In this document: piece by piece, positions 1-64,000 of the stretch
How positions within the stretch are numbered: position 1 is the stretch's first letter
How the letters are laid out: each line of letters begins with the position of its first letter
IMG/VR virus record: IMGVR_UViG_3300008267_000055
Reading direction: 5' to 3' (one strand)
Origin: an uncultured virus (IMG/VR IMGVR_UViG_3300008267_000055)
Lineage: Duplodnaviria; Heunggongvirae; Uroviricota; Caudoviricetes
Length of the DNA: 64,000 nucleotides
Program-made: the position numbers and the translations under genes
The notes under the pieces: model-generated
What the model was told of the DNA's origin: nothing
What the model saw: only the letters and a program-made list of their open reading frames with translations
The model's database searches: none

Positions 1-81
1 TGGCTGACCGGAAAGTCCGGCTTCGTGTCGGCCGAGCACTGCGAGTTTGCTGAAGTCGTAGAGGATCCATGCAACAGCTGA
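1..81 (+). CDS. 3' end of an upstream gene (partial, unknown)
   Basis: Frame 1 is open from the window edge (WLTGKSGFVSAEHCEFAEVVEDPCNS*) and its stop overlaps the start of the next ORF. Confidence 0.4.
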   Translation, partial: WLTGKSGFVSAEHCEFAEVVEDPCNS

Positions 82-1229
82 AGGAAGTGATGGAGCGCGG
101 CAGCAGGTCTGCCGCTCAGCAGGTCGTCCGCTGGGAGGACGTCTCGCGTGGCTTCAAGAGCGCCAAGCTCGGGATGCCCTGTGACTTCCCTACCAGCCTG
201 ACAACCAACGCTATCCCGGATTGGCTCGCTGCCGTGACGCAGGCTGCCGCCCGCTACGTCATGACGTACGCAGACGCAGTCGCCCTCGGGCGTAAGACCA
301 AGTCTTGGCTCGCCGCTCCGAAGAACAGCCCGAAGTTCACTAAGCTCGTCGAGTTCCTGCTGGACTACAAGACCGAGCAGGGGAAGTACTTCGCCCTCGG
401 ACCTTGGGTTATCTGGCGTCTGACGGGCATGCGCGACTGGTTCGCGCAGACGGCTGACAAGCCTGACGCCTCGCGTTGGCGCGGCGCTACTTGGGAAGAG
501 TCCGTCACGCCCTCTTGGCTGTGGGACCCCAAGTGGCTCATCGAGCCCCGTAACCGTGGCATGTTTCGGCAGCAGATGATGGGGAATTTCCAAGCCCGCG
601 CTGGCCTTGTTATCTGGCCGTTCGCAGCGCGTGAGGCGTTCCAACTCTACCTTCAGTACGCGACAGAAACTCGAGATTCTGCTGTCGACGAGAATCTGTG
701 GGAGACGAAGTACAAGTCGCGCATGGACGTCTTTCTCCGCGAGGGGGAAGCCGACTTCGCTATCATCTCCAACCGGTTGCGCGCGTACCGCGAGTCCAAC
801 AAGCTTGAGGTCTGGGTTTCGGACAATCCGATTCGAGATCTCCAGCTGTTCGGAATCGGGCAGTGTAATGTGAGTGCCCCTCTGACGAGGAAGCAGTCGG
901 ATGCGCGTCAGGACGTGCTTCGACGCAGGAACGCCGCCGAGCAGCTGGCAAAAGCGCTCGGGTCAGAAAAAGAAATCGTAGTTCCGTTCGAACCGCGTCA
1001 CCGCAAGGGCGGACAGAGTTTCGGGCGTAACCGAAGGGTGGCAAAAGGCAGCAGCCCTCGGGCCAAGCCACAAGCCCCGCCAGACTCCCCGGTGGTCTGG
1101 CGTAGTCCGGAGTCGAAAGTAGTAGAGGCCAAACCAAAGACCGAGCCCCTTCCTGACCTCAACAGGACGCTAGACACGGGGCTGACGCAAGTTTCAACAA
1201 CGGTCGTAAAGCGCAAACGGAGCGCGTAA
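69..1229 (+). CDS. Hypothetical protein (Trp-rich core, basic/Pro-rich C-terminal tail), directly upstream of the helicase
   Basis: 386-aa ORF with phage-like codon usage; TAATG stop/start coupling to the helicase; no recognised motif. Confidence 0.75.
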   Translation: MQQLKEVMERGSRSAAQQVVRWEDVSRGFKSAKLGMPCDFPTSLTTNAIPDWLAAVTQAAARYVMTYADAVALGRKTKSWLAAPKNSPKFTKLVEFLLDYKTEQGKYFALGPWVIWRLTGMRDWFAQTADKPDASRWRGATWEESVTPSWLWDPKWLIEPRNRGMFRQQMMGNFQARAGLVIWPFAAREAFQLYLQYATETRDSAVDENLWETKYKSRMDVFLREGEADFAIISNRLRAYRESNKLEVWVSDNPIRDLQLFGIGQCNVSAPLTRKQSDARQDVLRRRNAAEQLAKALGSEKEIVVPFEPRHRKGGQSFGRNRRVAKGSSPRAKPQAPPDSPVVWRSPESKVVEAKPKTEPLPDLNRTLDTGLTQVSTTVVKRKRSA

Positions 1230-2593
1230 TGGATGAAGTAAACCTCGTCGATAGTCTGCAAGCTTCAACCATCTATTGGATGTCGGAGTCGCATCAGTTT
1301 TGGCAGCTGGCTTGTCAGAACATGGATCCTTCCATGTTCAAGGGCGCCTACAAGACGCTCTTTGCTCTGTCGAAGACACAGCACCGCCGGCACAACAGCC
1401 TCCTACTTCAGGAAATCAGGCAGGTGCATGACCAAGGGAAGATGACCTTCGAGGACTTCCTCGCGGTCCACGACGCCTGCATTGAGGTCTGGCAGCAGAA
1501 GCATCCGACCGACGACTCCACCTGGGAGTCTATCGGGCGCTCGATCAAGAGCTCCAAGCGCATGTCGCTTGTGAATAAGATGATCGAGAAGGCCGGTCAG
1601 CGGGCGCCGCTGACTGAGTTCATCCCGCTGATCTCGTCCGTCGAGTCTCTCGGGGCGATGAACGCCGTCCGCGCGATTAACGTCACCCAGAACCTGGACT
1701 CTGCCTTCGACGCTATCAAGGCGATGCAGGGCATGCAGCGCGTGGGCGTCGGAAACCCTGAGCTCGACATGCTCATGAAGGGTGGCGCTCCCTACAAGAC
1801 CTTGACGGTCTTCGTAGGTATGACCGGCGTCGGTAAGTCCATGCTCCTCACCCAGACCATGGCGCACAACATCCTGCTGGGTAAGCCGTGTGCGCTGGTG
1901 ACCTTGGAGCTCCCGTTCGAGTACCAGACCTGCCGTGTCGTGGCACCACTCGTCGGCATGACGATCGACGAGGTCACTGACCGCCCCGACGACGCTGCCG
2001 AGCGCCTCCGCAAGCTTGAGCTGCCACCCCTGTGGATTCTGGAAGCCGACGAGGGCACCGGCGTCGAGGATATTCGCGAGGCGGTTCGCAACACCGCCGG
2101 CACGGATTACGAGGTCGTGCTGATCGACTACTTGGACCTGCTCGGCGGTGGCGCTGGTGTTACCAAGGCCGACAACGACTACAAGGTCGGCGGTCGCGCT
2201 ACGAAGGACCTGCGCAGCTGGGCCGTTAGAGACAACATCGTGCTGTTCTCAGCCTCGCAGCCACAGCGACAGGCGAAGGGTAAGAAGGGCGGTGGCGGTG
2301 GTCCGCTCGGCACCGAAGACCTTGCCGACTCGCAGCACAAGTCCCGCGTCTCCGACAACGTGATCTCGGTCAACATCGAGGAGAAGGAAGACGGCAGCGA
2401 GGCAGTCTACGCCTACCTGGCCAAGTTCCGTACTGGGCAGCCCCGTAAGCGAACGCCCTCGTTCACGTTCAACTCTAGCTACGGGTGCGTGCTCCCTAAC
2501 CCTTACTTCATCCACATCCCCGTCTCGAAGGAGCTTGAGGTTCCCGCCACCACCTACACCGGCAGCACGAAGTGGGAGTTCGAAGATGAGTAA
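1229..2593 (+). CDS. DnaB-like (SF4) replicative DNA helicase
   Basis: Walker A GMTGVGKS, catalytic Glu in VTLE, Walker B LIDYLDLL, SASQ motif, LADS..K, KFR arginine finger. Confidence 0.92.
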   Translation: MDEVNLVDSLQASTIYWMSESHQFWQLACQNMDPSMFKGAYKTLFALSKTQHRRHNSLLLQEIRQVHDQGKMTFEDFLAVHDACIEVWQQKHPTDDSTWESIGRSIKSSKRMSLVNKMIEKAGQRAPLTEFIPLISSVESLGAMNAVRAINVTQNLDSAFDAIKAMQGMQRVGVGNPELDMLMKGGAPYKTLTVFVGMTGVGKSMLLTQTMAHNILLGKPCALVTLELPFEYQTCRVVAPLVGMTIDEVTDRPDDAAERLRKLELPPLWILEADEGTGVEDIREAVRNTAGTDYEVVLIDYLDLLGGGAGVTKADNDYKVGGRATKDLRSWAVRDNIVLFSASQPQRQAKGKKGGGGGPLGTEDLADSQHKSRVSDNVISVNIEEKEDGSEAVYAYLAKFRTGQPRKRTPSFTFNSSYGCVLPNPYFIHIPVSKELEVPATTYTGSTKWEFEDE

Positions 2594-3428
2594 GTCGCTC
2601 ATCGCTGACATCGTCGAAAGCTTCGTGGAGGAGCACGGCGGGGACGACCGCGACTGGATTCGCGTCGGGTGCCCGTGGTGCGGTCACGAGAACACGTCGA
2701 AGCGCAACATGTCGGTCGCCCTGAAGACCGGCTACTTCTACTGCCACCGTTGCCAAGAGAAAGGGTTCTACAAGCGCAGCAAGGCGAAGGAGTGGTACGT
2801 ACCGCCCGTCGACAACCCCTTGTCGGAGATTCCTAAGCCTACGATCACCTTGCCAGACGAGTTTCAGCCCCTGAGCGAAAGGCCCGTCGCGGGCACGGAC
2901 ATCAGGTTCTGGAACTACGTCACAGGGCGTGGCGTGCATCCTGAGACAATCGTCGACTGCGGGATCGGCTACTGCCAGTTCGGCTTCTACCGGGACTGCA
3001 TCGTTGTGCCGTTGTGGGACGGCCCCAACCTCAGCGGGTTCGTCGCCCGTAACATTGTCGACCGCTCGTACCGATACCAGAAGGGGTTCAAGCGCGAGAT
3101 CAGCATGTTCAACAAGGACAGGCTGTGGGATGACGATCCTATCGTAGTGGTGGAGGGCGTCTTCGACGCACTACCTCACTACCCGCACACTGTCGCGGTA
3201 TTAGGAAAACCATCACACGAGCACAAAAAACTACTAGCTTCTTGTAGAAAGCGTGTGTACGTAATGCTCGACGGCGACGCGAAGGCAGAAAGCTGGGCGT
3301 TAGCTACACTACTTAGAATGGGTGGCGTCGATGCCATCTATGTCCCAGTCGCACCAGGGAAAGATCCCGGGGATGCGAGCCACGAAGAGTTCCTGCAGGC
3401 AATTCAACAAGCGAGTAATCAACCATGA
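2586..3428 (+). CDS. DNA primase (Zn-binding domain + TOPRIM)
   Basis: CPWC...CHRC zinc ribbon, VVEGVFD, LDGD and KDPGD TOPRIM motifs; start placed at ATG 2586 overlapping the helicase end. Confidence 0.92.
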   Translation: MSKSLIADIVESFVEEHGGDDRDWIRVGCPWCGHENTSKRNMSVALKTGYFYCHRCQEKGFYKRSKAKEWYVPPVDNPLSEIPKPTITLPDEFQPLSERPVAGTDIRFWNYVTGRGVHPETIVDCGIGYCQFGFYRDCIVVPLWDGPNLSGFVARNIVDRSYRYQKGFKREISMFNKDRLWDDDPIVVVEGVFDALPHYPHTVAVLGKPSHEHKKLLASCRKRVYVMLDGDAKAESWALATLLRMGGVDAIYVPVAPGKDPGDASHEEFLQAIQQASNQP

Positions 3429-4306
3429 ACATCAGCGTACAGTTCGACTCCCTCGAAGAGATGGCCGCCTTCGCGGCTTTCGTTAGCCGCGCACAGGCTC
3501 CTGCTACCTCTGCTACTCCCGCACCCGCACCCGCACCCGCACCCGAGGTCGCACCTGCTCCTCAGGCCAAGCCTGAGATCAAGGCTGTCGAGCCTGTGAA
3601 GCAGGTCGACGCGTTCGTCAGCGTTACGCCCGCTCTGGGTGGCATGCGCTTCGTCATTCCCGACCCGATCGTTCACATTGACAACAACGTCGCGCCTGCA
3701 CCCGTTGCCGAGCCCGCACCCGCCGCGAAGCCGCGTGACTTTGTCCTGCCGGCTACCGAGCCTGAGGGTGAGAAGAAGAAGCGTGGTCGCCCGAAGAAGC
3801 TCGCGGACGCCCCTGACACCGGCCCGTCCAAGCGCCCTGAGATTCAGGAAATCCCTGCTGGGCACGCGCACGTCATCTCAGGTGGTGCGAATCTCCCGAC
3901 GATTTCGCGCATGGCTCCGATCGAGTTCGACGAGGACGAGGGTTCTGAGGTCGGGACGGACAACGACGAGGAGGCGGTGAAGGCGCCTGCACCCAAGGTG
4001 CAGTTCAGCATCACGCCGACTGTCGAGGAAGAGGAGCGTGAGGTCGAAGAGGGTCTCGCAGCTCTGACGAGCGACGTCCCCGAGCGCAAGATCCTTACCA
4101 AGGACTTCCGGATGGACCCGCAGATCTACGAGACGCCGAAGATTGGCGTCGCGATGGAAGACGCGATCGCCTACCTGAAGCAGCAGGGCGCCTCGATTGA
4201 CGACGTGACCACGTTCATCCTCGAGAACGCCGGCAAGTTCAAGGCGTTCCCGAAGGCGAACCCGGGCGAGAACACCATCCGCAAGTTCGTCCAGGGGAAG
4301 TTCTAA
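3425..4306 (+). CDS. Pro/Ala-rich, largely disordered protein with an AT-hook and acidic tracts
   Basis: KKKRGRPKK AT-hook core, PAPAPAPAP linker, acidic segments EFDEDEGSE and EEEEREVEE, small helical C-terminal domain. Confidence 0.75.
   Translation: MNISVQFDSLEEMAAFAAFVSRAQAPATSATPAPAPAPAPEVAPAPQAKPEIKAVEPVKQVDAFVSVTPALGGMRFVIPDPIVHIDNNVAPAPVAEPAPAAKPRDFVLPATEPEGEKKKRGRPKKLADAPDTGPSKRPEIQEIPAGHAHVISGGANLPTISRMAPIEFDEDEGSEVGTDNDEEAVKAPAPKVQFSITPTVEEEEREVEEGLAALTSDVPERKILTKDFRMDPQIYETPKIGVAMEDAIAYLKQQGASIDDVTTFILENAGKFKAFPKANPGENTIRKFVQGKF
3518..3546 (+). repeat. Hexamer tandem repeat (CCCGCA)n encoding Pro-Ala
   Basis: cccgcacccgcacccgcacccgcacccg inside the 3425..4306 ORF. Confidence 0.8.
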
Positions 4307-4307
4307 G

Positions 4308-6965
4308 ATGATCGACCTCTTCCCAGATTACCTCGACACCATCGCGGTTGACGAAGCCTTCCCGTTTAATCCTCGGGAGAGCAGCGTAGACCGGAAATGG
4401 ACAGCGAGCGGGCGCTCTAAGGTCATGCAGACCAAGGGTGACGGCTGCAACCTGTGCAAGCGTTGTGATCTGAGGGAGGGGCCGACCATTGCCAAGCCCC
4501 GCCTCGTGCGTGGTACGACTGCCGAGCGCATGCTGGTCGTGCTCTCGCAGTCGACCCTCGACGTACCTACGGAGCGGATCGTCACCTCGACGATCCGTAA
4601 CCTCGGCTACGAGGGTCACATCCTTTACGACTTCGCCTTCCGCTGCGGGACGCTGAGCCCGCGCGGAGGCGCACCGCTAAAGGACTCCGACATCTCGGCT
4701 TGTCGCCCGTATCTCTCGCACTCGTGGGATACCTTCAAGCCTGAGATGGTCCTGCTGATGGGAAGCCAGGCAGCCAAGTCGTTCGCCGGCTTCTCCATCG
4801 CCACCTATTCGAATCGGGGCTCGTACTTCAACGTGTACAGCACCAACCTCAAGCGGCGGATTCCTATCGTCGGCACACACCGCGCTAGCGACGTGCTGAT
4901 GAACGAGATGTTTCACCGCCACTTCTCCAACGAGGTCGGCTTGCTGCTCGACCTGCACCGCAACCCCAAGAAGAACGACCTGCCGAAGGCGCACGCCGTT
5001 CTCGTCAGCCCGTACGAGCTAGACTGGGCGGACGAGTGGTTGGAAGACGCCAAGATCATCTCGTTCGACACCGAGACCTACGGTCTTCAGCACCAGAAGG
5101 ACTTCATGATCGTCGAGGTGACGATGACGAAGTCCCTGCGCAGCGAGGACCCAACGCTCGTCTTCGACGAGAAGTCCTTGGAGAGTCCTGAGGTCCGCAA
5201 GTGGCTCAGGAAGGCTCTGACGCAGCCGCACATCCAGTACGGCGGCCAGAACATCGACTACGACATCACGGCCTTTGACGTAGACCCGCGCTTTGCCTTC
5301 CGACCTGGTCCGATCGCTTGGGACACGCGCGTCAACGCCAAGCTCATTCACGGTGAGTGTGACGCTAGCTTGGCTCAGCTAGCCTTTCATGTCGGCATCC
5401 CGTCTCCCAAGCGCGAGATGGACGCTGCCCAGAAGGACATGGACCAAGCGGAGATTATCCAAGAGGCGGCCCGTGGCCTGCTGAGTGAGGAAGAGTCCGA
5501 GACCACGGCCGACCGCGAGAAGTACCTGAAGAAGCGCAAGAAGGCGTACATGTATCGCGGGATCGACCCTGACGTCCTGCACCGCTACGCCGCGCGCGAC
5601 TCGTGGGTCACCTTGGCAGTCCACGAGCACCAGCAAAGGGAGCTCGACCAGTACCAGCCGGTACGAGAGCACGGCAAACGCCTCATCTACCCGGCGTACG
5701 GCTTCCTCGGGCGCATGTCTCGGGTCGGGCTCTACATCTCTCGTGACTCGATCAGGCAGGCCGGGCACTACTTCGGCTCGCGCATCTCAGAGCTCGACAT
5801 CGTTCTCAAGAACAGCGGTGTCAGCCCGTCGAGCAACGCGAGCGTGGGCGACTACATTCAGGCTGTCGCTGCCCCTGACATGATTCGACGTACTGAAACT
5901 GGGGCTATCTCGACTGACCAGAAGGCTCTAGAGCTCCTGAAGGGTGACCCGCTCATCGACAACCTCTTGGCTTGGCGAAAGCTCGTCAAGCTGTACGGCA
6001 GCTACGTCACGACCCTGCCGAACTACATCGGCAAGGACGGGCGCGTACACCCGAGGGCTGACATCGTCGGCGCTCGGTCGGGTCGTCTGTCGATGACTGA
6101 GCCGGCGGCTCAGACCATCCCGTCTAAGGGTGGTCCTGACGCAAAGGTCGTGAAGAACCTGTTCCAGGCTGACGGCCGCACGTTCGGTAATGACTGGCAC
6201 GACGACGACTGGATTATTATCCAGGCTGACTACAAGACGCTCGAAATCTACATCGCAGCAGCTTGGTCAATGGACCAAGAGATGCTCTCGATCCTGCTGA
6301 GCGGAGCTGACTTCCACGCCATGACGGCGGCCAAGATCGCGCCTGATGCTTGGGGCATCACGAGCGAGGAGTGCCTCCGCATCATCAGGGAGCAGAAGGC
6401 TGCGGGTAAGGAGTCGCCCTACCGTAACCAAGCTAAGACCGCCAACTTCGCCGCCATCTATAAGTCCTCGGCGAAGGGCCTGAGCTCTACTCTTGGCATC
6501 GCCCTGCCGGCCGCAGAGAAGCTCGTGGAGGGCTTCGAGAAGGCGTTCGCTGGTCTGGTGCGGACCATGGAGGACGCGCGCATCAAGACCCAGCTTACGG
6601 GCGAAGTTTGGATCCCGTGGGACGGCAAGCCGGCTCGCCGGCGCGAGCTCCCGTCTATCGGCTATCACGACTACAGGCGTGGTGGTGCAGAGCGTGGATC
6701 ACAAAATTCACCAATTCAGGGCTGGGCTTCTGATATCTGTCTATCAGCTTGTGTAAAAATCGAACAGGAACTACTAGACAAGAAGCTTCCTGCACGTATA
6801 GTGCTCTCAGTTCACGACTCGATTCTAGTCGAGTGCAAGAGCAAGTACCGCGATGAAGTAAAGGACCTGATGGAGCGGTGCATGACCGCACAGAAGGTCG
6901 GACCCCTGACCCTGAAAGCTGACTTCGAATACGGATTCACCTGGGGTAACCTGCAACCCTTCTGA
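4308..6965 (+). CDS. Family A DNA polymerase with N-terminal uracil-DNA-glycosylase-like (Fe-S, family 4-type) domain and 3'-5' exonuclease
   Basis: CxxC..C..C cluster (CNLCKRC, FRC, ACRPYL, KPEMVLLMG); Exo I FDTET, Exo II NIDYD, Exo III YAARD; motif A ADYKTLE, motif B RNQAKTANFAAIY, motif C VHDS. Confidence 0.95.
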   Translation: MIDLFPDYLDTIAVDEAFPFNPRESSVDRKWTASGRSKVMQTKGDGCNLCKRCDLREGPTIAKPRLVRGTTAERMLVVLSQSTLDVPTERIVTSTIRNLGYEGHILYDFAFRCGTLSPRGGAPLKDSDISACRPYLSHSWDTFKPEMVLLMGSQAAKSFAGFSIATYSNRGSYFNVYSTNLKRRIPIVGTHRASDVLMNEMFHRHFSNEVGLLLDLHRNPKKNDLPKAHAVLVSPYELDWADEWLEDAKIISFDTETYGLQHQKDFMIVEVTMTKSLRSEDPTLVFDEKSLESPEVRKWLRKALTQPHIQYGGQNIDYDITAFDVDPRFAFRPGPIAWDTRVNAKLIHGECDASLAQLAFHVGIPSPKREMDAAQKDMDQAEIIQEAARGLLSEEESETTADREKYLKKRKKAYMYRGIDPDVLHRYAARDSWVTLAVHEHQQRELDQYQPVREHGKRLIYPAYGFLGRMSRVGLYISRDSIRQAGHYFGSRISELDIVLKNSGVSPSSNASVGDYIQAVAAPDMIRRTETGAISTDQKALELLKGDPLIDNLLAWRKLVKLYGSYVTTLPNYIGKDGRVHPRADIVGARSGRLSMTEPAAQTIPSKGGPDAKVVKNLFQADGRTFGNDWHDDDWIIIQADYKTLEIYIAAAWSMDQEMLSILLSGADFHAMTAAKIAPDAWGITSEECLRIIREQKAAGKESPYRNQAKTANFAAIYKSSAKGLSSTLGIALPAAEKLVEGFEKAFAGLVRTMEDARIKTQLTGEVWIPWDGKPARRRELPSIGYHDYRRGGAERGSQNSPIQGWASDICLSACVKIEQELLDKKLPARIVLSVHDSILVECKSKYRDEVKDLMERCMTAQKVGPLTLKADFEYGFTWGNLQPF

Positions 6966-6972
6966 GGTTCAC

Positions 6973-7365
6973 ATGTTTGAAGCTGACGAGCGCTACCTTT
7001 TCGACCTTGATCAAGTTGTCGAGCTCACCCCTCGCGCTACCGCCGAGGTTGCGTCGGCCGCCTACAAGCACGCCGAGGCCAAGGCCAAGTCGCTGCGTAC
7101 CAAGCGGGACCTGAAGCAGGCCGAGGCTCGCACCTACCTGGCTCTCCGCGAGGAGATGACCATGGCTGGCTCCAAGCCTACGGAAGCCACGCTCAACGCG
7201 ATGGTCACGACGCACCCGGACGTCGTCTTCGCCGAGGAGCTGTACATCGAAGCAGAATGCGAGTATCAGCTCATGAAGGCCGAGCTGGACTCACTCGCTG
7301 ACCGGGCGATGGGCATGAAGGTGCTCACCTCCTACGTCAAGAAGCAGATCGACGCGGGCCTTTGA
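6973..7365 (+). CDS. UvsY-like recombination mediator (helical/coiled-coil)
   Basis: 130-aa all-helical protein with a KPTEATLNAMV..HPD pattern, next to SSB and RecA. Confidence 0.55.
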   Translation: MFEADERYLFDLDQVVELTPRATAEVASAAYKHAEAKAKSLRTKRDLKQAEARTYLALREEMTMAGSKPTEATLNAMVTTHPDVVFAEELYIEAECEYQLMKAELDSLADRAMGMKVLTSYVKKQIDAGL

Positions 7366-7391
7366 TCCTTTTCACCACCTGAGGTATTCAC

Positions 7392-8135
7392 ATGCGTGAC
7401 ATTATTGCTGTTCCTGACTTTCAGTTCGAAGAGTACGACCCCACCACCGCCGCCCTTGAGAACCCTGAGATCGAAGTTCCGCGTACCTACTCCTCCAACC
7501 TGCGTCTGGAGAAGGGTCGCAACATCGTTCGCTTCGTCCCCAAGATGAAGGACCGCCCGCTGTTCCAGCAGGTCGTCGAGCACTGGTGCACCAACGTCGA
7601 GGGCAAGCGCTTCCCCGTGGCGTGCCGCAAGGCTCACATGGGCGAGGACTGCCCTGTCTGCGACAAGGCTTCCCAGCTCAAGGCAGCTGGTATGCTCGAT
7701 CTCGCTGACGAGATGTACCCGTCGAAGCGCTGGGTCGCGCTCGTCGTCGACATGAAGAATCCGAGCCTCGGCGCTCAGATGCTCTCCTGCACGAAGACGA
7801 TCTACGAGGCTCTCAACGGCAAGGCTGATGACCCCTCGACCGGCCTTTTCTCGCTCTACGGCAACTATGCCTCGGCGAAGAACGGCTACGAGGTCCACAT
7901 CATCAAGACCATCGAGGGTCCGAAGACCTCGTACTCGGTTCAGGCTGACCCGCGTCAGGCTGGCCCGTTCAACAGTGACTGGCTGACCTACCGTGCCATC
8001 CCCGACATCGCAGCCGAGAAGCTCGTGTTTGAGCCCTATCACTCGATAGAGGCCAAGCTCGCGCACCTCACCCCTGCGCCGTCCCGTGGCGGTAAGGCCC
8101 TCGGTAACCGTTCGACCCACAATCTGCCCCGCTGA
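7392..8135 (+). CDS. T4 gp32-like single-stranded DNA-binding protein
   Basis: GxNxVRFVP, H..C..CPVC zinc motif, GYEVHIIK..EG.KTSYSV pattern; between UvsY-like and RecA genes. Confidence 0.75.
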   Translation: MRDIIAVPDFQFEEYDPTTAALENPEIEVPRTYSSNLRLEKGRNIVRFVPKMKDRPLFQQVVEHWCTNVEGKRFPVACRKAHMGEDCPVCDKASQLKAAGMLDLADEMYPSKRWVALVVDMKNPSLGAQMLSCTKTIYEALNGKADDPSTGLFSLYGNYASAKNGYEVHIIKTIEGPKTSYSVQADPRQAGPFNSDWLTYRAIPDIAAEKLVFEPYHSIEAKLAHLTPAPSRGGKALGNRSTHNLPR

Positions 8136-8143
8136 GGTAACAC

Positions 8144-9070
8144 ATGGCCGCTCCAAAGCGTGAACGGCCGCAGTTCCTCTCGCAGGTTGAGGTTAGCCAG
8201 GTGCCCGTCATCCCGACGGGCAACTGGGCTATCGACAAGGGAGCCCTCCGTATTGGAGGGTTTCCTTGCGGTCGCATTTCCGAAGTCTTCGGTGCGGAGT
8301 CTGGCGGCAAGACTACCCTCGTTCTTCAGGCCTGTGCCCAGGCTAACAAGATGGGCAAGGCCGCTCTCTTTATCGACGCAGAGCACGCGCTTGAGCCTGA
8401 GCGGGCTATTCAGCTCGGGTGCCAGCGTGACAAGCTCGCCGTCTATCAGCCGTCCTCGGCTGAGGACGCCATCGATACGCTCTACCACGAGTGCGTCTCG
8501 GGGGATTACGGGATCATCGTCGTCGACAGCGCAGCAGCGCTGACGCCGCTCGCTGAGCTCGAGAAGTCCGCCGGGGAACACACGGTCGGGTTGCAGGCTC
8601 GCCTGCTCTCGACTGGCCTCCGCAAGGTGGCCGGCGTGGCGTCGTCGACGGGTACCTGCGTCATCTTCACCAACCAGCTCAGGCAGAAGATCGGCGTGAC
8701 CTTTGGCTCGCCGAACACTACGCCTGGTGGCAACGCCCTCCGGTTCTACACGTCCATGCGCGTCGAGGTCACTCGTATCTCGACCAACAAGGACACGAAC
8801 GACAAGCCGATCTCGAACACCGTTCGAGTCAAGGCGGTCAAGAACAAGATGGCTGAGCCCTACCGTCAGATGGACGTAGAGCTGGTCTACAGCCTCGGTT
8901 ACGACAACCGAGGCACCGTGTTCGACATCGCCGTCGAGCAGGGTAAGGTCAAACGCTCCGGCTCTTGGTTTTCAATCGGAGACCGGAAGCTAGGTCAGGG
9001 TCGTCCGACGGCCTTGGCCGCACTAAGCGACGCCGACATCGCAGCGATTCAGGAAGAACTGACATGCTGA
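8144..9070 (+). CDS. recA: RecA recombinase (phage-encoded)
   Basis: GRISEVFGAESGGKTT, FIDAEHAL, VVDSAAAL, GLQARLLS, IFTNQLR, TPGGNALRFY, VKNK. Confidence 0.97.
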   Translation: MAAPKRERPQFLSQVEVSQVPVIPTGNWAIDKGALRIGGFPCGRISEVFGAESGGKTTLVLQACAQANKMGKAALFIDAEHALEPERAIQLGCQRDKLAVYQPSSAEDAIDTLYHECVSGDYGIIVVDSAAALTPLAELEKSAGEHTVGLQARLLSTGLRKVAGVASSTGTCVIFTNQLRQKIGVTFGSPNTTPGGNALRFYTSMRVEVTRISTNKDTNDKPISNTVRVKAVKNKMAEPYRQMDVELVYSLGYDNRGTVFDIAVEQGKVKRSGSWFSIGDRKLGQGRPTALAALSDADIAAIQEELTC

Positions 9071-10116
9071 TTATCTCCGACGTTCACCTCGGGAACCATA
9101 AGCAGAATGGTGGCGCCGTCATGGGCGGCGTCAACGCGCGGTTCATGCAGACGCTTCAGGTTCTGAAGCGGGTGCTTGATGACCATCCGCGCGAAGCCGT
9201 GGTGATCGCCGGGGATTTGTTCGATAAGTCGTCGCCTCCGCCCGCGCAGGTTGGTCAGGTAGCTGCCCTCCTACGCGGGCGTTCTACGCCCACGTACATC
9301 ATGATGGGCAACCACGATCACAACTCCAGCTTGGAGTACGACTTCGCCTTTAGTCCGCTCTGCGCCAACCCTTTGGTCGAGCTCGTGACTGAGGCGACGT
9401 ACATCAACGTGGAGAACCTGCGGGTGCTTCTGTGCCCGTACCCGGCTCACCTGCCGGACCAAGAGATCAACCGCGCAGACGCTGCGATCGCTCACGCGGG
9501 AATTTCAGATGGTAAAACGCCTGCGTACCTGCTTTCTGAAAAGACGCTCGACATCCACAAGCTGAACAACTGGCAGACGAAGCAGGCCGTGCCCTTCGTG
9601 TTCTCCGGTGACTGGCACACTCGGGTCTGCTGGATCGACGGCAAGCACGTTACTGAAGCTACCGTGTCGTCCAGGGTCACGGGTAACCGGACCATCCAGA
9701 TCGGAGCGCTTGCGCCCACTGGGTTCGATAATCAGGGCTTTGGGTACGGCAGCGTGTGGCTCTTCAAGAAGGACGCGCAGGGGCTCAAGGCTACCCTCAA
9801 GGTCGTGCCTGGGCCGCGCTTCCTTCGCACCGAGAGCCGTGGTGTGGCTGACGAGTTCATCGCGCAATGCGAGCTCAGCGGCTGCGAGCCTTTTGTAAAG
9901 TTCGACGGTGAGTACGGTGAGGCTGCTCCTTGCAGCAACTTTATTCAGAATCGTGCTAAGGTCACGAGCTCGAAAGTCACTGAAGCGGCTGTTCAGCTGC
10001 GAAGTGATCATCTTATTGATAAGGTCGTGTACGAGCAGGTTACCGCCAAGGTCCCTGCTGAGCTCCAGAAGGAAGTCATGGAACGGGTCCTTGGCTACCT
10101 CAAGGGGACTGTCTGA
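9064..10116 (+). CDS. Mre11/SbcD-like metallophosphoesterase nuclease
   Basis: SDVHLG, AGDLFD, GNHD, AHAG and SGDWH motifs; start placed at ATG 9064 overlapping the recA stop. Confidence 0.88.
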   Translation: MLIISDVHLGNHKQNGGAVMGGVNARFMQTLQVLKRVLDDHPREAVVIAGDLFDKSSPPPAQVGQVAALLRGRSTPTYIMMGNHDHNSSLEYDFAFSPLCANPLVELVTEATYINVENLRVLLCPYPAHLPDQEINRADAAIAHAGISDGKTPAYLLSEKTLDIHKLNNWQTKQAVPFVFSGDWHTRVCWIDGKHVTEATVSSRVTGNRTIQIGALAPTGFDNQGFGYGSVWLFKKDAQGLKATLKVVPGPRFLRTESRGVADEFIAQCELSGCEPFVKFDGEYGEAAPCSNFIQNRAKVTSSKVTEAAVQLRSDHLIDKVVYEQVTAKVPAELQKEVMERVLGYLKGTV

Positions 10117-10119
10117 GAG

Positions 10120-10410
10120 GTGTCTATGGATGATGCGAAGGCAAAGGTGATCGGTGAGGTCTCCAACGCGGTTTTGGCGTCTATGCGCGAGTATCTCTTC
10201 AGCGCTGGTGGCGAGGAAGAGAGCTTCGACCCCACGCTCATCCCGACCGGGATCGTTCACGGGCTCATGGTCATGCTCGCGACTGGAGCTTCTAACTTTG
10301 AGGCTTTCGAGTCGCTGCTGAAGGCCATGCGCGGGATGCTTTCGATGGAGCGCGAGGACGCGCGCCACTTCTTCACCCAGATCAACTCGGTTAAGGGGCC
10401 GCCCGCATGA
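10120..10410 (+). CDS. Hypothetical protein
   Basis: 96-aa ORF filling the operon gap, GAGG RBS, ATGA coupling to the next gene. Confidence 0.7.
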   Translation: MSMDDAKAKVIGEVSNAVLASMREYLFSAGGEEESFDPTLIPTGIVHGLMVMLATGASNFEAFESLLKAMRGMLSMEREDARHFFTQINSVKGPPA

Positions 10411-10922
10411 AGTACCTCGCCATCGATCTCGCCAAGGTCGGAACGACTGGCCTCGCCGCGTTCGACGGCGAGAAGCTTCTCTGGTCCGGTATCGTGAAGC
10501 AGGGGAAGAAAGGCCCGAACTTCAAGTGCACCTACTCCTCGCAAGGGGACGTCGAGTTCGACAACAGCAGCGCCCCCTCGTTCTGGTGCTTCTTGGGTCA
10601 GAACTTCCCGACCTTCGTCTACGAGGGTCTCTACCTCGGCAAGTCCGCCAAGACCGCTATGGTCTTGGCTGAGATGCGTGGGATGGTGAAGGGGTGGGTG
10701 ACCCACCTCTCCGTCAACCACCGCATCCTCGAGATCTCCGAGTGGCGCGAGGCGATCTGCAAGCACGTTGGCATCGCCAACTGGCCCCGTGACCGCGAGG
10801 AGGGGAAGAAGCTCAGCCTCCGCATCGCGGAGCAGATTCACGGCTTCGCCCCTTCGTGTGACGACGAGGCCGACGCGCTTCTGGTCGGCACTGCTTATCG
10901 CCTGGTGGGTGGTCTCCTGTGA
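10407..10922 (+). CDS. RuvC-like Holliday junction resolvase
   Basis: LAIDLA..TTGLA, YE, LAEMRG and DDEADALL acidic catalytic pattern. Confidence 0.82.
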   Translation: MKYLAIDLAKVGTTGLAAFDGEKLLWSGIVKQGKKGPNFKCTYSSQGDVEFDNSSAPSFWCFLGQNFPTFVYEGLYLGKSAKTAMVLAEMRGMVKGWVTHLSVNHRILEISEWREAICKHVGIANWPRDREEGKKLSLRIAEQIHGFAPSCDDEADALLVGTAYRLVGGLL

Positions 10923-12322
10923 TTAGAGTAAAGCCCTCTGAGATCTTGGTCGACGATGAGATCGCTGACTTCATTGCCAGCGCTGTCTGCAGCTACAAGA
11001 TGAAGGTGCCGACCGAGCGGGGGCGCTTTAAAGACGTCACCATGTCTGTTCGGAGTGGCCCCCGCATCCCGATTGGGATGCTGGACGCCATTCTCGAACA
11101 GGCTGGTTCGTACGACCTCGACGTTCTGGACGAGCGGGACTGGGATCCTATCGACCCAGACCTCATCTCCGGCTCGTACGGGGAAATAAATCTCTACCCT
11201 GACCAGCTGATGGCTATCCGGAAGCTGGTGCAGAAGCCCGTTGGGGTCATCAAAGCCTCTACTGGGTCGGGCAAGTCGATCCTCGCTAACGCCCTCGTCC
11301 TTAATCGAGACGTCCGGTGGATGGTTATCGTCCACCGCGAGAACCTGCTCGAAGACCTGAAGAAGACCTACCTCCGCATGGGAGGCAGGGACCCAGGCAC
11401 GATCAAGGCAGGCGTCTTTAATCCCAAGCGGGTCACGTTCGTCATGCAGACGACGCTTCGCTCGCACCTGCACGAAGACGACTACCGAGAGTTCTTGGAG
11501 AGCGTCGAAGGTATCGTCTGTGACGAGTGCCACTCGTCGGGCGGAGACGGCTACCGCCGCTGCTTGGAGGCTGCCACCAACGCCGTCTACCGCTATGGCC
11601 TCTCAGCCACCCCGTACAGCCGCTCTGACGGCTCTGGAAAGGTGGTTGAGGCGCTGCTCGGGCAGATGCTGTGCGAGGTCTCTACGGAGTCCCTGATGGA
11701 GCTGGAGCGCGTTGCTCGCTTCAAGGTGTACGCCGTCAAGTTCTACCACCCCGAGACCTCGAAGCGGACGGCCTTTTCGTACGCGCACCTTTACGACAAG
11801 GCTATTGGGGCCAACCCGCAGCGCGACCTTTTGCTGATCGACTGCGCCAGGGTGGCCGAGAAGCCTGCGATCCTCTTCTGCAAGACCATGGACCACGCGC
11901 TGTCGATGGCCCAGAAGCTGCGGAAGTTTGCTGGTTTCCACGTCAAAGAAGTCACCGGCAAGTCCAACGACTCGATGCGCGAGCAGGTCCAGAAAGACCT
12001 GAACTTGGGAAAGATCGATATTCTGGTAGCGACCAAAGTATTTTACGAAGGCGCTAACATGCCGTACACGGCCTCGGTCATTGATGCCGGCGGCGGGAAG
12101 TCCCATATCGAGACGATCCAGAAGGCTGGTCGTGGGGCTCGTCGCCCAGAAGGAAAAGAGTCCTGCGAGATCTGGACGATCTACGACGAGGGCTGGGAGA
12201 CTTTCACCAAGCACTCGCGCGCCCGGATCGACCACCTCAGGAAAGAAGGGCACGCCGTAAATATCTGCACGCTGAAGGACGGCGTGCTGGATATCGAGGC
12301 GACCCTTAATCCGAAAACGTGA
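10919..12322 (+). CDS. Superfamily 2 (UvsW/XPB-like) DNA helicase
   Basis: ASTGSGKS, DECH, GLSATP, ILVAT..FYEG, IQKAGRGAR. Confidence 0.92.
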   Translation: MIRVKPSEILVDDEIADFIASAVCSYKMKVPTERGRFKDVTMSVRSGPRIPIGMLDAILEQAGSYDLDVLDERDWDPIDPDLISGSYGEINLYPDQLMAIRKLVQKPVGVIKASTGSGKSILANALVLNRDVRWMVIVHRENLLEDLKKTYLRMGGRDPGTIKAGVFNPKRVTFVMQTTLRSHLHEDDYREFLESVEGIVCDECHSSGGDGYRRCLEAATNAVYRYGLSATPYSRSDGSGKVVEALLGQMLCEVSTESLMELERVARFKVYAVKFYHPETSKRTAFSYAHLYDKAIGANPQRDLLLIDCARVAEKPAILFCKTMDHALSMAQKLRKFAGFHVKEVTGKSNDSMREQVQKDLNLGKIDILVATKVFYEGANMPYTASVIDAGGGKSHIETIQKAGRGARRPEGKESCEIWTIYDEGWETFTKHSRARIDHLRKEGHAVNICTLKDGVLDIEATLNPKT

Positions 12323-12938
12323 GGCCTGGGCGGCGCTCGGGTATTTTTCCTTCTAGCCCGAGATAATCCGCCCAGCGCCGTACCGTCCGTGGTGAGACGT
12401 CGTAATCAGCCGCCACCACCTCTGCTGGCTCGCCGGTCAAAAATCGGCGGGCCATTTCTTTTCGCTGGTCCCAAGTCGTCTTCGACGCTGCCGTCGTATT
12501 GGCGATCGAGAGGTCCAGCATGTTGTCTTCGTGCGTCCCGATATAAAGGTGCTCGGGGCGGACGCAGGCCGGGGTGTCGCAGGTGTGGCAGGCGAAGCCC
12601 TCGAAGTCCTCAACGCCCAGCTTGAGGCGGAGGGCAACGCGGTGGGCTAGGGCGAGCTTTTCACCGTCGCGAATTACTCCGTAGCCCGCCTCATTTTTCG
12701 CACCTGCCCAGAGCCAGCAGGTCTCGGTCTTGGTGATGAGATTTTCCCAGCGTTCGCCGAGCGGGCTGGTAAAGCAGTCAAAGGAGCAGAACTCGCGGCC
12801 AGTAAGCCCGAGCTTTGTCCCTACCATTTCTTTACCGCATCTAGCGCAGGTCTTAATAAATTTAGTACGCTTACGTTTGTCCTTAGGCTTGAACGCTGCG
12901 GACCACCTAGGGAGCTTCTTTTCTTTGATTCGCTTCAT
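12306..12938 (-). CDS. Free-standing HNH homing-type endonuclease with N-terminal zinc finger and C-terminal HTH
   Basis: CWLWAGA..GYG, AHRVA, CHTCDTPACVRPEHL..GTHEDN; CARC..FCSFDC; VAADYDVSPRTVRRW; AGGAG RBS before ATG 12938. Confidence 0.9.
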   Translation of the reverse strand: MKRIKEKKLPRWSAAFKPKDKRKRTKFIKTCARCGKEMVGTKLGLTGREFCSFDCFTSPLGERWENLITKTETCWLWAGAKNEAGYGVIRDGEKLALAHRVALRLKLGVEDFEGFACHTCDTPACVRPEHLYIGTHEDNMLDLSIANTTAASKTTWDQRKEMARRFLTGEPAEVVAADYDVSPRTVRRWADYLGLEGKIPERRPGLTFSD

Positions 12939-13004
12939 GATCGCTCCTACCGCAACCACTTTACGGACAAAAACTTTGAACCTTAAGTAGGCCTAGGAGG
13001 TTTT

Positions 13005-13235
13005 ATGGGAAAGGACTTTGACTTTACGGAAGAGGAAGAGGACTTCGATTTTTCCGAAGACGAGGACCTCGACGACCTCGACGAGCTGGACGACGAAGAC
13101 CTCGACGAAGATGACTTCGACGACGAGGACTGTGAGGAAGACGGCGACGGCTTCGATGACGACGCCCTCGAAGACGAGGACGAGGACGAGGACGAGGACG
13201 AAGATGACGACGTCTTCGAAGACGTCGACCCTTAA
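13005..13235 (+). CDS. Hyper-acidic 76-aa protein
   Basis: AGGAGG RBS 4 nt before the ATG; 52 of 76 residues are D/E. Confidence 0.75.
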   Translation: MGKDFDFTEEEEDFDFSEDEDLDDLDELDDEDLDEDDFDDEDCEEDGDGFDDDALEDEDEDEDEDEDDDVFEDVDP

Positions 13236-13522
13236 TCCTTGGCGATAAAGTAGCCGCCGGCGAGTCCCGCAAGGAGCGCCACGCTACCGACCAACCACCA
13301 AGCAGGCGTTCTAGCCTGCTCAATCGCCTTGACAGCCGCCTCGCGCTCCGCCGCGAGTGCGGCTTCGTAAGCCTGCACCGCAGCGGCGTGCTCGCGGCCC
13401 TTGATATCAAGGACCACGCGCATGATCTTGAGGTCAGACTCAAGCTTCGCCGGGTCCGCGCACTCAGAGCGTGCCTCGGACGAAGTCAGAGCAACGATGA
13501 GTAGCGCGGCGACGAATTTCAC
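13232..13522 (-). CDS. Signal peptide + coiled coil + C-terminal TM protein (spanin-like candidate)
   Basis: MKFVAALLIVAL leader, helical middle, WWLVGSVALLAGLAGGYFI TM; last gene of the lysis cluster. Confidence 0.55.
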   Translation of the reverse strand: MKFVAALLIVALTSSEARSECADPAKLESDLKIMRVVLDIKGREHAAAVQAYEAALAAEREAAVKAIEQARTPAWWLVGSVALLAGLAGGYFIAKD

Positions 13523-13845
13523 ATGGCCCCCTTGGCAGGCTTGCGACGTGGCTTGGCGGGAGCCTTTGCAGGCTCGGGCTGGACGGGCGTCTCGACCTTG
13601 GCGAGCGTCAAATCCTTGACCTTACGAGCCTGGCGCTTGGCCTTGGGCTCCTCGGCAGGCTTGGTCGCGGCAGCGATCGAATCGGCGGCTGCCTTAGCGA
13701 TCGTCTCAAGCGACTGGGACAGCGCCTGATGGCGCTCGTTCGACTCCCGCTTGAAGGAGTCGGACGCCTTCTTGTTGTGAAGGGACAGAAAAAAGGCCAG
13801 CGCGCTAGCGGCGCTGCTCAGGATATTAAGAAGTTCGTCGCTCAT
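13519..13845 (-). CDS. N-terminal membrane-anchored protein with basic tail (lysis cluster)
   Basis: Hydrophobic N-terminus, helical segment, Lys/Pro/Ala-rich tail; translational coupling on both sides. Confidence 0.6.
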   Translation of the reverse strand: MSDELLNILSSAASALAFFLSLHNKKASDSFKRESNERHQALSQSLETIAKAAADSIAAATKPAEEPKAKRQARKVKDLTLAKVETPVQPEPAKAPAKPRRKPAKGAM

Positions 13846-14168
13846 GCTTCCTCGTCGTTTCCGTAGCCCGGCTGCCGGTCATCGGCGAACCTATCGGAAA
13901 CCTTAGCGAGTAGCTTTCGCACGATTTCTACAGTAGAGGCAAGCATCACGTCGCCGAGCTCTACAGCAGCCATACCCATAATGAGGCCAACGGCCCAAGT
14001 ATGCTGGTCACTCTGGTCCGCAACGAGGGCGCCAAGAGCGCCGGCGCAAACAAGCGCCCCGATATAGAAGTAGAGCTCGCGCCCGCCCTTCTTGGCGATA
14101 TTACGAATCGCCACCGAGGCGAGGCCGATACCGAGCAGGATTACCAGCGCGTAGGTGGTGTCGCTCAT
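13842..14168 (-). CDS. Putative holin (about 3 TM segments)
   Basis: Three hydrophobic stretches and a charged C-terminus, downstream of the endolysin. Confidence 0.6.
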   Translation of the reverse strand: MSDTTYALVILLGIGLASVAIRNIAKKGGRELYFYIGALVCAGALGALVADQSDQHTWAVGLIMGMAAVELGDVMLASTVEIVRKLLAKVSDRFADDRQPGYGNDEEA

Positions 14169-14533
14169 TTTACCACCCCACCGTGGTGCTCAACACCCAT
14201 CTTGTCGGCCATGGCGCGGAGGTAACCCTTGATCTCGCTCATGTCCTTGGTGTTGCCACGCATCTCGACCTCAAGGCCGGCCACGCGTGTTTCCAAAAGC
14301 TGGACCTTGTCCGGAATGACCGAAACGATCTTGAGGATCTGGTCACCCTGCGCACCCAAGTGCTCCTCGATCTTCTCGACCCTACCTTCGAGGGCGGAGA
14401 CTCGGGGCTCAAGCAGATTAGCGCCGCGAATTTCGCCGGCCACAAAAGTCCCGAAGCCGGCTGTGGCGATGACCGCTGAGAAGGCGATCTTTCCCCACGT
14501 CATCCAGCTCTTGAGCTTGTTGATCAGGTCCAT
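14165..14533 (-). CDS. Single-TM coiled-coil protein (lysis cluster)
   Basis: N-terminal TM followed by heptad repeats RVSALEGRVEKIE / LLETRVAGLE. Confidence 0.65.
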   Translation of the reverse strand: MDLINKLKSWMTWGKIAFSAVIATAGFGTFVAGEIRGANLLEPRVSALEGRVEKIEEHLGAQGDQILKIVSVIPDKVQLLETRVAGLEVEMRGNTKDMSEIKGYLRAMADKMGVEHHGGVVK

Positions 14534-15264
14534 CAGGGCACCTCGGTTTGCTTTTGCATGGAGCTCGCGGACTTGACGGTCAGGTCGTAGGCCTGGACCG
14601 GGGCGAGGCCCGCGTGACGGAGATACGTGTAGTGATCAACCACACGACCGTCGGCATGGGCCCACTGTGCATGGCATTTAATGCCGGGTCCATCATGATT
14701 GGACAACGTGGTCCAGTTATAGACCTTCTTGCCCGTGAGCGTTTTTGTGACGCCACTCCAGCTTGCTTGCTCAATATTTCTATAGCGAGGAAGCAGAGAA
14801 TTAAGAAGCTGCCAGCTCGACTCAAGCTGCTGAGGTGTAGGCATGATGTACCTGCGATCTGCATTCAAGAATTTAGAATCAGTCGCGCTCCACGCCCGGT
14901 CGACGAAGATCCCGGAGATGATAACGGGGGCAAATTCTCCCGAGTAGAGCTTCAGATTGGTGGTCTGATTAACTCGGTGACCGTAGTACCGATTAATAAG
15001 CTCAATACCGATCGAGCGAATATTGTGCTTGGTACCGGGCGGATTCCCACCGGCGTGCGCACAAGCGCGGTGTTCCTCGGCGTGCTGGGTAACGGAGCCG
15101 TCGCGGTCGACGCAGTAATGAACGCTGAGGCCCTTGGCCGAGAGCGCCTTCAGCGTGCCGTCAAGCGTGGCGACCGCCGACTCGTGGAAAATGATACGGT
15201 CGATGACCTGTGTACGCTCGCGCGGTGACCCTGCGAACCAGACTTGATGCTTAACGGGCTTCAT
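14533..15264 (-). CDS. Endolysin, N-acetylmuramoyl-L-alanine amidase (Amidase_2-type)
   Basis: IIFHES, SVHYCVDRDG, AHAG..N..SIGIELIN, late CH...D zinc ligands; GGAGG RBS. Confidence 0.9.
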   Translation of the reverse strand: MKPVKHQVWFAGSPRERTQVIDRIIFHESAVATLDGTLKALSAKGLSVHYCVDRDGSVTQHAEEHRACAHAGGNPPGTKHNIRSIGIELINRYYGHRVNQTTNLKLYSGEFAPVIISGIFVDRAWSATDSKFLNADRRYIMPTPQQLESSWQLLNSLLPRYRNIEQASWSGVTKTLTGKKVYNWTTLSNHDGPGIKCHAQWAHADGRVVDHYTYLRHAGLAPVQAYDLTVKSASSMQKQTEVP

Positions 15265-15283
15265 GTAGACCTCCGTAGATAAG

Positions 15284-15318
15284 GAAAAGCCCCGTGAGGA
15301 TAAACCTCACAGGGCTTG
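15284..15318 (-). terminator. Rho-independent terminator
   Basis: Minus strand aagccctgtgagg-ttta-tcctcacggggc-TTTT, a stem followed by a U-tract after the 15347..15826 gene. Confidence 0.75.
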
Positions 15319-15346
15319 AGAACAACCCGCAGGCTAGGCCTACGAA

Positions 15347-15826
15347 TTACGCGCGGCGGACGCGCGGCGCCGTGGTTGGATTGCGGAGCTCGAAGGTACC
15401 CGAGCTGACGACCTGGTTGGCCGACAGGTCGAAGTAGTAGAGCAGCGGGTTGGCCGAGTCAGCGCCGCCCTTGTCCACGAAGAGGATCGCGTGGCCCGTG
15501 GTGAACGTGGCATCGCCGCCGTTGCCCGGGCCCCAAATGGCGTTGGTGGTCAGCGCGAAGTTGAGGTCGCAACCCTCGAGGCCAGCCTCGCTGTTGTACG
15601 AGAGGGTGACCGGGATGGTCTTGCGGGCGTAGTTGATGACGCCGCCAACGCCGTCGACAAGCTCACCCGAGAGGTTCGAAACGAACTCGTCGGTGACGTC
15701 GAAGGGGTACGTGGCGTAGTCGCCGAGCAGAAGAAGCTTGACGGTGTCAGAGCCAGCGCCGCCCGACAGGTCGAGCTCGCCAGAGAGGACCTTCTCAAAA
15801 ACCTTGGGGTAGAACGAAGAGGCCAT
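15347..15826 (-). CDS. Putative virion structural protein (paralog of 18060..18473)
   Basis: YP....l.G.l....tvKl.Ll...Y......E...Y pattern seen in phage minor tail proteins; AGGAG RBS. Confidence 0.65.
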   Translation of the reverse strand: MASSFYPKVFEKVLSGELDLSGGAGSDTVKLLLLGDYATYPFDVTDEFVSNLSGELVDGVGGVINYARKTIPVTLSYNSEAGLEGCDLNFALTTNAIWGPGNGGDATFTTGHAILFVDKGGADSANPLLYYFDLSANQVVSSGTFELRNPTTAPRVRRA

Positions 15827-15944
15827 GTGGAAACTCCTAGCAATGGGCCGCAGCCCGGTTGTGAATCAGGCTGCCCGCCTGCGGGGTTGTTGTCGACACG
15901 ATGCTAGAACAAGGCGTGTCGCGTATAGCTGTTGCGCCCAATAG

Positions 15945-17945
15945 TTAGGCAGCACCAAGTTCGAGTACCGAGTTGGTGTTAAAGGTCAGCCCACCACCGT
16001 AGCGGGCTGTTCCCGTGCCGGTGCCCGAGGCACCCGCGCGCAGCGTACCGTTAACGGTGACGTTGCCTGTGCCCGTGACTCGGCGCGGTGTCGCCACCGA
16101 GGTGACCAGTTCAAGCACGGCGCCCGTGGCGACGGAGATGGTGCCCGTGTTCGTGTTGTCGTGGCTCATCGCCTCAAGACGGAGGCTGCCCTGCTCCACC
16201 GTGGTGGGGCCTGTGTGACTCAGGACCCCGGACAGGGCCCAGTACCCGGTGCCATTCTTGACCAACCCCAGCGTCGCGCTATTCGTGCCAACTTCAGTAA
16301 CCGGGCCGGAAATGGTGTTGGCGTTGGTGTTCGTGCCAGCAAGCGTGAGGGTCATCCGAGCTGACGCAGTCGCCCCGCTGTTAGTGCGCTGAACGCCCCC
16401 AGTCAGGACGATGGCGTCAGTCCCAGACGACGCAAGAGTGTACACCCCCGCCGTCAAGACCGACGTTTGAGCGTTGTTCTCTGAGTCAATGATGACGTCT
16501 GTGTTTCTCGTCTCGCCTGCGCCGGCATAAGTGATTGAAGCCGTCAGAGAAAAGCCGGTGGCAAATGCAGCGCTGCCCAGCCAAAACTGCTGAGGCAAGT
16601 GATGAGTGACGAGCTTGCCGATCGGGTTTGACGAGTTTGAAAAGGCGATCGCCTGAAGCGAGCCGGCGAACCCTTGAATACTCCCGGGCCCTGACTCCGG
16701 AAAGGTGACTCCTGACCCTGCAAAGTTGCCCTGAATGACGATACCGCCAACCCCGGTAGGGCTGACTGGGAAGTTAAAGTCAGTTGACGTATCCCGGTAA
16801 AAGAACCGTGAGGTCGCGCTGGCAACGTTGAGCGCTGTCGGCTCATATCGGGCGTTCGCGGCAACCGCCAAGAGTCCAGAATTGATTGTGCAAGGCCCAG
16901 AAAGGCCTGATGAGTTACCAGTAAGGAACAGGCCGCGACTCTTTCCAAGAGTCGCCGAGGTCGTAATCCCACCAGTGCCGGACACGGTCCCAGACATCGA
17001 GACGGAGTTGCTTTGGATAGTTAGTGACCTGGCGTCACCAAGTGCAACCGAGCCGTTAAAAAACTGGCTGCCGCCCCCGCCAAAAAGCGTCACGTTTGTG
17101 TTGAAAGTCGTGCTTCCAGTAATCGTGAGCGCAGAACCTGTGTTGGTAAAAGTGAGCGGGCTTGCGCTTGTAAAGTCGACGGGGCCGTTGAAGGTGAACG
17201 ACCCTGAAGCAAGCGTGATCGTAGTGTTGCCTTTAAAGCTACACCCACCGCTAAAGGTGACCCCGGTGCTGCTCGCGTTGCTGATCGTCAACGTTCCGGA
17301 AACAGGCTCAAACGTGCATGGCTGAGTAAAGTTGACCGTCTTGAGGGAGGCAGCCGAGTTCTGAATCGTCGTGCTTCGCCTGAACCTAACCGGCGCGGAG
17401 ACGCTAGTTGTTGAGGTAGCGGTATCAAATATCAGGTTGGCCGTGGGTGCTATTGTCCCGTGGCCCATCTCAAGCGTGCCGCCGAAACCCTGAAACATGC
17501 CAAACGGACCATCTCGCACCACGATCAAAGCCAGCTGAGAGGCCACGCTCGGCGCATTGAGCACGACCCAGCCCAAGCCTATCTTGGTCATGGTGCGCCC
17601 TGCTCCGTTAAGGCGCGGGCTCCATCTGTGAGGTGTAGCCGAGACGACTGCGCCGGGCAGGTCAAACGTAAAGTCGTTTGCGACTACGATTGATTCACTG
17701 CCAGCTCCGATGATCCAAGGATGGCTAGACGTCGGGAAGTCGTCGATGCGAAGGTACACCGGCATCGTAGAGACGTCATTGCCGATCCCGGTGATTGAGC
17801 CTTGTGAGGTAATCTCTCGGCGGATGTACCCAAAGTCGCCAGTGCCAGGGGGCGAGAACCCGCCGACCCCACCGTCAACCTGAGACCAGTTAGCCGTTGA
17901 AGTCCAAACGCCACCGCTTGCGAGTCTCCAATACCGGGTTGCCAT
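15945..17945 (-). CDS. Beta-helical adhesin-like protein with autotransporter-associated (PATR) repeats, no secretion signal or beta-barrel
   Basis: LVKNGTGYWALSGVLSHTGPTTVEQGSLRL, MTKIGLGWVVLN; Gly/Thr/Ser-rich; N-terminal RYW...W...NW motif. Confidence 0.8.
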   Translation of the reverse strand: MATRYWRLASGGVWTSTANWSQVDGGVGGFSPPGTGDFGYIRREITSQGSITGIGNDVSTMPVYLRIDDFPTSSHPWIIGAGSESIVVANDFTFDLPGAVVSATPHRWSPRLNGAGRTMTKIGLGWVVLNAPSVASQLALIVVRDGPFGMFQGFGGTLEMGHGTIAPTANLIFDTATSTTSVSAPVRFRRSTTIQNSAASLKTVNFTQPCTFEPVSGTLTISNASSTGVTFSGGCSFKGNTTITLASGSFTFNGPVDFTSASPLTFTNTGSALTITGSTTFNTNVTLFGGGGSQFFNGSVALGDARSLTIQSNSVSMSGTVSGTGGITTSATLGKSRGLFLTGNSSGLSGPCTINSGLLAVAANARYEPTALNVASATSRFFYRDTSTDFNFPVSPTGVGGIVIQGNFAGSGVTFPESGPGSIQGFAGSLQAIAFSNSSNPIGKLVTHHLPQQFWLGSAAFATGFSLTASITYAGAGETRNTDVIIDSENNAQTSVLTAGVYTLASSGTDAIVLTGGVQRTNSGATASARMTLTLAGTNTNANTISGPVTEVGTNSATLGLVKNGTGYWALSGVLSHTGPTTVEQGSLRLEAMSHDNTNTGTISVATGAVLELVTSVATPRRVTGTGNVTVNGTLRAGASGTGTGTARYGGGLTFNTNSVLELGAA

Positions 17946-18059
17946 GGGGCCTCCTGCTACGAATTTGTTACGCGGGGTCGATGGATGGTGTGATCTTAGC
18001 CAAGATTAGGGTGCATGATCAGCGTAGAACCCGTCGATGTGTAGCAGTTGTGCTCAGTG

Positions 18060-18473
18060 TTACGCTGGGGTCGCAGAAGGCGCGGTGCTCGGCACGTTGA
18101 TCTGGTAGTCCTGCGCCACGGGGCTTTGCGTCGTAATAAACGCTAGGTGCATCATCAGTTTGCCAGACACCGTGTCGTAGATAACGGCGTTGTTGAACGA
18201 GAAGGTAGCACTAGTCCACAAAACTGCAGACGGCGTGAAGTAGGAGGCGGTGCTATTGGCAGTGGGCGTGATTGTAGTCGCCTCGCCGCCTGCCGTGTAG
18301 CCACCGCTTGCTGCAATCTGAAAGCCGCTCACGTCAGACCACGCGGTGTGCGACGCCGTGTAGCTGCCGCTGCTGTTGAGCAGGGCAATCTTGAACGAAC
18401 TAGTCGTGCTGTTGAGGTTGCCCAAGAACATCTGCTGCGCGGCAGAGGGGTACCACTTGGCCGTGATTGACAT
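18060..18473 (-). CDS. Putative virion structural protein (paralog of 15347..15826)
   Basis: WYPS..QMFLGNLN....FKIALL..GGYTAGG pattern. Confidence 0.65.
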   Translation of the reverse strand: MSITAKWYPSAAQQMFLGNLNSTTSSFKIALLNSSGSYTASHTAWSDVSGFQIAASGGYTAGGEATTITPTANSTASYFTPSAVLWTSATFSFNNAVIYDTVSGKLMMHLAFITTQSPVAQDYQINVPSTAPSATPA

Positions 18474-18497
18474 GTTGGCTCCTCGCGGTCTTCAGCG

Positions 18498-18848
18498 TCA
18501 GTTGAGAGGAGGGAATGGGTGCTGCGGTACCCCCATTGGGGAGGGGCTCTCAGGAGTCAGCGAAAGTTCAGGCGGGTTTTCGTGGTCGACGGCACCCGCG
18601 AACTCCGGCAGCGTCTTGAGGTAGGCGTAGCTCGCGGGGAACACGTCGTGAGCCACCGTACCCAAGATCGTGCCGTGCTCCTCGGTCCAGATGGGCTCCG
18701 CCCCCGCCATGCGGTCGTCAAAGCTGGAGTAGGTGATGACGTAGACGTAGGCGTCGCTCTTGTCGCACCTCGTCTGGAGGATGCGACTGTACGCCTCGGG
18801 GTAGTTGACGCCGTTCAGAGTAAAATTGCGAACAAGGGCCATGGTCAA
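18498..18848 (-). CDS. Fibre-associated small protein (possible tail-fibre assembly chaperone)
   Basis: C-terminal YAYLKTLPEFAGAVD motif typical of small proteins next to phage fibres; start may be 18842. Confidence 0.6.
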   Translation of the reverse strand: MTMALVRNFTLNGVNYPEAYSRILQTRCDKSDAYVYVITYSSFDDRMAGAEPIWTEEHGTILGTVAHDVFPASYAYLKTLPEFAGAVDHENPPELSLTPESPSPMGVPQHPFPPLN

Positions 18849-18853
18849 TCCTT

Positions 18854-21424
18854 TCAGGCAGCAGCGGCGCCACCGATGTAGAGAGAAGAGCCCGCGTTGA
18901 AAGTAAGATCGCCACCGTAGCGCATCTGGCCCTTCTGCGTGGTGTTGTTGCTCGTCTTGACTGTACCAGAGACGACCACGTTGCCCTCGCCCAGAACCTT
19001 GCCGCTAGAGCCGCCGGTGGCTGGGTAGGTGCTCGTCATACACTCAACCGTGCCATTGCTGGCCACGGTGATAGCACTGCTCAGGGACGCGTTGCTGTTC
19101 GTAGCCTCAACTCGGAGAGTGCCGTTGTTGACAGAGGTAGTGCCTGAATAACTCAAGGCACCCTGCAGAACCCACTTGCCTGCGCCGTCCTTGACAAGGG
19201 TGGTAGTCCCAGACTGGTCAAGCAGAGCAGACTCAATCGTGTTTGGGTTCGTGTTAGAGCCCTGCAGCGTGATCGTTTTAGTGCCTGTCCCCAAAAGCGC
19301 AGTAGCAAACGTAACATCGCCCGTGCCTGAGGCATCAAGCTTGGGACTACTGCCGTTGAGGCGCACACTGCGAGTGGTGCGTGCAGTGACGCCCGTGTAC
19401 TTGAGTGTACCCGAGACCTCTACGATGGGAGCCAGCGCGCCAGTGCCCCAAGTGGCATTCGATCCAGAGTTGGCGACACTACCAATCGTCAGCGTGCCCG
19501 CATTGACGGTGACCAACCCTGTGAAGGTGTTGGCATCTTCTGTGAGCTCAAGCTCACCATCACCGTTCTTGGTGATGCCAAAGGCACCCGAAATAACGCC
19601 GGCACCCTGCGGAGACAGGGTCAGCTTGCTACCGGCGTCAACGGTGAAGGCCGCAGTGCCTGCAAGCGTGATACCCAGCGTCTGCAAGATGTTATTGCCA
19701 ACCGACACGATGGGGTTGGTGGCGTGGATAGTGAAGTTGGTACCAGACTTGTTGTAGGTACCCCCAGCCGTCAACAAGATCTGGCCCGTACCAGATGTCG
19801 TCACGCCCGAGGAAGTCGCCGCACCCAACCCGGTGACGTGTTGCACCTCAAGCACGCCAGTGCTGACGGTAATGGACCCCGACAGGTTGTTGGTGCCAGC
19901 GAAGACAAGCGGCCCCGTCAGCGTCTTAGAGATCGACAGAATACCCTGATCCTGTTCCTGTACGATATTACCCTGAATAGTGGTCGTGGCAGGGTTCGTG
20001 CCGACGAATGACAAGGTGCTAGCGGCAGAAGAAGTACCCGCGGCACCATATCTGCGGATGGACGTTGCGGCCACGAACGTAGTCGGGGCTGTGCCGGTGT
20101 TCTGTACCTCAAAAGTGTGTCCTGTCGTGCTCTGTGACGAGTACAAGTACAGCGAGCCTTGCATCGTAGTAGGGCTACCGGGTGCCCAGCTCATGCGGCT
20201 GATGCGCGTCGCAGATGTAGTCGTGTAGTAGAAAGACCCCAAGACATCAGCTGCCGCCGGCAAATTGGAACCAAAGCTGAAAACTGGCGATGGTATGGTA
20301 TTATCTACAATGACGGCTACTGTGCCTGGGAACTGTGCGATATTCGACGATGCTCCCATGGAGACCGTGACGTTCATGTTGTTCTGCAAGCCCGCATAGG
20401 AGCCCGTCACAGTCAGGGGTCTGTTCTCCGTAAAAGCGGTTGCGCCATAGTATACAAGCGTACCCGAGGTGTTACCTGTGAAGTTGAATCCCGTAACATT
20501 AGGCAGCAAGTTGGTGCTGCCGGAGTTGTAAACTCCTGTGTAAAGGCCACCCTGCTCGATGTCAACTGTGCCGCTAAGGGTGCTGGACCTGCGGACAACA
20601 AAAGACCCGATACCCGACTTGATAAATCCGTTGGTGCCTGTTAGTCCGCCATTCGACTCAGTATAGCTCGCAAAAGCTAGGGTGCGCTTAGTTGCTCCAA
20701 GAATAATAACAGACTGAATACCGAAGCTCCCACCGCTTGAACCGAGATCGACTCGGTTGCTGCTGATAGTCAAATCTTGCGTCAAGTCTCCCAAAAACTG
20801 AGCATCAGTCGTGCTGGGAAAGATGTAGACGCCTTCCCCTGCCACAGTAATGTTGGCGTTGGCGAGTACTGCGGCGCCGCTTGGGATCAAAATCGACAAG
20901 CCAGTGCGCTCACCAAGAATCAGGCGGCCTGTGAATGAGTTCAACGTGGCCGTTGTTCTCAGTGCAATGTATGCTTTGAACGCATTTTCAGTTGGGTGAG
21001 CATTCTCAATGGTCCAGTTGCTAGTGCCTGACACGCGATTCGCCTGAAAACCCAGAGCCCCGGGCCCTGCAGCATCTGAGTTGTACAGGATGAACGTGCG
21101 GGGCGACCCGCCTAGGGCAAACTGCCCATTAGAGCCTACGTTGAACAACCGATTGTTGGTCGTAGTTTGCTCAAACGCAGTGGCCCCGTTGAAGGTGATG
21201 GCTGTACCTGCGGTAGTCGGGTTCCACGTGATGGCGCCCGCAGCACCTTCAATCAGCAGTCCACTAATGCTCAGAGCACCGGTCAGCGTGGCGTTCAACG
21301 AGTTGGAAACAAATTTTGCGATGTCACCCGTGCCGGGTGCGGTCGCAGGCTGTACACCGTCTACCAACCACGCGGTGTTGGTATTGAGCGTGGCAATCGT
21401 GGGAGCTTTGACGTAAATCGCCAT
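18854..21424 (-). CDS. Beta-helical adhesin-like protein with at least 4 PATR repeats
   Basis: FIKSGIGSF..SGTVDIEQGGL, ISKTLTGPL..SGSITVSTGVL, ITKNGDGELEL..NTFTGLVTVNAGTL, LVKDGAGKWVL..YSGTTSVNNGTL. Confidence 0.85.
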   Translation of the reverse strand: MAIYVKAPTIATLNTNTAWLVDGVQPATAPGTGDIAKFVSNSLNATLTGALSISGLLIEGAAGAITWNPTTAGTAITFNGATAFEQTTTNNRLFNVGSNGQFALGGSPRTFILYNSDAAGPGALGFQANRVSGTSNWTIENAHPTENAFKAYIALRTTATLNSFTGRLILGERTGLSILIPSGAAVLANANITVAGEGVYIFPSTTDAQFLGDLTQDLTISSNRVDLGSSGGSFGIQSVIILGATKRTLAFASYTESNGGLTGTNGFIKSGIGSFVVRRSSTLSGTVDIEQGGLYTGVYNSGSTNLLPNVTGFNFTGNTSGTLVYYGATAFTENRPLTVTGSYAGLQNNMNVTVSMGASSNIAQFPGTVAVIVDNTIPSPVFSFGSNLPAAADVLGSFYYTTTSATRISRMSWAPGSPTTMQGSLYLYSSQSTTGHTFEVQNTGTAPTTFVAATSIRRYGAAGTSSAASTLSFVGTNPATTTIQGNIVQEQDQGILSISKTLTGPLVFAGTNNLSGSITVSTGVLEVQHVTGLGAATSSGVTTSGTGQILLTAGGTYNKSGTNFTIHATNPIVSVGNNILQTLGITLAGTAAFTVDAGSKLTLSPQGAGVISGAFGITKNGDGELELTEDANTFTGLVTVNAGTLTIGSVANSGSNATWGTGALAPIVEVSGTLKYTGVTARTTRSVRLNGSSPKLDASGTGDVTFATALLGTGTKTITLQGSNTNPNTIESALLDQSGTTTLVKDGAGKWVLQGALSYSGTTSVNNGTLRVEATNSNASLSSAITVASNGTVECMTSTYPATGGSSGKVLGEGNVVVSGTVKTSNNTTQKGQMRYGGDLTFNAGSSLYIGGAAAA

Positions 21425-21434
21425 GGTGCGCCTC

Positions 21435-24400
21435 TCAGGTCAGGGTGACAGACACGATGGTCGGAGCCGTGCCCGATGAAGTGATGGATGTGGTGTACAG
21501 TCCGGCTTCGCTGATGACCGTCAGGTTAGCAAGCCCCGTGACCGCGCCCGTCACCTCAAACAGCTCGTAGGTACCATCGGTCGCGTAGAGCGAGGCGTCC
21601 AGATACAGCGTAGTCGCACCGCTAAAGGTCAGGTCGCCTTCGACAAACTGCTTGCCGATGGTGAGCGTGGTCGGGACAGGCGAGCCACCCGGCGCTGTGG
21701 GCGGGTAGATGACGCCGGGCGCGCCAGACTTCAAGCGCATGACGACGTGCGACTTGTGCGGCTTGTCCTGGACGACCTCGACGAAACAAAGCGGCAGCTG
21801 CGTCGCGTCGATGATGAGGTTTGACAGCTGCGCCGGGTTCGGGAAGCTGCCGTACTGAAACAGCACGTAGTTGCCGCCGATGGGGTAGATGCCGGGGTCG
21901 AGCACGACCGTGGTCGGACCAGTGATAGCCAGCGCCCCGTCGACGTACTGCGTGCCCTCGTAGCTGTCGCCCGTCAGCGACCACGACCACGACCCGCCAG
22001 CCAGTGTCAGGTCAGGCCCGTTCCAAGAAACTTGGATGGGATGACGCGGAATGGCGTCCTCGCTGGTTCCGCTGCCGTCAACCGCCGTGGGCGTGAAGGC
22101 GAGGCTCACTGCGGCGTTCGTCGCAGTGCCGATTGCGTTCGTCGCAGTGACTGTGACGATCTTGTCCGTGGTAAGAACGGCGATCGCGTCTTCGCTAGTA
22201 CCCAACGCATTCGTAGCCACTAGGGCGTAAGCGATGAGGACAGGCGCGTCGGCCACTGTGCCAAGCGCGTGCACAGCGCTCGGCGTGTGGGCCGAGGCCA
22301 CGGCGGCGTCAGCCACTGTTCCCACCGCATCTGAGGCTGCCGGTGTCACCGAGTCGGTGACGGCGACCAGTACCGCCTCGCTCGTGCCGAGGGCGTTCGT
22401 CGCGCCCGGCGTCACCACCTTGGTGGCGGCGACAATGGCGTCGGCCACCGTGCCAAGGGCGTCGGTGGCCGCAGGTACGTACACCATGACCACCTGTGCC
22501 GCAGCCACAGTACCGAGAGCGTTGTTCGTCGCCGGCGTGACAACGCTGCCAATAGCTACAACCACGTCCTCGCTAGTACCAAGCGCTGCGCTTGTCCCAG
22601 GAGCGACGCTCAGGAAGGTCTCGGGGATGGCGGCAGTTCCAACGGCGTCCGCGACGCCCGGAATAAAGCTGGCGCTCACAGCAACGATAGCGTTCTCGCT
22701 GGTGCCGAGCGCGTCAGACGCAGGCGGAGTAACTGCGCTGCTGACCGCGATAAGCGCAGGCTCGCTGGTGCCAAGCGCGTCACTCGTGCCGGGAGCAACG
22801 CTCGTGTAGACCGCAGGGGTGACCACAGTTCCAACGGCGTCCGATGCATCCGGAGTGGAGCTATCGCTAACAGCGACGAGCGCGTTTGTGCTGGTACCGA
22901 GTGCTGCGAAAGCCGTCGGGGTGAAGCGATCACTGACAATGACGACGACCGCAGTGGCCTCCGTACCCACGGCGTCACTGACACTAGGTACCAAGGCCAC
23001 GCTCGTAGCAGGCACTGCGTCAGCCACGGTGCCGAGAGCGTTCGAGGTGCTCGGGGCAACGCTCAGGGCGACGAGGGCGCTGGCCGAGGTTCCGGCCGCG
23101 TCCTGCGCCGTGGGCTCGACGCTCACCACAACGAAGGCGCTTGCCGACGTACCGTCTGCATCAGAGGAGCTTGGGACAGTGGCTACCGCAACCAGTGCGT
23201 TGGCCGCCGTCCCAACAGCGTCGACCGCGTCGAGGGTCACCACGTCAGAGACATAGACGAGGCGCTGGAGGAGGTGCAGCACAACTTGCGTGTTCGCAGT
23301 GTCGTCCGTCAGGGCTGCGGCGAACAGGTTCGGCACGGCGGACGTGTCGATCGTGACGTACGTGTCGAGGCTGGCTTGGCCGCCAGAGAAAGACCCGTAG
23401 TCGAAGAGGACGTAGCTGCCGGGGGTCGCGAACGCCGTAGCGTTGAGTACGATCCGCGTCGGGCCTACGAAGACCAGCGCCCCCTCAACCGTCTGGGTGA
23501 CGTTGACGAAGGTGCCTTCCTCGCCCGAGGCCCCAACGGCGTCAACGGCGACAGGTGTGAACGCTGTGCTGATGCCAACGCCGGGGGTGGCTTCCGTACC
23601 AAGCGCGTCGGAGACACTCGGAATAAACGAGACCACCGCCACGGACGTCGAAGAGGTCCCGAGGGCATCGGCGACTTCAGGCACGACGAAGTCGGAAACG
23701 TGGACGGTCGGAGTCGAGGACGTTCCGAGGGCGGGCTCACTGGAAGGCGTAACCCAGTCGCCGATGATGACCACCGGGTAGGTCGCGGTACCCTTGGCAT
23801 CCATCGTGCTCGGGGTGTAAATCTTGGAGATCGAGATATTCGCTGCGGCCGAGGTGCCAATAGCGTCAAAGATCTCGGGGGTAACCCTGTCGGAAACGTG
23901 AGCTGTAACCTCTGAGGCCGTTCCGACGGCGTTCGAGGCTTCAGGAGTGAAGCTGTCAGAGACCACCACGAGGGCATCCTCAAACATACCCTCTGCGTCG
24001 GTAGCTCCGGGGGTGACTCGCACCGAGACAGAAACCGTCGTGTCAGAAACGGTGCCGACTGCGTCGGAGGTCTCGGGGGTCGCGTAGTCGGAGATCGAGA
24101 TTACGGCGTCGACAGACGTACCGACGGCTGCGGTAGTCGAGGGCGAGAACGCATCGTCGACCATCGGGATGGCCGGCTCAGAAGTACCGAGTGCGTCAGA
24201 AGCGGAGACCGTAAAGGTCTTCGAGGTGACTGAGGTTGCATCCTCCGACGTACCGATCGCGTCAAAAACGGTGGGCGTGAAGACCTCAGAGATCGAAACC
24301 TGTGCGTCAGAGCTCGTTCCAACGCCGTCGTGGGTGCCGGCCGGCGTGAAGCTATCCGACACGACGACCGAGGTCTCAGAAGCAGTCCCAAGGGCATCCT

Positions 24401-26543
24401 GCACGGCGGGAATAAACGAGATAACTGCGGAAACGCTCGCGCTCGTGCCGATAGCGTCCTCAGTTGTGGGCTCGAAGGTATCCGACACCGTCACGAGAGC
24501 ATCCGCCGAGGTACCGACGGCGGCGAGCGCCTCCGGCACGAAGAACAGACTTACCAGTGCATCAGTCGCCACTCCAAGCGCGTCGGACGTACTCGGACTG
24601 AGCGCGCTTCCAACCAGAGCATCCGTCGACGTGCCGACAGCGTCGGTAATATCGGGCGTAACCACGTCGGAGACGTGAACAGAAGGCGTTGCCGAAGTAC
24701 CGAGCGCCGGGTAGCTCTCGGGGGTTACTGCGTCGCCTATGATGACCGCTGGGTACGAAACGGTGCCTACGGCGTTGGCCGTCGTGACCTGGAACACGTC
24801 AGAGACGTGAACCGCAGGCGTGGCCGCCGTCCCCGAAGCGTCAGCTGCCGTAAGGGTGGGAGCGAGCGCAACGCTAGCATCAGTGCTCGTGCCGATGGCA
24901 TTGACCGCATCGGGCGTTACGGAATCCGAAACGTGTGCGGTTGCTCCGGCTGCCGTGCCAACGGCGTCGGACACCGTGGGCGCGAAGGAAGCCGCCACAA
25001 GGGCGCCCGAGGCCGTGCCGACTGCGTCAGCCGCATCGGGCTCGTAGACGTCAGAGACGTGCACCGTGGGCGAGGTAGAGGTGCCGAGTGCGTCTGTCGT
25101 GCCCGGCACGAGGGCCGAGCCTACCTGAATGTTAGATACCGTACCGACGGCGTCGGAGACCTCTACCGTAACTGCGTCAGAGACGTGAACAGTCGGGCTG
25201 GCAGACGTGCCGGCCGCAGACTCGCTAGAGGGCGTGATCCAATCGCCGATAATAACGACTGGGTAAGACTCTGTTCCTCTAGCGTGGGCCGCCTCAGGTC
25301 GGAAGACGTCTGAGACGTGTACGGTGGCGATGGATTCCGTCCCGAGGGCTGCCGCAGCCAAGGGAGAGTAGGCAACGCTCGGCAGCGTTGTAGCTTCGGT
25401 ACCGACTGCGTCGCTTGCCTGCGGGGAGAGACCAGAGGCCACCAAGGCATCAGCCGAGGTTCCGACGGCCGCTGTGGTCGCAGGGGTGAAGCTGTCAGAG
25501 ACGTGAACCAAGCGCTGCAGCAGGCGCAGGAACACACGCCCCGTGACCGGGTCGTCGGTCAGGGCGGCGACGAAGAAGTCCGGGACGGCGGAGGTGTCGA
25601 TCGTGACGTACGTGTCGAGGTCGCTCTGACCGCCGGGGAACGAGCCTGGTGTGTACCGGAAGAGGTCGTACTCGCCCGGGGTCGCGAAGGCAGCCGCCCC
25701 CAAGACGATGCGGGTAGGCCCTGCAAACAGCAGGGTACCCTCAACCGTCTGGGTGACGTTGATGAAAAGACCTTCCTCGCCCGAAGCCCCCACAGCGGCT
25801 GTAGTGGTGGGCGAAACCGCAAGGGCAATCAGGGGCACGGCCGCCGTACCGGTGGCATCGCTAGTCTCGGGCGAGACTGCGACGATGGCCCTAGCCAAGG
25901 CGGAGGTGCCGATAGCGTCTGCGACGGTAGTGTCGAACGAATCGGAAACGTGAACCGTGGCGTAGGCAACGGTCCCTACGGCGGGCTCGCTAGAGGGCGT
26001 GATCCAATCGCCAATAATAACGATCGGGTAGACCACACTACCCTTGGCGTCTACTGTTGCAGGCACCACGAAGTCTGAGACTGAGATAAAGACGTTCGAA
26101 ACTGTGCCGAGCGCGAAGGCAACGTCAGGCGTGAAGGTGTCAGAAACTACGACCTGAGCCTGAGCAGAAGACCCGATTGCGTCCGAGGCGTCGGGAGTGA
26201 CCACGTCAGAGACGTGAACCGTCAGCTCCGAGGGTGCGCCTACTGCGTCAGAAACCTCAGGAACGCTGACGTCGGAGACGTGTACCGTCGGAGAGGCAGA
26301 CGTGCCGATGGCGGGGGAGGCCTGCGGCGAAAAGGTATCGATGATACTTATGACGGGCGTTACGGAGGTTCCGATTGCCCCAAAGGCCTCAGGGACGAGG
26401 CCGTCATTGACGACGACCATCGGACGACCTACGGACGTACCAATCGCGTCTGCTGCAACAGGCGTAACCGTGGCATTCAGTGGAAGAATGCCGCCCGAAA
26501 AATACCAAAGTTTTCTAGGCCACCGCCATCCGCGCAAAAACAT
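21435..26543 (-). CDS. Giant repetitive fibre/stalk protein (dozens of about 22-26-aa P...DA[VL]GT repeats plus four about 70-90-aa inserted modules)
   Basis: 1702-aa ORF, Ala/Val/Thr/Ser-rich, recurrent TP.ASDAVGT...VHVSD units; GAGGTG RBS. Confidence 0.85.
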   Translation of the reverse strand: MFLRGWRWPRKLWYFSGGILPLNATVTPVAADAIGTSVGRPMVVVNDGLVPEAFGAIGTSVTPVISIIDTFSPQASPAIGTSASPTVHVSDVSVPEVSDAVGAPSELTVHVSDVVTPDASDAIGSSAQAQVVVSDTFTPDVAFALGTVSNVFISVSDFVVPATVDAKGSVVYPIVIIGDWITPSSEPAVGTVAYATVHVSDSFDTTVADAIGTSALARAIVAVSPETSDATGTAAVPLIALAVSPTTTAAVGASGEEGLFINVTQTVEGTLLFAGPTRIVLGAAAFATPGEYDLFRYTPGSFPGGQSDLDTYVTIDTSAVPDFFVAALTDDPVTGRVFLRLLQRLVHVSDSFTPATTAAVGTSADALVASGLSPQASDAVGTEATTLPSVAYSPLAAAALGTESIATVHVSDVFRPEAAHARGTESYPVVIIGDWITPSSESAAGTSASPTVHVSDAVTVEVSDAVGTVSNIQVGSALVPGTTDALGTSTSPTVHVSDVYEPDAADAVGTASGALVAASFAPTVSDAVGTAAGATAHVSDSVTPDAVNAIGTSTDASVALAPTLTAADASGTAATPAVHVSDVFQVTTANAVGTVSYPAVIIGDAVTPESYPALGTSATPSVHVSDVVTPDITDAVGTSTDALVGSALSPSTSDALGVATDALVSLFFVPEALAAVGTSADALVTVSDTFEPTTEDAIGTSASVSAVISFIPAVQDALGTASETSVVVSDSFTPAGTHDGVGTSSDAQVSISEVFTPTVFDAIGTSEDATSVTSKTFTVSASDALGTSEPAIPMVDDAFSPSTTAAVGTSVDAVISISDYATPETSDAVGTVSDTTVSVSVRVTPGATDAEGMFEDALVVVSDSFTPEASNAVGTASEVTAHVSDRVTPEIFDAIGTSAAANISISKIYTPSTMDAKGTATYPVVIIGDWVTPSSEPALGTSSTPTVHVSDFVVPEVADALGTSSTSVAVVSFIPSVSDALGTEATPGVGISTAFTPVAVDAVGASGEEGTFVNVTQTVEGALVFVGPTRIVLNATAFATPGSYVLFDYGSFSGGQASLDTYVTIDTSAVPNLFAAALTDDTANTQVVLHLLQRLVYVSDVVTLDAVDAVGTAANALVAVATVPSSSDADGTSASAFVVVSVEPTAQDAAGTSASALVALSVAPSTSNALGTVADAVPATSVALVPSVSDAVGTEATAVVVIVSDRFTPTAFAALGTSTNALVAVSDSSTPDASDAVGTVVTPAVYTSVAPGTSDALGTSEPALIAVSSAVTPPASDALGTSENAIVAVSASFIPGVADAVGTAAIPETFLSVAPGTSAALGTSEDVVVAIGSVVTPATNNALGTVAAAQVVMVYVPAATDALGTVADAIVAATKVVTPGATNALGTSEAVLVAVTDSVTPAASDAVGTVADAAVASAHTPSAVHALGTVADAPVLIAYALVATNALGTSEDAIAVLTTDKIVTVTATNAIGTATNAAVSLAFTPTAVDGSGTSEDAIPRHPIQVSWNGPDLTLAGGSWSWSLTGDSYEGTQYVDGALAITGPTTVVLDPGIYPIGGNYVLFQYGSFPNPAQLSNLIIDATQLPLCFVEVVQDKPHKSHVVMRLKSGAPGVIYPPTAPGGSPVPTTLTIGKQFVEGDLTFSGATTLYLDASLYATDGTYELFEVTGAVTGLANLTVISEAGLYTTSITSSGTAPTIVSVTLT

Positions 26544-26551
26544 GGCTCACC

Positions 26552-27346
26552 TCAGGCGAAGTCGTACTCAAGCTCGACGATCAGGTCGGTACCGGCGGGT
26601 TGCGCCGGTACGTCGAGGACAACTTGGAGGGTGCTAGCAATTGTCAGGTCGATAGGCCCAACCGACTGCGTGCTGTAACCAGCCGCTAAGGTCGAAATCG
26701 TGATCGGAGCTCCAACCAAGGAGTTGTTCACGAGCAGGCCAAGGGCGCCCCCTGCGACCGGGACACCGGACTTCGTGTAGAGGTGAACCGCCGTGATCTG
26801 GCGGGCCCGCTTCCACGCAGGGTAGAGAACGTAGGTGCCGCCCGCGATCAGAAAATCGCTGACGTCCATCGAGACGTGGCCGTGGCCCGGGTGCCCAGCG
26901 TTGGTCGAGGAGGGCGTACCGGCGTGGTCCCACTGCACACTCAGCGTGATATTGGTGGCGCTGTAGTTGTACACGACGAACTGGTCGTACTCGCCCTGCG
27001 AGTAGCAAGGGCCTCGCGGCGTCACGATCGCCCGGCGAGGGCCGTCGTACACGTCATGAGCGCTCTTCCCAAAGAAGAGGAAGTTGTCCGCGAACGGGTC
27101 AGAGACGTTCAGGACGACGACGTTGCGGTAGGTGTAGCCAGAGGGGGTGTACTGATCGCCGTCTTCGTAGGGATTGGTGGACTCCGCCCAAGTCCCACCA
27201 ATTCCGCCAGGTCCGAAAACCACCATCTGATCAGGCTCGATCGTACCCGTCCACTCGTGGGGGTCGATCTCAGCAGAGGCGGAAGCAAACTGCTTCGAGG
27301 GGTAGTAGGACCGCCCAAAGCGGATCGTCGAAGTAGGCGATGACAT
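26552..27346 (-). CDS. Hypothetical structural protein (beta-rich)
   Basis: ORF in the fibre cluster; start placed at ATG 27346 after GAGGG. Confidence 0.65.
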   Translation of the reverse strand: MSSPTSTIRFGRSYYPSKQFASASAEIDPHEWTGTIEPDQMVVFGPGGIGGTWAESTNPYEDGDQYTPSGYTYRNVVVLNVSDPFADNFLFFGKSAHDVYDGPRRAIVTPRGPCYSQGEYDQFVVYNYSATNITLSVQWDHAGTPSSTNAGHPGHGHVSMDVSDFLIAGGTYVLYPAWKRARQITAVHLYTKSGVPVAGGALGLLVNNSLVGAPITISTLAAGYSTQSVGPIDLTIASTLQVVLDVPAQPAGTDLIVELEYDFA

Positions 27347-27444
27347 AATCCCTCGCTTGGCGTGTGGCGGATACATGAATGCCACGCGGGTGGCGTGGCA
27401 TCCAATCTCATGGGTTCAAACTAAGGCCACTCAATGAGTGCAGC

Positions 27445-27846
27445 TCACACAGGCGCCCAAATAGCGTAGAGCGTACGCGGCTGAGAGTCAGTAATAAGAG
27501 AGCTAGGTTCAATGGCAGCCTCAGGATTAGCCGTCGGAACGATCGACCAGCCTGCGAAAACAACATCAGCCTTCGTGGGATCATCCGGGAAGACCGATCC
27601 GTAGGTAGCCCCAACAACCGCGACAACCGAGGGAATGGCCCCTGGCGTACCACCCCTAGTGTCGAAAAAAACAATAGTGAGCCCAGCGAGCTCTGCAATC
27701 CTGGCCTCGAGCGCCGCGAGGCGCTCGCCAACGGCGAAAAGCGTACCCGCCGGGTTGAGAAGCTTGCTGAGAACGTCCGCCTGCGTGGCCGTGAGGGGAA
27801 CGGAGGCGTCGGAATTCTTACGATCAGTGACAACGTCGGGGTACAT
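27445..27846 (-). CDS. Virion decoration protein: shared N-terminal anchor + Listeria-Bacteroides (InlB B-type) repeat
   Basis: VFFDTRGG...YG..P.DPTK...FAGW...TLYAIW; N-terminus paralogous to 27866..28909. Confidence 0.75.
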   Translation of the reverse strand: MYPDVVTDRKNSDASVPLTATQADVLSKLLNPAGTLFAVGERLAALEARIAELAGLTIVFFDTRGGTPGAIPSVVAVVGATYGSVFPDDPTKADVVFAGWSIVPTANPEAAIEPSSLITDSQPRTLYAIWAPV

Positions 27847-27865
27847 GATAACTCCTTACAAAAAA

Positions 27866-28909
27866 TTAAGAGACCGCAGTCAGTGAAACCTGCGTCACGC
27901 CAACGGACACCGCGCTGTTGCTGCCAAAATTGGCCACAACGTTGCCCTTCAGGAACGTTCCGCCAGCCGTAGCGAGCACGGCCTTGCCTGTGCCTGCCGC
28001 CACGTTGAAGCCCGTGTTGGACGCGACGAGGACCGACGAAGCGGCCACGAGCTCAACACCGGAGGCGTTGGCCACCGTGTTGGCCACGAGGCAGCTGCCG
28101 AGGCTCAGCGTGCAGCTCGCACCAACGCGCAGCGCCGCGACGGTCGAGCCGGTCTCAAAGCGCGTGGTGGCTGCCACCACGAGGTCACCACCGGTGACGT
28201 CGAGGGAGCGTCCGCCGTTGGCAAAGGAGCAGTCGACCAAGTTCAGGTAACGCACTGAGGTGGACAGCAGCGTGAGGGCGGACGCGACCTGACCGCCCTC
28301 GTGGGTGAAGAGGCAGTTCTCGAACTCAATCGTCGAGGTTGCATCGTCACCCGCGCACACGACCATGGCCGTCGTGGCAGTAGCCTCATCACGGTAGACG
28401 CGCACTCCGCTGAAGTAAGCCCGGATGGGATCGTCGCCGCCGAGCGTCAGCAGCGTATCATCGCCACCACCGCTGATGAGCAGGTTCGACACGTAAACCG
28501 TGTTGTCTGCTGCGGTGCCACCTTCGTCAGGCGCGAAGGTCAGGCTGCTGAGGACAACCTGCAGGGCCTTGGGAGGCTGCAGGCCCACGAGGCTGACGCC
28601 GCCCTTGAGCACGACGTCACCCCAGTTGCCCGCACCCACGACGACCACGTCGCCGGGGACTGCGGCGTCGATTGCGTCCTGCAGGCTCGCATACTCACCA
28701 CCTTCCTTGGTGATGAGGATGGTGTTGCCGGACTTGCCCTCAATGAGGGGAGCGCCAGCAAGCGTGGCCTCTGCCTTTGCGATGCGCCCACCCACGCGGA
28801 AGAGACTTCCGGCGGGGTTAAGGAGCTTGTCCAGAACCTCCGCCTGCTGGGCGGTAAGAGGCTCTGACACATCCGAGTTTTTACGATCAGTGACAACGTC
28901 GGGGTACAT
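27866..28909 (-). CDS. Virion fibre/spike: shared N-terminal anchor + pectin-lyase-like right-handed beta-helix
   Basis: YASLQDAIDAAVPGDVVVVGAG.W cap motif followed by FENCLF/LVDCSF/LGSCLV rungs. Confidence 0.78.
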   Translation of the reverse strand: MYPDVVTDRKNSDVSEPLTAQQAEVLDKLLNPAGSLFRVGGRIAKAEATLAGAPLIEGKSGNTILITKEGGEYASLQDAIDAAVPGDVVVVGAGNWGDVVLKGGVSLVGLQPPKALQVVLSSLTFAPDEGGTAADNTVYVSNLLISGGGDDTLLTLGGDDPIRAYFSGVRVYRDEATATTAMVVCAGDDATSTIEFENCLFTHEGGQVASALTLLSTSVRYLNLVDCSFANGGRSLDVTGGDLVVAATTRFETGSTVAALRVGASCTLSLGSCLVANTVANASGVELVAASSVLVASNTGFNVAAGTGKAVLATAGGTFLKGNVVANFGSNSAVSVGVTQVSLTAVS

Positions 28910-28918
28910 GGCAGCTCC

Positions 28919-29257
28919 TTAAAACACGCCCGCCCAAGCGTCGCCGTGACGGTCGGACTGGAACCAAACCTGGCCCTCAGTGAGGATCTTGATGCCCAGC
29001 CAGCGACCGCGAATAATCGCGATCTCGTTGCTGAGCCCACCGGCCTGCCCGGGGTAAGAAGCCCAAACGCGCGAAGGCCCGAGGACCTCGATCGTGTAGG
29101 GCGCGTCACACTGGACAACGTGCGCCGAAAACCGCGACGGATCGTAGTCCGTGTTGGCGCCGTCGAGCACGACCTCGCCGTTCTTCGGGCGCATTGGCCC
29201 GGTGACCTGAAGCCCCTTGAAGTTCAAGGGGCGGTTGAATGTGGTGAGCTCGCTCAT
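28919..29257 (-). CDS. Hypothetical protein
   Basis: 112-aa ORF with GGAGG RBS, co-oriented in the operon. Confidence 0.7.
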   Translation of the reverse strand: MSELTTFNRPLNFKGLQVTGPMRPKNGEVVLDGANTDYDPSRFSAHVVQCDAPYTIEVLGPSRVWASYPGQAGGLSNEIAIIRGRWLGIKILTEGQVWFQSDRHGDAWAGVF

Positions 29258-29314
29258 TGCGCCTCCGATTCTGGGAAAATAAATAGCTTGTCAGCTAAAA
29301 TGAAGCCGCTGCGT

Positions 29315-30202
29315 TCAGACTGGCGCAGGTGTTACCAAAGGTGGTGGGTTGAGGACCGCCAAGAACTCTACTGCGGAAGCCAGTGTACTAGAGAATATGC
29401 GGCTCGTGCCTTTGTAGATGTCGGTATCGTAGGCGTACAACGGGTGTGGGCCTGTGTTGTACGGGTTTCCGATGACGGTTTCTTCCGTCAGGGCATTGCC
29501 GCCGTAGGGGACGCTGACGGGCGTATAGACGGCTGGCTCGGAGGTGTAGTCTGGGTCAAGCAACCAAGTCTTTGGGATTAGGTCTTGCTGTGATTCGAAA
29601 AATATCAGCTCGAACAAGCAGCCGTCGCCAGACGTGAAAGTATCGGAGCCCTCAGGCTGGCCAGCTACGTTGTAGTCGATCAGGCGGCCAGGGGTTCGTT
29701 CGTGAGCTACGAACGGTAGGACAAAAAACTCCGTCGCGCCTCGGTGACGCTCCCAAGCCTTAGAGTCTGCGGCACTCCAATAAAGGGTTTTTACCTTTAC
29801 CAGCTCCATCTCGTCGGAGAGCGCCGTGTAATTGTCCGTGAAGAAAAGCTCGTCTCCGATCCTGACAAGTCGGTTGACATGCTTGCTCTGCCACTGGGTG
29901 CTGATAATGCTAAGGCGCTCTGTCCCAGGAAGGCCTGTATTAAAAAATACAAGATTGCCGGTTATCTTGACGTCCAAAAAAGAAAAGGCGAGGCGAGCGG
30001 CGTCATAGGTAGCTTGGAAAGTACCACGGGACCCGTACGCAAGCGTATGGAGCACCCTTCGCCAGTTCAGCTCTGGAATCTCGGAGCCCTGTGGAACCGG
30101 TACTCCGTAAATCCGAGCGAGGTCTCGGAACGCAGTTCCCTCAGCGCGGTGAACAAGCGTATCGCGCCAAGCCTCTTCCATCTGGGACCAAAGCGCGCGC
30201 AT
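29315..30202 (-). CDS. Putative baseplate/wedge-associated protein
   Basis: AEGTAFRDLARIYGVP resembles tail protein I-like N-termini; position; TAATG coupling. Confidence 0.5.
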   Translation of the reverse strand: MRALWSQMEEAWRDTLVHRAEGTAFRDLARIYGVPVPQGSEIPELNWRRVLHTLAYGSRGTFQATYDAARLAFSFLDVKITGNLVFFNTGLPGTERLSIISTQWQSKHVNRLVRIGDELFFTDNYTALSDEMELVKVKTLYWSAADSKAWERHRGATEFFVLPFVAHERTPGRLIDYNVAGQPEGSDTFTSGDGCLFELIFFESQQDLIPKTWLLDPDYTSEPAVYTPVSVPYGGNALTEETVIGNPYNTGPHPLYAYDTDIYKGTSRIFSSTLASAVEFLAVLNPPPLVTPAPV

Positions 30203-30927
30203 TACAGCCTGCTCCTGGACTCTATGTCTCGGGTCACGGAGGTAACAATATCCCCAGTGGCAAACTCGGCTATGTTGTAGCTGGCGAGCTTAAAGGCAGT
30301 GTCTGCCTTTTCTGTGTACTCGACCTTAACTCCGTCGATCGAGATGCTGCCCGACGCCGGGAACCCAAGGGTGCTCTTGACGCGCAGGTACTGACCGCCG
30401 ATCGGAAAGTCTTCAGAAACGCGGGTCGTGGGTCGACCTCCGACGGCTTGGAGCTCTTTACCTGCCGCGAAAGTCAGAGCCTCCAAAAGTCCAAAGGCTC
30501 TCGGCCTAACAAGCGCGATGATCTCACCCTCCGGGTTTTCCAAATCTGGCGGGGCAAGAATATCTACGTCGATTCCAAACCGGACTAGTCCTGAGACCTC
30601 TACCTGCTCGCAAACAAGACGGTAGACCCCATTCGGGGTGAGCGGAGTCAGTGCAAGCAGGTAGGTGCCAGGAGCCGTTCGACTATACGAGAGAACAAAA
30701 GACCTGCCGTACGGCACCAGCTCCTCAAGAGAGAAGTTCTCTAAGAGAACCGCCCTTGAAGCGACGATCTCAATGCTCTCCGAATTTATAATTCGGACGT
30801 TAAGGATCGCAGGGATATCAAGCAGCGGGTCGCCGCAGCCTGTGCCCGGAGTCGGGGTGAGCAAATAATTGCCTGCCCCTCCTGGAGGAGGGCCGCCTAG
30901 GCTGTCTCCTGCTCCAACGGTGAGCAT
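30202..30927 (-). CDS. Putative baseplate-associated protein
   Basis: LRVKSTLGFPASGSISIDG..VEYTEK beta-module common in phage tail proteins; coupled starts and stops. Confidence 0.55.
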   Translation of the reverse strand: MLTVGAGDSLGGPPPGGAGNYLLTPTPGTGCGDPLLDIPAILNVRIINSESIEIVASRAVLLENFSLEELVPYGRSFVLSYSRTAPGTYLLALTPLTPNGVYRLVCEQVEVSGLVRFGIDVDILAPPDLENPEGEIIALVRPRAFGLLEALTFAAGKELQAVGGRPTTRVSEDFPIGGQYLRVKSTLGFPASGSISIDGVKVEYTEKADTAFKLASYNIAEFATGDIVTSVTRDIESRSRL

Positions 30928-32297
30928 CAGAGCACGTCCTGCTCATGCGGATTGTAGAGGCAGAAAGTCCCTTGAGCGTAAAACTGGTCAATCGAAGAGA
31001 GCACCTTAACTTGGAAGGAGACATCCTTTCCAACCAAGTCCTCTTCGGTGAAGGTACAGGTGGATGCTGGCGTGGCCGTTATAGGTACACCATTGGGCGC
31101 TGACGTCCCCGTCTGCCTGCGCTCGATCTCGGTTATCGTATAAGTGTTCGTGAGCTTTGTCTCGACTCTGAAAGTAAGCACACGCCAGTTAGCACCCGGG
31201 CCTATAACTGGGAAGACGTTGGAGAGCAGCGTAGAGGTTACACCGTCCACAACTCGGTTCAGTTCCCAAGTTATCGCACCTGCTCCGGCAGGGAGCAGGC
31301 AAGCAAGTGTCAAGTCGGCGCAGAGCTCCGACCCTTCTTGATGGCGCGTAAAAACTGGCGGAGAGTCGAGCAGGTCCCCCGTGATCGGGGAATCTGATTT
31401 TGTAAAGTACGCTTGAATGGCCGGAATGCCGGGGGCCCTGATGGGCTTAAGCGTCGTAGTATCTGTCGTGGGGACCAGGGAGATAGCCCCTGCTGTCAGC
31501 GTTATATCGCCTACCGCAGTGACGTTGACGTCAGAGTCAGCCTCCACGGTTGCGTCCCCACTAGCGCTAAGGCGAATGTCCCCGTTGTCAGCGGACACGT
31601 CGACGGATTCAACCTCAACGAGTAGCTGGCCGGTACCGGACAAATTAAGACCGTCGAAGCTGCTCAGCGAAGCTCCGTGTGACTCAAAGTGCAGCTTGAC
31701 ATGATCCCCGCCTACTTCGTGCCTGATAGTAAAAAACTTCTCATTCAATCCAGCGGTCTGCTGGTCCTGAATCAGAACGCCGTTGACGGTGACGTCTGTG
31801 CCTTGACCTGCCGGGACAATGGAATCCGCAGTCAGCGAATTTGTAGCCTCGTCGTAGTAAGGAAAAAGGTTTCCAGCGCGATCTACCAAGGCCCAGAGGT
31901 CCTCGATCCAACCATACTGCCCGCGCGCGGGCTTAACGAGCCCTGAGACCTCCTTCACACGAATCACACCGAACGCGGTAGAGAGCGGGGAGGTAAAATT
32001 GAAGGGCTCCGCGACCGCCTGCGTTGGATAGGGTGCTGCGTGTGAGGACCCGGTGTCGTCCGTGATCTTCAGGAAGACCACGTACGTCCCGCGACCATTC
32101 GCCCCACTGAGCGTAGGGGTCAAAGTGTTCGCCCCTGTAAGAATAGGTGCTGGCGAAAGGCTGGGCGGATACGTCACTAAAGCCCACTCATACACCGGGT
32201 TAGGTCCGACGGTGGACGTGGTGGCGGAGAGACTGACGGTCCCGGGTGGGTTATCGTAGGAGGCAGCTGGCCCAGTAACGCGGGGGATAGGTGGCAT
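30927..32297 (-). CDS. Tail fibre-like protein with N-terminal PKD/Ig-like domain (paralog of 32912..34282)
   Basis: VSLSA..YEWALV..P..GTYVVFLKITDD PKD-like pattern, then beta-repeat stalk. Confidence 0.7.
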   Translation of the reverse strand: MPPIPRVTGPAASYDNPPGTVSLSATTSTVGPNPVYEWALVTYPPSLSPAPILTGANTLTPTLSGANGRGTYVVFLKITDDTGSSHAAPYPTQAVAEPFNFTSPLSTAFGVIRVKEVSGLVKPARGQYGWIEDLWALVDRAGNLFPYYDEATNSLTADSIVPAGQGTDVTVNGVLIQDQQTAGLNEKFFTIRHEVGGDHVKLHFESHGASLSSFDGLNLSGTGQLLVEVESVDVSADNGDIRLSASGDATVEADSDVNVTAVGDITLTAGAISLVPTTDTTTLKPIRAPGIPAIQAYFTKSDSPITGDLLDSPPVFTRHQEGSELCADLTLACLLPAGAGAITWELNRVVDGVTSTLLSNVFPVIGPGANWRVLTFRVETKLTNTYTITEIERRQTGTSAPNGVPITATPASTCTFTEEDLVGKDVSFQVKVLSSIDQFYAQGTFCLYNPHEQDVL

Positions 32298-32366
32298 GTC
32301 AGATCCTCTCAGTCGATCGTAGGCAGCCTGTCATCCAAACAATGACGGGTGCAAGGAATGGCGCCC

Positions 32367-32915
32367 TTAGGTAACGGGGCCGCGTTTGGAGTAGACCTCG
32401 ACGTTGAAAAATCCCCGGTAGCGGTTGACCTCGAGAGAGCTCGGGTCGGGCACGGCCCGTATCGCGTCTGGGATTTCCATGACGTAGCCAGCGTAGAGGA
32501 TCTGGATGGTATAAACCCCAAGCGGAACCATAGGCATGGCGAATCTCAGAACCCGCCTGCCGTACATCGGGTTTATCCTGTCGTCTCGGCCTTCCAAGCC
32601 TGAGTGAGCGTTCGGGTACAGGTCTGGAAAATACTGCCCTAGGCAGGATTTTAGCCTGACCTTGTAATCCCCTGGAGCCCATGGGCTTGAGGTGCTGACC
32701 AAGTCAATCAGAGTCCCACCCTGCTGCGAGTACTCCCAAGGGGACGCTTGGCGGGTGATCTTCTCTTCGAGGTCAAAAACAAACTCGCTCCCGATGACGA
32801 CGACGCCCTCGCGAAGAGCAAGAAATCCGTAAGGGTCGCCCGCACCACTGCTGAGCCACCCGTAAGGGTCACCCGCGCCCCCAAAAACGACATCTCCTGC
32901 CCCAGACCACATCAT
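32367..32915 (-). CDS. Ig/IPT-like structural protein
   Basis: SGAGDPYG repeats, GGTLIDL..LRFAMP..PLGVYTIQI Ig-like pattern. Confidence 0.55.
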   Translation of the reverse strand: MMWSGAGDVVFGGAGDPYGWLSSGAGDPYGFLALREGVVVIGSEFVFDLEEKITRQASPWEYSQQGGTLIDLVSTSSPWAPGDYKVRLKSCLGQYFPDLYPNAHSGLEGRDDRINPMYGRRVLRFAMPMVPLGVYTIQILYAGYVMEIPDAIRAVPDPSSLEVNRYRGFFNVEVYSKRGPVT

Positions 32916-34282
32916 GCCCTCCGGAGGAGATTAAACATAACGCTGCTGTTCCTCATGCTAGGCATCGTCACAGAGTTAGATTCTGCGCTGAATCCGAACC
33001 TGTACTCAAAGCCGTCCTCCAAAAAATTACCGGCCGACGTATTACCGAGACCGTAATCGGAGCGAGTTACAGAAGTTGAATCTGTTAAATTCAGATTAGT
33101 AACAGCGGTCGAAGCCACGTTCTTACCGACTGAGGTGGTAAAGCCAGTGGTGGTGAGTGTTTGATCACTAATAAGGCCAGTCGCGTCGGGCGTGAGCTGT
33201 ATTTCTAAGCACCTGACTTTGTCTGAGGTGCCTTGCTTGTACATGTTTAAGTAAAGCTTGACGTACTTTCCCGCCCCAGCGGTAAAATTCCGTAATCCAA
33301 AAGCGGAGAAAAACTGTAAGCAAAAATTAGGTAGCAGGCCACCGCCAGTAAGAGCCTCGTATCTGTAGGAGGCTATCGTCGATCCGGCGAAGGTGAGATC
33401 TGCCTCAGATCCTATATCTTGGAACGATATCCCGCCCGTGGTAGTATTATATTTAGGTGCGTAAGAAGTCGGGTATCCTTCGAGCTGAATAATCTTAGAG
33501 GGATTTGAGGCAGAGAAGCTGGCCCTGATATAAGAGTCCGCTCCCGAAGTAGTAATGTTCGTGTTGCCGCCTGCGACGACAGCAACGTCATTTCCAGCCG
33601 AAATGCCTACGCCGTCCACGGCGTAGGCGGTGATGTCGTCGGACGATACCAGCGCGATGTTCTTGACGCCTGTAGTACTAAGGGTCAAGTGGCCTGTTCT
33701 GTTCTTGATCGCGTCAATGCTCACGCGATGATGGACGTGAATCTCGTGCCCGGTCGTGAACTCGTAGATATCGTCAGCGTAAATCTGACCGTTCCCTAGC
33801 GACGCCAAGGAGTCGATCGCACTTGAGTTCTGGTCAATACGATCGATAAGCGGCCAAAGGCCGTGCTCAAGCCACTGTCGCTCGCCGTAAGCGACCTTCG
33901 TTAAGCCGCTCAGGCTCCTTACCCGAACAGCCGCCATCGACGTCGTTACTGGAAAAGAGAAAGCGTAAGGTGCCGAGGTCGACTGCGCGGGCTCGATTCC
34001 TGCGTGCGACGAGCGGCCGAGATCGTCAGTGACCTGCAGGCTGACGAGGTACGAGCCCGGCTCGTCGATGTCGAGGATCTGAACCTCAGGAGTCTCAGCG
34101 TTGAAGAGCGTTGCGGCAGACCCGGGTGGCTTGCTGTGCAGAACCCAAAGCCACGATGTGATCGCCGTGGCCCCTGACGATGGTTCGCTATCAGCACCGC
34201 TAAGCGTGACCGTGGCGATTGGGAGGTCTGTGAGCTCAAAAACTGGAGCGGGTCCGATGACGGGGACTGGCTTACTGCTCAC
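32912..34282 (-). CDS. Tail fibre-like protein with N-terminal PKD/Ig-like domain
   Basis: VTLSGADS..ITSWLW..KPPGS..GSYLVSLQVTDD; coiled segment; AT-richer C-terminal domain. Confidence 0.7.
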   Translation of the reverse strand: MSSKPVPVIGPAPVFELTDLPIATVTLSGADSEPSSGATAITSWLWVLHSKPPGSAATLFNAETPEVQILDIDEPGSYLVSLQVTDDLGRSSHAGIEPAQSTSAPYAFSFPVTTSMAAVRVRSLSGLTKVAYGERQWLEHGLWPLIDRIDQNSSAIDSLASLGNGQIYADDIYEFTTGHEIHVHHRVSIDAIKNRTGHLTLSTTGVKNIALVSSDDITAYAVDGVGISAGNDVAVVAGGNTNITTSGADSYIRASFSASNPSKIIQLEGYPTSYAPKYNTTTGGISFQDIGSEADLTFAGSTIASYRYEALTGGGLLPNFCLQFFSAFGLRNFTAGAGKYVKLYLNMYKQGTSDKVRCLEIQLTPDATGLISDQTLTTTGFTTSVGKNVASTAVTNLNLTDSTSVTRSDYGLGNTSAGNFLEDGFEYRFGFSAESNSVTMPSMRNSSVMFNLLRRA

Positions 34283-35730
34283 AGCGAACCTCCGAGGGCG
34301 TTGATAGTATTACGACCGTACACAGCAAGGGTGAATGGCTCAGGCCTTGTTGAGCCGTCAGCGCGTGCAACCTTAACTCGCGTAACAAACTGGCCTGGGA
34401 CGAGACCGTAAGTTCCGCCGGTCGGGTCGTCCCCTGCCTCGGGGATCGAGCCCGCTGACTTTGGGAAGTTGATGTAGCTGATGAGGCAGCTTCTAGCCCA
34501 CGTGGCGCTGGTTATGAGCTGCTTTGGCGGATCATCACCTTCGTCTCCTGCAGACCAATCTTGGCGCATCGACGATGTAGCGACGATGTGATCGATTGCC
34601 GCAGTACCTACCGTGAACTTGATGTCCACGCCGAATGCTGACGTATTTATAATGGCGTCTGCTGGGCTTATTATTTCAGCATCAAATGACGCGTAGCCTA
34701 TTCCAGCAGCGCCTGTGCCGTGGTTTATGCTGAGCTCGTATAGGAAATTATTCCCTGGGAGCCCGCCTGAGACTCGAACGTAGACGAAGCCAAGCAATAT
34801 TGGCGTCGCCTCAAGCGCAGTGACCAGGTTGTTGGAGATCAGCGATATCTGCTCCTGAAGTGAGGCCAGCTGCGAGCTGATCTGCCTGATTCCCAACTGG
34901 GCTGGGGTTCTCCAAGTCGTGTTGTTCGGGTTAGCCGTGATCGCACGGGTCGTGCTGTCAAACGTGACCTCAGAGTCTTTGATCTGAAGAATGTTTGAGA
35001 TGGTGTCCTGAGCCAAGCGGTTCAGGCCCCACTTTCGAGAAGTAGTCGTCGATGCAGGGAGTGGTGGGGTATTCGCCCCTGCTGTCTGCTGCTCGGCGAT
35101 CGCTCCCATGAGGCTAATCGAGCCCTCACCCGTACCGCGATCGTCTCCGAGGGCAGAAATGGGCGTGACAGCGACTGTTACGGGACTGTCCGTCGTAATG
35201 CGGCGGAACGTCGCGAATCGAGTCCAGCCGTTGGCTGGGTTAATCAGCGTATCGTCCACGAGCGCCGTCATAGTGAAGAGGGCGTGCTCCCTGTTACGCG
35301 TCGCAACCGGAGAAACCTGCTCGCCGGATCCCGGCGCCGGCCAGTAGGCGCGGTTGTCAACGTCAACGTCTGCTGTGCCACGCTTGAACCAGAGATAACC
35401 CGAGTTGGCCCCGCCCAAGGTGATGCTAGACAGTCCGTTCTGCGCAGGCCGGTCTGGGTCGTGAATTACAACTCCACCCTCAAGAAGATTATTGCTAGTG
35501 TCCCCAGTTTTAGGGATGCTGCACGCCAGCATACAAGGGCCGATGAAAATCGTGTCCGTGCCGGTGTTCCATGTGAACGGAACGGTGGTCAAGGCACCCC
35601 CGCCTTCACCCAAGAGCGAAGCAACGGTACGCGCGACCGCCTCCTGAATCAGGACCGACATGTCAGTCAGGTCTTTCTTGTCGACGCGCTGATTGGTCAG
35701 CGGGAAAATGACCTTGTCTCCGGTCGGCAT
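34279..35730 (-). CDS. Baseplate/tail-fibre attachment protein (putative)
   Basis: Immediately downstream of baseplate J-like gene; short coiled coil QISSQLASLQEQI. Confidence 0.55.
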   Translation of the reverse strand: MPTGDKVIFPLTNQRVDKKDLTDMSVLIQEAVARTVASLLGEGGGALTTVPFTWNTGTDTIFIGPCMLACSIPKTGDTSNNLLEGGVVIHDPDRPAQNGLSSITLGGANSGYLWFKRGTADVDVDNRAYWPAPGSGEQVSPVATRNREHALFTMTALVDDTLINPANGWTRFATFRRITTDSPVTVAVTPISALGDDRGTGEGSISLMGAIAEQQTAGANTPPLPASTTTSRKWGLNRLAQDTISNILQIKDSEVTFDSTTRAITANPNNTTWRTPAQLGIRQISSQLASLQEQISLISNNLVTALEATPILLGFVYVRVSGGLPGNNFLYELSINHGTGAAGIGYASFDAEIISPADAIINTSAFGVDIKFTVGTAAIDHIVATSSMRQDWSAGDEGDDPPKQLITSATWARSCLISYINFPKSAGSIPEAGDDPTGGTYGLVPGQFVTRVKVARADGSTRPEPFTLAVYGRNTINALGGSL

Positions 35731-35732
35731 GA

Positions 35733-37088
35733 TTACCTCAGGGTCACACTGTTAACGTTAGTCACCAGCTTGGTGCGCGGGCTTCCAGGGTAGAGGTCGT
35801 CTTGGTCGAAGATGATATTCTCAATCCCTGCTGCTTGCGCAACCCAGTCGTGCAGCTTGTGAATAAAAGCTGGCTGACCGGGGCCAAGGCGATTAAAAAA
35901 TTCGATGATGTAGTCTCTCACCGCAGCGAAGACCGCAGGAATCGAATATCCCGCCCGAACGATGCAGTTGGCGGTAATATTAACGATCTGAATCTGCGGC
36001 ACAACGACGCGTACCCGTGTCCCTGCAGCCGTGCAGGTACGGTTTACGTAGTCTTGGAACTCGGCCACCCAGCCTTGGTAGACGCGATGGCCTGCGATCG
36101 TCCAAAGGGTGCCTGGTGGGAGGAAAGGCGTTGGCTCCTGAGTCCAAGCCACGCCCTTCTCTTCGATCGGAATCCACCAAGACTGGGGCGAGCGATAGAT
36201 TTGGGTGGAGAACTCCGGCGGGGCTTCGACCGTCAGAGAAATCCTATCGGCTGCCGGGGAGTCGAACCAGAAGGTTTGCCGGGTGCCCCCTTGCAACTCT
36301 GGGATTCTCCCTCGAGTAGTAGAGGCTGCGCGTGTGGCACCTGGAAGGCCTTGGCCGTCGGAAACAACAAGTTCGGTGTAGCCCCGGTGGCCGTCGGCGT
36401 ACTCGAAGGCCTTGGCGTGGCGAATGCTTGCCCCGGTTGAATCGACAAAATTAAGAGCAATAGCCTCAATAGCATTAGCTTGGCTGCGAGCCAAGCTAAG
36501 GATCATGGCCATCGCTCGCTGGCGCAGAAGCTCGTCGGGCTCGCGATCAGAACCCTCGGTGAAAGGTGCTGTGTTTATGCAGCTCTCTAAGCCCTCACCC
36601 TGCAGAATCTGAGTAATCGTTCCTGCAGGAGCGTTTGTGTTCGACCCCGTAACGATGCAAGAGAAGTACAGGTCATCGATCGTGAGCGTTGGAGAGTCGA
36701 AGAACACCGGGTCACGATTCACAAAGGCGATGGTCGGGCTATTCGGATTGCAGATCCTGATCTGTCCGGGCGCGAACGAGAGGACTGTGAAAGATGCTGA
36801 CTTGGTAAGCGAGACGCTGCCGCCCCTAGACGCTACCTGACCACGCCTTGGTTGAACGTTGGGTATCTGCGCGACGCGGTCAGTAAGGAGATCGCCAGAC
36901 ACGTTCAGAAGGTGACCGTTGACGAAGTCCAAGAGCCTGTGCTCGAGTGCAGAAATCTCCGTCCCAAAGGCTCCGAAAATAGTCCCTGCGACGTCGCCTT
37001 CGTCGATAGAGGTCAGCACGCCGGTGCTGACCAGATAAGCGATGAGAGACTGTCGAATTTCGTCGGGCGTTCTTGGAGTGATGGGCAT
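35733..37088 (-). CDS. Baseplate J-like wedge protein
   Basis: G..TNAPAGTIT...N..PFT.GSDREPDELLRQR, AAGTRVRVV.P motifs. Confidence 0.88.
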   Translation of the reverse strand: MPITPRTPDEIRQSLIAYLVSTGVLTSIDEGDVAGTIFGAFGTEISALEHRLLDFVNGHLLNVSGDLLTDRVAQIPNVQPRRGQVASRGGSVSLTKSASFTVLSFAPGQIRICNPNSPTIAFVNRDPVFFDSPTLTIDDLYFSCIVTGSNTNAPAGTITQILQGEGLESCINTAPFTEGSDREPDELLRQRAMAMILSLARSQANAIEAIALNFVDSTGASIRHAKAFEYADGHRGYTELVVSDGQGLPGATRAASTTRGRIPELQGGTRQTFWFDSPAADRISLTVEAPPEFSTQIYRSPQSWWIPIEEKGVAWTQEPTPFLPPGTLWTIAGHRVYQGWVAEFQDYVNRTCTAAGTRVRVVVPQIQIVNITANCIVRAGYSIPAVFAAVRDYIIEFFNRLGPGQPAFIHKLHDWVAQAAGIENIIFDQDDLYPGSPRTKLVTNVNSVTLR

Positions 37089-37091
37089 TGG

Positions 37092-39029
37092 TTACTCCGG
37101 CGAATATTCGAACGAGAAGGTCAGGTTGGCTTGGCTAGCTGAGCGAAACGACAGCCCGATCTTGTAGATCGAGGGCTGCTCCTCGATTATCAGCTTTATC
37201 ACGTCACCTATTCGCCTGTCAGCAGAGACTTGAGCAAGTACGCTGCTCCAGACCTGTGCAACTAGCGTAGACAGCTGACGCTCGTTGAGGAACTTCTCCA
37301 GCCCAAAGCTAGGGAAAGCACGGTTGGTGCCCCTGACGGTTTTTAGGCGGTGCGCCAAGTTCTGGCGCAAGTTATCCTCACCCGACACGGTCTGAAGGCC
37401 AGACGTTCCTCGCATTACAAGGTCACCATCTTTGATCTTCAGGTCCGACCCGTAAAATCCTGTTGAGGCGAACTTGGCAGGTATGCCATCTGGGTCCGGG
37501 ATCAGGATCAGGTCGCCTACCTTGATTGGCGTACCGTCGGCTTTGGTGTAGGGATCAAGGAAAGAGTTGGCATCTACAATCTCAAGCCAACGGCCTCGAT
37601 TTCCCAAGAAGATCCAAGCCAAGTTATAGGCGTCTTGCGTTCCTGTACCACCGCCTCCGCTATTTCCGGAGGGTGCCGGGTGTGCAACGACTGGCTGGTA
37701 AACGTTGTTGACCGACACCGACATCTGCGGTCGGCGGTTACTCCAGATTGGGGCAACCAAGTTAGACCAGTACTCCTCGGAAGTTAGGTCTTGAAGGCCG
37801 GACCAAGCCCGGTCGAAAGCGTCGAAAGCACGCTTGGCTGCTTCAGCAGTCGTTATGACTCCCTGCCTTACTGCAGGGAGTGTCCCGTGCACAGCTCCGA
37901 CCATGGCGGCTGCCGAGTTGGCTACCGTGGAGAGCAACGAGATAGAGGGCGTCACTGCTTTTCGATAAAGAGCGGCAGGCTTTAGACTGAGCTCGACCAC
38001 ATAGGCGGTCGCCTCGGCCGCCTTTGTCTCAAGCGTGGCGAAGCTAGCCGTTAAGTCATCGAACCAGTTGGAGGACGTTCTCGACGTGCCTGAACCTGTA
38101 ACCGTAGCTATGGCTCCCGACACGGCGGTCGTCCTAATGCTAGGTGCGCCGGGAGGTAGAGACCTTCCCGTCTCTGCCAAGTAGCGATTTATTCTCTCTT
38201 CGTCAGCTAGCGTCTCTAGTCTCGACGCCTCCGTCGACCTCAGCCGACGTCGGAGCTCCTCTGGAGGTATTCCCATCGAGGCAGCTTCTGCCACCAGCTC
38301 GGGGGAATAGTCCCGATTGAACTCCATGTTCCCGTACTCTTTTTTAGGAGCGTCAGCTTTGGCTGCGACCGCTGTCGCCGTGGATTCGAGAGCAGCGTTC
38401 CTCGCAGCGCGCTCGGCGGACCGCTTGGCAGCCTCTGCTTCCAAGGTCGGCAGGGCCTTCTTTTCGACGTACTGGTTCGTGGCAAGAACCAAATTCCAAG
38501 TGTAGGAGTTGGTGTGGTTACCTGCCTCGCGCTGATAAGAGAAGCTCAGGACAGAAGCCTCAAAGTACTCGCACTCCCAAGTAGCTCTGAGCCTGAGTCG
38601 ATAGACTTTATTGTTAGTATAAGCGTTTTCTGTCTTTCTCTTTTTATCTGCGTAGTCTTCAAGAAAGTTACGCATTTTCAAGAATCTATTTATGTCTAAA
38701 GGCTGGTCTCCAGTACGGCCGGAGATAGAGAACGTGCGCTCTCTGAAAGAAGTAGACTGCTCGTACACAGTTCCGAATGTCCACTTACGGTCTAGCGCGT
38801 GAGGCTGCGACATCTGTATCGAAGACACGTAAAAGAGCGTAATTGAGTCTTCGACCTGGCCCTTGGACATCAGCTCCAAAAGGTAGCGGTGTGGGGAGTA
38901 GACGGGGAAGCCTTCCGGGTACTGGATACGACTGTCACCTTCTACGACCAAGGGCTTCGACAGCTCGCCCTTAACCTGCAGGCTTGAAGGCTCCTTAAGA
39001 GATAGGTCGCTGAAGTACCTGGACATCAC
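37092..39029 (-). CDS. Multidomain baseplate protein: N-terminal domain + LysM-like + gp25/GpW-like C-terminus
   Basis: LAWIFLGNRGRWLEIVDAN..IKVGDLILIP (LysM-like); DLKIKDGDL..VSGEDNLRQNL.HRL.T.RG..FPSFG (gp25-like). Confidence 0.72.
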   Translation of the reverse strand: MMSRYFSDLSLKEPSSLQVKGELSKPLVVEGDSRIQYPEGFPVYSPHRYLLELMSKGQVEDSITLFYVSSIQMSQPHALDRKWTFGTVYEQSTSFRERTFSISGRTGDQPLDINRFLKMRNFLEDYADKKRKTENAYTNNKVYRLRLRATWECEYFEASVLSFSYQREAGNHTNSYTWNLVLATNQYVEKKALPTLEAEAAKRSAERAARNAALESTATAVAAKADAPKKEYGNMEFNRDYSPELVAEAASMGIPPEELRRRLRSTEASRLETLADEERINRYLAETGRSLPPGAPSIRTTAVSGAIATVTGSGTSRTSSNWFDDLTASFATLETKAAEATAYVVELSLKPAALYRKAVTPSISLLSTVANSAAAMVGAVHGTLPAVRQGVITTAEAAKRAFDAFDRAWSGLQDLTSEEYWSNLVAPIWSNRRPQMSVSVNNVYQPVVAHPAPSGNSGGGGTGTQDAYNLAWIFLGNRGRWLEIVDANSFLDPYTKADGTPIKVGDLILIPDPDGIPAKFASTGFYGSDLKIKDGDLVMRGTSGLQTVSGEDNLRQNLAHRLKTVRGTNRAFPSFGLEKFLNERQLSTLVAQVWSSVLAQVSADRRIGDVIKLIIEEQPSIYKIGLSFRSASQANLTFSFEYSPE

Positions 39030-39931
39030 GCCTCCACGGGCCTAGATCCAAAATCAGAAGCAGCAGTGAGCGGCGGCTGCGGCTTCCTCTGGCCGGGCGA
39101 AGCCTTCACGTTCGGACTATCGTACTCCGTCGATGGTGGGTTTGTGATGGAGCTTGGGCCACTGTACGGCTTGAACGGAACGGTTATTTTAGTGGTCGGT
39201 ACAACACTAGGTGCTATCGGAGTCCCAGTGACTGTTAGGTCTATTGTGACGCCTATCAAAGCGCCTGGGGTTGGGTCGACGGGGTCGGGAACGGTTTTAA
39301 CAGGAGGCGCCGCCGCCGCTGCCAGCGCTGTGATGGTTGTGGAGTCTGCAAAAGAGCTAGCCCAAGCCAAGAGGCTGTTCACGGCCGTGTAGAGCGGGTC
39401 TAGGGCTTGCTTAAGGTCTTCCGCGATTGTGACTGCCTTCAGTGGTTCCAGCCCTGCGCTGAGCAAGATAGCCTTCGCCCGAACAACGAACTCCTCGCTG
39501 GCGACGTTATCGATACCACCTTCATCACGAACGATGACCTTCGCCTTGGCAGTGGCCAAGGACGCGTCCTTCACCCCAGGGTTGGATGGCCTGCGGGTAG
39601 CATCAGAGCCTGCCGCCTGCTGAATATTGGTGTTAGACCTGTTGGACAGAACGCCCACTACGACCGGGGTGGCGCCCGCTTGCTCTTTAGAAGAGCGGTA
39701 GACGACAAGAACCCGGGGTAGGTTTTCCCAAGGGATCTGCGTCTTGCTCCAAGGCTCCGTCGGGGCGTCTATCGACGCCCCGATATTCTCTAAGATGGCA
39801 ACCTTGGTGAAGACGTCGCCATTTTGAGGATTCCGGAGGTCGCAGAGCCTGCGCCCTTCAATGGTGTAAACACGGGTGACGACCATCTCGTCGCCCCCAC
39901 CACGCAAAAGCCTGTCTCTGAGCTCAGACAC
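39026..39931 (-). CDS. Putative baseplate spike (gpV/gp5-like) with Pro-rich C-terminus
   Basis: Position after the hub; OB-fold-like RVLVVY..PVVVGVL; GTG start at 39931 after GGGGGA avoids the overlap of the longer ORF call. Confidence 0.55.
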   Translation of the reverse strand: MSELRDRLLRGGGDEMVVTRVYTIEGRRLCDLRNPQNGDVFTKVAILENIGASIDAPTEPWSKTQIPWENLPRVLVVYRSSKEQAGATPVVVGVLSNRSNTNIQQAAGSDATRRPSNPGVKDASLATAKAKVIVRDEGGIDNVASEEFVVRAKAILLSAGLEPLKAVTIAEDLKQALDPLYTAVNSLLAWASSFADSTTITALAAAAAPPVKTVPDPVDPTPGALIGVTIDLTVTGTPIAPSVVPTTKITVPFKPYSGPSSITNPPSTEYDSPNVKASPGQRKPQPPLTAASDFGSRPVEA

Positions 39932-39947
39932 AAATCCCCCCTTGAGT

Positions 39948-42900
39948 TCACTGGACGCCCGGTCTTCGGATACCTGGCACAGGCGCTGTGACCGACACCG
40001 CAGAGGTCGGGATCTGCGGGGATTGTGTCGCAGGTATAGGCTCGACACCAGCGGTGACCTGAGCCCACTTAGCGTAAAGCTTATGGTCACTGGCTATTGT
40101 AACTATAGTCTCGGCAGTGACCTCGGTACCAGTCCCGCCAACACCGGTATACCAGCCACCGAACGCAGCTCCTACTCGAGTTGGCTGCTCAAGCGGCCCG
40201 TACCGGAAGTTCAGAGTTACCGTCTTCGACTCTGCCCGCTTAACCGTGAAGAACCCTTCCCAAGTCGTCTGATAGTCGTACGTGACTTTGAAGGTGTTGG
40301 AGCTCTGTCCCGTCGTGGGGGTTACTAGCGGCTCCCGGAACTCGTCTTCGGGCTCCCAGAAGCATGACTGCTCGTAGCCTAGAACCTGAAGAATATTGGG
40401 CACAAGCGCCCCAGTGTGGATAACAAGCTTCTCTTGATGCGGGCGCGATCTGACACCAGCAGCCACGTGTGATAAGGAAACAAAGTCTCCTGCAAGAATG
40501 TGCCTAACAGCAGTCTCGTTCGTAGCAAGATGCGCTGTCAGACCCGTCCCAGGCAGTAGCTGGTTTTCTACACCAGTCGCCAAAATCTGCGCTATCTTGG
40601 CCGAATCCATCCCGTTCTGGTAATAATCTTTCGTGTAAATAAAGACAAACTTACTTGGGTTTGCCTGAATTAGTGGGTAGAAAAGTGAGAAGCTAGTGTT
40701 AAAATAAGGATCAACTAAGTAGATCTTATTGAACTCGTTAAATCTGGATATCAGACCCTGGCAGGGTAGCTGTCCGCCCGAGAACATGAATAGGACCTTA
40801 CTACTGGAGGTACCTACTACATTCTGCAGAACCCAATCATACGATTGAGTACCGTTTACTTGATTATTTTTAGCAATAAAAACGTCATTATAGGGTAGTA
40901 AAGGTTTGATGTAGTCGCTCATATAACTGCCGGACTCCTCTCCGTATACAGGAGTTCCGCCAAAAATCATAAAAAGAGGTTTTCCGGATGCTGCCTGAGC
41001 CTCTCCCGAGGGGAGTAGCATTACTGATTTAGACAGTGTGCCGTAACTGTCCGTCACCTCAATGCCTTCGACTAGAGTTCGGTCCCCAGCTGGGATCGCT
41101 TGACCGTTAGGGGCGGTAACACCTGGTCCTACTGTAGCAACAGTACCACCAAGCACAGTGATAGCGGTTTGGTAGAGCGGTGGAAAATACTTGTCGGTTG
41201 TAGTGCGCTGCATATAAGCAGCGTCTTCCCTGTTGATTACGTACTTGCTTGCCCAAGCGTCGTACCGCGCATCATTGCTCTGAAGAGCAATCACGTAGTC
41301 TCGAATCTTTGTCCCAAGGCGTACTGCGTCCGAGCCTGGGACCGCAGCCTGAGCGTCAGTCATGGGGTTACCGTCTCGGTCAACCCAAGGGCCTTTGCTG
41401 ATGAGAGTATCAAGGGTGCCGTCGGTCTCGTCCTTCCCATCACCATCTAGGTCTGCGAAGGCCCAGTAGTTAGGTATGTACCTATGCTTCCAGTCTTCCA
41501 CGCCGAAAGCGCCTCTCAAGTCATAATGGATGGCCCCCGACCCGCCAGGACCCCCTTGCTTACCAACTCCGCTGGAAGACTCCCCCGCGTCCTCGGGCTT
41601 TAAGCCCTTCATGCCAGTCGGACCAAGATTTAGGTAGAGTCCTCGTCCCCCAGAGGGAATACGCTTGGTTTTAGAGAGAAGGACGAGAGAAGCATACGTC
41701 TGAAGCGCAGGGACGCGTAGCTTGATACCAGAGCTGGTAAGTTCAAAAAGCCTCTTGGCATCTGGATTTTCAGAGAGCTTTTTAAGCTCTTCCTGAGGAA
41801 GATTGTCAGTAGCGGAAAACTCGACTCTAAAGTCGATGGCAGTTCCGGTCGTGTGCTGCTTGTCTGTGTCCGAAGGTCTGTACCAAGAAGCGATGGCCAC
41901 CTCGGCTGTTGGGTACTTGAGCCTCCAGTATCGTTCGATGACGTACATGGCGGCTGCCGTGAACCAAGCCATGTCGGACGCCTTGTAGGAATCCGTGAAT
42001 GTCTTGCCCACGTTCGCTTGGTCGTTCTCAGTCACCCTGTCTGACGCAGGGTTCGCGTCAAAAATACCCTGCATCGTAGACCTGAGACCGGCTTCGGGTA
42101 TTCTTGAAAGAGCCCACAGCTTAAGCCAATTAGGCTTACGGAAAATCTCATGGCGCTCTGTAGTAACCGACCTGGCCATCGGGCCGACCGGTATCCCGTT
42201 CTCTCTAGGGTCGGGATCCCACTGCCAATTAGACTCAGTAGGTCTTCCTTGGGTGCAGCTGCTGAATGGGTCTGCTTGGCTATCCCCGAAGTCTTTGGTG
42301 GTAGCCCAAGACTTGCTAGTAGGAAGGAGCTGATCCACACCCTTAAGTGGGATGAGGCCGTCGCGCATCGGGTCTTCGTCTTCTCCGAAAAGTCCGCGCG
42401 AGTAGGTGATCTGGATATTTCCGACGATGTTTGTCCCGCGCACGTCGACCGATGTGAAGACGGATTCGGCGTAGCCGGCAAACGGCTTGTTCGAGATCGG
42501 AATACCAAAGGGGTGGCCGGCCTGCAGCGGCCAAATAAACTTGTCGCCGAACTCTGCAGGCTCCCCCTTGGGATAATCAGCCGTCTTGTTCCTCGGGCCT
42601 GGGATGTAATCGAAGTTGGCCAAGCGCTCTGCGCCGATGATATTAACGGTTCCGCTGCCGAAGACATGGCCTCGGTGGTAGAACTGCATCATCTGAACCG
42701 CGATGCTTCGCAGGTACATGATGAAGTTATTGATGCGAGTCGGGTCGTCTGGGGTGATCACGAAGGGCCAAGTCACGTGCCCAACACGTAGGCCGTGACG
42801 CCAGATCTCTTCCTCAAGTCGGATCGGAAGCCCGCTCTGGCGAATAGCCTCCACCTCTCCAATGATCGACAGGTCTGCGAAGCTGCAGTTAACTCGGGCG

Positions 42901-44111
42901 TCGTCCGTCCTGACTCGAGTCAGGGCGACCATCCTATTTTTTGGAATGATCGTAAAATACGACTTATCCCAGGTCACCGTATTAAATATTCCCTCAAGAA
43001 TTTGCTTCTGACCCCAATCACCTGCCAATGGATCTTGTGGGTTTTTAATATCGACCAAGTATTCAGTGGAGAGGTAGCCAGCGTCGCCCTGCCTGGTGTC
43101 GTTAACAGCCGAGAAGATGCTTTGGTAGAGCGGCTTGGTACGCCAAGGTTTGACGCGATAAATCAGAACTGGCCTCGCCCGGAGGTACTCGACTAGGCTA
43201 TTTTTGCCCGTTCGAGAGGGCGTTTCTGGGGGTGCTTGAGTGAGGTTAGCGTTGAGTACTTGGTCTAGCCCTCCCGCATAAAGCAAAGCGGCATCCTCGT
43301 CGTCCATCCGCATCGGCTTTGCTGTTATAGGTCGCGATGCGTCTACACCGCTTAGCCCTGATTCAAAAGTCTTGGGCAGGTCCTCGTCTCTGGGGGACAA
43401 GTGCGCGAAGAGCTCTATGAGGTTTGGCTCAGGAACGAAGATAGACCTGAGCATCTGGTAGACAGTTGAGCGGACGGTCTGGAATCCGAGGTGTGTCGGA
43501 AACATGCCAACGTTGGGCAGTGACTCGACGACCATGTCAGGCGCGTAGTGCGCGCGGCTGTCATCGTCGTAAACTACGGAGATAACGTCCTTCAGAAGAC
43601 CACCACCGCCCAAGCTGCTCGGCAGCTTGACCAAGGCTATGGCGCGAAAAAGTCGCTCAAGGGACTGTCCTAGCTTGCCACCGACCTGGTCGGACAGAAT
43701 CTCTTCGGTGACCCGAGACCAGTCTGGAATCGTAAAGAGCGTGCCTGCGCTCTCCCCGAGGTCACCATCCGGGGCGAAAACCTGTACGCGATTCAAGAAA
43801 TCGAGCCACGACTCAGCCTGAACGGTGACTAGCTGACTGGTGATAGCAGCATTCTCCGCTACAGAGATGCCGTCGTTGGTGTTCATGACCCGGCCCAAGA
43901 AAACGGTCCGGCCTGTGTTGTCTCGCACGACGACCCAGTCACCAGGGAACACCAGGTCGAACTGGTTTAACGGCAGGGTCAGCGCAATAACCGCTTGCCC
44001 GTGCGGCGGCACGATAGAGCTACTCCATTGCAAAGAAGTGATGTCATCGAAAAAGATGACCGGCTTCTCGCGCTCGTGCCTGTGAAATTCGACCGCTCGG
44101 AAAGAGTTCAT
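39948..44111 (-). CDS. Baseplate hub / tail-associated lysin: hub domain + peptidase M15-like + alpha/beta-hydrolase-like + InlB B-type repeat
   Basis: Follows the tape measure; SWYR..QHTTGTAIDF..IHYDLRG; FMFSGG..LVDP..H; PTRVGAAFGGWY..DHKLYAKW. Confidence 0.75.
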   Translation of the reverse strand: MNSFRAVEFHRHEREKPVIFFDDITSLQWSSSIVPPHGQAVIALTLPLNQFDLVFPGDWVVVRDNTGRTVFLGRVMNTNDGISVAENAAITSQLVTVQAESWLDFLNRVQVFAPDGDLGESAGTLFTIPDWSRVTEEILSDQVGGKLGQSLERLFRAIALVKLPSSLGGGGLLKDVISVVYDDDSRAHYAPDMVVESLPNVGMFPTHLGFQTVRSTVYQMLRSIFVPEPNLIELFAHLSPRDEDLPKTFESGLSGVDASRPITAKPMRMDDEDAALLYAGGLDQVLNANLTQAPPETPSRTGKNSLVEYLRARPVLIYRVKPWRTKPLYQSIFSAVNDTRQGDAGYLSTEYLVDIKNPQDPLAGDWGQKQILEGIFNTVTWDKSYFTIIPKNRMVALTRVRTDDARVNCSFADLSIIGEVEAIRQSGLPIRLEEEIWRHGLRVGHVTWPFVITPDDPTRINNFIMYLRSIAVQMMQFYHRGHVFGSGTVNIIGAERLANFDYIPGPRNKTADYPKGEPAEFGDKFIWPLQAGHPFGIPISNKPFAGYAESVFTSVDVRGTNIVGNIQITYSRGLFGEDEDPMRDGLIPLKGVDQLLPTSKSWATTKDFGDSQADPFSSCTQGRPTESNWQWDPDPRENGIPVGPMARSVTTERHEIFRKPNWLKLWALSRIPEAGLRSTMQGIFDANPASDRVTENDQANVGKTFTDSYKASDMAWFTAAAMYVIERYWRLKYPTAEVAIASWYRPSDTDKQHTTGTAIDFRVEFSATDNLPQEELKKLSENPDAKRLFELTSSGIKLRVPALQTYASLVLLSKTKRIPSGGRGLYLNLGPTGMKGLKPEDAGESSSGVGKQGGPGGSGAIHYDLRGAFGVEDWKHRYIPNYWAFADLDGDGKDETDGTLDTLISKGPWVDRDGNPMTDAQAAVPGSDAVRLGTKIRDYVIALQSNDARYDAWASKYVINREDAAYMQRTTTDKYFPPLYQTAITVLGGTVATVGPGVTAPNGQAIPAGDRTLVEGIEVTDSYGTLSKSVMLLPSGEAQAASGKPLFMIFGGTPVYGEESGSYMSDYIKPLLPYNDVFIAKNNQVNGTQSYDWVLQNVVGTSSSKVLFMFSGGQLPCQGLISRFNEFNKIYLVDPYFNTSFSLFYPLIQANPSKFVFIYTKDYYQNGMDSAKIAQILATGVENQLLPGTGLTAHLATNETAVRHILAGDFVSLSHVAAGVRSRPHQEKLVIHTGALVPNILQVLGYEQSCFWEPEDEFREPLVTPTTGQSSNTFKVTYDYQTTWEGFFTVKRAESKTVTLNFRYGPLEQPTRVGAAFGGWYTGVGGTGTEVTAETIVTIASDHKLYAKWAQVTAGVEPIPATQSPQIPTSAVSVTAPVPGIRRPGVQ

Positions 44112-47110
44112 CGCAAAATCCCCGCTGCAAAGCGCTGCACCGCGTTAGCAAATCTAGATGTAGCTTTATCGAAGCTGGCCGTCACGTTCGCCATGTCCCG
44201 CTTCTCACTCACGCTGCGCTCGGACGCAGCGTCTGCTTCCGAAGCAGCGACATCTTGGCCTCTGTTGAAGTAAGACTCTGGCGTTACGGGCTCTTCGTTC
44301 ACGGTTCCGCCACCTGACATGGCGCTGGCCTTAAGGGCTTCTCGCGTCTTGCTCGACAAGCCTTCGTACCGCATCTCAGCGTCGGCCATAAACGAGCTGG
44401 TCCGCATGGCGTCGTTTAGGCGGTCCATCTCGGTGAAGCCCGCGCCCTGATTTGCAAGAAGGTCGTCCGCTGCTTGGAGTGAGCCTCCGGTAGAAACAGC
44501 CTTGATCAGCATCAGCTTCTTGGAAAAGTCGGCTGCACCCTTAAAAAGACCACGCCGGAAATCTCCCATGTTTCCTATGGAAGAGGCGTATGCGTTGGCG
44601 AGCTGCTCCTTATTCCCACCGGCGTCGACGGCTCCTTGATAAAGCCGATTACGCATGGCGAGCTCAGGCGTCTCTCCGCTAAGGGCGGCGGAGCTGACGC
44701 GCTCATTTATCGTATCAATGAAGGAGTCTCGAGCACCGCCACGGAAGCCGAAGCCTCCGGCGCCGACCAAGCCTGGGATCTGGCTGTAGTTGGTAACTCC
44801 GAAGCGCGGCTGAAGGGCAGAAAGTCTTGCGATTGAGGCAACAGACAGGCCCCGCATGTTGGCGTAGGAGGCTGCACTACCTGCCCCGAACATTTCGGCG
44901 GTCATGCCCTCGGGACGAACTCCCACGTCAAACTCGGTGCCGAAGCCACGGCCGGACGCAGAGAGGGCCTCTCCGATCTGCTCCCTAGAAACGTTGCCCT
45001 TCCCTTGGCCGAAAGTTGAGAAGAGCTGCTCCTGCACGCGCTGCCGCATAAGTTGGGAGTAGGCGGCCTGCTCTTCGTCACTTAAATTGGGGCCTCCTTG
45101 AGCCGAAGACCTCCTTCTGGCCCTAGCCTGTGCGTCCTGAAGATCCGTGAGGGAGTCAGCGTATCCGAGCGGGCCTAGCAGGTAGTTCGCAAGCCCTGAG
45201 TTAGAGGCGTCGTCGTCAAACTGCAGCATCGCTTTTTCTTGCATCTCGCGATGCTGCTCTGCCGTAAAAGTCCCCATGAGCTCTGCACGATTGGCAGTAG
45301 CAAAACCTTCGTACGCTGGCAAAAAGTTTGCAGACGAGGCGTCCGCCCTGTCTAGCACAGAGGATCCTCGTCCATAAGCTGCCGACGCCACAGCCCCTGC
45401 ACCAGCTAGGGCGATGCCACCGATAAAACCCGCTCGCGCAGACCAGGAAGAGTTGGCGAAACCGTTTCTAATCAGGTGAGGCATGGCCATGTTGGTGCTG
45501 AATTGACCCAAAGTCCCAATGAGCCCGACGCTCGACTCACCCAACCCAGCGGTTCCGCCTGAGTACGCAGCAGCAATGGGGTCCGCTACGCCCCGACCGA
45601 ACCTAGCAATGGCGCCGTACTGGCGCATGCGAACAAAACGGTCTCGTGCAATCTGCTTATCGATGCTCTCAAGCTTAGCCTGATCCGAAGCTGCCTTGGC
45701 GTCCGCCAGAGTGGCCTCATCCGTCGCTCCTCGATCCCTCGCCCTAGACGCATCGTCTAAATGAGACAGCATCTGTCTTGCGAGCGACCTGCCTTGCGGG
45801 TGCCTTGCGTACCTTCTGGTCAGCTCTTCCCGATGGACGCTGGCTCGCTCGTTGTACGCTGACTTCCTAAGGTCTTCGATCTCCTGATCTATGGCTTTCT
45901 TAGCTTCCTTGGCTACGTCCATTCCTTGGCTAACTAAATCTTTAGCCTTTTCAAAGCCGACGCCCTTGCCACCAGAGGCACGCCTAGCCATTTCCTGAAA
46001 AAGTTCGGTGTCGGCTTGCTTAGCAAAAAGCCTGGGGCTTGCACCTGCTAAGGCAGGGTTCTGAATCTGAGCTCGGTAGAACGCGTTTCCGAGCTTGGTC
46101 GCCATTTCCTCAAGCTGCTTTATTGCCTTAGCAGCAGATTCGTAGCCCTTTGTGGCCTTCTCTAACTCGTCGACGTTCTCTTTTAAAGACTCGACTTGGG
46201 CACGCTTGTCCTCAACAGATACAGTAGGATCATTAATAAGGTTGGCGAGCGCGGCTTGCTGTAGCTGCAGCGCGCTAGGAGTAATCGGGCCGGCGAGGTT
46301 TGATGGGGCCTTGCTGCTCTCTAATGGCACTAACCGCGCTAGCTGCTTAAGTAATGTATCTTTGAGATCCTTAAGCGCCTTGTCGCGGTCGCGCTCCTCT
46401 TTGACGACGGAGACGTCTACGTCAGCGCGCTCCATTTTTCCGACAGCGCCGATCACGTCCCCAACGGCCAAGCCTTGACTGATTTCCCCTCTGATATCGG
46501 CGAACGCTCCTCGTGCGAAACGCCTTAAAAGCTTTCTATTTTTATTAAGAAAATTGACGAAGGGAGATACGTTTGCTCTTTCAGCTTCGTTACCAGAAAG
46601 GTACGCCGCCTTAAGGTCGTCTAGCATCTGGAGCTGAGTATTAGCGCCACTGGCGTTGGGCCCGCCGAGCATGCCTTGGTAGATATTTCGAAGAGTCTCG
46701 AAGGCGCCGGCCTTCGCTCTGAACCCGCTTCTTGCTTGCGCGCCGGAGATCCGAGCCGCCGCAGCGTCTCGAATTTCATCCGTCATCCGCTCCATGATGA
46801 TGCCCTTGACCTTAATGCCTGACTTCGTGGCACCGGTCTTGGGATCAACGTCAACAGGAATGACTTCGACAACCTCAGCTCTCTGCTTACCGAGCTTAAC
46901 GCCCCTGGCTTCTGCCTCCTGCCTGCGCTGGATGAAGTCATTCTGGACCATCTTCTTCGAATAATCGGAGAGACGATCGGAAGCATCATCGATGGCGGCC
47001 TTCTGCTTTATGAAGGCCTGCGTACCAGCGTCAATGTTGTTGATACCAAAGGTCGCGTAGTGCGTCTCAATGGTAGTGCGCATCGTCTGGTTGCTGGGAG
47101 GGCTAGCCAC
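44108..47110 (-). CDS. Tape measure protein (putative)
   Basis: 1000-aa helical Ala/Gly-rich ORF after the tube and chaperones; one hydrophobic stretch. Confidence 0.75.
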   Translation of the reverse strand: MASPPSNQTMRTTIETHYATFGINNIDAGTQAFIKQKAAIDDASDRLSDYSKKMVQNDFIQRRQEAEARGVKLGKQRAEVVEVIPVDVDPKTGATKSGIKVKGIIMERMTDEIRDAAAARISGAQARSGFRAKAGAFETLRNIYQGMLGGPNASGANTQLQMLDDLKAAYLSGNEAERANVSPFVNFLNKNRKLLRRFARGAFADIRGEISQGLAVGDVIGAVGKMERADVDVSVVKEERDRDKALKDLKDTLLKQLARLVPLESSKAPSNLAGPITPSALQLQQAALANLINDPTVSVEDKRAQVESLKENVDELEKATKGYESAAKAIKQLEEMATKLGNAFYRAQIQNPALAGASPRLFAKQADTELFQEMARRASGGKGVGFEKAKDLVSQGMDVAKEAKKAIDQEIEDLRKSAYNERASVHREELTRRYARHPQGRSLARQMLSHLDDASRARDRGATDEATLADAKAASDQAKLESIDKQIARDRFVRMRQYGAIARFGRGVADPIAAAYSGGTAGLGESSVGLIGTLGQFSTNMAMPHLIRNGFANSSWSARAGFIGGIALAGAGAVASAAYGRGSSVLDRADASSANFLPAYEGFATANRAELMGTFTAEQHREMQEKAMLQFDDDASNSGLANYLLGPLGYADSLTDLQDAQARARRRSSAQGGPNLSDEEQAAYSQLMRQRVQEQLFSTFGQGKGNVSREQIGEALSASGRGFGTEFDVGVRPEGMTAEMFGAGSAASYANMRGLSVASIARLSALQPRFGVTNYSQIPGLVGAGGFGFRGGARDSFIDTINERVSSAALSGETPELAMRNRLYQGAVDAGGNKEQLANAYASSIGNMGDFRRGLFKGAADFSKKLMLIKAVSTGGSLQAADDLLANQGAGFTEMDRLNDAMRTSSFMADAEMRYEGLSSKTREALKASAMSGGGTVNEEPVTPESYFNRGQDVAASEADAASERSVSEKRDMANVTASFDKATSRFANAVQRFAAGILR

Positions 47111-47387
47111 GCTTCTTCCCCTTGTAGAAGGCCGCTATCTCGGCATCCATAACAGGATCGCCGGAAGCTGGGATGTCAGTCCCCTCGATGGTATCTCCAC
47201 GGTGCAGAGACTTATAGCTCTCGTCGTCTAACGACAGTAAAAACCACTCCAACAACTGACACTGAGGCCAGAGAGGTCTATTAGGGTCAGTTGTTGCTAC
47301 AGGAGGAGCGGGAAGCAGTGCCTTACGGAGAATCGGCCAGTCGAACCGCTGCCGAGCGGCGCGGGCCCGTTGCTCCGTCTCCTCGAA
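47103..47387 (-). CDS. Tail assembly chaperone C-terminal extension (likely reached by +1 frameshift)
   Basis: Overlaps the chaperone ORF in the +1 frame, no good independent start, stop overlaps the tape measure start. Confidence 0.65.
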   Translation of the reverse strand, partial: FEETEQRARAARQRFDWPILRKALLPAPPVATTDPNRPLWPQCQLLEWFLLSLDDESYKSLHRGDTIEGTDIPASGDPVMDAEIAAFYKGKKRG

Positions 47388-47772
47388 ATCGGGCAATCCG
47401 ATGCCCCTCAATCAAGTTATAGACGTTAATGGCCAAGATCTCGTCTTCGTGGAGGAGATTCTGGAGCTCCTTCGGGAGCTCGTTCGGCCACATCGTAAAG
47501 ATAGTAGCCAAGGCTGTCAGGAACGCGGCGTGATCGTCTGGCAAGATGTTGAACTTTCCGTTCGCAAGCGTGGCTGCCAAGATACGGGCGTAGTTGCGCT
47601 CATCGAAGTTCAATACTCGAATCGCCAAGGTGCAAGTCAGCTCCTCACCAGACTCTGAGTAGTAATCGAAGGTCACCGGGATCTGGCTTGGCTTGGTAGC
47701 AGGCTTCTCAGCCGGCTTCTCTTCGATGATCTGCTTGGCGCGGGTTGCAGCGAGGAGGCTCTTCTCGTCCAT
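47323..47772 (-). CDS. Tail assembly chaperone
   Basis: Between tube and tape measure; GGAG RBS; typical size. Confidence 0.72.
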   Translation of the reverse strand: MDEKSLLAATRAKQIIEEKPAEKPATKPSQIPVTFDYYSESGEELTCTLAIRVLNFDERNYARILAATLANGKFNILPDDHAAFLTALATIFTMWPNELPKELQNLLHEDEILAINVYNLIEGHRIARFRGDGATGPRRSAAVRLADSP

Positions 47773-47809
47773 GTATGTTACTCCGATTAGGGAGTTTAAC
47801 CCTTAAACG

Positions 47810-47842
47810 AAAAAAGGCGCCTGTCAACGACAGACGCCTTTG
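47810..47842 (-). terminator. Rho-independent terminator after tail tube
   Basis: Minus strand aaggcgtctgtc-gtt-gacaggcgcc-TTTTTT. Confidence 0.85.
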
Positions 47843-47859
47843 TTCAGTAAACAGGCCGA

Positions 47860-48330
47860 TTAAATCGTGCCAGCCTTGCGCTCCGTCAACGTAGTCGCCA
47901 CGAAGGTCGCGTTGACCATCGTGATCGCGCCCTCGGAGAGGCGGAAGACACGACCCTCAGGCTTGAAGCCCTGAATGCTCAGGACCGTCGTGCCCGAGTA
48001 CCAGTCGAGAAGATCGATCGTGCCGGGCACGTAGTCGATGATCTTGCGGTTCTCAGCCTCGCGGTTCCCGTACCAGTCAAGCGGGAACCAAGTCTTGCCA
48101 CCACCAACGGCGTTCAGGGGCTCGGTGAGGATGTGCATGTAGCCGAACGAGCCGTTGACGTTGTACGCCACGGTCTCGAAGAGCTGCACGGCAGCGTCGC
48201 CGAAAACGCGAATCGGAACGTTACCGAACGACTCGGAAGCCGAGAAGTCGTTGACCCATCCGATGATGGTGCCGTTGACCGACACGCGGGCTCGGGTAGA
48301 AGTAAATGCGCGCCTGGGCTCAGTAGCCAT
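47860..48330 (-). CDS. Tail tube protein
   Basis: 156 aa directly after the sheath, beta-rich, strong codon bias, followed by a terminator. Confidence 0.85.
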   Translation of the reverse strand: MATEPRRAFTSTRARVSVNGTIIGWVNDFSASESFGNVPIRVFGDAAVQLFETVAYNVNGSFGYMHILTEPLNAVGGGKTWFPLDWYGNREAENRKIIDYVPGTIDLLDWYSGTTVLSIQGFKPEGRVFRLSEGAITMVNATFVATTLTERKAGTI

Positions 48331-48342
48331 GGGTCACCTTCC

Positions 48343-50430
48343 TTACGCAATCGGGAACGCAATCGCCACGGAGGTGACTGCGATGTGGTTAACGGGGAGG
48401 ACGGGCGAGATCGTGTACCGCGCGAGGAAGGACGTGGACGTCTCTTCGACGACGAGGGAGTCGGCCTGCCACGAACGGAGAACACCACGGTAGACCTGGT
48501 CCGCGAGCTCGGCCGCGATGGCGGAACGAATCGCAGGGGCAACCGCAGGCGTGGCCTTCGTGTTGAGGAACGGCTTGACCGCGTTGCGAACGCCGATGTT
48601 CGAGAAACCGATCGCCTCGACCGAGGAGCCTTCGGTGCGGACGAGATCGTTGTCCTCGCTGTAGGTCGTAACCCAGCGAACGATCTTGATGCCGTCGCCA
48701 AGATCCTCGAGCGGGGTCATGCAGTTCTCGAGGAGCGTGTCGGCGGCGTCCGTCCCCATGATCGACGAGTGGCCGTTGAACGCGAGAGCGCGCGGGCTGC
48801 CGCCACCCATCGGGAGACCGATCTCCGGGTTGGCGCACTGCATCGAGGCGAACATCAGACCCGTGTACAGCGTGCTGTACGCAGAGGTCGTCCCGTTCCA
48901 CTGCGCGATGCGGATCGAGTGCGGGAGCATCGTGACCCGGAAGTCCTGAAGGTCGCGGCGCTTAACATTAAGCTCGGTGAGCGTCATGTTGGGCGTCGGA
49001 GCCACAACCAGCTGGCACTCGCGCTGCCCCTTGCCCCACATGAGCTTGACGTGGTCAAGCGCCGCGACGTGAACATCGTGGTCGTTCGTGTAGGGGAAGA
49101 GAACCGTGACCGGCGAGGTCATAAGGGCCGTGAAGCCCGAGAGCCACGAGGTCGGCAGCGTGGCCGACTCGGAGCCACCCAGGAGCACGAGCGAGGTCGG
49201 AAGGACCGGAACGTGCCCGCGCGGGGTGAGGTCCTCAACCGTGACAAGCTTGGAGTAGCTCTGGAAAGACTTGATAAGGTTCCAGCGCTCGGCATTGAGC
49301 TTGGCCACAGAGACCGCAGGGACGTCGATCTCAACTGCGGCCCGGGGGTCTAGCTCCTCAAAAGGAGTCGTCGCAGCCTTGAAAGACTCGGTCCAAGCGG
49401 TGAAGCCCTTCAGCGAGTTCACGTACTGAATCGCCTGGGAAACAGTCTCGTGCCCGAGGTCAGGCCCGATATCGACGACCTTACCCGAGAAGTTGAAGGA
49501 GCCGCTCCAGCTCGTCGCACCACCCGAGGCGGGCGGGAAAATAGCGACGCGGGTGACGCGGCTGAAAACCACGTCAGACACGACTGCGATCGGAGACCCG
49601 GCCTCGATAGCGACCTCTGTGAAGGTGTGGCTAAAAGTCGCAGCGGCACCCGTGCTATCGTAACCGACAACGTTGACCGTCAGCGAGCCATTGACCGAGC
49701 TACCTGCGGTAGGCTGAACGGTGACCGTTCCAGTGATAGGAGCGTCTGGGACCCACGAGGTCTCAGTGGCGTTAGCCACTTCCCACGAGTCGTCGATCAC
49801 GGTGGCGAACAGGATCTGCGCCTGCTTCTCACCTGACTCCTTGACCAGCTCAAGCACGGAGTCCGCGCCGACGATGAGCCCGTACGCGCTAGTGGCGCCG
49901 GCAGGAGGGGTGTAATCGTAGCCGACGCGGAACGTGCCCTCGCCAGACGGCGAGTTGAACGACTCGGTAACGCCGCCGTTCGAGACAAGAATGGCGTTGG
50001 AGCCATCGTCCCGCTCAGTGATCGAAACCGCAGTCGAGTTTCCAGCCAAGCCCCAGACATTTGCGGAGATGAGGACGTTGTTATAGAGAACGCTCTCAAG
50101 CTCATGCTGAAGGTAGCCGGTCGCGCGCGTATTCGGCTTGACGTTGAGCAGGATAACACCGGCCGGCGAGCCAGCGAACGGAGCGACCGTGCTCGGGTTG
50201 TAAATGATGTTCGCGAGCTCGCGCATCGTGTTGTTCACGGGCACGGAGCTCAGGAACGACGTCTGCGACGTGAAGAGGTACGGAACGTCCTTCTCAAGGA
50301 AGGGGAACTCTCCCACGACCGCGAGGACCTTGTTCGCCGGCCCAAGGCCGGAGCGACCCGCGAACTCGGTAATGACCGAGACAAGCGGACGGTACGTAAG
50401 CTTGCCGTCAACGAAAAAACCTGCGGGCAT
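48343..50430 (-). CDS. Contractile tail sheath protein
   Basis: 695 aa; C-terminal GIKIVRWVTTY..EGSSVE and PVLPVNHI sheath motifs. Confidence 0.9.
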   Translation of the reverse strand: MPAGFFVDGKLTYRPLVSVITEFAGRSGLGPANKVLAVVGEFPFLEKDVPYLFTSQTSFLSSVPVNNTMRELANIIYNPSTVAPFAGSPAGVILLNVKPNTRATGYLQHELESVLYNNVLISANVWGLAGNSTAVSITERDDGSNAILVSNGGVTESFNSPSGEGTFRVGYDYTPPAGATSAYGLIVGADSVLELVKESGEKQAQILFATVIDDSWEVANATETSWVPDAPITGTVTVQPTAGSSVNGSLTVNVVGYDSTGAAATFSHTFTEVAIEAGSPIAVVSDVVFSRVTRVAIFPPASGGATSWSGSFNFSGKVVDIGPDLGHETVSQAIQYVNSLKGFTAWTESFKAATTPFEELDPRAAVEIDVPAVSVAKLNAERWNLIKSFQSYSKLVTVEDLTPRGHVPVLPTSLVLLGGSESATLPTSWLSGFTALMTSPVTVLFPYTNDHDVHVAALDHVKLMWGKGQRECQLVVAPTPNMTLTELNVKRRDLQDFRVTMLPHSIRIAQWNGTTSAYSTLYTGLMFASMQCANPEIGLPMGGGSPRALAFNGHSSIMGTDAADTLLENCMTPLEDLGDGIKIVRWVTTYSEDNDLVRTEGSSVEAIGFSNIGVRNAVKPFLNTKATPAVAPAIRSAIAAELADQVYRGVLRSWQADSLVVEETSTSFLARYTISPVLPVNHIAVTSVAIAFPIA

Positions 50431-50432
50431 GA

Positions 50433-51137
50433 TTAGCCTTCCTTGTCAGTGTCCGGTTCAGGGGTAACCCCGCCGAAATATGTCCCACCCAGTTGGTACT
50501 CCGTTCCAGTCGTGGGGTTCAAAATGGAACTAGCGGACGCAGTTACGTCAGCTATGAATACCGGCTTTACTGGCCAATCAAACGGGCCTTCAATGTGAGG
50601 AAGTTCCGTAGTCATGGCGCACTTCCAAGTTTGATGCCGAATGTATTTAGTAACGTTCTCTGGCATCGTACCTGTTTCTGGACGAAGGTCCTCCGTCTTG
50701 GCGCGTTCGACCATATCGAAGCCGGCGCGGATGAACCAGCCGTCCGCCACGAAGCTGTTGATGATTGACCTGACAATATTGGCCAGCGTCATCATCAGGA
50801 ATTCGTTGTACGAGATGATGTAGACGCTTACGACGCCTTCATCGATAGACCAAGACGACTTGTCGACGTTCGGGTCTATCGTGAACGGGTTGCCCTCCAT
50901 AGGCTGGAGTCCGTCCAAGCTGGTAGCCACGACGCTGGTGTTCTCGTTGGTTATGCCTACGCTGTAGGTTAACCTGAACTGAATGTCCGTCTTCAGGATT
51001 ATTTCGCGAGCCCGCTTCCACTCAGGCTCTGGAATTGATCGCGGGAAAAGCTTGGACCAAGTCTCATCGCCCCGGGTCTTAAGGATCTCCCAGCCCATTT
51101 CCAAAGCTCTGATAAAATAATAGTTAGCGAACTCCAT
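50433..51137 (-). CDS. Putative tail terminator/completion protein
   Basis: Position immediately upstream of the sheath. Confidence 0.5.
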   Translation of the reverse strand: MEFANYYFIRALEMGWEILKTRGDETWSKLFPRSIPEPEWKRAREIILKTDIQFRLTYSVGITNENTSVVATSLDGLQPMEGNPFTIDPNVDKSSWSIDEGVVSVYIISYNEFLMMTLANIVRSIINSFVADGWFIRAGFDMVERAKTEDLRPETGTMPENVTKYIRHQTWKCAMTTELPHIEGPFDWPVKPVFIADVTASASSILNPTTGTEYQLGGTYFGGVTPEPDTDKEG

Positions 51138-51155
51138 AAGGTTACCGCCTTTACC

Positions 51156-52334
51156 TCAAACGTCTTGGATGGAAGGAGCAGAGCGCTTAGAAAGTATGAG
51201 GGCAACTCTCATTATTTCGTCATAGGCTATTTTTTGCATCTTCTCTAAAAGCTGGATCGGCGCCCTACCCTTGCTGAGCCACTTTTTGCGCATCTCTTTC
51301 GACCTGAGCTGAGCTCTCTTATATTTCTTTGTAGTCCGCCTGCCCCTACCACGCACAGGCTCTTCGAGGGATAGAGTCCCGTCGGTGACGGTTCTAAACA
51401 CTATGAATGTCGTCGTACCCAAGCTTCGGACCTTAGGAATCTTACCGAACATACTATCCCACTGCGTCGTCATAGCATTGGGGCTTTTCATGACCTTGGA
51501 GGTCTCAAGCAAGCTCTTGGTGTACTTGCGCCTAAGGTTCCTGAGTATTGGCTCACCTTCGCCAGGTACAAAGCGGTCCTTCTTTGAAATATCTACCCTC
51601 TTACCGTACGCAGTAGCAAAAGCATCCTCTACTTGGCTCTCTATCTTCTTACGGGAAAACTTGACCCGTTTCGGATCCAATGGCTCCAGCCCACGAGCTT
51701 TGGGCGGGACTATCTTGTTTGACTCGACGTCTCTTGCTAGACGAGACATCAACTCTTCCTTGGTACCCTCAAGCCGCATTGGGATCACTTTCCTAGAAGC
51801 GCCTCCCAAGAGCATCGGCTTCATGTCGTGTAGCGTACCGTCGTACTTACCAAGGCCTTCGGCCAAGCCCCCGGCTTGTGGCGCCCAGCCGACTTCACGG
51901 GAGACTGCTTCCCAGCCGTCCAAGGTCATTCGTATGGACTGATTTACGAACTCGACCTTCATAGCTCGGATGTAGTCGTACAGGGCCGTGCCACTGAGGA
52001 CACTCTTAGCCTCCGTGCGCCAAATGCTCTCTATCTTTTTAACCAGCTTGTGGCCGATTTCTTCTGGAATACTGAACTCTTTTGACCTGATACCAGCGAC
52101 GGCGCCTCGACCCCTACCGGTGTGGCGATGCTGTATCGCAGTCCGATCAACAGACTCTGACTCGCTTTCACCCAAGAGGCGATTAGAGAACCCAAGGGCT
52201 CGCCCCATCTGAGTTACTATAAATTCAAAATTCTCGTTACCGTGGTTCGGATACGAGCTAGTCTTTTCCAAGTCTCCGAAGCCGAAGCCCGATCGGAATC
52301 CTTTGATGTAGATACCGGTCTTCTTGGTAGCCAT
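51156..52334 (-). CDS. Putative neck/tail-completion protein (basic)
   Basis: Position; DMKP.LL and FRTV motifs recalled from SPO1/Twort-like neck proteins. Confidence 0.5.
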   Translation of the reverse strand: MATKKTGIYIKGFRSGFGFGDLEKTSSYPNHGNENFEFIVTQMGRALGFSNRLLGESESESVDRTAIQHRHTGRGRGAVAGIRSKEFSIPEEIGHKLVKKIESIWRTEAKSVLSGTALYDYIRAMKVEFVNQSIRMTLDGWEAVSREVGWAPQAGGLAEGLGKYDGTLHDMKPMLLGGASRKVIPMRLEGTKEELMSRLARDVESNKIVPPKARGLEPLDPKRVKFSRKKIESQVEDAFATAYGKRVDISKKDRFVPGEGEPILRNLRRKYTKSLLETSKVMKSPNAMTTQWDSMFGKIPKVRSLGTTTFIVFRTVTDGTLSLEEPVRGRGRRTTKKYKRAQLRSKEMRKKWLSKGRAPIQLLEKMQKIAYDEIMRVALILSKRSAPSIQDV

Positions 52335-52336
52335 GT

Positions 52337-53182
52337 TTACGGTCCTGAATCAGGTGGAGAAGCAGGATTTGTGTACATGGGTGAGCCAAGGCTCTCTAGG
52401 ATAGCCAAAACCTTGACCGGATAGTTCTGGTAGACGAGCTCACGTCGGATCTCTTCGTAGTAGTCTCGCTTCAAGAACGGGAAGTCTCGAACGACGAAGA
52501 CGGGCCTAGCGAAGTACCGGATTGAATAGCGCTCACCGACTGCCGGTGCGGTGCCGAGGGCCACGCCCTTGGTCCAGTCGATCATCCCTTCGTCAGTCAC
52601 TTCGAAGTCAACCCCTTCCACGAGAGGCGTCTGGTCGGCGATACCAAGGCCCACTCCCTTGTAGCACATGGTCACACCGAGCTCGATCTCCACGGGAGTT
52701 GTTGGATCGGATTCGGACCCCATGAGGATCTTGCGCTTAACAATCTGATAGCGAGCACCGTCGATCAGGTTGCTTCTAATGCGAGACTCCGTCCACATGC
52801 GCGAGCCCTGCTTCAGCGTAATCTTGTCCCACTCCATCGGAAGATTTTCCGGGAGAAAGGTCATGAACACCGTTCCAGACGAGTACTCGCCCCAGACGTT
52901 GTAGACCTCCTCGCTAGAAGAAGAGGCTGTAACAAGAACCATGATCTCTTGCGGCTCACCCCAAATCTTGCCCCTTCCATCGCAAAGCGGGCAATCAAGG
53001 GGAAAATCCCTCACGGCCGCCGTACGACCTGCGACTTGCGATACAGTTCCGCAAGGGCAGTCACAGGCTTGTCTCCAATCGCAAAGGGTACCGTCCTCCC
53101 AAACTCGGTTACGAAAATCTTCTTCGACGAGGTCGACTCGGAAGTTGTCGGTCGCAAACGGCTTAAGGGATGGAAAGCGCAT
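52337..53182 (-). CDS. Putative head-closure/neck protein with Cys motifs
   Basis: WRQACDCPC..CPLCDGRG, YSIRY..RP.F.V; start placed at ATG 53182 (TAATG coupling). Confidence 0.65.
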   Translation of the reverse strand: MRFPSLKPFATDNFRVDLVEEDFRNRVWEDGTLCDWRQACDCPCGTVSQVAGRTAAVRDFPLDCPLCDGRGKIWGEPQEIMVLVTASSSSEEVYNVWGEYSSGTVFMTFLPENLPMEWDKITLKQGSRMWTESRIRSNLIDGARYQIVKRKILMGSESDPTTPVEIELGVTMCYKGVGLGIADQTPLVEGVDFEVTDEGMIDWTKGVALGTAPAVGERYSIRYFARPVFVVRDFPFLKRDYYEEIRRELVYQNYPVKVLAILESLGSPMYTNPASPPDSGP

Positions 53183-54117
53183 TACATCACCACCACGTTC
53201 GTGGCGCCCCACTTGGCGCGGAGAATTTCTACCGAGCGCTTATAGCGCTCTTGGTTCAGCTTGATCCAACCACCGAACGGCCCATCGGCTCGGAATCCCT
53301 TGGACTGCGACAAGCCGTCGATGCCAATGCTGCGAGAGGTCACGCCTGGTCCGTAAAGAAACGTACCGAGTGCTTCCAAAATAGGCTGAGACGAACCTGC
53401 GAGGACGGCGGAGACCATGGAGCCGTCGTACTCGGCAACGATGACCTCTCCGGAGAAATCCTCTGAGACCGGCTTGGAGAGCTCCAAGACATTCGATCGA
53501 GCCTTGGCGATCTGATAGGCGTTACCGTCCAAAATTACCCAAGAGCCAGGAAGAATCCTATTAGCGACTGGGCCAGCTGTCGGTGTAACGGTCAGCAGCT
53601 TAGAATTTTCAGCGATCACACCAGTACCGAGGATAGATTCAAAACCAGTCTCGTAATCGATGTGCAGGTAAGCAGGGGTAATGTGGTTGAAGTTGATATA
53701 CGCGTACTTCACCCACGGACCTTGGAGGTACCGGATATTTCCAGCGCCTGGCAGGACTTGAATCGCGCCCTGCTCGCGAGACCGGACAACAACCCAGTCT
53801 TTGGGAAGCTCCCACGACGGGTAGTTAGAGTACTGCAGGCGGATCGCCGTGATCTTGTTTACCGGGCGAATCGGAAGCCGGTGAAGGTTCCACCGGCTCA
53901 TGTCCCAGTCAACCACGTCCAAGTCTTGCGTCGAAGACGCCCCAATCGTTCCTCGAAGCGGAATGCTCAGCTCGTTTTCGAGCTGAGTAACCGCTCCGTT
54001 GATGTGCATGGCGAAGACATCGTCTGGGATGTACGGCACGCCCGATCGGTTATAAAACTCGACGCCGGCCAAGTAGGTGCGCAGGTACGCTGGGGTGACG
54101 ATGTCTGTGATGGCCAT
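53182..54117 (-). CDS. Putative head-tail adaptor
   Basis: Position after the capsid genes; IDYETG, GVTSRSIGIDGLSQS motif. Confidence 0.68.
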   Translation of the reverse strand: MAITDIVTPAYLRTYLAGVEFYNRSGVPYIPDDVFAMHINGAVTQLENELSIPLRGTIGASSTQDLDVVDWDMSRWNLHRLPIRPVNKITAIRLQYSNYPSWELPKDWVVVRSREQGAIQVLPGAGNIRYLQGPWVKYAYINFNHITPAYLHIDYETGFESILGTGVIAENSKLLTVTPTAGPVANRILPGSWVILDGNAYQIAKARSNVLELSKPVSEDFSGEVIVAEYDGSMVSAVLAGSSQPILEALGTFLYGPGVTSRSIGIDGLSQSKGFRADGPFGGWIKLNQERYKRSVEILRAKWGATNVVVM

Positions 54118-54119
54118 TT

Positions 54120-54614
54120 TTAACCCCTTGCAGCTGCTACCAGCTTTTCTACGAGAGAGGCGCGAGTAGCGTTCTTCCTGGTCTTAATACCCAAGCTATC
54201 ACACAGCTTCGTAAGTTCAGAAGTGCTATAGTTCGCGAAGTCCTTAGGCTCCTCGACTACGTCCGAAACTGGCTCCGAAATGACTGCCGAAACTTCCTCG
54301 GTTTCGACAGAAACTCGCTCAGCGGCCTCGACCATCTCGCCTAGATCCACGTCCTCCGTGACGTCTCCGATGGCGAAAACTTCGACAACGGGATTCTGCT
54401 TAAGAACGGCGGACTCGACATGATCTGTCCCAGGCTCCGCCTTGGGCTTGTCGTCAACCATCTCGCAGGCACGTGAGATCACAATAATGTGGATGTCTTT
54501 GGGGTCTGTTGGCTGTGGCTCAAGAATTCCAAAGGGTGCGGAGCAGGTAGCGCGGAAAGAGCCGATGCAGACTCGCTCGTTATTCTTCAACCATTTATGT
54601 GCGTAGACTTTCAC
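54120..54614 (-). CDS. Protein with C-terminal Rho-N/HeH-like helical domain
   Basis: STSELTKLCDSLGI....ATRASLVEKL; GTG start after GGAGG. Confidence 0.65.
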   Translation of the reverse strand: MKVYAHKWLKNNERVCIGSFRATCSAPFGILEPQPTDPKDIHIIVISRACEMVDDKPKAEPGTDHVESAVLKQNPVVEVFAIGDVTEDVDLGEMVEAAERVSVETEEVSAVISEPVSDVVEEPKDFANYSTSELTKLCDSLGIKTRKNATRASLVEKLVAAARG

Positions 54615-54627
54615 GATTCCTCCAAAC

Positions 54628-54660
54628 AAAAAGGGGAGGGCCTTGCGACCCTCCCCTTTT
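54628..54660 (-). terminator. Rho-independent terminator after major capsid gene (possibly bidirectional)
   Basis: aaaaaggggaggg-ccttgcga-ccctcccctttt perfect stem with A/T tracts on both sides. Confidence 0.88.
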
Positions 54661-54676
54661 ATTTACCACAAGTTGA

Positions 54677-56227
54677 TCAGGTACGCGACTCGACGTTCAT
54701 GTCGATGATCATCTTGTTCGGCTGCATAACAACCGGGGCCGCGAAGTAGAGCAGCGCAAACTGCTGCTTCAGGGCGCGCGGCACGGGCAGCGGGCGACGC
54801 ATCATCGGCAGGAGCTCAAGCATCTGAACGATGCTGGAGTTCCACTCCGAGATGATGATCGGGGCCGCGTCCGGGCGAACCTCGAGGAGCATGTCGTGCA
54901 ACGTGCTGCCGCCCATGCCCGCCGAGTTGCGCGGGAACGAGCCCGCCGGGCGGAAGCGCGAGATGTCCGGAGCGTCCGCGCCGGAAGCCACCGACGCCGC
55001 GAAAACGCGGACGTAGCGGATCGACTTCGAACCCTGACGGGGAACGAGCGCATCGGCCATCGTGAAGGTGACCGCGCCACCCTCGATGACGTCATCGACA
55101 GGGCCGATGATGCCAGTCGGGGTCGTGCCCTCGTCACCGACGATCTCGAACGCGAAGTACCAGTCACGAGCAGCGTCAGCCGCCGTGAAGTTACTGCCGG
55201 CGACCGGAGCAACCGTGGCACTGACCGACGGGAGGATCGGGTCCGGAGCCCCGTCGCCAACGGCGGTCGGGATCGGGGTCTTACGACCGCGATCGAGGAA
55301 GAACAGCGGCATGAGCTTGACGACGTTACCGAACGGCGTCACGAACTCGATGCCATCCGCGCCGAGGCGGAAGTTCTTCGTGCCCTCGTTGTACTTCGCG
55401 CGGGCGTACAGGTCGAGCTCCTGCGCGAGGTTACGGTAGTGCTCGGACGTGACGAAGCAGACCTCGGGGGTACCCCAGCGCGGTCCCTGCTCAATCAGAG
55501 CGGCGAGCTGCTGAAGGCGGTCGGCGTCGACGCGAGCACCATTCGAGTTGAGGAAGTTGGCCGGGGCCTCCTTCTTCACCTGCGAGATAATGCCGTCCCA
55601 GTGGTTGGGCGAGAGCGAGCTGTCAGCCCAGAGGACCTGCTCCTCGATCTTACGCGCGAGGTGCAGGGTAGCCTGCTGCGTACGCATCGAGAGGAGGTTC
55701 TGGTTGGCCAGCGTACCCGTGATCATCGTCGCCACGTCGGTGACTTCGAAGTACTCGGTCAGGTACTTGATCTGCGCCACGGCGCGGCGGTACGACGCCT
55801 CGCTCAGACCACCGACCGAACCCTCGCCGACGAAGCCGTCGAGGCCTTCCGAACCGTTGGTCACGATCTGCGCGTACTCGTAAACCGTCGAGCCCCACGA
55901 CTTACGCGGGATCATCTTGAACAGCTTCAGGTGCTTGTCGCTGAAGGTGATCGAGGTGAGGACGTTGTCGATCGACTGGGGAACGAGCGGGGCAAACTGG
56001 CCCTGCGGCAGGTCCTGCGAACCGAACGGAACGCCCTGCAGCGGGTAGTTAACGCCTTCAGCCTTCGAGAGCGAAACGCCCGCGCGCTGGAGGTCGGCAT
56101 TGAAAAGACCCGACTTCACCATCGGCTCGAGGTTACCAACCTCAGCCTCGGCGAGAGCATGGGCCATCTTGGAAACGAGTCCGCCGCCATTAAGAGCGTC
56201 GGCCTTGAGCGACTCGAGATCAAACAT
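54677..56227 (-). CDS. Major capsid protein
   Basis: 516 aa after protease and scaffold; QSIDNVL..ITF...LFK.I...STVYEY, IEEQVLWADS..WDGI pattern; strongest codon bias; AAGGAG RBS; terminator downstream. Confidence 0.9.
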   Translation of the reverse strand: MFDLESLKADALNGGGLVSKMAHALAEAEVGNLEPMVKSGLFNADLQRAGVSLSKAEGVNYPLQGVPFGSQDLPQGQFAPLVPQSIDNVLTSITFSDKHLKLFKMIPRKSWGSTVYEYAQIVTNGSEGLDGFVGEGSVGGLSEASYRRAVAQIKYLTEYFEVTDVATMITGTLANQNLLSMRTQQATLHLARKIEEQVLWADSSLSPNHWDGIISQVKKEAPANFLNSNGARVDADRLQQLAALIEQGPRWGTPEVCFVTSEHYRNLAQELDLYARAKYNEGTKNFRLGADGIEFVTPFGNVVKLMPLFFLDRGRKTPIPTAVGDGAPDPILPSVSATVAPVAGSNFTAADAARDWYFAFEIVGDEGTTPTGIIGPVDDVIEGGAVTFTMADALVPRQGSKSIRYVRVFAASVASGADAPDISRFRPAGSFPRNSAGMGGSTLHDMLLEVRPDAAPIIISEWNSSIVQMLELLPMMRRPLPVPRALKQQFALLYFAAPVVMQPNKMIIDMNVESRT

Positions 56228-56238
56228 GTGGTTTCTCC

Positions 56239-56886
56239 TTACAGGCTGATGCCGACGCTCTTGGCGAAGGCGGCGGGGTCATTGGCCGAGGCGGCGTTGG
56301 CGAGGGCGGTAGCAAGCTCAAGACGACGAGCGTCATTCGTGCCACCAGCACGGAGCTCGGTCGTCAGCTTACCGACGAGGCTCTTGCGCAGACGAACAAC
56401 GTCGTCCGGCGAGGCGCCCGGGGTGAGCTGGTCATGGGGCGAAGGAGCGTTGGTCACCGCGCCGAGGACCGACTGCGGAGCAGGGGCCTTGGCAGCGCCG
56501 CCGAGCGACTTCGCGATCTCAGCGTTGCGCTGGTCGAGCGACGTCAGGTGAACCGTCAGCTCCGAGATCATCTCGCCAATGCTGACGAGAGCCTTCGAAA
56601 GCTTGTTCGTCTCGGCCTTGACCTCAGCAACGGTGGCGTTGAAGAGCCCAGTCAGCTCGAGACCGGCGGTCGCCGGGATAATCGGCTGGACGGGCTCAGC
56701 GACCGCCGCCTGCGACTTGCGCAGCTCTTCGAGGATGCCCTCAAGCTTCTTGACGTCGATCGTCGAGCTCTGCTCGAGATCGTTCTCAACCTCGCCAGCC
56801 GAGATGGCCGACTTCACCAGATCCATAGCCTGGGCTTCGGGGACCTGCAGGTCCCGAAGCTTCGCGAGTCGCTCGCTTGCTTTCAT
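56239..56886 (-). CDS. Capsid scaffolding protein (putative)
   Basis: Coiled-coil with repeated LxKS/LxKA sites; between protease and capsid; start placed at ATG 56886 after AAGGAG. Confidence 0.75.
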   Translation of the reverse strand: MKASERLAKLRDLQVPEAQAMDLVKSAISAGEVENDLEQSSTIDVKKLEGILEELRKSQAAVAEPVQPIIPATAGLELTGLFNATVAEVKAETNKLSKALVSIGEMISELTVHLTSLDQRNAEIAKSLGGAAKAPAPQSVLGAVTNAPSPHDQLTPGASPDDVVRLRKSLVGKLTTELRAGGTNDARRLELATALANAASANDPAAFAKSVGISL

Positions 56887-56911
56887 GATTGCTCCTTGGG
56901 GTGTAGCTGGG

Positions 56912-57538
56912 TCAGCCAGCCATGATAACATCTGCGAGCTTCTCGGCCTGCTCCCAGGTCAGGTGTCGAAACTCTCTAACAAGCCGGTTGGTGACCTGAT
57001 CCTTATTCAGAAGTGTAGGATCTGCGTCCACTGCAGCCATAACTGCATTAACAGTCGAGCGGCTATGTCCGCGAGCGAACATAGAAGCTGCGATATCCAT
57101 CCACGTATCCGGATTTTTAGGAACAGGGCTAATAGCGATAGACATGACCTGCGCTTTAGTAACTCGCTTGCCTTTTCTGCCGCCGGGGAGGACACGCCCC
57201 TCGATGGAAAATCCCAGTGTGCGACGGCCACCAGCTTCGGCCATTGCCTTCTGGGTGTCGTAAACGAGTTTTCCGAAGGGGCGATTCAGATAGAGCTGTC
57301 CGCTAACGCGGGTCGCAAGCTTGCCGCTAGAGAGTCGAACCTGCTCGACCTTCTCAGGGTAGCCGGCGAGGCGCGCGATATCGACCGGGTGTTCGTACGT
57401 AAAAATGCCCTTGGTGAGACAGAACGACCAGTCCAAGCCGGTCTGGTCGATCTCGGTAATCGGAGCCGACACCGTGATGTCGGCTGGAAGCCAAGCCAAG
57501 AAATCGCCTGAAGACTGAAGTGCAACGTACGAAGACAT
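56912..57538 (-). CDS. Prohead (maturation) protease
   Basis: YEH, LGFSIEG and ISPVPKNPDT HK97/U35-type motifs. Confidence 0.85.
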   Translation of the reverse strand: MSSYVALQSSGDFLAWLPADITVSAPITEIDQTGLDWSFCLTKGIFTYEHPVDIARLAGYPEKVEQVRLSSGKLATRVSGQLYLNRPFGKLVYDTQKAMAEAGGRRTLGFSIEGRVLPGGRKGKRVTKAQVMSIAISPVPKNPDTWMDIAASMFARGHSRSTVNAVMAAVDADPTLLNKDQVTNRLVREFRHLTWEQAEKLADVIMAG

Positions 57539-57583
57539 GCGTGAACTCTAGAATCCTCGGAAAACTGAGGCTATAAAATGCGT

Positions 57584-59074
57584 TCACGCAGGCTTTGTCA
57601 ATGGTGGAAGTCTGCGACCATCGACAAAAGCCCCGACAGTATCAATGTCGAACTGCGGTGGAGCAACGTCGTTCTCCAAAATCTTCTGTGCAGCCTGTGA
57701 GAAGAACGCATTGAGCGGGAGATCTGCAATCGGGGTTGCAAGAGGTTCGAGACCACGCTCAACACGAAGCTCGTTCGGCGTTCGGTAGGTCGTAACCGCC
57801 GCCATGTCCATGTCATGCTTTTCGCGCTCGTTGCTGGCGTCAAAGCCAGCGAACTCGAACTTGAGCTGAGGCCACGTCGGCTTGATGACGTAGTAGTCAA
57901 TCCACGATTGGACAGCGCGCAACAGCGGACGAAGACCTCGCTCCTTGGACTGAAGGATTTTATCCATCGGGGAGGCGCTGATGAAATTCGACTTCGAACC
58001 TTCAGCACCGAAGACGTAGCCCATCTCCGATGGGTCGATCGCGTAAAGCGAGCAGGCGACCTTCAGGAGCCAGTTAATCCACTCAGCGAACTCCATCTCA
58101 GCGTTCGACTTACCGAGCGTGACGGCCTCAAGCTCTTCCTGCAGCTGGTTGGACAGCTGAATAATCGGAATACGCTTGAAGTTACGACCACCCGCCATCG
58201 AGGTCTGAATCTCGCGCCGGAACTCGTTAAACCGGTTCTGGTCCCAAGCAGACTTCAGGACGAGGGCCGTGTGGGCGTGAATACCGGTCGTGAAGTTGAC
58301 TTGGTTGAAGGTCTGAGCGTTAACGAGACCAGTAATAATCGACGCTAGCTGCTCAAGCTCGGGATGCCCGTAGCCGGAGAACTTGATGTCAGACCGTGGG
58401 CGGCGGATACCCCAAGCCATGTTGCCTGGCTCGTAGTAGTTCACGATCTCTCCCGAGGTCATGACCTGAACGAAGCCCTCGCTAAAATCCCAACGACCGT
58501 ACCGAGGAGCTGGCTCCCCGCCGTAAATCTCCTGAGTCGGGATAGCTCGGCGAATAGTTTTTGGATCGACTGGGATAAAGGCGTACGGCGTACCGTCCTT
58601 TTCCCGGATGATCTCAAAATTCACCTGGTCGTAGGTGAGCGTGTCCGGAATAATCACGCGAAGGAACTGCTCGAACCCGCCAGGGAGCCACTCCGCACCC
58701 GCTCGGCTGATGACCTCCGCCGCCTTTTCGATGGCGACGCGATCTTTTCGAAGCGGTAGAGACTGGCGCTTATCCATCCGGATTCGCCAGCCGATGTCGA
58801 CCGGGTTCTCTTGGGGTCGCGCCCAGTCCGTGGCTTGGTTTGTTCGCGTCTGATGGATGCCTGCGATCTGCGGGACGCTCGCCATCTGCGACAGCATGTC
58901 GTAGGTGATGCTGAGTGTTCCGTAGTGGTAGTCCCCCGTAGACCCGGTACGGGCCATCAGGTGCGCGTCGTTGATAAAATCAGCGTTGGCGGATCGCGGG
59001 GGAGAAACCGCAACCCACCTACGCCCGACCTTTTTCACCTCGGTGGAGGTGGGCTTGGTGGGTTGCTCTTTCAC
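57584..59074 (-). CDS. Portal protein
   Basis: DTLTYDQVNFE, PVDPKTIR, GYG.PELE, EMEF.EW...L....YAIDPSEMG, SKERGLRPLL, TPNELR..GLEP. Confidence 0.92.
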   Translation of the reverse strand: MKEQPTKPTSTEVKKVGRRWVAVSPPRSANADFINDAHLMARTGSTGDYHYGTLSITYDMLSQMASVPQIAGIHQTRTNQATDWARPQENPVDIGWRIRMDKRQSLPLRKDRVAIEKAAEVISRAGAEWLPGGFEQFLRVIIPDTLTYDQVNFEIIREKDGTPYAFIPVDPKTIRRAIPTQEIYGGEPAPRYGRWDFSEGFVQVMTSGEIVNYYEPGNMAWGIRRPRSDIKFSGYGHPELEQLASIITGLVNAQTFNQVNFTTGIHAHTALVLKSAWDQNRFNEFRREIQTSMAGGRNFKRIPIIQLSNQLQEELEAVTLGKSNAEMEFAEWINWLLKVACSLYAIDPSEMGYVFGAEGSKSNFISASPMDKILQSKERGLRPLLRAVQSWIDYYVIKPTWPQLKFEFAGFDASNEREKHDMDMAAVTTYRTPNELRVERGLEPLATPIADLPLNAFFSQAAQKILENDVAPPQFDIDTVGAFVDGRRLPPLTKPA

Positions 59075-61584
59075 TTGGAAAGCTCCTTCTGGAGGGCCTT
59101 GGAAAATCCAGCGCCGAGGTTCTTGGTCGCAGCGTGAACGGCTACCGCAACTTCAGCAGGAACGTCGTCCGAGGCCACCGCGTACAGCAGCTGTTCGGAT
59201 TTCGAGTAGCTCATGTAGTGGCAGTAGGTCACAGCCTTCTGAAGGTTGGCCTTCAGCCTATCCTGCTGCCACGTCTCAAACGGCGAAACCATGGACTTGG
59301 CGGACTCAGAGGTACCGCGCAACGCGATCTTGATCTTGCGAGCCTTAGCCTTGACGCGATCGATATCCGCAGTCGGAGCTCCTTCCTTCTTCATCTGCTG
59401 AATCTTCAGAAGATAATTGCGGAGCATCTTCTTGCTGGGCTTAGCTTCCTTGGGTGAGTTGGCAGGTCCGTCGCCCTTCTTGTCTGGCGCGTTCTTGTCG
59501 TCAGGCTTGCCCTTACCTTGACCCATCTCATGCCAGCGCCCGCCGCGCTTCTCAACAATCGTACCGTCGGCGTAACGCGAGACAGTTCCTTCGGGAGCAG
59601 ACTGAGGTCCACGAGTAACCCCAGCCTTAGATACACCCGCATGGAGTGCGTTAACCATGCCCTCGAAGTTATTTATAAGAGCCGCGCCCAGGGCCTCGAC
59701 CACCGACATCGGCGGAAGCCCCCCTCGCACGCTCGCTAGCACCCCTTCGGCCAACACTTGCTGAACGCGGGGCTCGGACAAAAGCGTTCGGGGACTTGGA
59801 GACGTTTCCTGGATTTTTGAAGGCTCGGGGGAGGGGGAAACAGTCTTCGAGCTCTCCTCCGCAATCGTCGTCGTCGAGGTCGACTTTTCGATCGGGCTCG
59901 GGGAAGGGGTAGGAGAGGGCTCGTTCGAGGAGATCTTTTCCTCGCTGAGAGAGGTTACGCATTCTGGCTCCTTGACCGTGCTAGCGATCTGCTGAGTGAT
60001 GCCTTTGATAATTTCCGGGGTGATGTCCTTCAGGTACTTGGAAGCCAAGTAGCTGCCGAGGGCCTCGGGGACCTCAATCGACTTGGAAGTCTTTTCGCGA
60101 GACTCCATCTGCTTCACGAGCTTGGCGGACCAAGACTTACCGGCGTTTCCACCCCAAAGCTGCCAAGCCACCCAAGCCGGGGAGGTCTTGTCGCCGAGTG
60201 TCCGCGAGCTGCTGCCGACCGAGTGGCGAGCAAACCACGCGTTCATCTTACGGGCCTTCTCGGGCGAGATTTTCTGACCAGCCGCAAGCTTGCTGGCCCA
60301 AGAAACGGTGGCTGCCACAAGGCCCTTACCGCCGTGGCCCTCCTCCTTGAGCTTCAGCCCAGCGCGGCACGCAGCGCGAACCCCAGCAGGAGGAGTAAAG
60401 TTTATACCGTCGTACGACTTCATGATGTCTTGGTCGCCGTCTGTGATGTCCTTCTCGACATCATCGCCAGCGTCCTCGTCAGACCCAACGTCGCTATCAC
60501 CATCGAGCGCGGCGAGCTCAGCATCAACGTCCATGTCTTCCCCTCGATTTTCGATGTAAGGCTCACGCTTCTTAAACGTATCTGGCCAGTATCTGTGACC
60601 GCCAGCCTCGTCTACCGCTGCGACGGACATGGCTACGGGCAGGTAGACCATTCCGTCCGGGGCTGCGCGGTGGCCGTAATTACGGGCCACAGCGTCCGAG
60701 ACGTTCATGATGACTTGGTTCACGGACGACATTCCCTGATGGAAGTCGACGTCGTCCATTTTCACGGGAGCGCTTTTAGACATGGCGTCAGCAGCCATCC
60801 GCATGTTCGCGTGAGCGCGGATAACTCCGAAATTCACGTCCTGAAGTCCAACCGTAGCGAAGGCCTCGGTTGGCTCGGCGAAAGAGCCGCCGTTGGCAGC
60901 GTAATCCGCGAGGGCTGGGTCGTAAACGTTGGCGATGAAAGCTCCCTGTGAGGGGTGCTCCACCATGAAGTGAAAGCGGTTCGGGTGCATCGAGTCGCGC
61001 GTGTCGGCCTTCTCGATAAAGAAGTCGAGCGAGTGCGACTTCTTAACCTCTCCGCGATAGACCCGCATCTTGTCGGGCGTCAGGGACGTAAAGACGTTAG
61101 GGCGGTGACCCGTGACCATCGACGCGTAAGCCGTAGCGGCGCCTGCGTCCTGCTTGTTCATGAGGCCTTCAAGAGTATCCATGGCCTTCATGATCTTGTC
61201 GTGATACTTACCACACTCCTTGTGAAGCGCGTATGCGCGCTGCGTGTGGAATGCGCGCGTGTAGGACTTCATCGTCTTCCCAGCGCTATTCTTCCACTTC
61301 AAGACTGGCTTGGTGTCGATGTCACCCTCAACGTCGATCTCGACGTGCTCAGGTGCGATCGACTCGTCTGGAACGTGGCCGTCAAGGTCGTACTGACCTT
61401 TCATTCGAGCCCAATGACTTGGCTTAGCGCCAAGGTCATCTGAGTTGCCGTCGCTGGTGGTTCGAAACTTCGACCGACCAGTGCTATCCCCGTCTTGAAG
61501 CTGTTTCCACCCAGAATCGAGCTTCTTCCAGACGGAGTTATCTGCGCGCTGGGACTCGGTTCCGATCGGTGCTCTCTTAGCCAT
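59071..61584 (-). CDS. Head-module multidomain protein with topoisomerase IB-like domain and a WQLWGG phage head domain
   Basis: 837 aa coupled to the portal; R161/R256/H305/Y314 pattern; FTPP..RH..AWQLWGG domain; two APxGT modules; acidic and Pro/Ser linkers. Confidence 0.7.
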   Translation of the reverse strand: MAKRAPIGTESQRADNSVWKKLDSGWKQLQDGDSTGRSKFRTTSDGNSDDLGAKPSHWARMKGQYDLDGHVPDESIAPEHVEIDVEGDIDTKPVLKWKNSAGKTMKSYTRAFHTQRAYALHKECGKYHDKIMKAMDTLEGLMNKQDAGAATAYASMVTGHRPNVFTSLTPDKMRVYRGEVKKSHSLDFFIEKADTRDSMHPNRFHFMVEHPSQGAFIANVYDPALADYAANGGSFAEPTEAFATVGLQDVNFGVIRAHANMRMAADAMSKSAPVKMDDVDFHQGMSSVNQVIMNVSDAVARNYGHRAAPDGMVYLPVAMSVAAVDEAGGHRYWPDTFKKREPYIENRGEDMDVDAELAALDGDSDVGSDEDAGDDVEKDITDGDQDIMKSYDGINFTPPAGVRAACRAGLKLKEEGHGGKGLVAATVSWASKLAAGQKISPEKARKMNAWFARHSVGSSSRTLGDKTSPAWVAWQLWGGNAGKSWSAKLVKQMESREKTSKSIEVPEALGSYLASKYLKDITPEIIKGITQQIASTVKEPECVTSLSEEKISSNEPSPTPSPSPIEKSTSTTTIAEESSKTVSPSPEPSKIQETSPSPRTLLSEPRVQQVLAEGVLASVRGGLPPMSVVEALGAALINNFEGMVNALHAGVSKAGVTRGPQSAPEGTVSRYADGTIVEKRGGRWHEMGQGKGKPDDKNAPDKKGDGPANSPKEAKPSKKMLRNYLLKIQQMKKEGAPTADIDRVKAKARKIKIALRGTSESAKSMVSPFETWQQDRLKANLQKAVTYCHYMSYSKSEQLLYAVASDDVPAEVAVAVHAATKNLGAGFSKALQKELSK

Positions 61585-61635
61585 GTCGTCCTCGTTGGAA
61601 GTCGCGACTCAAAAAGCCAGCGGCCTTCGGATTGG

Positions 61636-62427
61636 TCAACCAGTTCGGTCTACCTTCTGAAAATCGAAAGCTGCCTTCAGAATGTTAGGCAGTCTAGATA
61701 TTTTTAGGTCCTCTTCCAAGAGGACTTGCGACTCTCGCTCAACTACGACGAAAACATCTCCGCCAGACAGGGCTGTGATGGAGATGTAGAGCCTGCCGAC
61801 GCCCCAAGTAGCGGTTACTGTCTCGCCCATGCAGGATATTTTCGGTTTTCGTATTTGAGGATGCTTGGATTTAAACGTTACGTGCGCGACTGAGCCGTGG
61901 GTGCGCCAGAAAGACAGCGCCAAGTTTCTTCGGTGCAGGGCCGCTTTTGACTTGGTCGTGTTTCGGATGACGATAGCGTCTTCTATAGACATCGGGCCTG
62001 GGTCTGGATGCTGGTTCCCCCAGATCAGGTCCTCTATCGACTCTTTCTGGTACTCGACAGCAGGAGGAGTCTCGTCGCCGTACCACCTAGAGACTGCAAG
62101 CTGAAAAACGCGCATAGCCTCGGAGGCTACTTTCTCATCCGAGAAGTCCGAGGCGTGGCTTCGGCCCATTTCTTTTTGTAGCCACCGCTTAGGATTTTTA
62201 TTCAGGGCTTGAAGACTAAGGTCAGAACACACTTCTGGTAGAGGTTCGTACTTATCTAGCTCGGTAGTATTATTTATCTGCTTGTAGCAGATGTTACAGA
62301 GACCCCTGGCTCGATAAAAAAGCTTCGGAGGAGTACCTCCGCAGTATCTGCACTTAGGGCAGACCTGTGGCCACGGCCTTCCGCCAACATATTCTCCGCT
62401 TTTACGTGGCTTGCTTCTCCGTGACAT
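61636..62427 (-). CDS. Hypothetical protein with N-terminal zinc finger
   Basis: CPKCRYC...GLCNICY; basic N-terminus. Confidence 0.7.
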   Translation of the reverse strand: MSRRSKPRKSGEYVGGRPWPQVCPKCRYCGGTPPKLFYRARGLCNICYKQINNTTELDKYEPLPEVCSDLSLQALNKNPKRWLQKEMGRSHASDFSDEKVASEAMRVFQLAVSRWYGDETPPAVEYQKESIEDLIWGNQHPDPGPMSIEDAIVIRNTTKSKAALHRRNLALSFWRTHGSVAHVTFKSKHPQIRKPKISCMGETVTATWGVGRLYISITALSGGDVFVVVERESQVLLEEDLKISRLPNILKAAFDFQKVDRTG

Positions 62428-62433
62428 GGCGAC

Positions 62434-62462
62434 AAGCTATGCTAGTCAAGAGATTCTTGCAA
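62434..62462 (-). promoter_or_regulatory. Sigma70-like promoter (TTGCAA-17-TAGCTT), probably leaderless
   Basis: -10 element ends 6 nt before ATG 62427; no SD. Confidence 0.5.
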
Positions 62463-62512
62463 TAATCGGTTTTCTGAGAAGCTTTCAATTTTATTTCAGG
62501 CTGTCTTTCATC

Positions 62513-62540
62513 TTGCAGCTGGCGGTGGAAAAGATAAAAT
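62513..62540 (+). promoter_or_regulatory. Sigma70-like promoter (TTGCAG-16-TAAAAT), probably leaderless
   Basis: -10 element ends 7 nt before the parB ATG; no SD. Confidence 0.5.
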
Positions 62541-62547
62541 CCGGCGC

Positions 62548-63354
62548 ATGAAGCAACCAGACATGTTTCTGTGTCCGATCGACGATCTCATCCCCGATCC
62601 AACACAACCACGTCAGTTCTTCGACGAGGAAGAGCTGAAAGCCCTGACTGACAGCATTCGAGAGAAGGGCGTCCTCCTTCCTATTATTGTAAGGGAGCAC
62701 CCTAGGAGCCCAGGTAAGCTTGAAATCGTTGCTGGAGAGCGCCGCTGGCGCGCTAGCAAGCGTGCAGCGCTAGATCACGTCCCAGTCATAAAGCGAGAGC
62801 TCTCAGACAAGGCTGCTTTCGAGATCGCGCTGATTGAAAATACCCAGCGGGCTAGCCTCAATCCTATTGAGGAGGCGCTCTCCTTCAAGCGGCTCTACGA
62901 AGAGCACAACATGCCGTACGTGGAGGTTGCCGAGGTCGTCGGTAAGTCTACGTCTTACGTTAGCAACACGCTTCGCTTGCTAAATCTTGAAGACGCCTAC
63001 CAGCGCTTGGTTATTAATGGTGAGCTTAGCGCCAAGGGCGCTCGCGCGCTGCTAGCAGTTCCGAGCGGAACCTTGCGCGATGAGCTTGCGAACCTCATGC
63101 AGAAGGGTATGGGTCCTGCCGAAGCTGAGACCTGGGCTCGTGAGATGCAGCAACGGTCAACGGCTAGGGCAAGACCCTCTCGCCTGACTGGGCGAAAACC
63201 AAATCAACCACTTTTCGACCTCCTGCTCTCCAAGCTCAAAGAGAGGTATGGTACAGGGGTTGCCCTCGACACGAAAGCAAGGTCCGGATCTGTTTCTTTT
63301 GCTTTCAAGGATTTGCACGGTTTGTACTCTCTGTTTAAGGAGCTGACCAAGTGA
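62548..63354 (+). CDS. parB: ParB/Spo0J-family CTPase DNA-binding protein
   Basis: QPRQFFD, GVLLPIIVR, IVAGERRWRA, ALIENTQR..LNPIEEA, HTH VAEVVGKSTSYVSNTLRLL. Confidence 0.92.
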   Translation: MKQPDMFLCPIDDLIPDPTQPRQFFDEEELKALTDSIREKGVLLPIIVREHPRSPGKLEIVAGERRWRASKRAALDHVPVIKRELSDKAAFEIALIENTQRASLNPIEEALSFKRLYEEHNMPYVEVAEVVGKSTSYVSNTLRLLNLEDAYQRLVINGELSAKGARALLAVPSGTLRDELANLMQKGMGPAEAETWAREMQQRSTARARPSRLTGRKPNQPLFDLLLSKLKERYGTGVALDTKARSGSVSFAFKDLHGLYSLFKELTK

Positions 63355-63896
63355 TGCTGGACTACTACAACGGACTTATCGCGGAAGCTTACGAGATCGC
63401 AGCCCTGAAGGGCTGGCACGATGGGGAAGACTTCCCAATGCTGAACCGGTCGATCATCTCGTCTAAGCTTGCGCTGATTCATAGCGAGCTGACCGAGGCT
63501 TTTTACGACTGGAGCAAGGCTGGTAAGAAAGTCACCGACGACGTGATGCTTGAGCTCTCCGACGTGGCGATTCGCACCTACGACCTTCTCGGGTCCATGC
63601 GGATTCGATTCGGAGAGAACGACTTCGCCAGCAAGCCAGGTGTTACTTCGCCGCAGGATCCAAGCGATTTCGCGATGCAGCTCTTGGACCTGCACTCTTG
63701 CGTCAGCGAGGCTTTGGAAGACCTTCGTCGCAAGGACACCGCTTTTCCAGGCGGAGTCTCGGTGAAGCTGCTTTATCTGCTGACTCTCCTCTACGGGACA
63801 GCCATCGCTCAGGGTTCGGACCTGAGCGTCTTTGTCGCCCGGAAAATGGAGTACAACCGTCTTCGGACGCATCGTCACGGAGGGAAGCTTCTCTGA
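63351..63896 (+). CDS. MazG-like nucleotide pyrophosphohydrolase
   Basis: LALIHSELTEA, ELSDVAIR..DL, KMEYN..R..RHGGK. Confidence 0.8.
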   Translation: MMLDYYNGLIAEAYEIAALKGWHDGEDFPMLNRSIISSKLALIHSELTEAFYDWSKAGKKVTDDVMLELSDVAIRTYDLLGSMRIRFGENDFASKPGVTSPQDPSDFAMQLLDLHSCVSEALEDLRRKDTAFPGGVSVKLLYLLTLLYGTAIAQGSDLSVFVARKMEYNRLRTHRHGGKLL

Positions 63897-64000
63897 TGAG
63901 TGCTGCAAGACTCAATAGGAGCAGGGACCTCGTTAAAGGCCTTCTGCCTGAGATCAGGCAGCACCTGAATGAGTGCCCAGAGACCTCCAAGCTCATACCG
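63896..64000 (+). CDS. 5' part of a downstream gene (partial)
   Basis: TGATG coupling; frame open to the window end. Confidence 0.5.
   Translation, partial: MSAARLNRSRDLVKGLLPEIRQHLNECPETSKLIP

Follow-up and report, generated by a model that had tools for sequence, protein, structure and literature searches.

Phage PATR adhesins seem, from structure prediction, to attach to a tail fibre by stacking of their last coil on a cap-like fibre domain

Phages that carry several adhesins on adaptors are known to attach them through N-terminal trimeric domains. Branched multi-tailspike complexes are found in CBA120 (TSP1-4) and G7C (gp63.1/gp66), and in both the tailspikes are trimers that dock via N-terminal adaptor domains. 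The tailspikes of K1F, phi29 and P22 have auto-chaperone elements that are trimeric and part of the same chain, and tail-fibre assembly proteins are encoded separately, downstream of the fibre gene. Looser analogies are cellulosome cohesin-dockerin scaffolds, with their repeated docking modules, and donor-strand complementation in chaperone-usher pili, where a beta structure is completed from another chain. In autotransporters, the autochaperone or junction region (e.g. the IcsA autochaperone, 3ml3, and the BrkA junction) is a small beta-sandwich-like unit that closes a right-handed beta-helix C-terminally. According to the introduction of one study (PMC5767081), such autochaperone regions rescue BrkA, Ssp, EspP and Pet when given in trans, and another (PMC3357383) describes a C-terminal element required for folding of an elongated beta-structured adhesin in phage tailspikes.

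The 64,000-nucleotide stretch of DNA analysed here (the window) comes from an uncultured myovirus and contains its tail module. The viral record G001 is near-identical to it; neither DNA nor protein searches found a relative among isolated phages, a scan of viral contigs with a single protein gave no match, and the literature searched yielded nothing relevant on phage fibres with PATR or autotransporter repeats. Three open reading frames on the minus strand were confirmed as an earlier note had described them, with both C-terminal strings quoted there exact: a fibre ('stalk') gene (1702 aa; 21435..26543), the gene for a first PATR adhesin (PATR1, 856 aa; 18854..21424), which starts 10 nt past the fibre stop codon, and that for a second (PATR2, 666 aa; 15945..17945). 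Also on the minus strand are a small gene of phrog_18037 immediately after PATR1 (116 aa; 18498..18848), a small gene of phrog_644 between PATR1 and PATR2 (137 aa; 18060..18473), and a second, phrog_644-like gene after PATR2 (159 aa; 15347..15826); the amidase endolysin gene is next (14533-15264). A relative of the phrog_18037 gene lies downstream of the PATR gene in two other loci (L017 and L018) and upstream in a third (L005). The fibre and PATR genes have baseplate genes on one side and the endolysin on the other, the usual place of fibre genes in a myovirus tail module.

Both PATR proteins score above the gathering cut-off (27 bits) of PF12951, with 56 bits in two stretches of PATR1 and 29.5 bits in PATR2, and so qualify as PATR-repeat proteins. 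The earlier description of them as having neither barrel nor sorting tail is borne out by Pfam at E<=0.01, where PATR is the only match in either protein and there is no autotransporter barrel and no PEP-CTERM (PF07589). They end at a rung, with neither the barrel of a classical (type Va) autotransporter nor the PF07589 match of a PEP-CTERM-sorted PATR protein (Verrucomicrobia-type), and by eye their N-termini (MAIYVKAPTIATLNTNTAW.. and MATRYWRLASGGVW..) have no hydrophobic core. The terminal rung, ..RYGG.LTF.....L.(I/L)G.AA, occupies residues 831-852 of PATR1 as delimited by conservation and complex prediction (KGQMRYGGDLTFNAGSSLYIGG; 18869..18934, minus strand), and PATR2 ends in ..RYGGGLTFNTNSVLELGAA. 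Only the last ~140 aa are common to the two proteins, with 41% identity. An abrupt stop at a conserved rung, as previously noted, recurs in the family: the same rung closes 48 of 120 relatives of the PATR1 C-terminal region among the matches listed (46 by regular expression, with P0008 and P0010 added by eye). A ..PEP.. tail is present in 30 of the 120 among the matches listed, unlike in the PATR proteins of the window.

The terminal rung is also the most conserved stretch of the PATR1 family, with nearly invariant columns clustered at residues 830-854. The C-terminal ~400 aa of PATR1 are conserved and the N-terminal ~450 aa variable, family identity to PATR1 being 13-28% over most of residues 1-500 and 41-65% past residue 500, in a profile biased by the use of the C-terminal region as query when the relatives were gathered. 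Between the window and the L003 locus, the fibres are 92% identical over 1686 columns, and the first PATR genes are alignable over the C-terminal ~400 aa only (50%); in PATR paralogues and swapped alleles alike, only the C-terminal part is retained. A bacterial-genome scan for the phage PATR family found no member. Among longer proteins, a search with the PATR terminal region gave only PATR-repeat matches, in two proteins, which argues weakly against fibre-PATR fusions.

Repeats of 20 or 22 aa (consensus DAxGTS....V.VSD..TP) occur at least 54 times in the fibre protein, which matches no Pfam or PHROG family. These repeats are at the protein level only, and Tandem Repeats Finder reported no DNA-level repeat in the gene. 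The array is broken by two modules of ~80 aa and ends in two more, all on the minus strand. Modules 1 (25512..25757) and 2 (23262..23501) are internal, module 3 (21723..21956) is the first half of the terminal pair, and module 4 (21438..21656), the C-terminal fibre end, is the predicted docking site. Modules 1-3 are of a first subtype and module 4 is of a second. That the four are related, as had been claimed, is confirmed by their identities to module 1 (74%, 39% and 36% for modules 2, 3 and 4) and by a wider family: a profile from the four has no further match in the window (799 six-frame ORFs, next best E = 1), and picks up 106 representative proteins at E<=0.001 from a library of 1.84 billion, showing that the module forms a real family and is no chance likeness. 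Across this family the module occurs standalone, at fibre ends and fused, and the standalone proteins include some of the first subtype (in the range P0171-P0192). It matches no Pfam family, and neither the module profile nor the phrog_644 protein gave a meaningful match among PDB sequences. A bacterial-genome scan for the module found one contig, of a MAG labelled Acidimicrobiaceae (an uncertain label), which ends right after the module start.

Complex prediction, which had been proposed as a check on docking, was carried out with PATR1 residues 560-856 and modules 3+4, and places an interface on module 4. The ipSAE values are 0.78, 0.79 and 0.74, and the best of three controls reached 0.01; the controls were unrelated proteins and not beta-solenoid ends, and generic end-on stacking of solenoids would escape them. 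Of 157 solved complexes, 116 reach the ipSAE mark, as do 2 of 215 mismatched pairs; this calibration holds only roughly here because the input was unpaired self-made alignments. At least 95% of contacts agree between runs, and the partner pLDDT is at least 76. In the predicted interface, PATR1 residues 831-852 lie on the first rung of module 4 (TIGKQFVEGDLTFSGATTLYLD; fibre residues 1628-1649; 21597..21662, minus strand), which is residues 99-120 of chain 2 (residue n of chain 2 being fibre residue 1529+n). The residue pairs with the least predicted error are in register (PATR1 F842 with chain 2 F111, L840 with L109, and L848 with L117). Module 3 makes few contacts and has no part in the interface although it was present, and the artificially cut N-terminal end of the PATR1 piece is unused. 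The core idea of docking on a split cap is thereby supported by modelling for module 4.

The earlier note had also seen a matching rung in PATR ends and module starts. The resemblance is visible in an alignment but is too short for significance alone, and the module profile has no match at E<10 among the PATR ORFs of the window. A post hoc rung pattern matches only these PATR ends and module starts, at five sites against a shuffled mean of 0.26, in a test that is circular. Docking by beta-helix complementation, as originally proposed, is retained as an in-register continuation predicted for PATR1 on module 4, but not in its strict form: a copy of the rung is present in both partners, at the PATR end and at the module start, so the joint would be one of stacking and not of strict complementation or insertion of a missing strand.

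For modules 3+4 the AF2 model reaches a pLDDT of 90.8, and its best structural rows are C-terminal ends of autotransporter passengers. One example is the IcsA autochaperone 3ml3 (Z 3.9, rmsd 2.7, 72 residues aligned; VIA-align), and there are five other passenger C-ends or beta-helix ends at Z 2.7-4.1, including VacA 652-811 (Z 4.1), IgA1 protease 915-989 (Z 3.1), Ssp 558-638 (Z 3.0) and pertactin 495-572 (Z 2.7), all of these matches falling under the tool's level for meaningful Z. Foldseek of the model against the PDB gave nothing at E<=0.001. In cellular PATR relatives the module profile finds half-length G.Y.LF segments only, mostly internal, and the final 55 residues of the phage PATR family, searched as a profile against 72 cellular PATR relatives, have no match below domain E 0.1. 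The suggested resemblance of the modules to cellular PATR caps is weak, and that in fold to autotransporter autochaperone ends stays at Z 3-4.

A PATR-family gene directly follows the module-terminated gene in all ten loci that are readable downstream (the window, L003, L004, L008, L011, L013, L015, L017, L018 and L019), and in eight of them the gap is 10-13 nt. These loci span a G+C of 0.58 to 0.68 and have three architectures: a single-module protein of 89-90 aa, a fibre with two modules at its end, and the four-module fibre. In seven of the ten the modules are on the distal end of fibre-like proteins with a conserved N-terminal start and very different shaft lengths; by eye, the N-terminus of the window fibre (..RWPRKLWYF) is like the MPTQPRKL(F/Y)..W with which shorter fibres ending in modules begin. 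The standalone proteins of L017-L019 (89-90 aa) consist of one module and a ~19-aa leader with little else. Other loci differ. In L009, L010 and L012 a module pair is N-terminal on a large non-PATR protein and the locus has no PATR gene, so module partners are not restricted to PATR. In the L005 locus a PATR gene has 2.3 kb of sequence upstream, up to the contig end, with no module in it, and a rescan with L017-type PATR ends found no contig beyond the three already found.

There is also a natural fusion. In P0182, P0234 and P0235, a lineage with 72-83% identity across residues 560-821 (the query region), a single chain runs from PATR through the terminal rung and a 12-aa linker into two modules, and P0182 has the rung at the PATR end and again in the modules. 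No viral contig carrying P0182 was found, and in its AF2 model (pLDDT 65 overall, below 50 at residues 527-642) the junction is unreadable. The co-occurrence of the two motifs, which had been proposed as a further check, is seen in the gene order of the ten loci and in the fusion, but not in the three loci where modules are PATR-free.

The reading that best explains these observations as a whole, and one that we regard as fairly probable on evidence that is entirely computational, is that the PATR adhesins are docked by their C-termini on a separately encoded fibre cap. Both PATR proteins would be virion receptor-binding beta-helix adhesins with no cap or anchor of their own, and the cap would be a ~80-aa domain of autochaperone-like fold encoded just upstream of the PATR gene, here fused to the distal end of a long tail fibre with further copies inside it. 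The last PATR rung (..RYGG.LTF.....L.IG.AA-COOH) would stack in register on its homologue, the first rung of at least module 4, and the module would prolong and close the PATR helix, tying the adhesin C-terminus to the fibre while the variable N-terminal part faces outward to recognise the host. A second role of the module may be to template the folding of this helix, as autotransporter autochaperone domains do. We infer complex formation, the stability of the complex in the virion, and the host-binding end of the adhesin.

The closest described counterpart of such a module is the autochaperone region, which likewise closes a beta-helix C-terminally; trans action is known for it (PMC5767081), and the best structural rows of the module are ends of this kind. 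In fusion P0182 the modules occupy the autochaperone position in cis, after the last PATR rung; this arrangement is found in P0182, P0234 and P0235 only, and in the window the same position is predicted to be filled in trans. The module differs from autochaperones in having no sequence family in common with them and a fold likeness of only Z 3-4, and in being naturally on a separate polypeptide, multiplied, on a phage fibre. The phage system has no barrel, signal peptide (by eye) or secretion, and the module is proposed to anchor as well as to cap.

As in CBA120 and G7C, there would be several adhesins per virion via an adaptor, with exchangeable adhesin cassettes that have a conserved attachment part. 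Here, however, the conserved part is C-terminal and the N-terminal halves are the variable part, with no conserved N-terminal adaptor; PATR is a single-chain beta-helix, and the joint is predicted to be a rung-on-rung continuation. The fibre, PATR and module proteins have no PHROG or Pfam family in common with those adaptor systems. The tailspike auto-chaperone domains and separate tail-fibre assembly proteins offer a C-terminal folding element, as proposed here, whereas the module is upstream, is on another structural protein and would be retained there, and has no family in common with them: the module gene is upstream of the PATR gene in all ten loci, and none of 15 module proteins is in a PHROG family of Tfa/gp38-type chaperones. 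Cohesin-dockerin and chaperone-usher systems are not homologous, and since the PATR partner keeps its own rung the joint would be stacking.

A wider version of this reading is that all modules, including the three of the first subtype, are PATR sockets, with up to four adhesins per fibre chain from two or three PATR genes, forming a branched, cellulosome-like multivalent fibre by beta-helix continuation onto split autochaperone domains. We consider this unlikely. Docking is predicted for a single module per fibre, and cellulosome-like multiplicity would be an analogy only.

Alternatively, the modules could be trans folding templates only, i.e. split autochaperones that are released or do not anchor, with the adhesin joining the virion otherwise or acting off it. 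The trans function of autotransporter autochaperone regions (PMC5767081) is in keeping with this, the predicted interface suits a template as well as it does an anchor, and the standalone module proteins of L017-L019 have little means of holding a virion. A mere chaperone, however, needs no placement on distal fibre-like ends, as seen in seven of the ten loci; fusion P0182 retains its modules in the mature chain; and the PATR N-termini, being the variable part, are unlikely virion anchors. We think a purely templating role quite improbable.

A similarly low probability attaches to there being no specific interaction, with modules that are fibre knots or sugar-binding domains, PATR fibres attached elsewhere, gene order reflecting fibre-gene clustering, and the interface being generic solenoid stacking. 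Modules fused to another large protein in PATR-free loci would fit this, as would the unequal numbers of modules and PATR genes (4 to 2 in the window, 4 to 3 in L003, and 2 to 1 in L004 and L011), a rung likeness that is not significant as sequence, weak fold matches, and controls that included no solenoid. Clustering does not readily account for a strict order, the module gene being directly upstream ten times out of ten over this range of G+C and in all three architectures, and the fusion lineage speaks against independence. The PATR C-terminus is also kept to the last residue in the 48 relatives (among the matches listed), and the prediction picked the native C-terminal rung over the cut N-terminal end, and module 4 over module 3. 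The possibility that the PATR genes are truncated was rejected, the terminus being kept to the last residues in those relatives, as was a fusion of the fibre with PATR1 by read-through or frameshift, given that PATR1 has its own ATG after a 10-nt gap and that module genes stand alone elsewhere, which indicates separate but coupled genes.

If C-terminal docking on the fibre cap is correct, it would represent a new type of joint, in which a single-chain PATR beta-helix is held by its C-terminal rung on a separate autochaperone-like cap, and the first natural split autochaperone. The rung (~25 aa) and the module (~80 aa) would be a compact and portable plug-and-socket pair, put to use by evolution at fibre ends and within fibres as well as standalone and fused. 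It would account for how phages borrow host-type PATR adhesin modules without a barrel or sorting tail, and the swapped N-terminal halves of PATR proteins on the nearly identical fibres of the window and L003 suggest that such a joint may permit host-range change by cassette exchange.

The window (64 kb, ~58% G+C) has a near-identical viral record of 57 kb, estimated by CheckV as 36% complete, and a contractile-tailed phage's structural module lies on its minus strand. The genes include the portal (57584–59074), tail sheath (48343–50430), a baseplate J-like protein (35733–37088) and several large unnamed proteins. The fibre and PATR genes are placed at the end of this module, all on the minus strand and in the order fibre (1702 aa; 21435–26543), PATR1 (856 aa; 18854–21424) 10 nt after it, a phrog_18037 protein (116 aa; 18498–18848), a phrog_644 protein (137 aa; 18060–18473), PATR2 (666 aa; 15945–17945) and a second phrog_644-like protein (159 aa; 15347–15826), followed by an amidase endolysin. 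Between the lysis and replication genes, 12306–12959 (minus) encodes an HNH endonuclease that also has an HTH domain, and the family A DNA polymerase (4308–6965, plus) has in its N-terminal part a weak match to the uracil-DNA-glycosylase superfamily, under the Pfam cut-off. Three further large tail proteins are encoded on the minus strand: one of 1387 aa with a Listeria-Bacteroides repeat (Flg_new; 39948–44111), one of 1000 aa (44108–47110) and one of 456 aa with a PKD-like domain (32912–34282). Given these, the phage may have adhesins beyond the PATR set.

The fibre has no match to Pfam or PHROG families. Its shaft is built from 20- or 22-aa repeats (DAxGTS....V.VSD..TP), of which there are at least 54, with no tandem repeat found at the DNA level in the gene. 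It is interrupted, and also terminated, by four related modules. These are module 1 (25512–25757), module 2 (23262–23501; 74% identical to module 1), module 3 (21723–21956; 39%) and module 4 (21438–21656; 36%), all on the minus strand. The earlier note's count of four is thus confirmed, and a four-module profile run against the 799 six-frame ORFs of the window gave no further site. Profiles divide the modules into two subtypes, with modules 1–3 in the first and module 4 in the second. Fibres with the same terminal module pair range from ~225 to 1702 aa, so that shaft length is highly variable between conserved ends. The fibre of the related locus L003 is 92% identical over 1686 columns, though the two end differently (..EAGLYTTSITSSGTAPTIVSVTLT in the window, ..EAGLFCGAPFLDGNLVKVTIT in L003): the second half of module 4 (window 21438–21560, minus; L003 about 8500–8624) differs, and the first rung is kept.

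PATR is the only Pfam family in PATR1 and PATR2 (56 and 29.5 bits; cut-off 27), and Pfam finds neither barrel nor sorting tail, as the earlier note had stated. Both proteins also stop abruptly at a conserved rung as described there, with the C-terminus ..RYGG(D/G)LTF.....L.(I/L)G.AA. PATR1 residues 560–856 have 198 relatives at E≤0.001, and 48 of the 120 listed (472–891 aa) carry the same rung within a few residues of their end, 46 by a regular expression and two (P0008, P0010) by eye; such an end is thus conserved in the family rather than a sign of truncation. Many of the other 72 are cellular-looking, 30 having a PEP-CTERM-like tail and 16 an end of the ..VFFRL.. type. PATR1 and PATR2 have only their last 140 residues in common (41% identity), and the first PATR genes of the window and L003 align in the C-terminal ~400 residues only (50%), with a third PATR gene in L003 at the position of a small gene in the window. 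Family members are 13–28% identical to PATR1 over most of residues 1–500 and 41–65% after, a profile biased by the way the relatives were collected. A conserved end in a phage adhesin is normally the attached one, and this pattern suggests that the PATR adhesins are attached by the C-terminus.

The proposed match between the PATR terminal rung and the first rungs of the modules holds as an alignment, but is too short for significance by sequence alone, and the module profile misses the PATR ORFs at E<10; a count of pattern matches used a pattern composed post hoc. Similarity to cellular PATR caps, also claimed, is weak. A profile of the terminal region gave nothing below domain E 0.1 against 72 cellular PATR relatives. 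Only the first ~45 positions of the module profile match G.Y.LF segments, mostly internal ones, with domain E from 1e-5 to 0.04 calculated on this small cellular set.

The module family and the PATR-terminus family are each real. Among 1.84 billion representatives, 106 proteins match the module profile at E≤0.001; of these, 46 are ≤130 aa (one module), 42 are 160–210 aa (two modules), nine are 211–340 aa and nine are longer. Fifty-seven of the 88 small proteins start with MP, typically MPL(V/I)(Y/F)VQRY, and relevant Pfam and PHROG families are absent from the 19 and 15 module proteins scanned, respectively. A module pair forms the C-terminal end of three fibre-like proteins (P0138, P0141, P0156) and is N-terminal in P0146, which has a Laminin_G_3 domain; P0201 has one internal module.

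Related loci came from contigs of viruses and metagenomes and from a single genome contig, with G+C of 0.35–0.68. A PATR-family gene directly follows the module-ended gene in all ten with readable downstream sequence (the window, L003, L004, L008, L011, L013, L015 and L017–L019); in L008, L013 and L015 it runs off the contig end and is 53–99.6% identical to full-length rung-ended members. Three architectures are represented: a single-module protein, a 929–1057-aa fibre ending in two modules, and a four-module fibre. In L017–L019 a single-module protein of 89–90 aa, ambiguous between subtypes, is followed after 13 nt by a PATR protein (1492, 997 and 1176 aa) ending ..RHTYP.LTFAAN.RIRIGG. Ratios of modules to PATR genes are 4:2 in the window, 4:3 in L003, 2:1 in L004 and L011, and 1:1 in L017–L019. 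The PATR gene of L011, a metagenome contig, is split across two frames (8502–10145 and 10136–11059), through a frameshift or else a fault of assembly. L014 and L020 stop after the module, and in L005 no module precedes the PATR gene within the 2.3 kb left before the contig stops. Among named cellular PATR relatives, the nearest are in MAGs labelled Opitutae and Verrucomicrobiota, and one related tail module is in a MAG labelled Acidimicrobiaceae, labels that do not fix the phage host.

The expected co-occurrence of the two motifs thus holds in these ten loci but is not universal. In L009 (2484–4679), L010 (563–4081) and L012 (5399–8731) the module pair is N-terminal on a large non-PATR protein of up to about 1170 aa and P0146-like architecture, and no PATR gene was found in these loci; other partners or another role are therefore possible, and the module may be a junction domain of general use, joining adhesins of different kinds. 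Association with PATR ends is further seen in a fusion lineage (P0182, P0234 and P0235; 72–83% identical over the query region, residues 560–821), where a single chain runs from PATR repeats through the terminal rung (..HGGNLAFGAGSLLRFS) and a 12-residue linker to two modules. The two modules lean to the second subtype (57 vs 36 and 43 vs 35 bits), and the predicted fold gave no readable structure at the junction.

Small genes accompany the adhesin genes. The phrog_644-like proteins (137–160 aa) are encoded in PATR loci and non-PATR module-pair loci alike, including L005 (1499–1981), L009 (1994–2425), L010 (73–504) and L012 (4895–5326); in a protein atlas they fall into viral clusters that have no family name, the podophage fibre domain Gp80 (0.85) being a weak lead. 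The phrog_18037 protein (~110 aa; ..YP..Y.(Y/W)LKTLP.(F/Y).GA.D) adjoins PATR genes in distant loci (L005 2006–2326, L017 12683–13072, L018 11243–11584), overlapping the end of the PATR gene in L017 and L018, and is possibly an assembly factor.

An AF2 model of modules 3 and 4 (pLDDT 90.8) shows a pair of small beta domains with a proline-rich linker between them. Foldseek gave no match to it, and an exhaustive structural aligner gave Z of 2.7–4.1, under its own level for meaningful matches. At these sub-threshold scores six of the 19 top rows are C-terminal ends of beta-helices: one is from a metagenomic beta-helix and five belong to autotransporter passengers (VacA, the IcsA autochaperone region, IgA1 protease, Ssp and pertactin); the IcsA region aligns at Z 3.9 (rmsd 2.7, 72 residues). 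The complex prediction called for earlier, using PATR1 residues 560–856 and modules 3 and 4 with custom alignments, gave ipSAE of 0.78, 0.79 and 0.74 against 0.01 for the best of three controls; these were unrelated proteins rather than other solenoid ends, and the score is model confidence, not a measurement. Of 157 solved complexes 116 reach the ipSAE mark, compared with 2 of 215 mismatched pairs. Contacts agree to at least 95% between runs, with partner pLDDT of at least 76. PATR1 831–852 (KGQMRYGGDLTFNAGSSLYIGG) is placed on fibre 1628–1649 (TIGKQFVEGDLTFSGATTLYLD), the first rung of module 4, with the lowest-error residue pairs in register (F842–F111, L840–L109, L848–L117, the second of each pair numbered within the module piece), so that the two homologous rungs are predicted to stack as successive coils of one helix. 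The artificially cut N-terminal end of the PATR1 piece is unused. Of the docking sites proposed, the prediction supports module 4 alone as a socket, module 3 making few contacts. The idea of beta-helix complementation survives as in-register stacking but not in strict form, because both partners, and the fusion, keep the rung.

That module and PATR end belong together is supported by four independent lines: gene order, fusion, mosaic conservation and structure. Most likely the PATR proteins are capless adhesins held by a cap module borne on the fibre. The autochaperone-like module would supply the cap that the adhesins lack, or in other phages a small separate protein would do so. The PATR terminal rung would stack onto the module's first rung, closing the helix and holding the adhesin at the fibre's distal end, and the variable N-terminal part would stay free for the host surface. 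The module likely also templates adhesin folding, by analogy with autochaperone regions, which rescue BrkA, Ssp, EspP and Pet when given in trans (PMC5767081). The autotransporter autochaperone region is the closest known counterpart in structure and logic; membership is unproven because there is no common sequence family and the fold Z is low. Closest in function are the multi-tailspike adaptor complexes of phages such as CBA120 and G7C, whose adhesins reportedly dock via N-terminal trimeric domains. Titles and abstracts yielded no published account of a split autochaperone or of phage fibres bearing PATR proteins. On this reading the phage adhesin would be held by an adaptor, through a joint of a new kind.

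Follow-up and report, generated by a model that had tools for sequence, protein, structure and literature searches.

A divergent topoisomerase IB-like domain in a multidomain protein encoded beside the portal gene of uncultured myoviruses

An 837-aa protein encoded directly upstream of the portal gene in DNA of an uncultured virus (64,000 nucleotides, the whole stretch analysed and in the following called the window) carries near its N-terminus a domain, aa 58-345, whose model and sequence are best read as those of a type IB DNA topoisomerase (TopIB) homolog that has diverged very far. With moderate confidence we regard it as a TopIB-derived, DNA-gripping module of a head-associated multidomain protein, in whose family catalysis is probably not the conserved function. 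Enzymes of this type have been described in eukaryotes, poxviruses, giant viruses and some bacteria, annotation places them in a few jumbo phages as well, and the poxvirus enzyme is carried by the virion. The initial annotation of this DNA had proposed a TopIB-like domain at positions 60580-61380, corresponding to aa 69-335 of the ORF, and every string it quoted was located in the translation: WKNSAGKTMKSYTRAFHTQR at aa 97-116, ASMVTGHRPNVFTSLTPDKMRV at aa 153-175, RFHFMVEHPSQGAFIANVYDPALA at aa 203-226, GVIRAH at aa 253-258 and VARNYGHRAAPDGMVY at aa 299-314. The locus contains the following features:

59071-61584, minus strand: 837-aa multidomain ORF (P0001), stop codon included (ORF list and translation)
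61414-61584, minus strand: leader at the N-terminus, aa 1-57, conserved across the family (consensus RADGSVWxK...WKQxxDG)
60550-61413, minus strand: TopIB-like domain, aa 58-345 (AF2, Foldseek, VIA-align, hhalign)
60409-60549, minus strand: acidic linker, aa 346-392 (sequence)
60082-60405, minus strand: helical middle domain, aa 394-501, phrog_2859-like (phrog_2859, E 1.5e-14)
59791-59982, minus strand: Ser/Thr/Pro-rich disordered linker, aa 535-598 (pLDDT <50, composition)
59074-59772, minus strand: C-terminal modules, aa 605-837 (AF2; motifs conserved across the family)
57584-59074, minus strand: portal protein gene (PF04860 and phrog_12)
61636-62427, minus strand: zinc-ribbon protein, 263 aa, conserved upstream partner (CPxCRxCG...CNIC; alignment)
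54677-57538, minus strand: rest of the head module (phrog_1028, phrog_752, PF17236)
56912-57538, minus strand: prohead protease
56239-56931, minus strand: putative scaffold, so named from its position alone
54677-56227, minus strand: major capsid protein

An AF2 model of aa 58-350 built without templates reached a pLDDT of 88.2 and a pTM of 0.84, and when it was searched against the PDB with Foldseek, the top 20 rows were all TopIB chains (best E 1.3e-4), with TMq values of at most 0.52 across about 307 columns. In both Foldseek and VIA-align the best structure matches came from type IB topoisomerases (variola, Deinococcus, human), with tyrosine recombinases ranking next, and the top Foldseek rows in BFVD included the TopIBs of PaBG and Motura. 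Both lobes of the TopIB fold, the N-terminal sheet domain and the alpha/beta catalytic domain, are present in the model and covered by the matches, which bears out the proposed fold. The combination of fold, R-K-H-R-H/W-Y residue set and profile match that defines tyrosine recombinases (Pfam Phage_integrase) was not found. Model confidence is low from about aa 343 on. Further downstream, the middle domain was modelled as helices (pLDDT about 85), and the C-terminal modules as two helical domains and a beta-hairpin motif (aa 668-687), the helical domain at the C-terminus (aa 768-835) being conserved; the AF2 model of aa 385-837 as a whole is weak (pLDDT 66.9, pTM 0.32) and gave zero PDB matches at E <=1e-3. 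Judged by eye, the leader (aa 1-57) and the motif at aa 672-684 (YADGTIVEKRGGRW) resemble each other.

Profile comparison pointed to the same family. Alignment with hhalign against seven jumbo-phage TopIBs led to a score of 41.0 (E 1.5e-4, 242 columns) and, in a second run against the same seven, of 40.0 (E 2.1e-4, 213 columns), at an hhalign probability of only 46-52%, compared to 15.2 for the reversed template and 23.0 for the best of 30 block-shuffles (31 controls). As these scores lie well above the controls and the Foldseek matches agree, the resemblance is beyond chance, and at the level of sequence profiles it is colinear with bona fide TopIBs. hhalign was informative only with the seven-sequence template; against the single PaBG TopIB sequence the result was not significant (probability 0.4%). 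Searches with PF01028 led to zero matches for P0001 at E <=0.1, for the 31 family members at E <=1 and in six-frame searches of five related records at E <=10, while the PaBG TopIB, as positive control, passed the Pfam threshold at 58 bits. Pfam, NCBIfam and PHROGs searches with the N-terminal domain gave nothing, sequence searches of the PDB (whole protein, domain and two profiles) gave no match or just one attributable to chance or low complexity, and the ESM Atlas gave no usable match.

The domain holds R161, K192, H210, R256, H258, H305 and Y314. R161, R256, H305 and Y314, which had been put forward as catalytic residues, were confirmed with their spacings of 95/49/9, and hhalign independently placed them at the catalytic Arg, Arg, His and Tyr positions by pairing them with the invariant R362, R470, H515 and Y530 of the phage TopIBs (PaBG numbering); the first arginine was aligned in the run scoring 41.0 and gapped in the run scoring 40.0. 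In agreement with the initial annotation, no canonical F.GK lysine stands out. With low confidence hhalign paired the GK lysine with K192, which is Lys in 23/31 homologs, and the modelled hairpin of aa 203-221, together with a 12-13-residue spacing to a shared 'DP' motif, puts the invariant H210 at this position. The counterpart of the general-acid lysine thus stays ambiguous, hairpin position and 'DP' spacing in model and sequence favouring H210 and hhalign K192. The second TopIB lysine (K..R; K468, PaBG numbering) aligns to Val254, which varies in the family.

Homologs of the 837-aa ORF numbered 14 by word index and 26 by exhaustive search with the N-terminal domain; a metagenome scan found at least six loci with homologs, and a scan of 185,579 species genomes found none. 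The expectation that the R/R/H/Y tetrad is conserved among homologs failed: at the position of Y314, 21 of the 31 homologs have Tyr, 8 have Phe and 2 have His, and at that of R161, 18/31 have Arg. H210, D266, K270 and H113 are invariant (31/31), R256 is Arg and H305 is His in 29/31 each, and H160, H258 and H305 are His in 28-29/31. On the tree at least five independent changes to Phe removed the tyrosine, six changes being counted with the His pair. A covalent topoisomerase or genome-linking role, also suggested at the outset, is therefore unlikely as an obligatory function of the family.

As to the surroundings, the reported adjacency to the portal gene holds here and in 16/16 related loci surveyed, all with a portal homolog directly downstream, and the zinc-ribbon gene lies upstream in 11/11 loci that hold upstream DNA, which gives a fixed order of zinc-ribbon gene, TopIB-like gene and portal, with protease and capsid genes after the portal. 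The zinc-ribbon protein has no family match in Pfam, NCBIfam or PHROGs. The portal gene starts at a GTG that shares nucleotides with the TGA stop of the 837-aa ORF, suggesting coupled expression. The family comes from uncultured myoviruses of 60-100 kb. Neither P0001 nor the 31 members matched a MuF or portal family, no known capsid-targeting signal was found in P0001 or the family, and the motif [RY]ADG..[VW].K, sought window-wide as a possible targeting tag, occurred only in the 837-aa protein.

Other modules of the family are exchangeable. InPase (PF18823) is present in 6/31 members, at aa 473-598 in the homolog of locus L016, and ferritin (PF00210) in 3/31, inserted within the TopIB-like domain (aa 198-326) in the homolog of L019; in L016 and L017 it is the prohead-protease gene that carries the ferritin domain. 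The extra module of the window copy itself is the phrog_2859 domain, which other phages have on their protease, capsid and minor-head genes and which stands alone in phage PaBG, where it is annotated as 'putative DNA-binding protein'. The protein is thus long and multidomain, has interchangeable effector domains and is encoded among the virion and head genes of a portal-terminase phage, as is typical of polyvalent proteins; InPase is a domain of such phage proteins likely packaged in virions, according to sections of PMC5512222. Packaging into the capsid or injection is plausible in view of the gene's place in the head module, the exchange of InPase and ferritin domains among relatives and the fusions of the middle domain to prohead-protease or capsid genes elsewhere.

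The gene had also been described as sitting where a terminase is usually found, which stands as a statement of position only, as a relative with a genome of about 101 kb (G002) has a normal large terminase (TerL, 1192 aa, phrog_38/phrog_15) about 26 kb away. With this conventional TerL, the idea of the TopIB-like gene as a terminase replacement is rejected. Apart from it, the related records searched contained none of five terminase families, and TerL was not found within the window, presumably because it is encoded outside the 64 kb.

In the reading that we prefer, aa 58-345 would form both lobes of a C-shaped DNA clamp at the front of a modular, polyvalent-type head-associated protein, which would be expressed together with the portal and would either become part of the procapsid or be loaded through it. 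By homology, the module would bind duplex DNA, with Arg256, His305 and the near-invariant, family-specific H160, H210 and H258 probably holding the DNA backbone in the former active site. As Phe or His has many times taken the place of the tyrosine in a pocket that is otherwise conserved, the shared function would be non-covalent gripping of DNA rather than strand cleavage and religation, and could serve, for example, to hold, organise or protect the packaged or entering genome. The window copy keeps R161, R256, H305 and Y314, and its close clade of eight members shares these as well as K192 and H210; these proteins may therefore still nick or relax DNA, which would be an extra activity and not the conserved one.

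The complete Arg-Arg-His-Tyr set of this clade suits a clamp and an active enzyme equally, and a working virion-carried TopIB comparable to that of poxviruses is a serious, if rather unlikely, alternative. Tyr314 would then nick and religate DNA, relaxing the genome while it is ejected, in early transcription or in replication, and the relatives with Phe or His would be decayed copies. Apart from the residues of the clade and their pairing with catalytic residues by hhalign, this agrees with the presence of bona fide TopIB genes in 21 jumbo-phage records and with a DNA topoisomerase among the virion proteins identified for a Ralstonia jumbo phage, as given in passages of PMC7247149. However, a sister clade with 47-54% identity keeps everything except the tyrosine (Phe in P0010-P0012), and the repeated loss of the nucleophile, the variable Val254 at the second lysine, the lack of a clear GK lysine and a divergence beyond Pfam detection all speak against it.

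We assign a low probability to a further reading in which the TopIB active site has been rebuilt around R256 and four histidines (H210, H160, H258 and H305). With these residues in the putative pocket and the tyrosine dispensable, a chemistry or binding mode new to the fold would be possible; it may be a metal- or histidine-dependent transaction at DNA ends, or a clamp loaded into the capsid that would enter together with the genome and keep it protected or organised. The family may then be a Pfam-invisible branch of a much wider, unpublished habit of tailed phages to place TopIB modules in their heads.

Likewise improbable is a portal-coupled factor for DNA grip, retention or end handling that would act in packaging with the zinc-ribbon protein and the terminase and would not be injected cargo. 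The invariant gene order and the stop/start overlap with the portal agree with such a role, as does the fact that in L018, L019, L020 and L034 a contig ends about 0.3 to 1.3 kb away from this block of genes. This closeness may nevertheless be an assembly artefact, because the contig ends of G002 overlap, and the variable InPase and ferritin cargo domains suit delivered proteins better than a part of the packaging motor.

A terminal protein linked covalently to the genome end through Tyr314 is very improbable: TopIB chemistry would permit a 3'-phosphotyrosyl link and the window copy has the tyrosine, but it is missing in 10/31 homologs, and G002 has a conventional TerL and overlapping contig ends, as expected of headful or terminally redundant genomes. 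Least probable of all is that the domain is unrelated and its TopIB likeness a prediction artefact or convergence, as the lack of significant sequence-to-profile matches and the hhalign probability of about 50% might suggest, since two structure aligners, three libraries and the colinear profile alignment agree on family and residue register, well above controls.

A TopIB fold missed by sequence libraries is the fixed N-terminal part of a protein family encoded at the head locus of these uncultured myoviruses, giving a concrete annotation to an orphan gene that always adjoins the portal and a parallel to the virion-carried poxvirus enzyme. The natural Tyr/Phe/His series raises the question of what a TopIB clamp does once cutting is lost. 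If packaging is true, the proteins known to be delivered by phages along with their genomes would come to include DNA-topology or DNA-gripping modules.

Catalytically silent DNA binders are known from the tyrosine-recombinase fold in MrpR/YopR of SPbeta (8a0a/8bj6/8bpz) and SroF of Phi3T (9rd5), which are, however, small stand-alone regulators of the recombinase branch, without a two-lobed TopIB-like clamp in a head module. The poxvirus and bacterial TopIBs (variola 2h7f/2h7g/3igc; Deinococcus radiodurans 2f4q/3m4a) have the same fold at about 9-13% identity to the domain, but the phage family lacks a conserved tyrosine and first arginine, probably has the invariant His210 at the hairpin position of their catalytic lysine, and has its domain fused to a tail of about 490 residues made of other modules. 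The TopIBs of jumbo phages (PaBG gp084, Lu11 gp203, phiRSL1 ORF108 'topoisomerase IB', Motura gp210) are also phage-encoded and of TopIB fold; unlike in the portal-linked family, R, K, R, H and Y are invariant in 7/7 of them, their TopIB part is C-terminal in proteins of 540-670 aa instead of near the N-terminus, and in the records examined their genes sit among nucleotide-metabolism or replication genes, not next to the portal. The main text of the description of polyvalent head-packaged proteins (Iyer et al., 2017; PMC5512222) does not contain 'tyrosine recombinase' or 'integrase' and has 'topoisomerase' once, in the title of a cited reference. Although fusion to MuF or portal, given there for polyvalent proteins, was not found in the TopIB-like family, both are, as far as sections of that paper describe them, long, modular proteins encoded among the virion genes of portal-terminase phages.

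The topoisomerase IB (TopIB)-like domain proposed in the initial annotation is encoded by the first of the following two genes (ORF translation):

59071-61584, minus strand: 837-aa ORF (P0001), with the TopIB-like domain at aa 58-345
61636-62427, minus strand: zinc-ribbon protein of 263 aa, N-terminal CPxCRxCG...CNIC

Translation confirmed that all peptide strings quoted for the domain are present in the 837-aa ORF, and that R161, R256, H305 and Y314 are spaced by 95, 49 and 9 residues, as had been claimed. The portal (PF04860, phrog_12) is indeed the next gene downstream, its GTG start overlapping the TGA stop of the ORF in the junction sequence; beyond it come genes for a prohead protease (phrog_1028), a likely scaffold protein and a major capsid protein of SU10 type. 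Upstream lie the zinc-ribbon protein, for which family searches gave no match, and then a divergently transcribed ParB gene and one for a MazG-like pyrophosphatase. Overall the window is a myovirus fragment, in which 1-12.3 kb hold a replication module and the minus strand codes for lysis, tail-fibre, baseplate, sheath and head proteins. PATR (passenger-associated transport) repeats, usually found in autotransporter passengers, were observed in two large proteins of the tail-fibre region (15945-17945 and 18854-21424, minus strand).

When aa 58-350 were compared with Pfam, NCBIfam and PDB sequences, no match was obtained, and the sole PHROG match was that of aa 394-501 to phrog_2859, a family of unassigned function. 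An AlphaFold2 model of the domain, calculated from a 31-sequence alignment without templates, was confident (pLDDT 88.2, pTM 0.84), and the first 20 rows of a Foldseek search against the PDB were all type IB topoisomerases, among them variola (3igc, 2h7g, 2h7f), human Top1, Deinococcus (2f4q, 3m4a) and Leishmania (best E 1.3e-4; TMq up to 0.52 across about 307 columns), with tyrosine recombinases and protelomerases below them. Among predicted viral structures the best rows were the TopIBs of an Ostreococcus virus, a parapoxvirus, Pseudomonas phage PaBG and Achromobacter phage Motura. Model and matches thus support the proposed fold, and aa 58-345 are predicted to have the TopIB fold.

For a profile comparison, the TopIB gene of PaBG, which exceeds the Pfam TopIB threshold, was used in tblastn and led to TopIB genes in 21 jumbo-phage records; seven of these TopIBs, all keeping R, K, R, H and Y, formed the hhalign template. 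A single colinear match to the N-terminal domain was obtained with queries of 8 sequences (score 41.0, E 1.5e-4, 242 columns) and 30 sequences (score 40.0, E 2.1e-4, 213 columns), with control scores of 15.2 for the reversed template and at most 23.0 over 30 block-shuffled templates. In this alignment the TopIB 'YT' motif falls on SYT (aa 107-109), Arg I and Arg II fall on R161 and R256, the catalytic His on H305 and the nucleophilic Tyr on Y314; V254 stands opposite the second TopIB Lys and, at low confidence, K192 opposite the hairpin Lys. From the modelled hairpin (aa 203-221) and an equal spacing to a shared 'DP' motif, the invariant H210 would be the counterpart of the hairpin Lys, an assignment ambiguous with K192. 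Given an hhalign probability of only some 50%, and no significant match with a template of one sequence, homology rests on structure and profile evidence combined.

Conservation of P0001 residues in the 31-sequence alignment (row P0032 ends early near the site)
Y314: Tyr 21, Phe 8, His 2
R161: Arg 18
K192: Lys 23
R256: Arg 29
H305: His 29
H160, H258: His 28 each
H113, H210, D266, K270: invariant

The tyrosine is thus not conserved among the 31 homologs, which weakens the readings of the protein as an obligatory enzyme and as a covalent linker of the genome. A maximum-likelihood tree built from 30 of the rows, omitting P0032, requires five changes of Y314 to Phe and one to His, the starred branches forcing at least five. 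In the sister clade P0010-P0012 (47-54% identity to P0001), Arg, Arg and His are kept and Tyr to Phe is the sole change, as would be expected if the pocket bound the DNA backbone and the covalent step were dispensable. Two further loci, L019 and L020, have Met in place of R256. As the window's own clade of eight sequences retains the full Arg-Arg-His-Tyr set, this copy may be catalytically active.

A word-index search found 14 homologs of the 837-aa ORF, and an exhaustive phmmer search with aa 58-350 against 1.84 billion representatives gave 26 proteins at E <=1e-3, 23 of them at E <=1e-10. Twenty-one of these strong matches have lengths of 692-1227 aa and a domain start at about residue 31-69 (residue 254 in one of them); of the remaining two, one has 693 aa and begins within the domain, and the other has 356 aa. 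A scan of 185,579 species-representative genomes gave no homolog, and all members known so far come from viral and metagenomic contigs. In P0001 an acidic stretch (aa 346-392) directly follows the domain. For aa 385-837 the overall model confidence is low (pLDDT 66.9, pTM 0.32), and no PDB structure matched at an E of 1e-3; the model shows a helical middle domain, a disordered Ser/Thr/Pro linker and further small helical modules, together with a beta-hairpin motif, YADGTIVEKRGGRW (aa 672-684), and a well-predicted C-terminal helical domain. By eye, YADGTIVEKRGGRW resembles the N-terminal RADNSVWKK...W motif, and a short motif is present near either end of the ORF (RADNSVWKKLDSGW at aa 13-26, YADGTIVEKRGGRW at aa 672-684). 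It is conserved across the family, was not found in other ORFs of the window, and may serve in docking or targeting.

In all 16 related loci the gene is immediately followed, on the same strand, by a portal homolog (14 or fewer distinct contigs, as L004/L030 and L008/L031 each represent one stretch of DNA), and the zinc-ribbon partner precedes the TopIB-like gene in 11 of the 11 loci having upstream DNA; neighbours were scanned for families in three loci. The inner modules vary, with InPase in 6/31 and ferritin-like domains in 3/31 members. Two domains recur in different carriers:

L016:10449-11633; L017:10969-12228: ferritin/Dps-like domain (PF00210) fused behind the prohead protease
L019:1297-4638: ferritin domain as a loop insertion in the TopIB-like domain
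Window 60082-60405 (aa 394-501); L021:7914-8246; L014:4004-6514; L013:4548-6041: phrog_2859-type helical domain
L012:5951-7879: the same helical domain, N-terminal in a Mu-type protease

Since ferritin sits on the protease gene in L016 and L017 and in the TopIB-like domain in L019, both carriers are suggested to deliver it to the same place, and it looks like an iron- or DNA-binding cargo moving between head-locus carriers. The phrog_2859-type domain, also N-terminal in the S-CBS1 'major head protein', present in a Nodularia-phage 'minor head protein' and, in PaBG, found alone as a 'putative DNA-binding protein' beside topoisomerase II genes, is by its sequence distribution a travelling module. 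Iyer et al. (2017; PMC5512222) assign InPase to the domains of phage polyvalent proteins, which are likely packaged in virions. Gene context points to the head, and we infer that the TopIB-like protein may be packaged into the virion.

The gene does occupy the slot before the portal where a terminase is usually found, but the correspondence is one of position, and the gene does not replace a terminase. No terminase was recognisable by family searches in the 64-kb window, and five terminase families sought in related records were absent; a relative (G002), however, encodes a separate large terminase of 1192 aa (21816-25394, L037:2816-6394, minus strand; phrog_38, E 6e-56; phrog_15), about 26 kb, counted across the junction, from its zinc-ribbon/TopIB-like/portal block, and replacement was therefore rejected. 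ATPase-side and nuclease-side matches cover aa 32-257 and 730-1178 of this terminase; the roughly 470 unexplained residues between them are possibly an intein or inserted domain. The IMG/VR entry for G002 gives 101,255 bases, a linear form and 68% completeness. Its bases 24-149 are repeated at 101130-101255, so that the two ends share about 126 bases and differ by 2 bases within a GT run. Because its ends overlap, G002 probably represents a whole genome of about 101.1 kb, either circular or terminally redundant.

In the literature on type IB topoisomerases with phage, capsid or virion, or on polyvalent proteins, judged largely by titles and abstract openings, no TopIB-fold domain in a phage head protein was described; in the main text of PMC5512222, a term search showed that neither tyrosine recombinases nor integrases are mentioned and that 'topoisomerase' is confined to the title of a reference. 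According to PMC7247149, which cites Yamada et al. (2010), a DNA topoisomerase was among the virion proteins of a Ralstonia jumbo phage. In the phiRSL1 record, ORF108 is annotated as topoisomerase IB. The PaBG TopIB gene (gp084; L023, PaBG 48000-66000) is separated by about 4 kb from the gene for the major head protein and is surrounded by mixed structural and nucleotide-metabolism genes. The window domain is a sequence-invisible, partly de-catalysed variant of the TopIB type.
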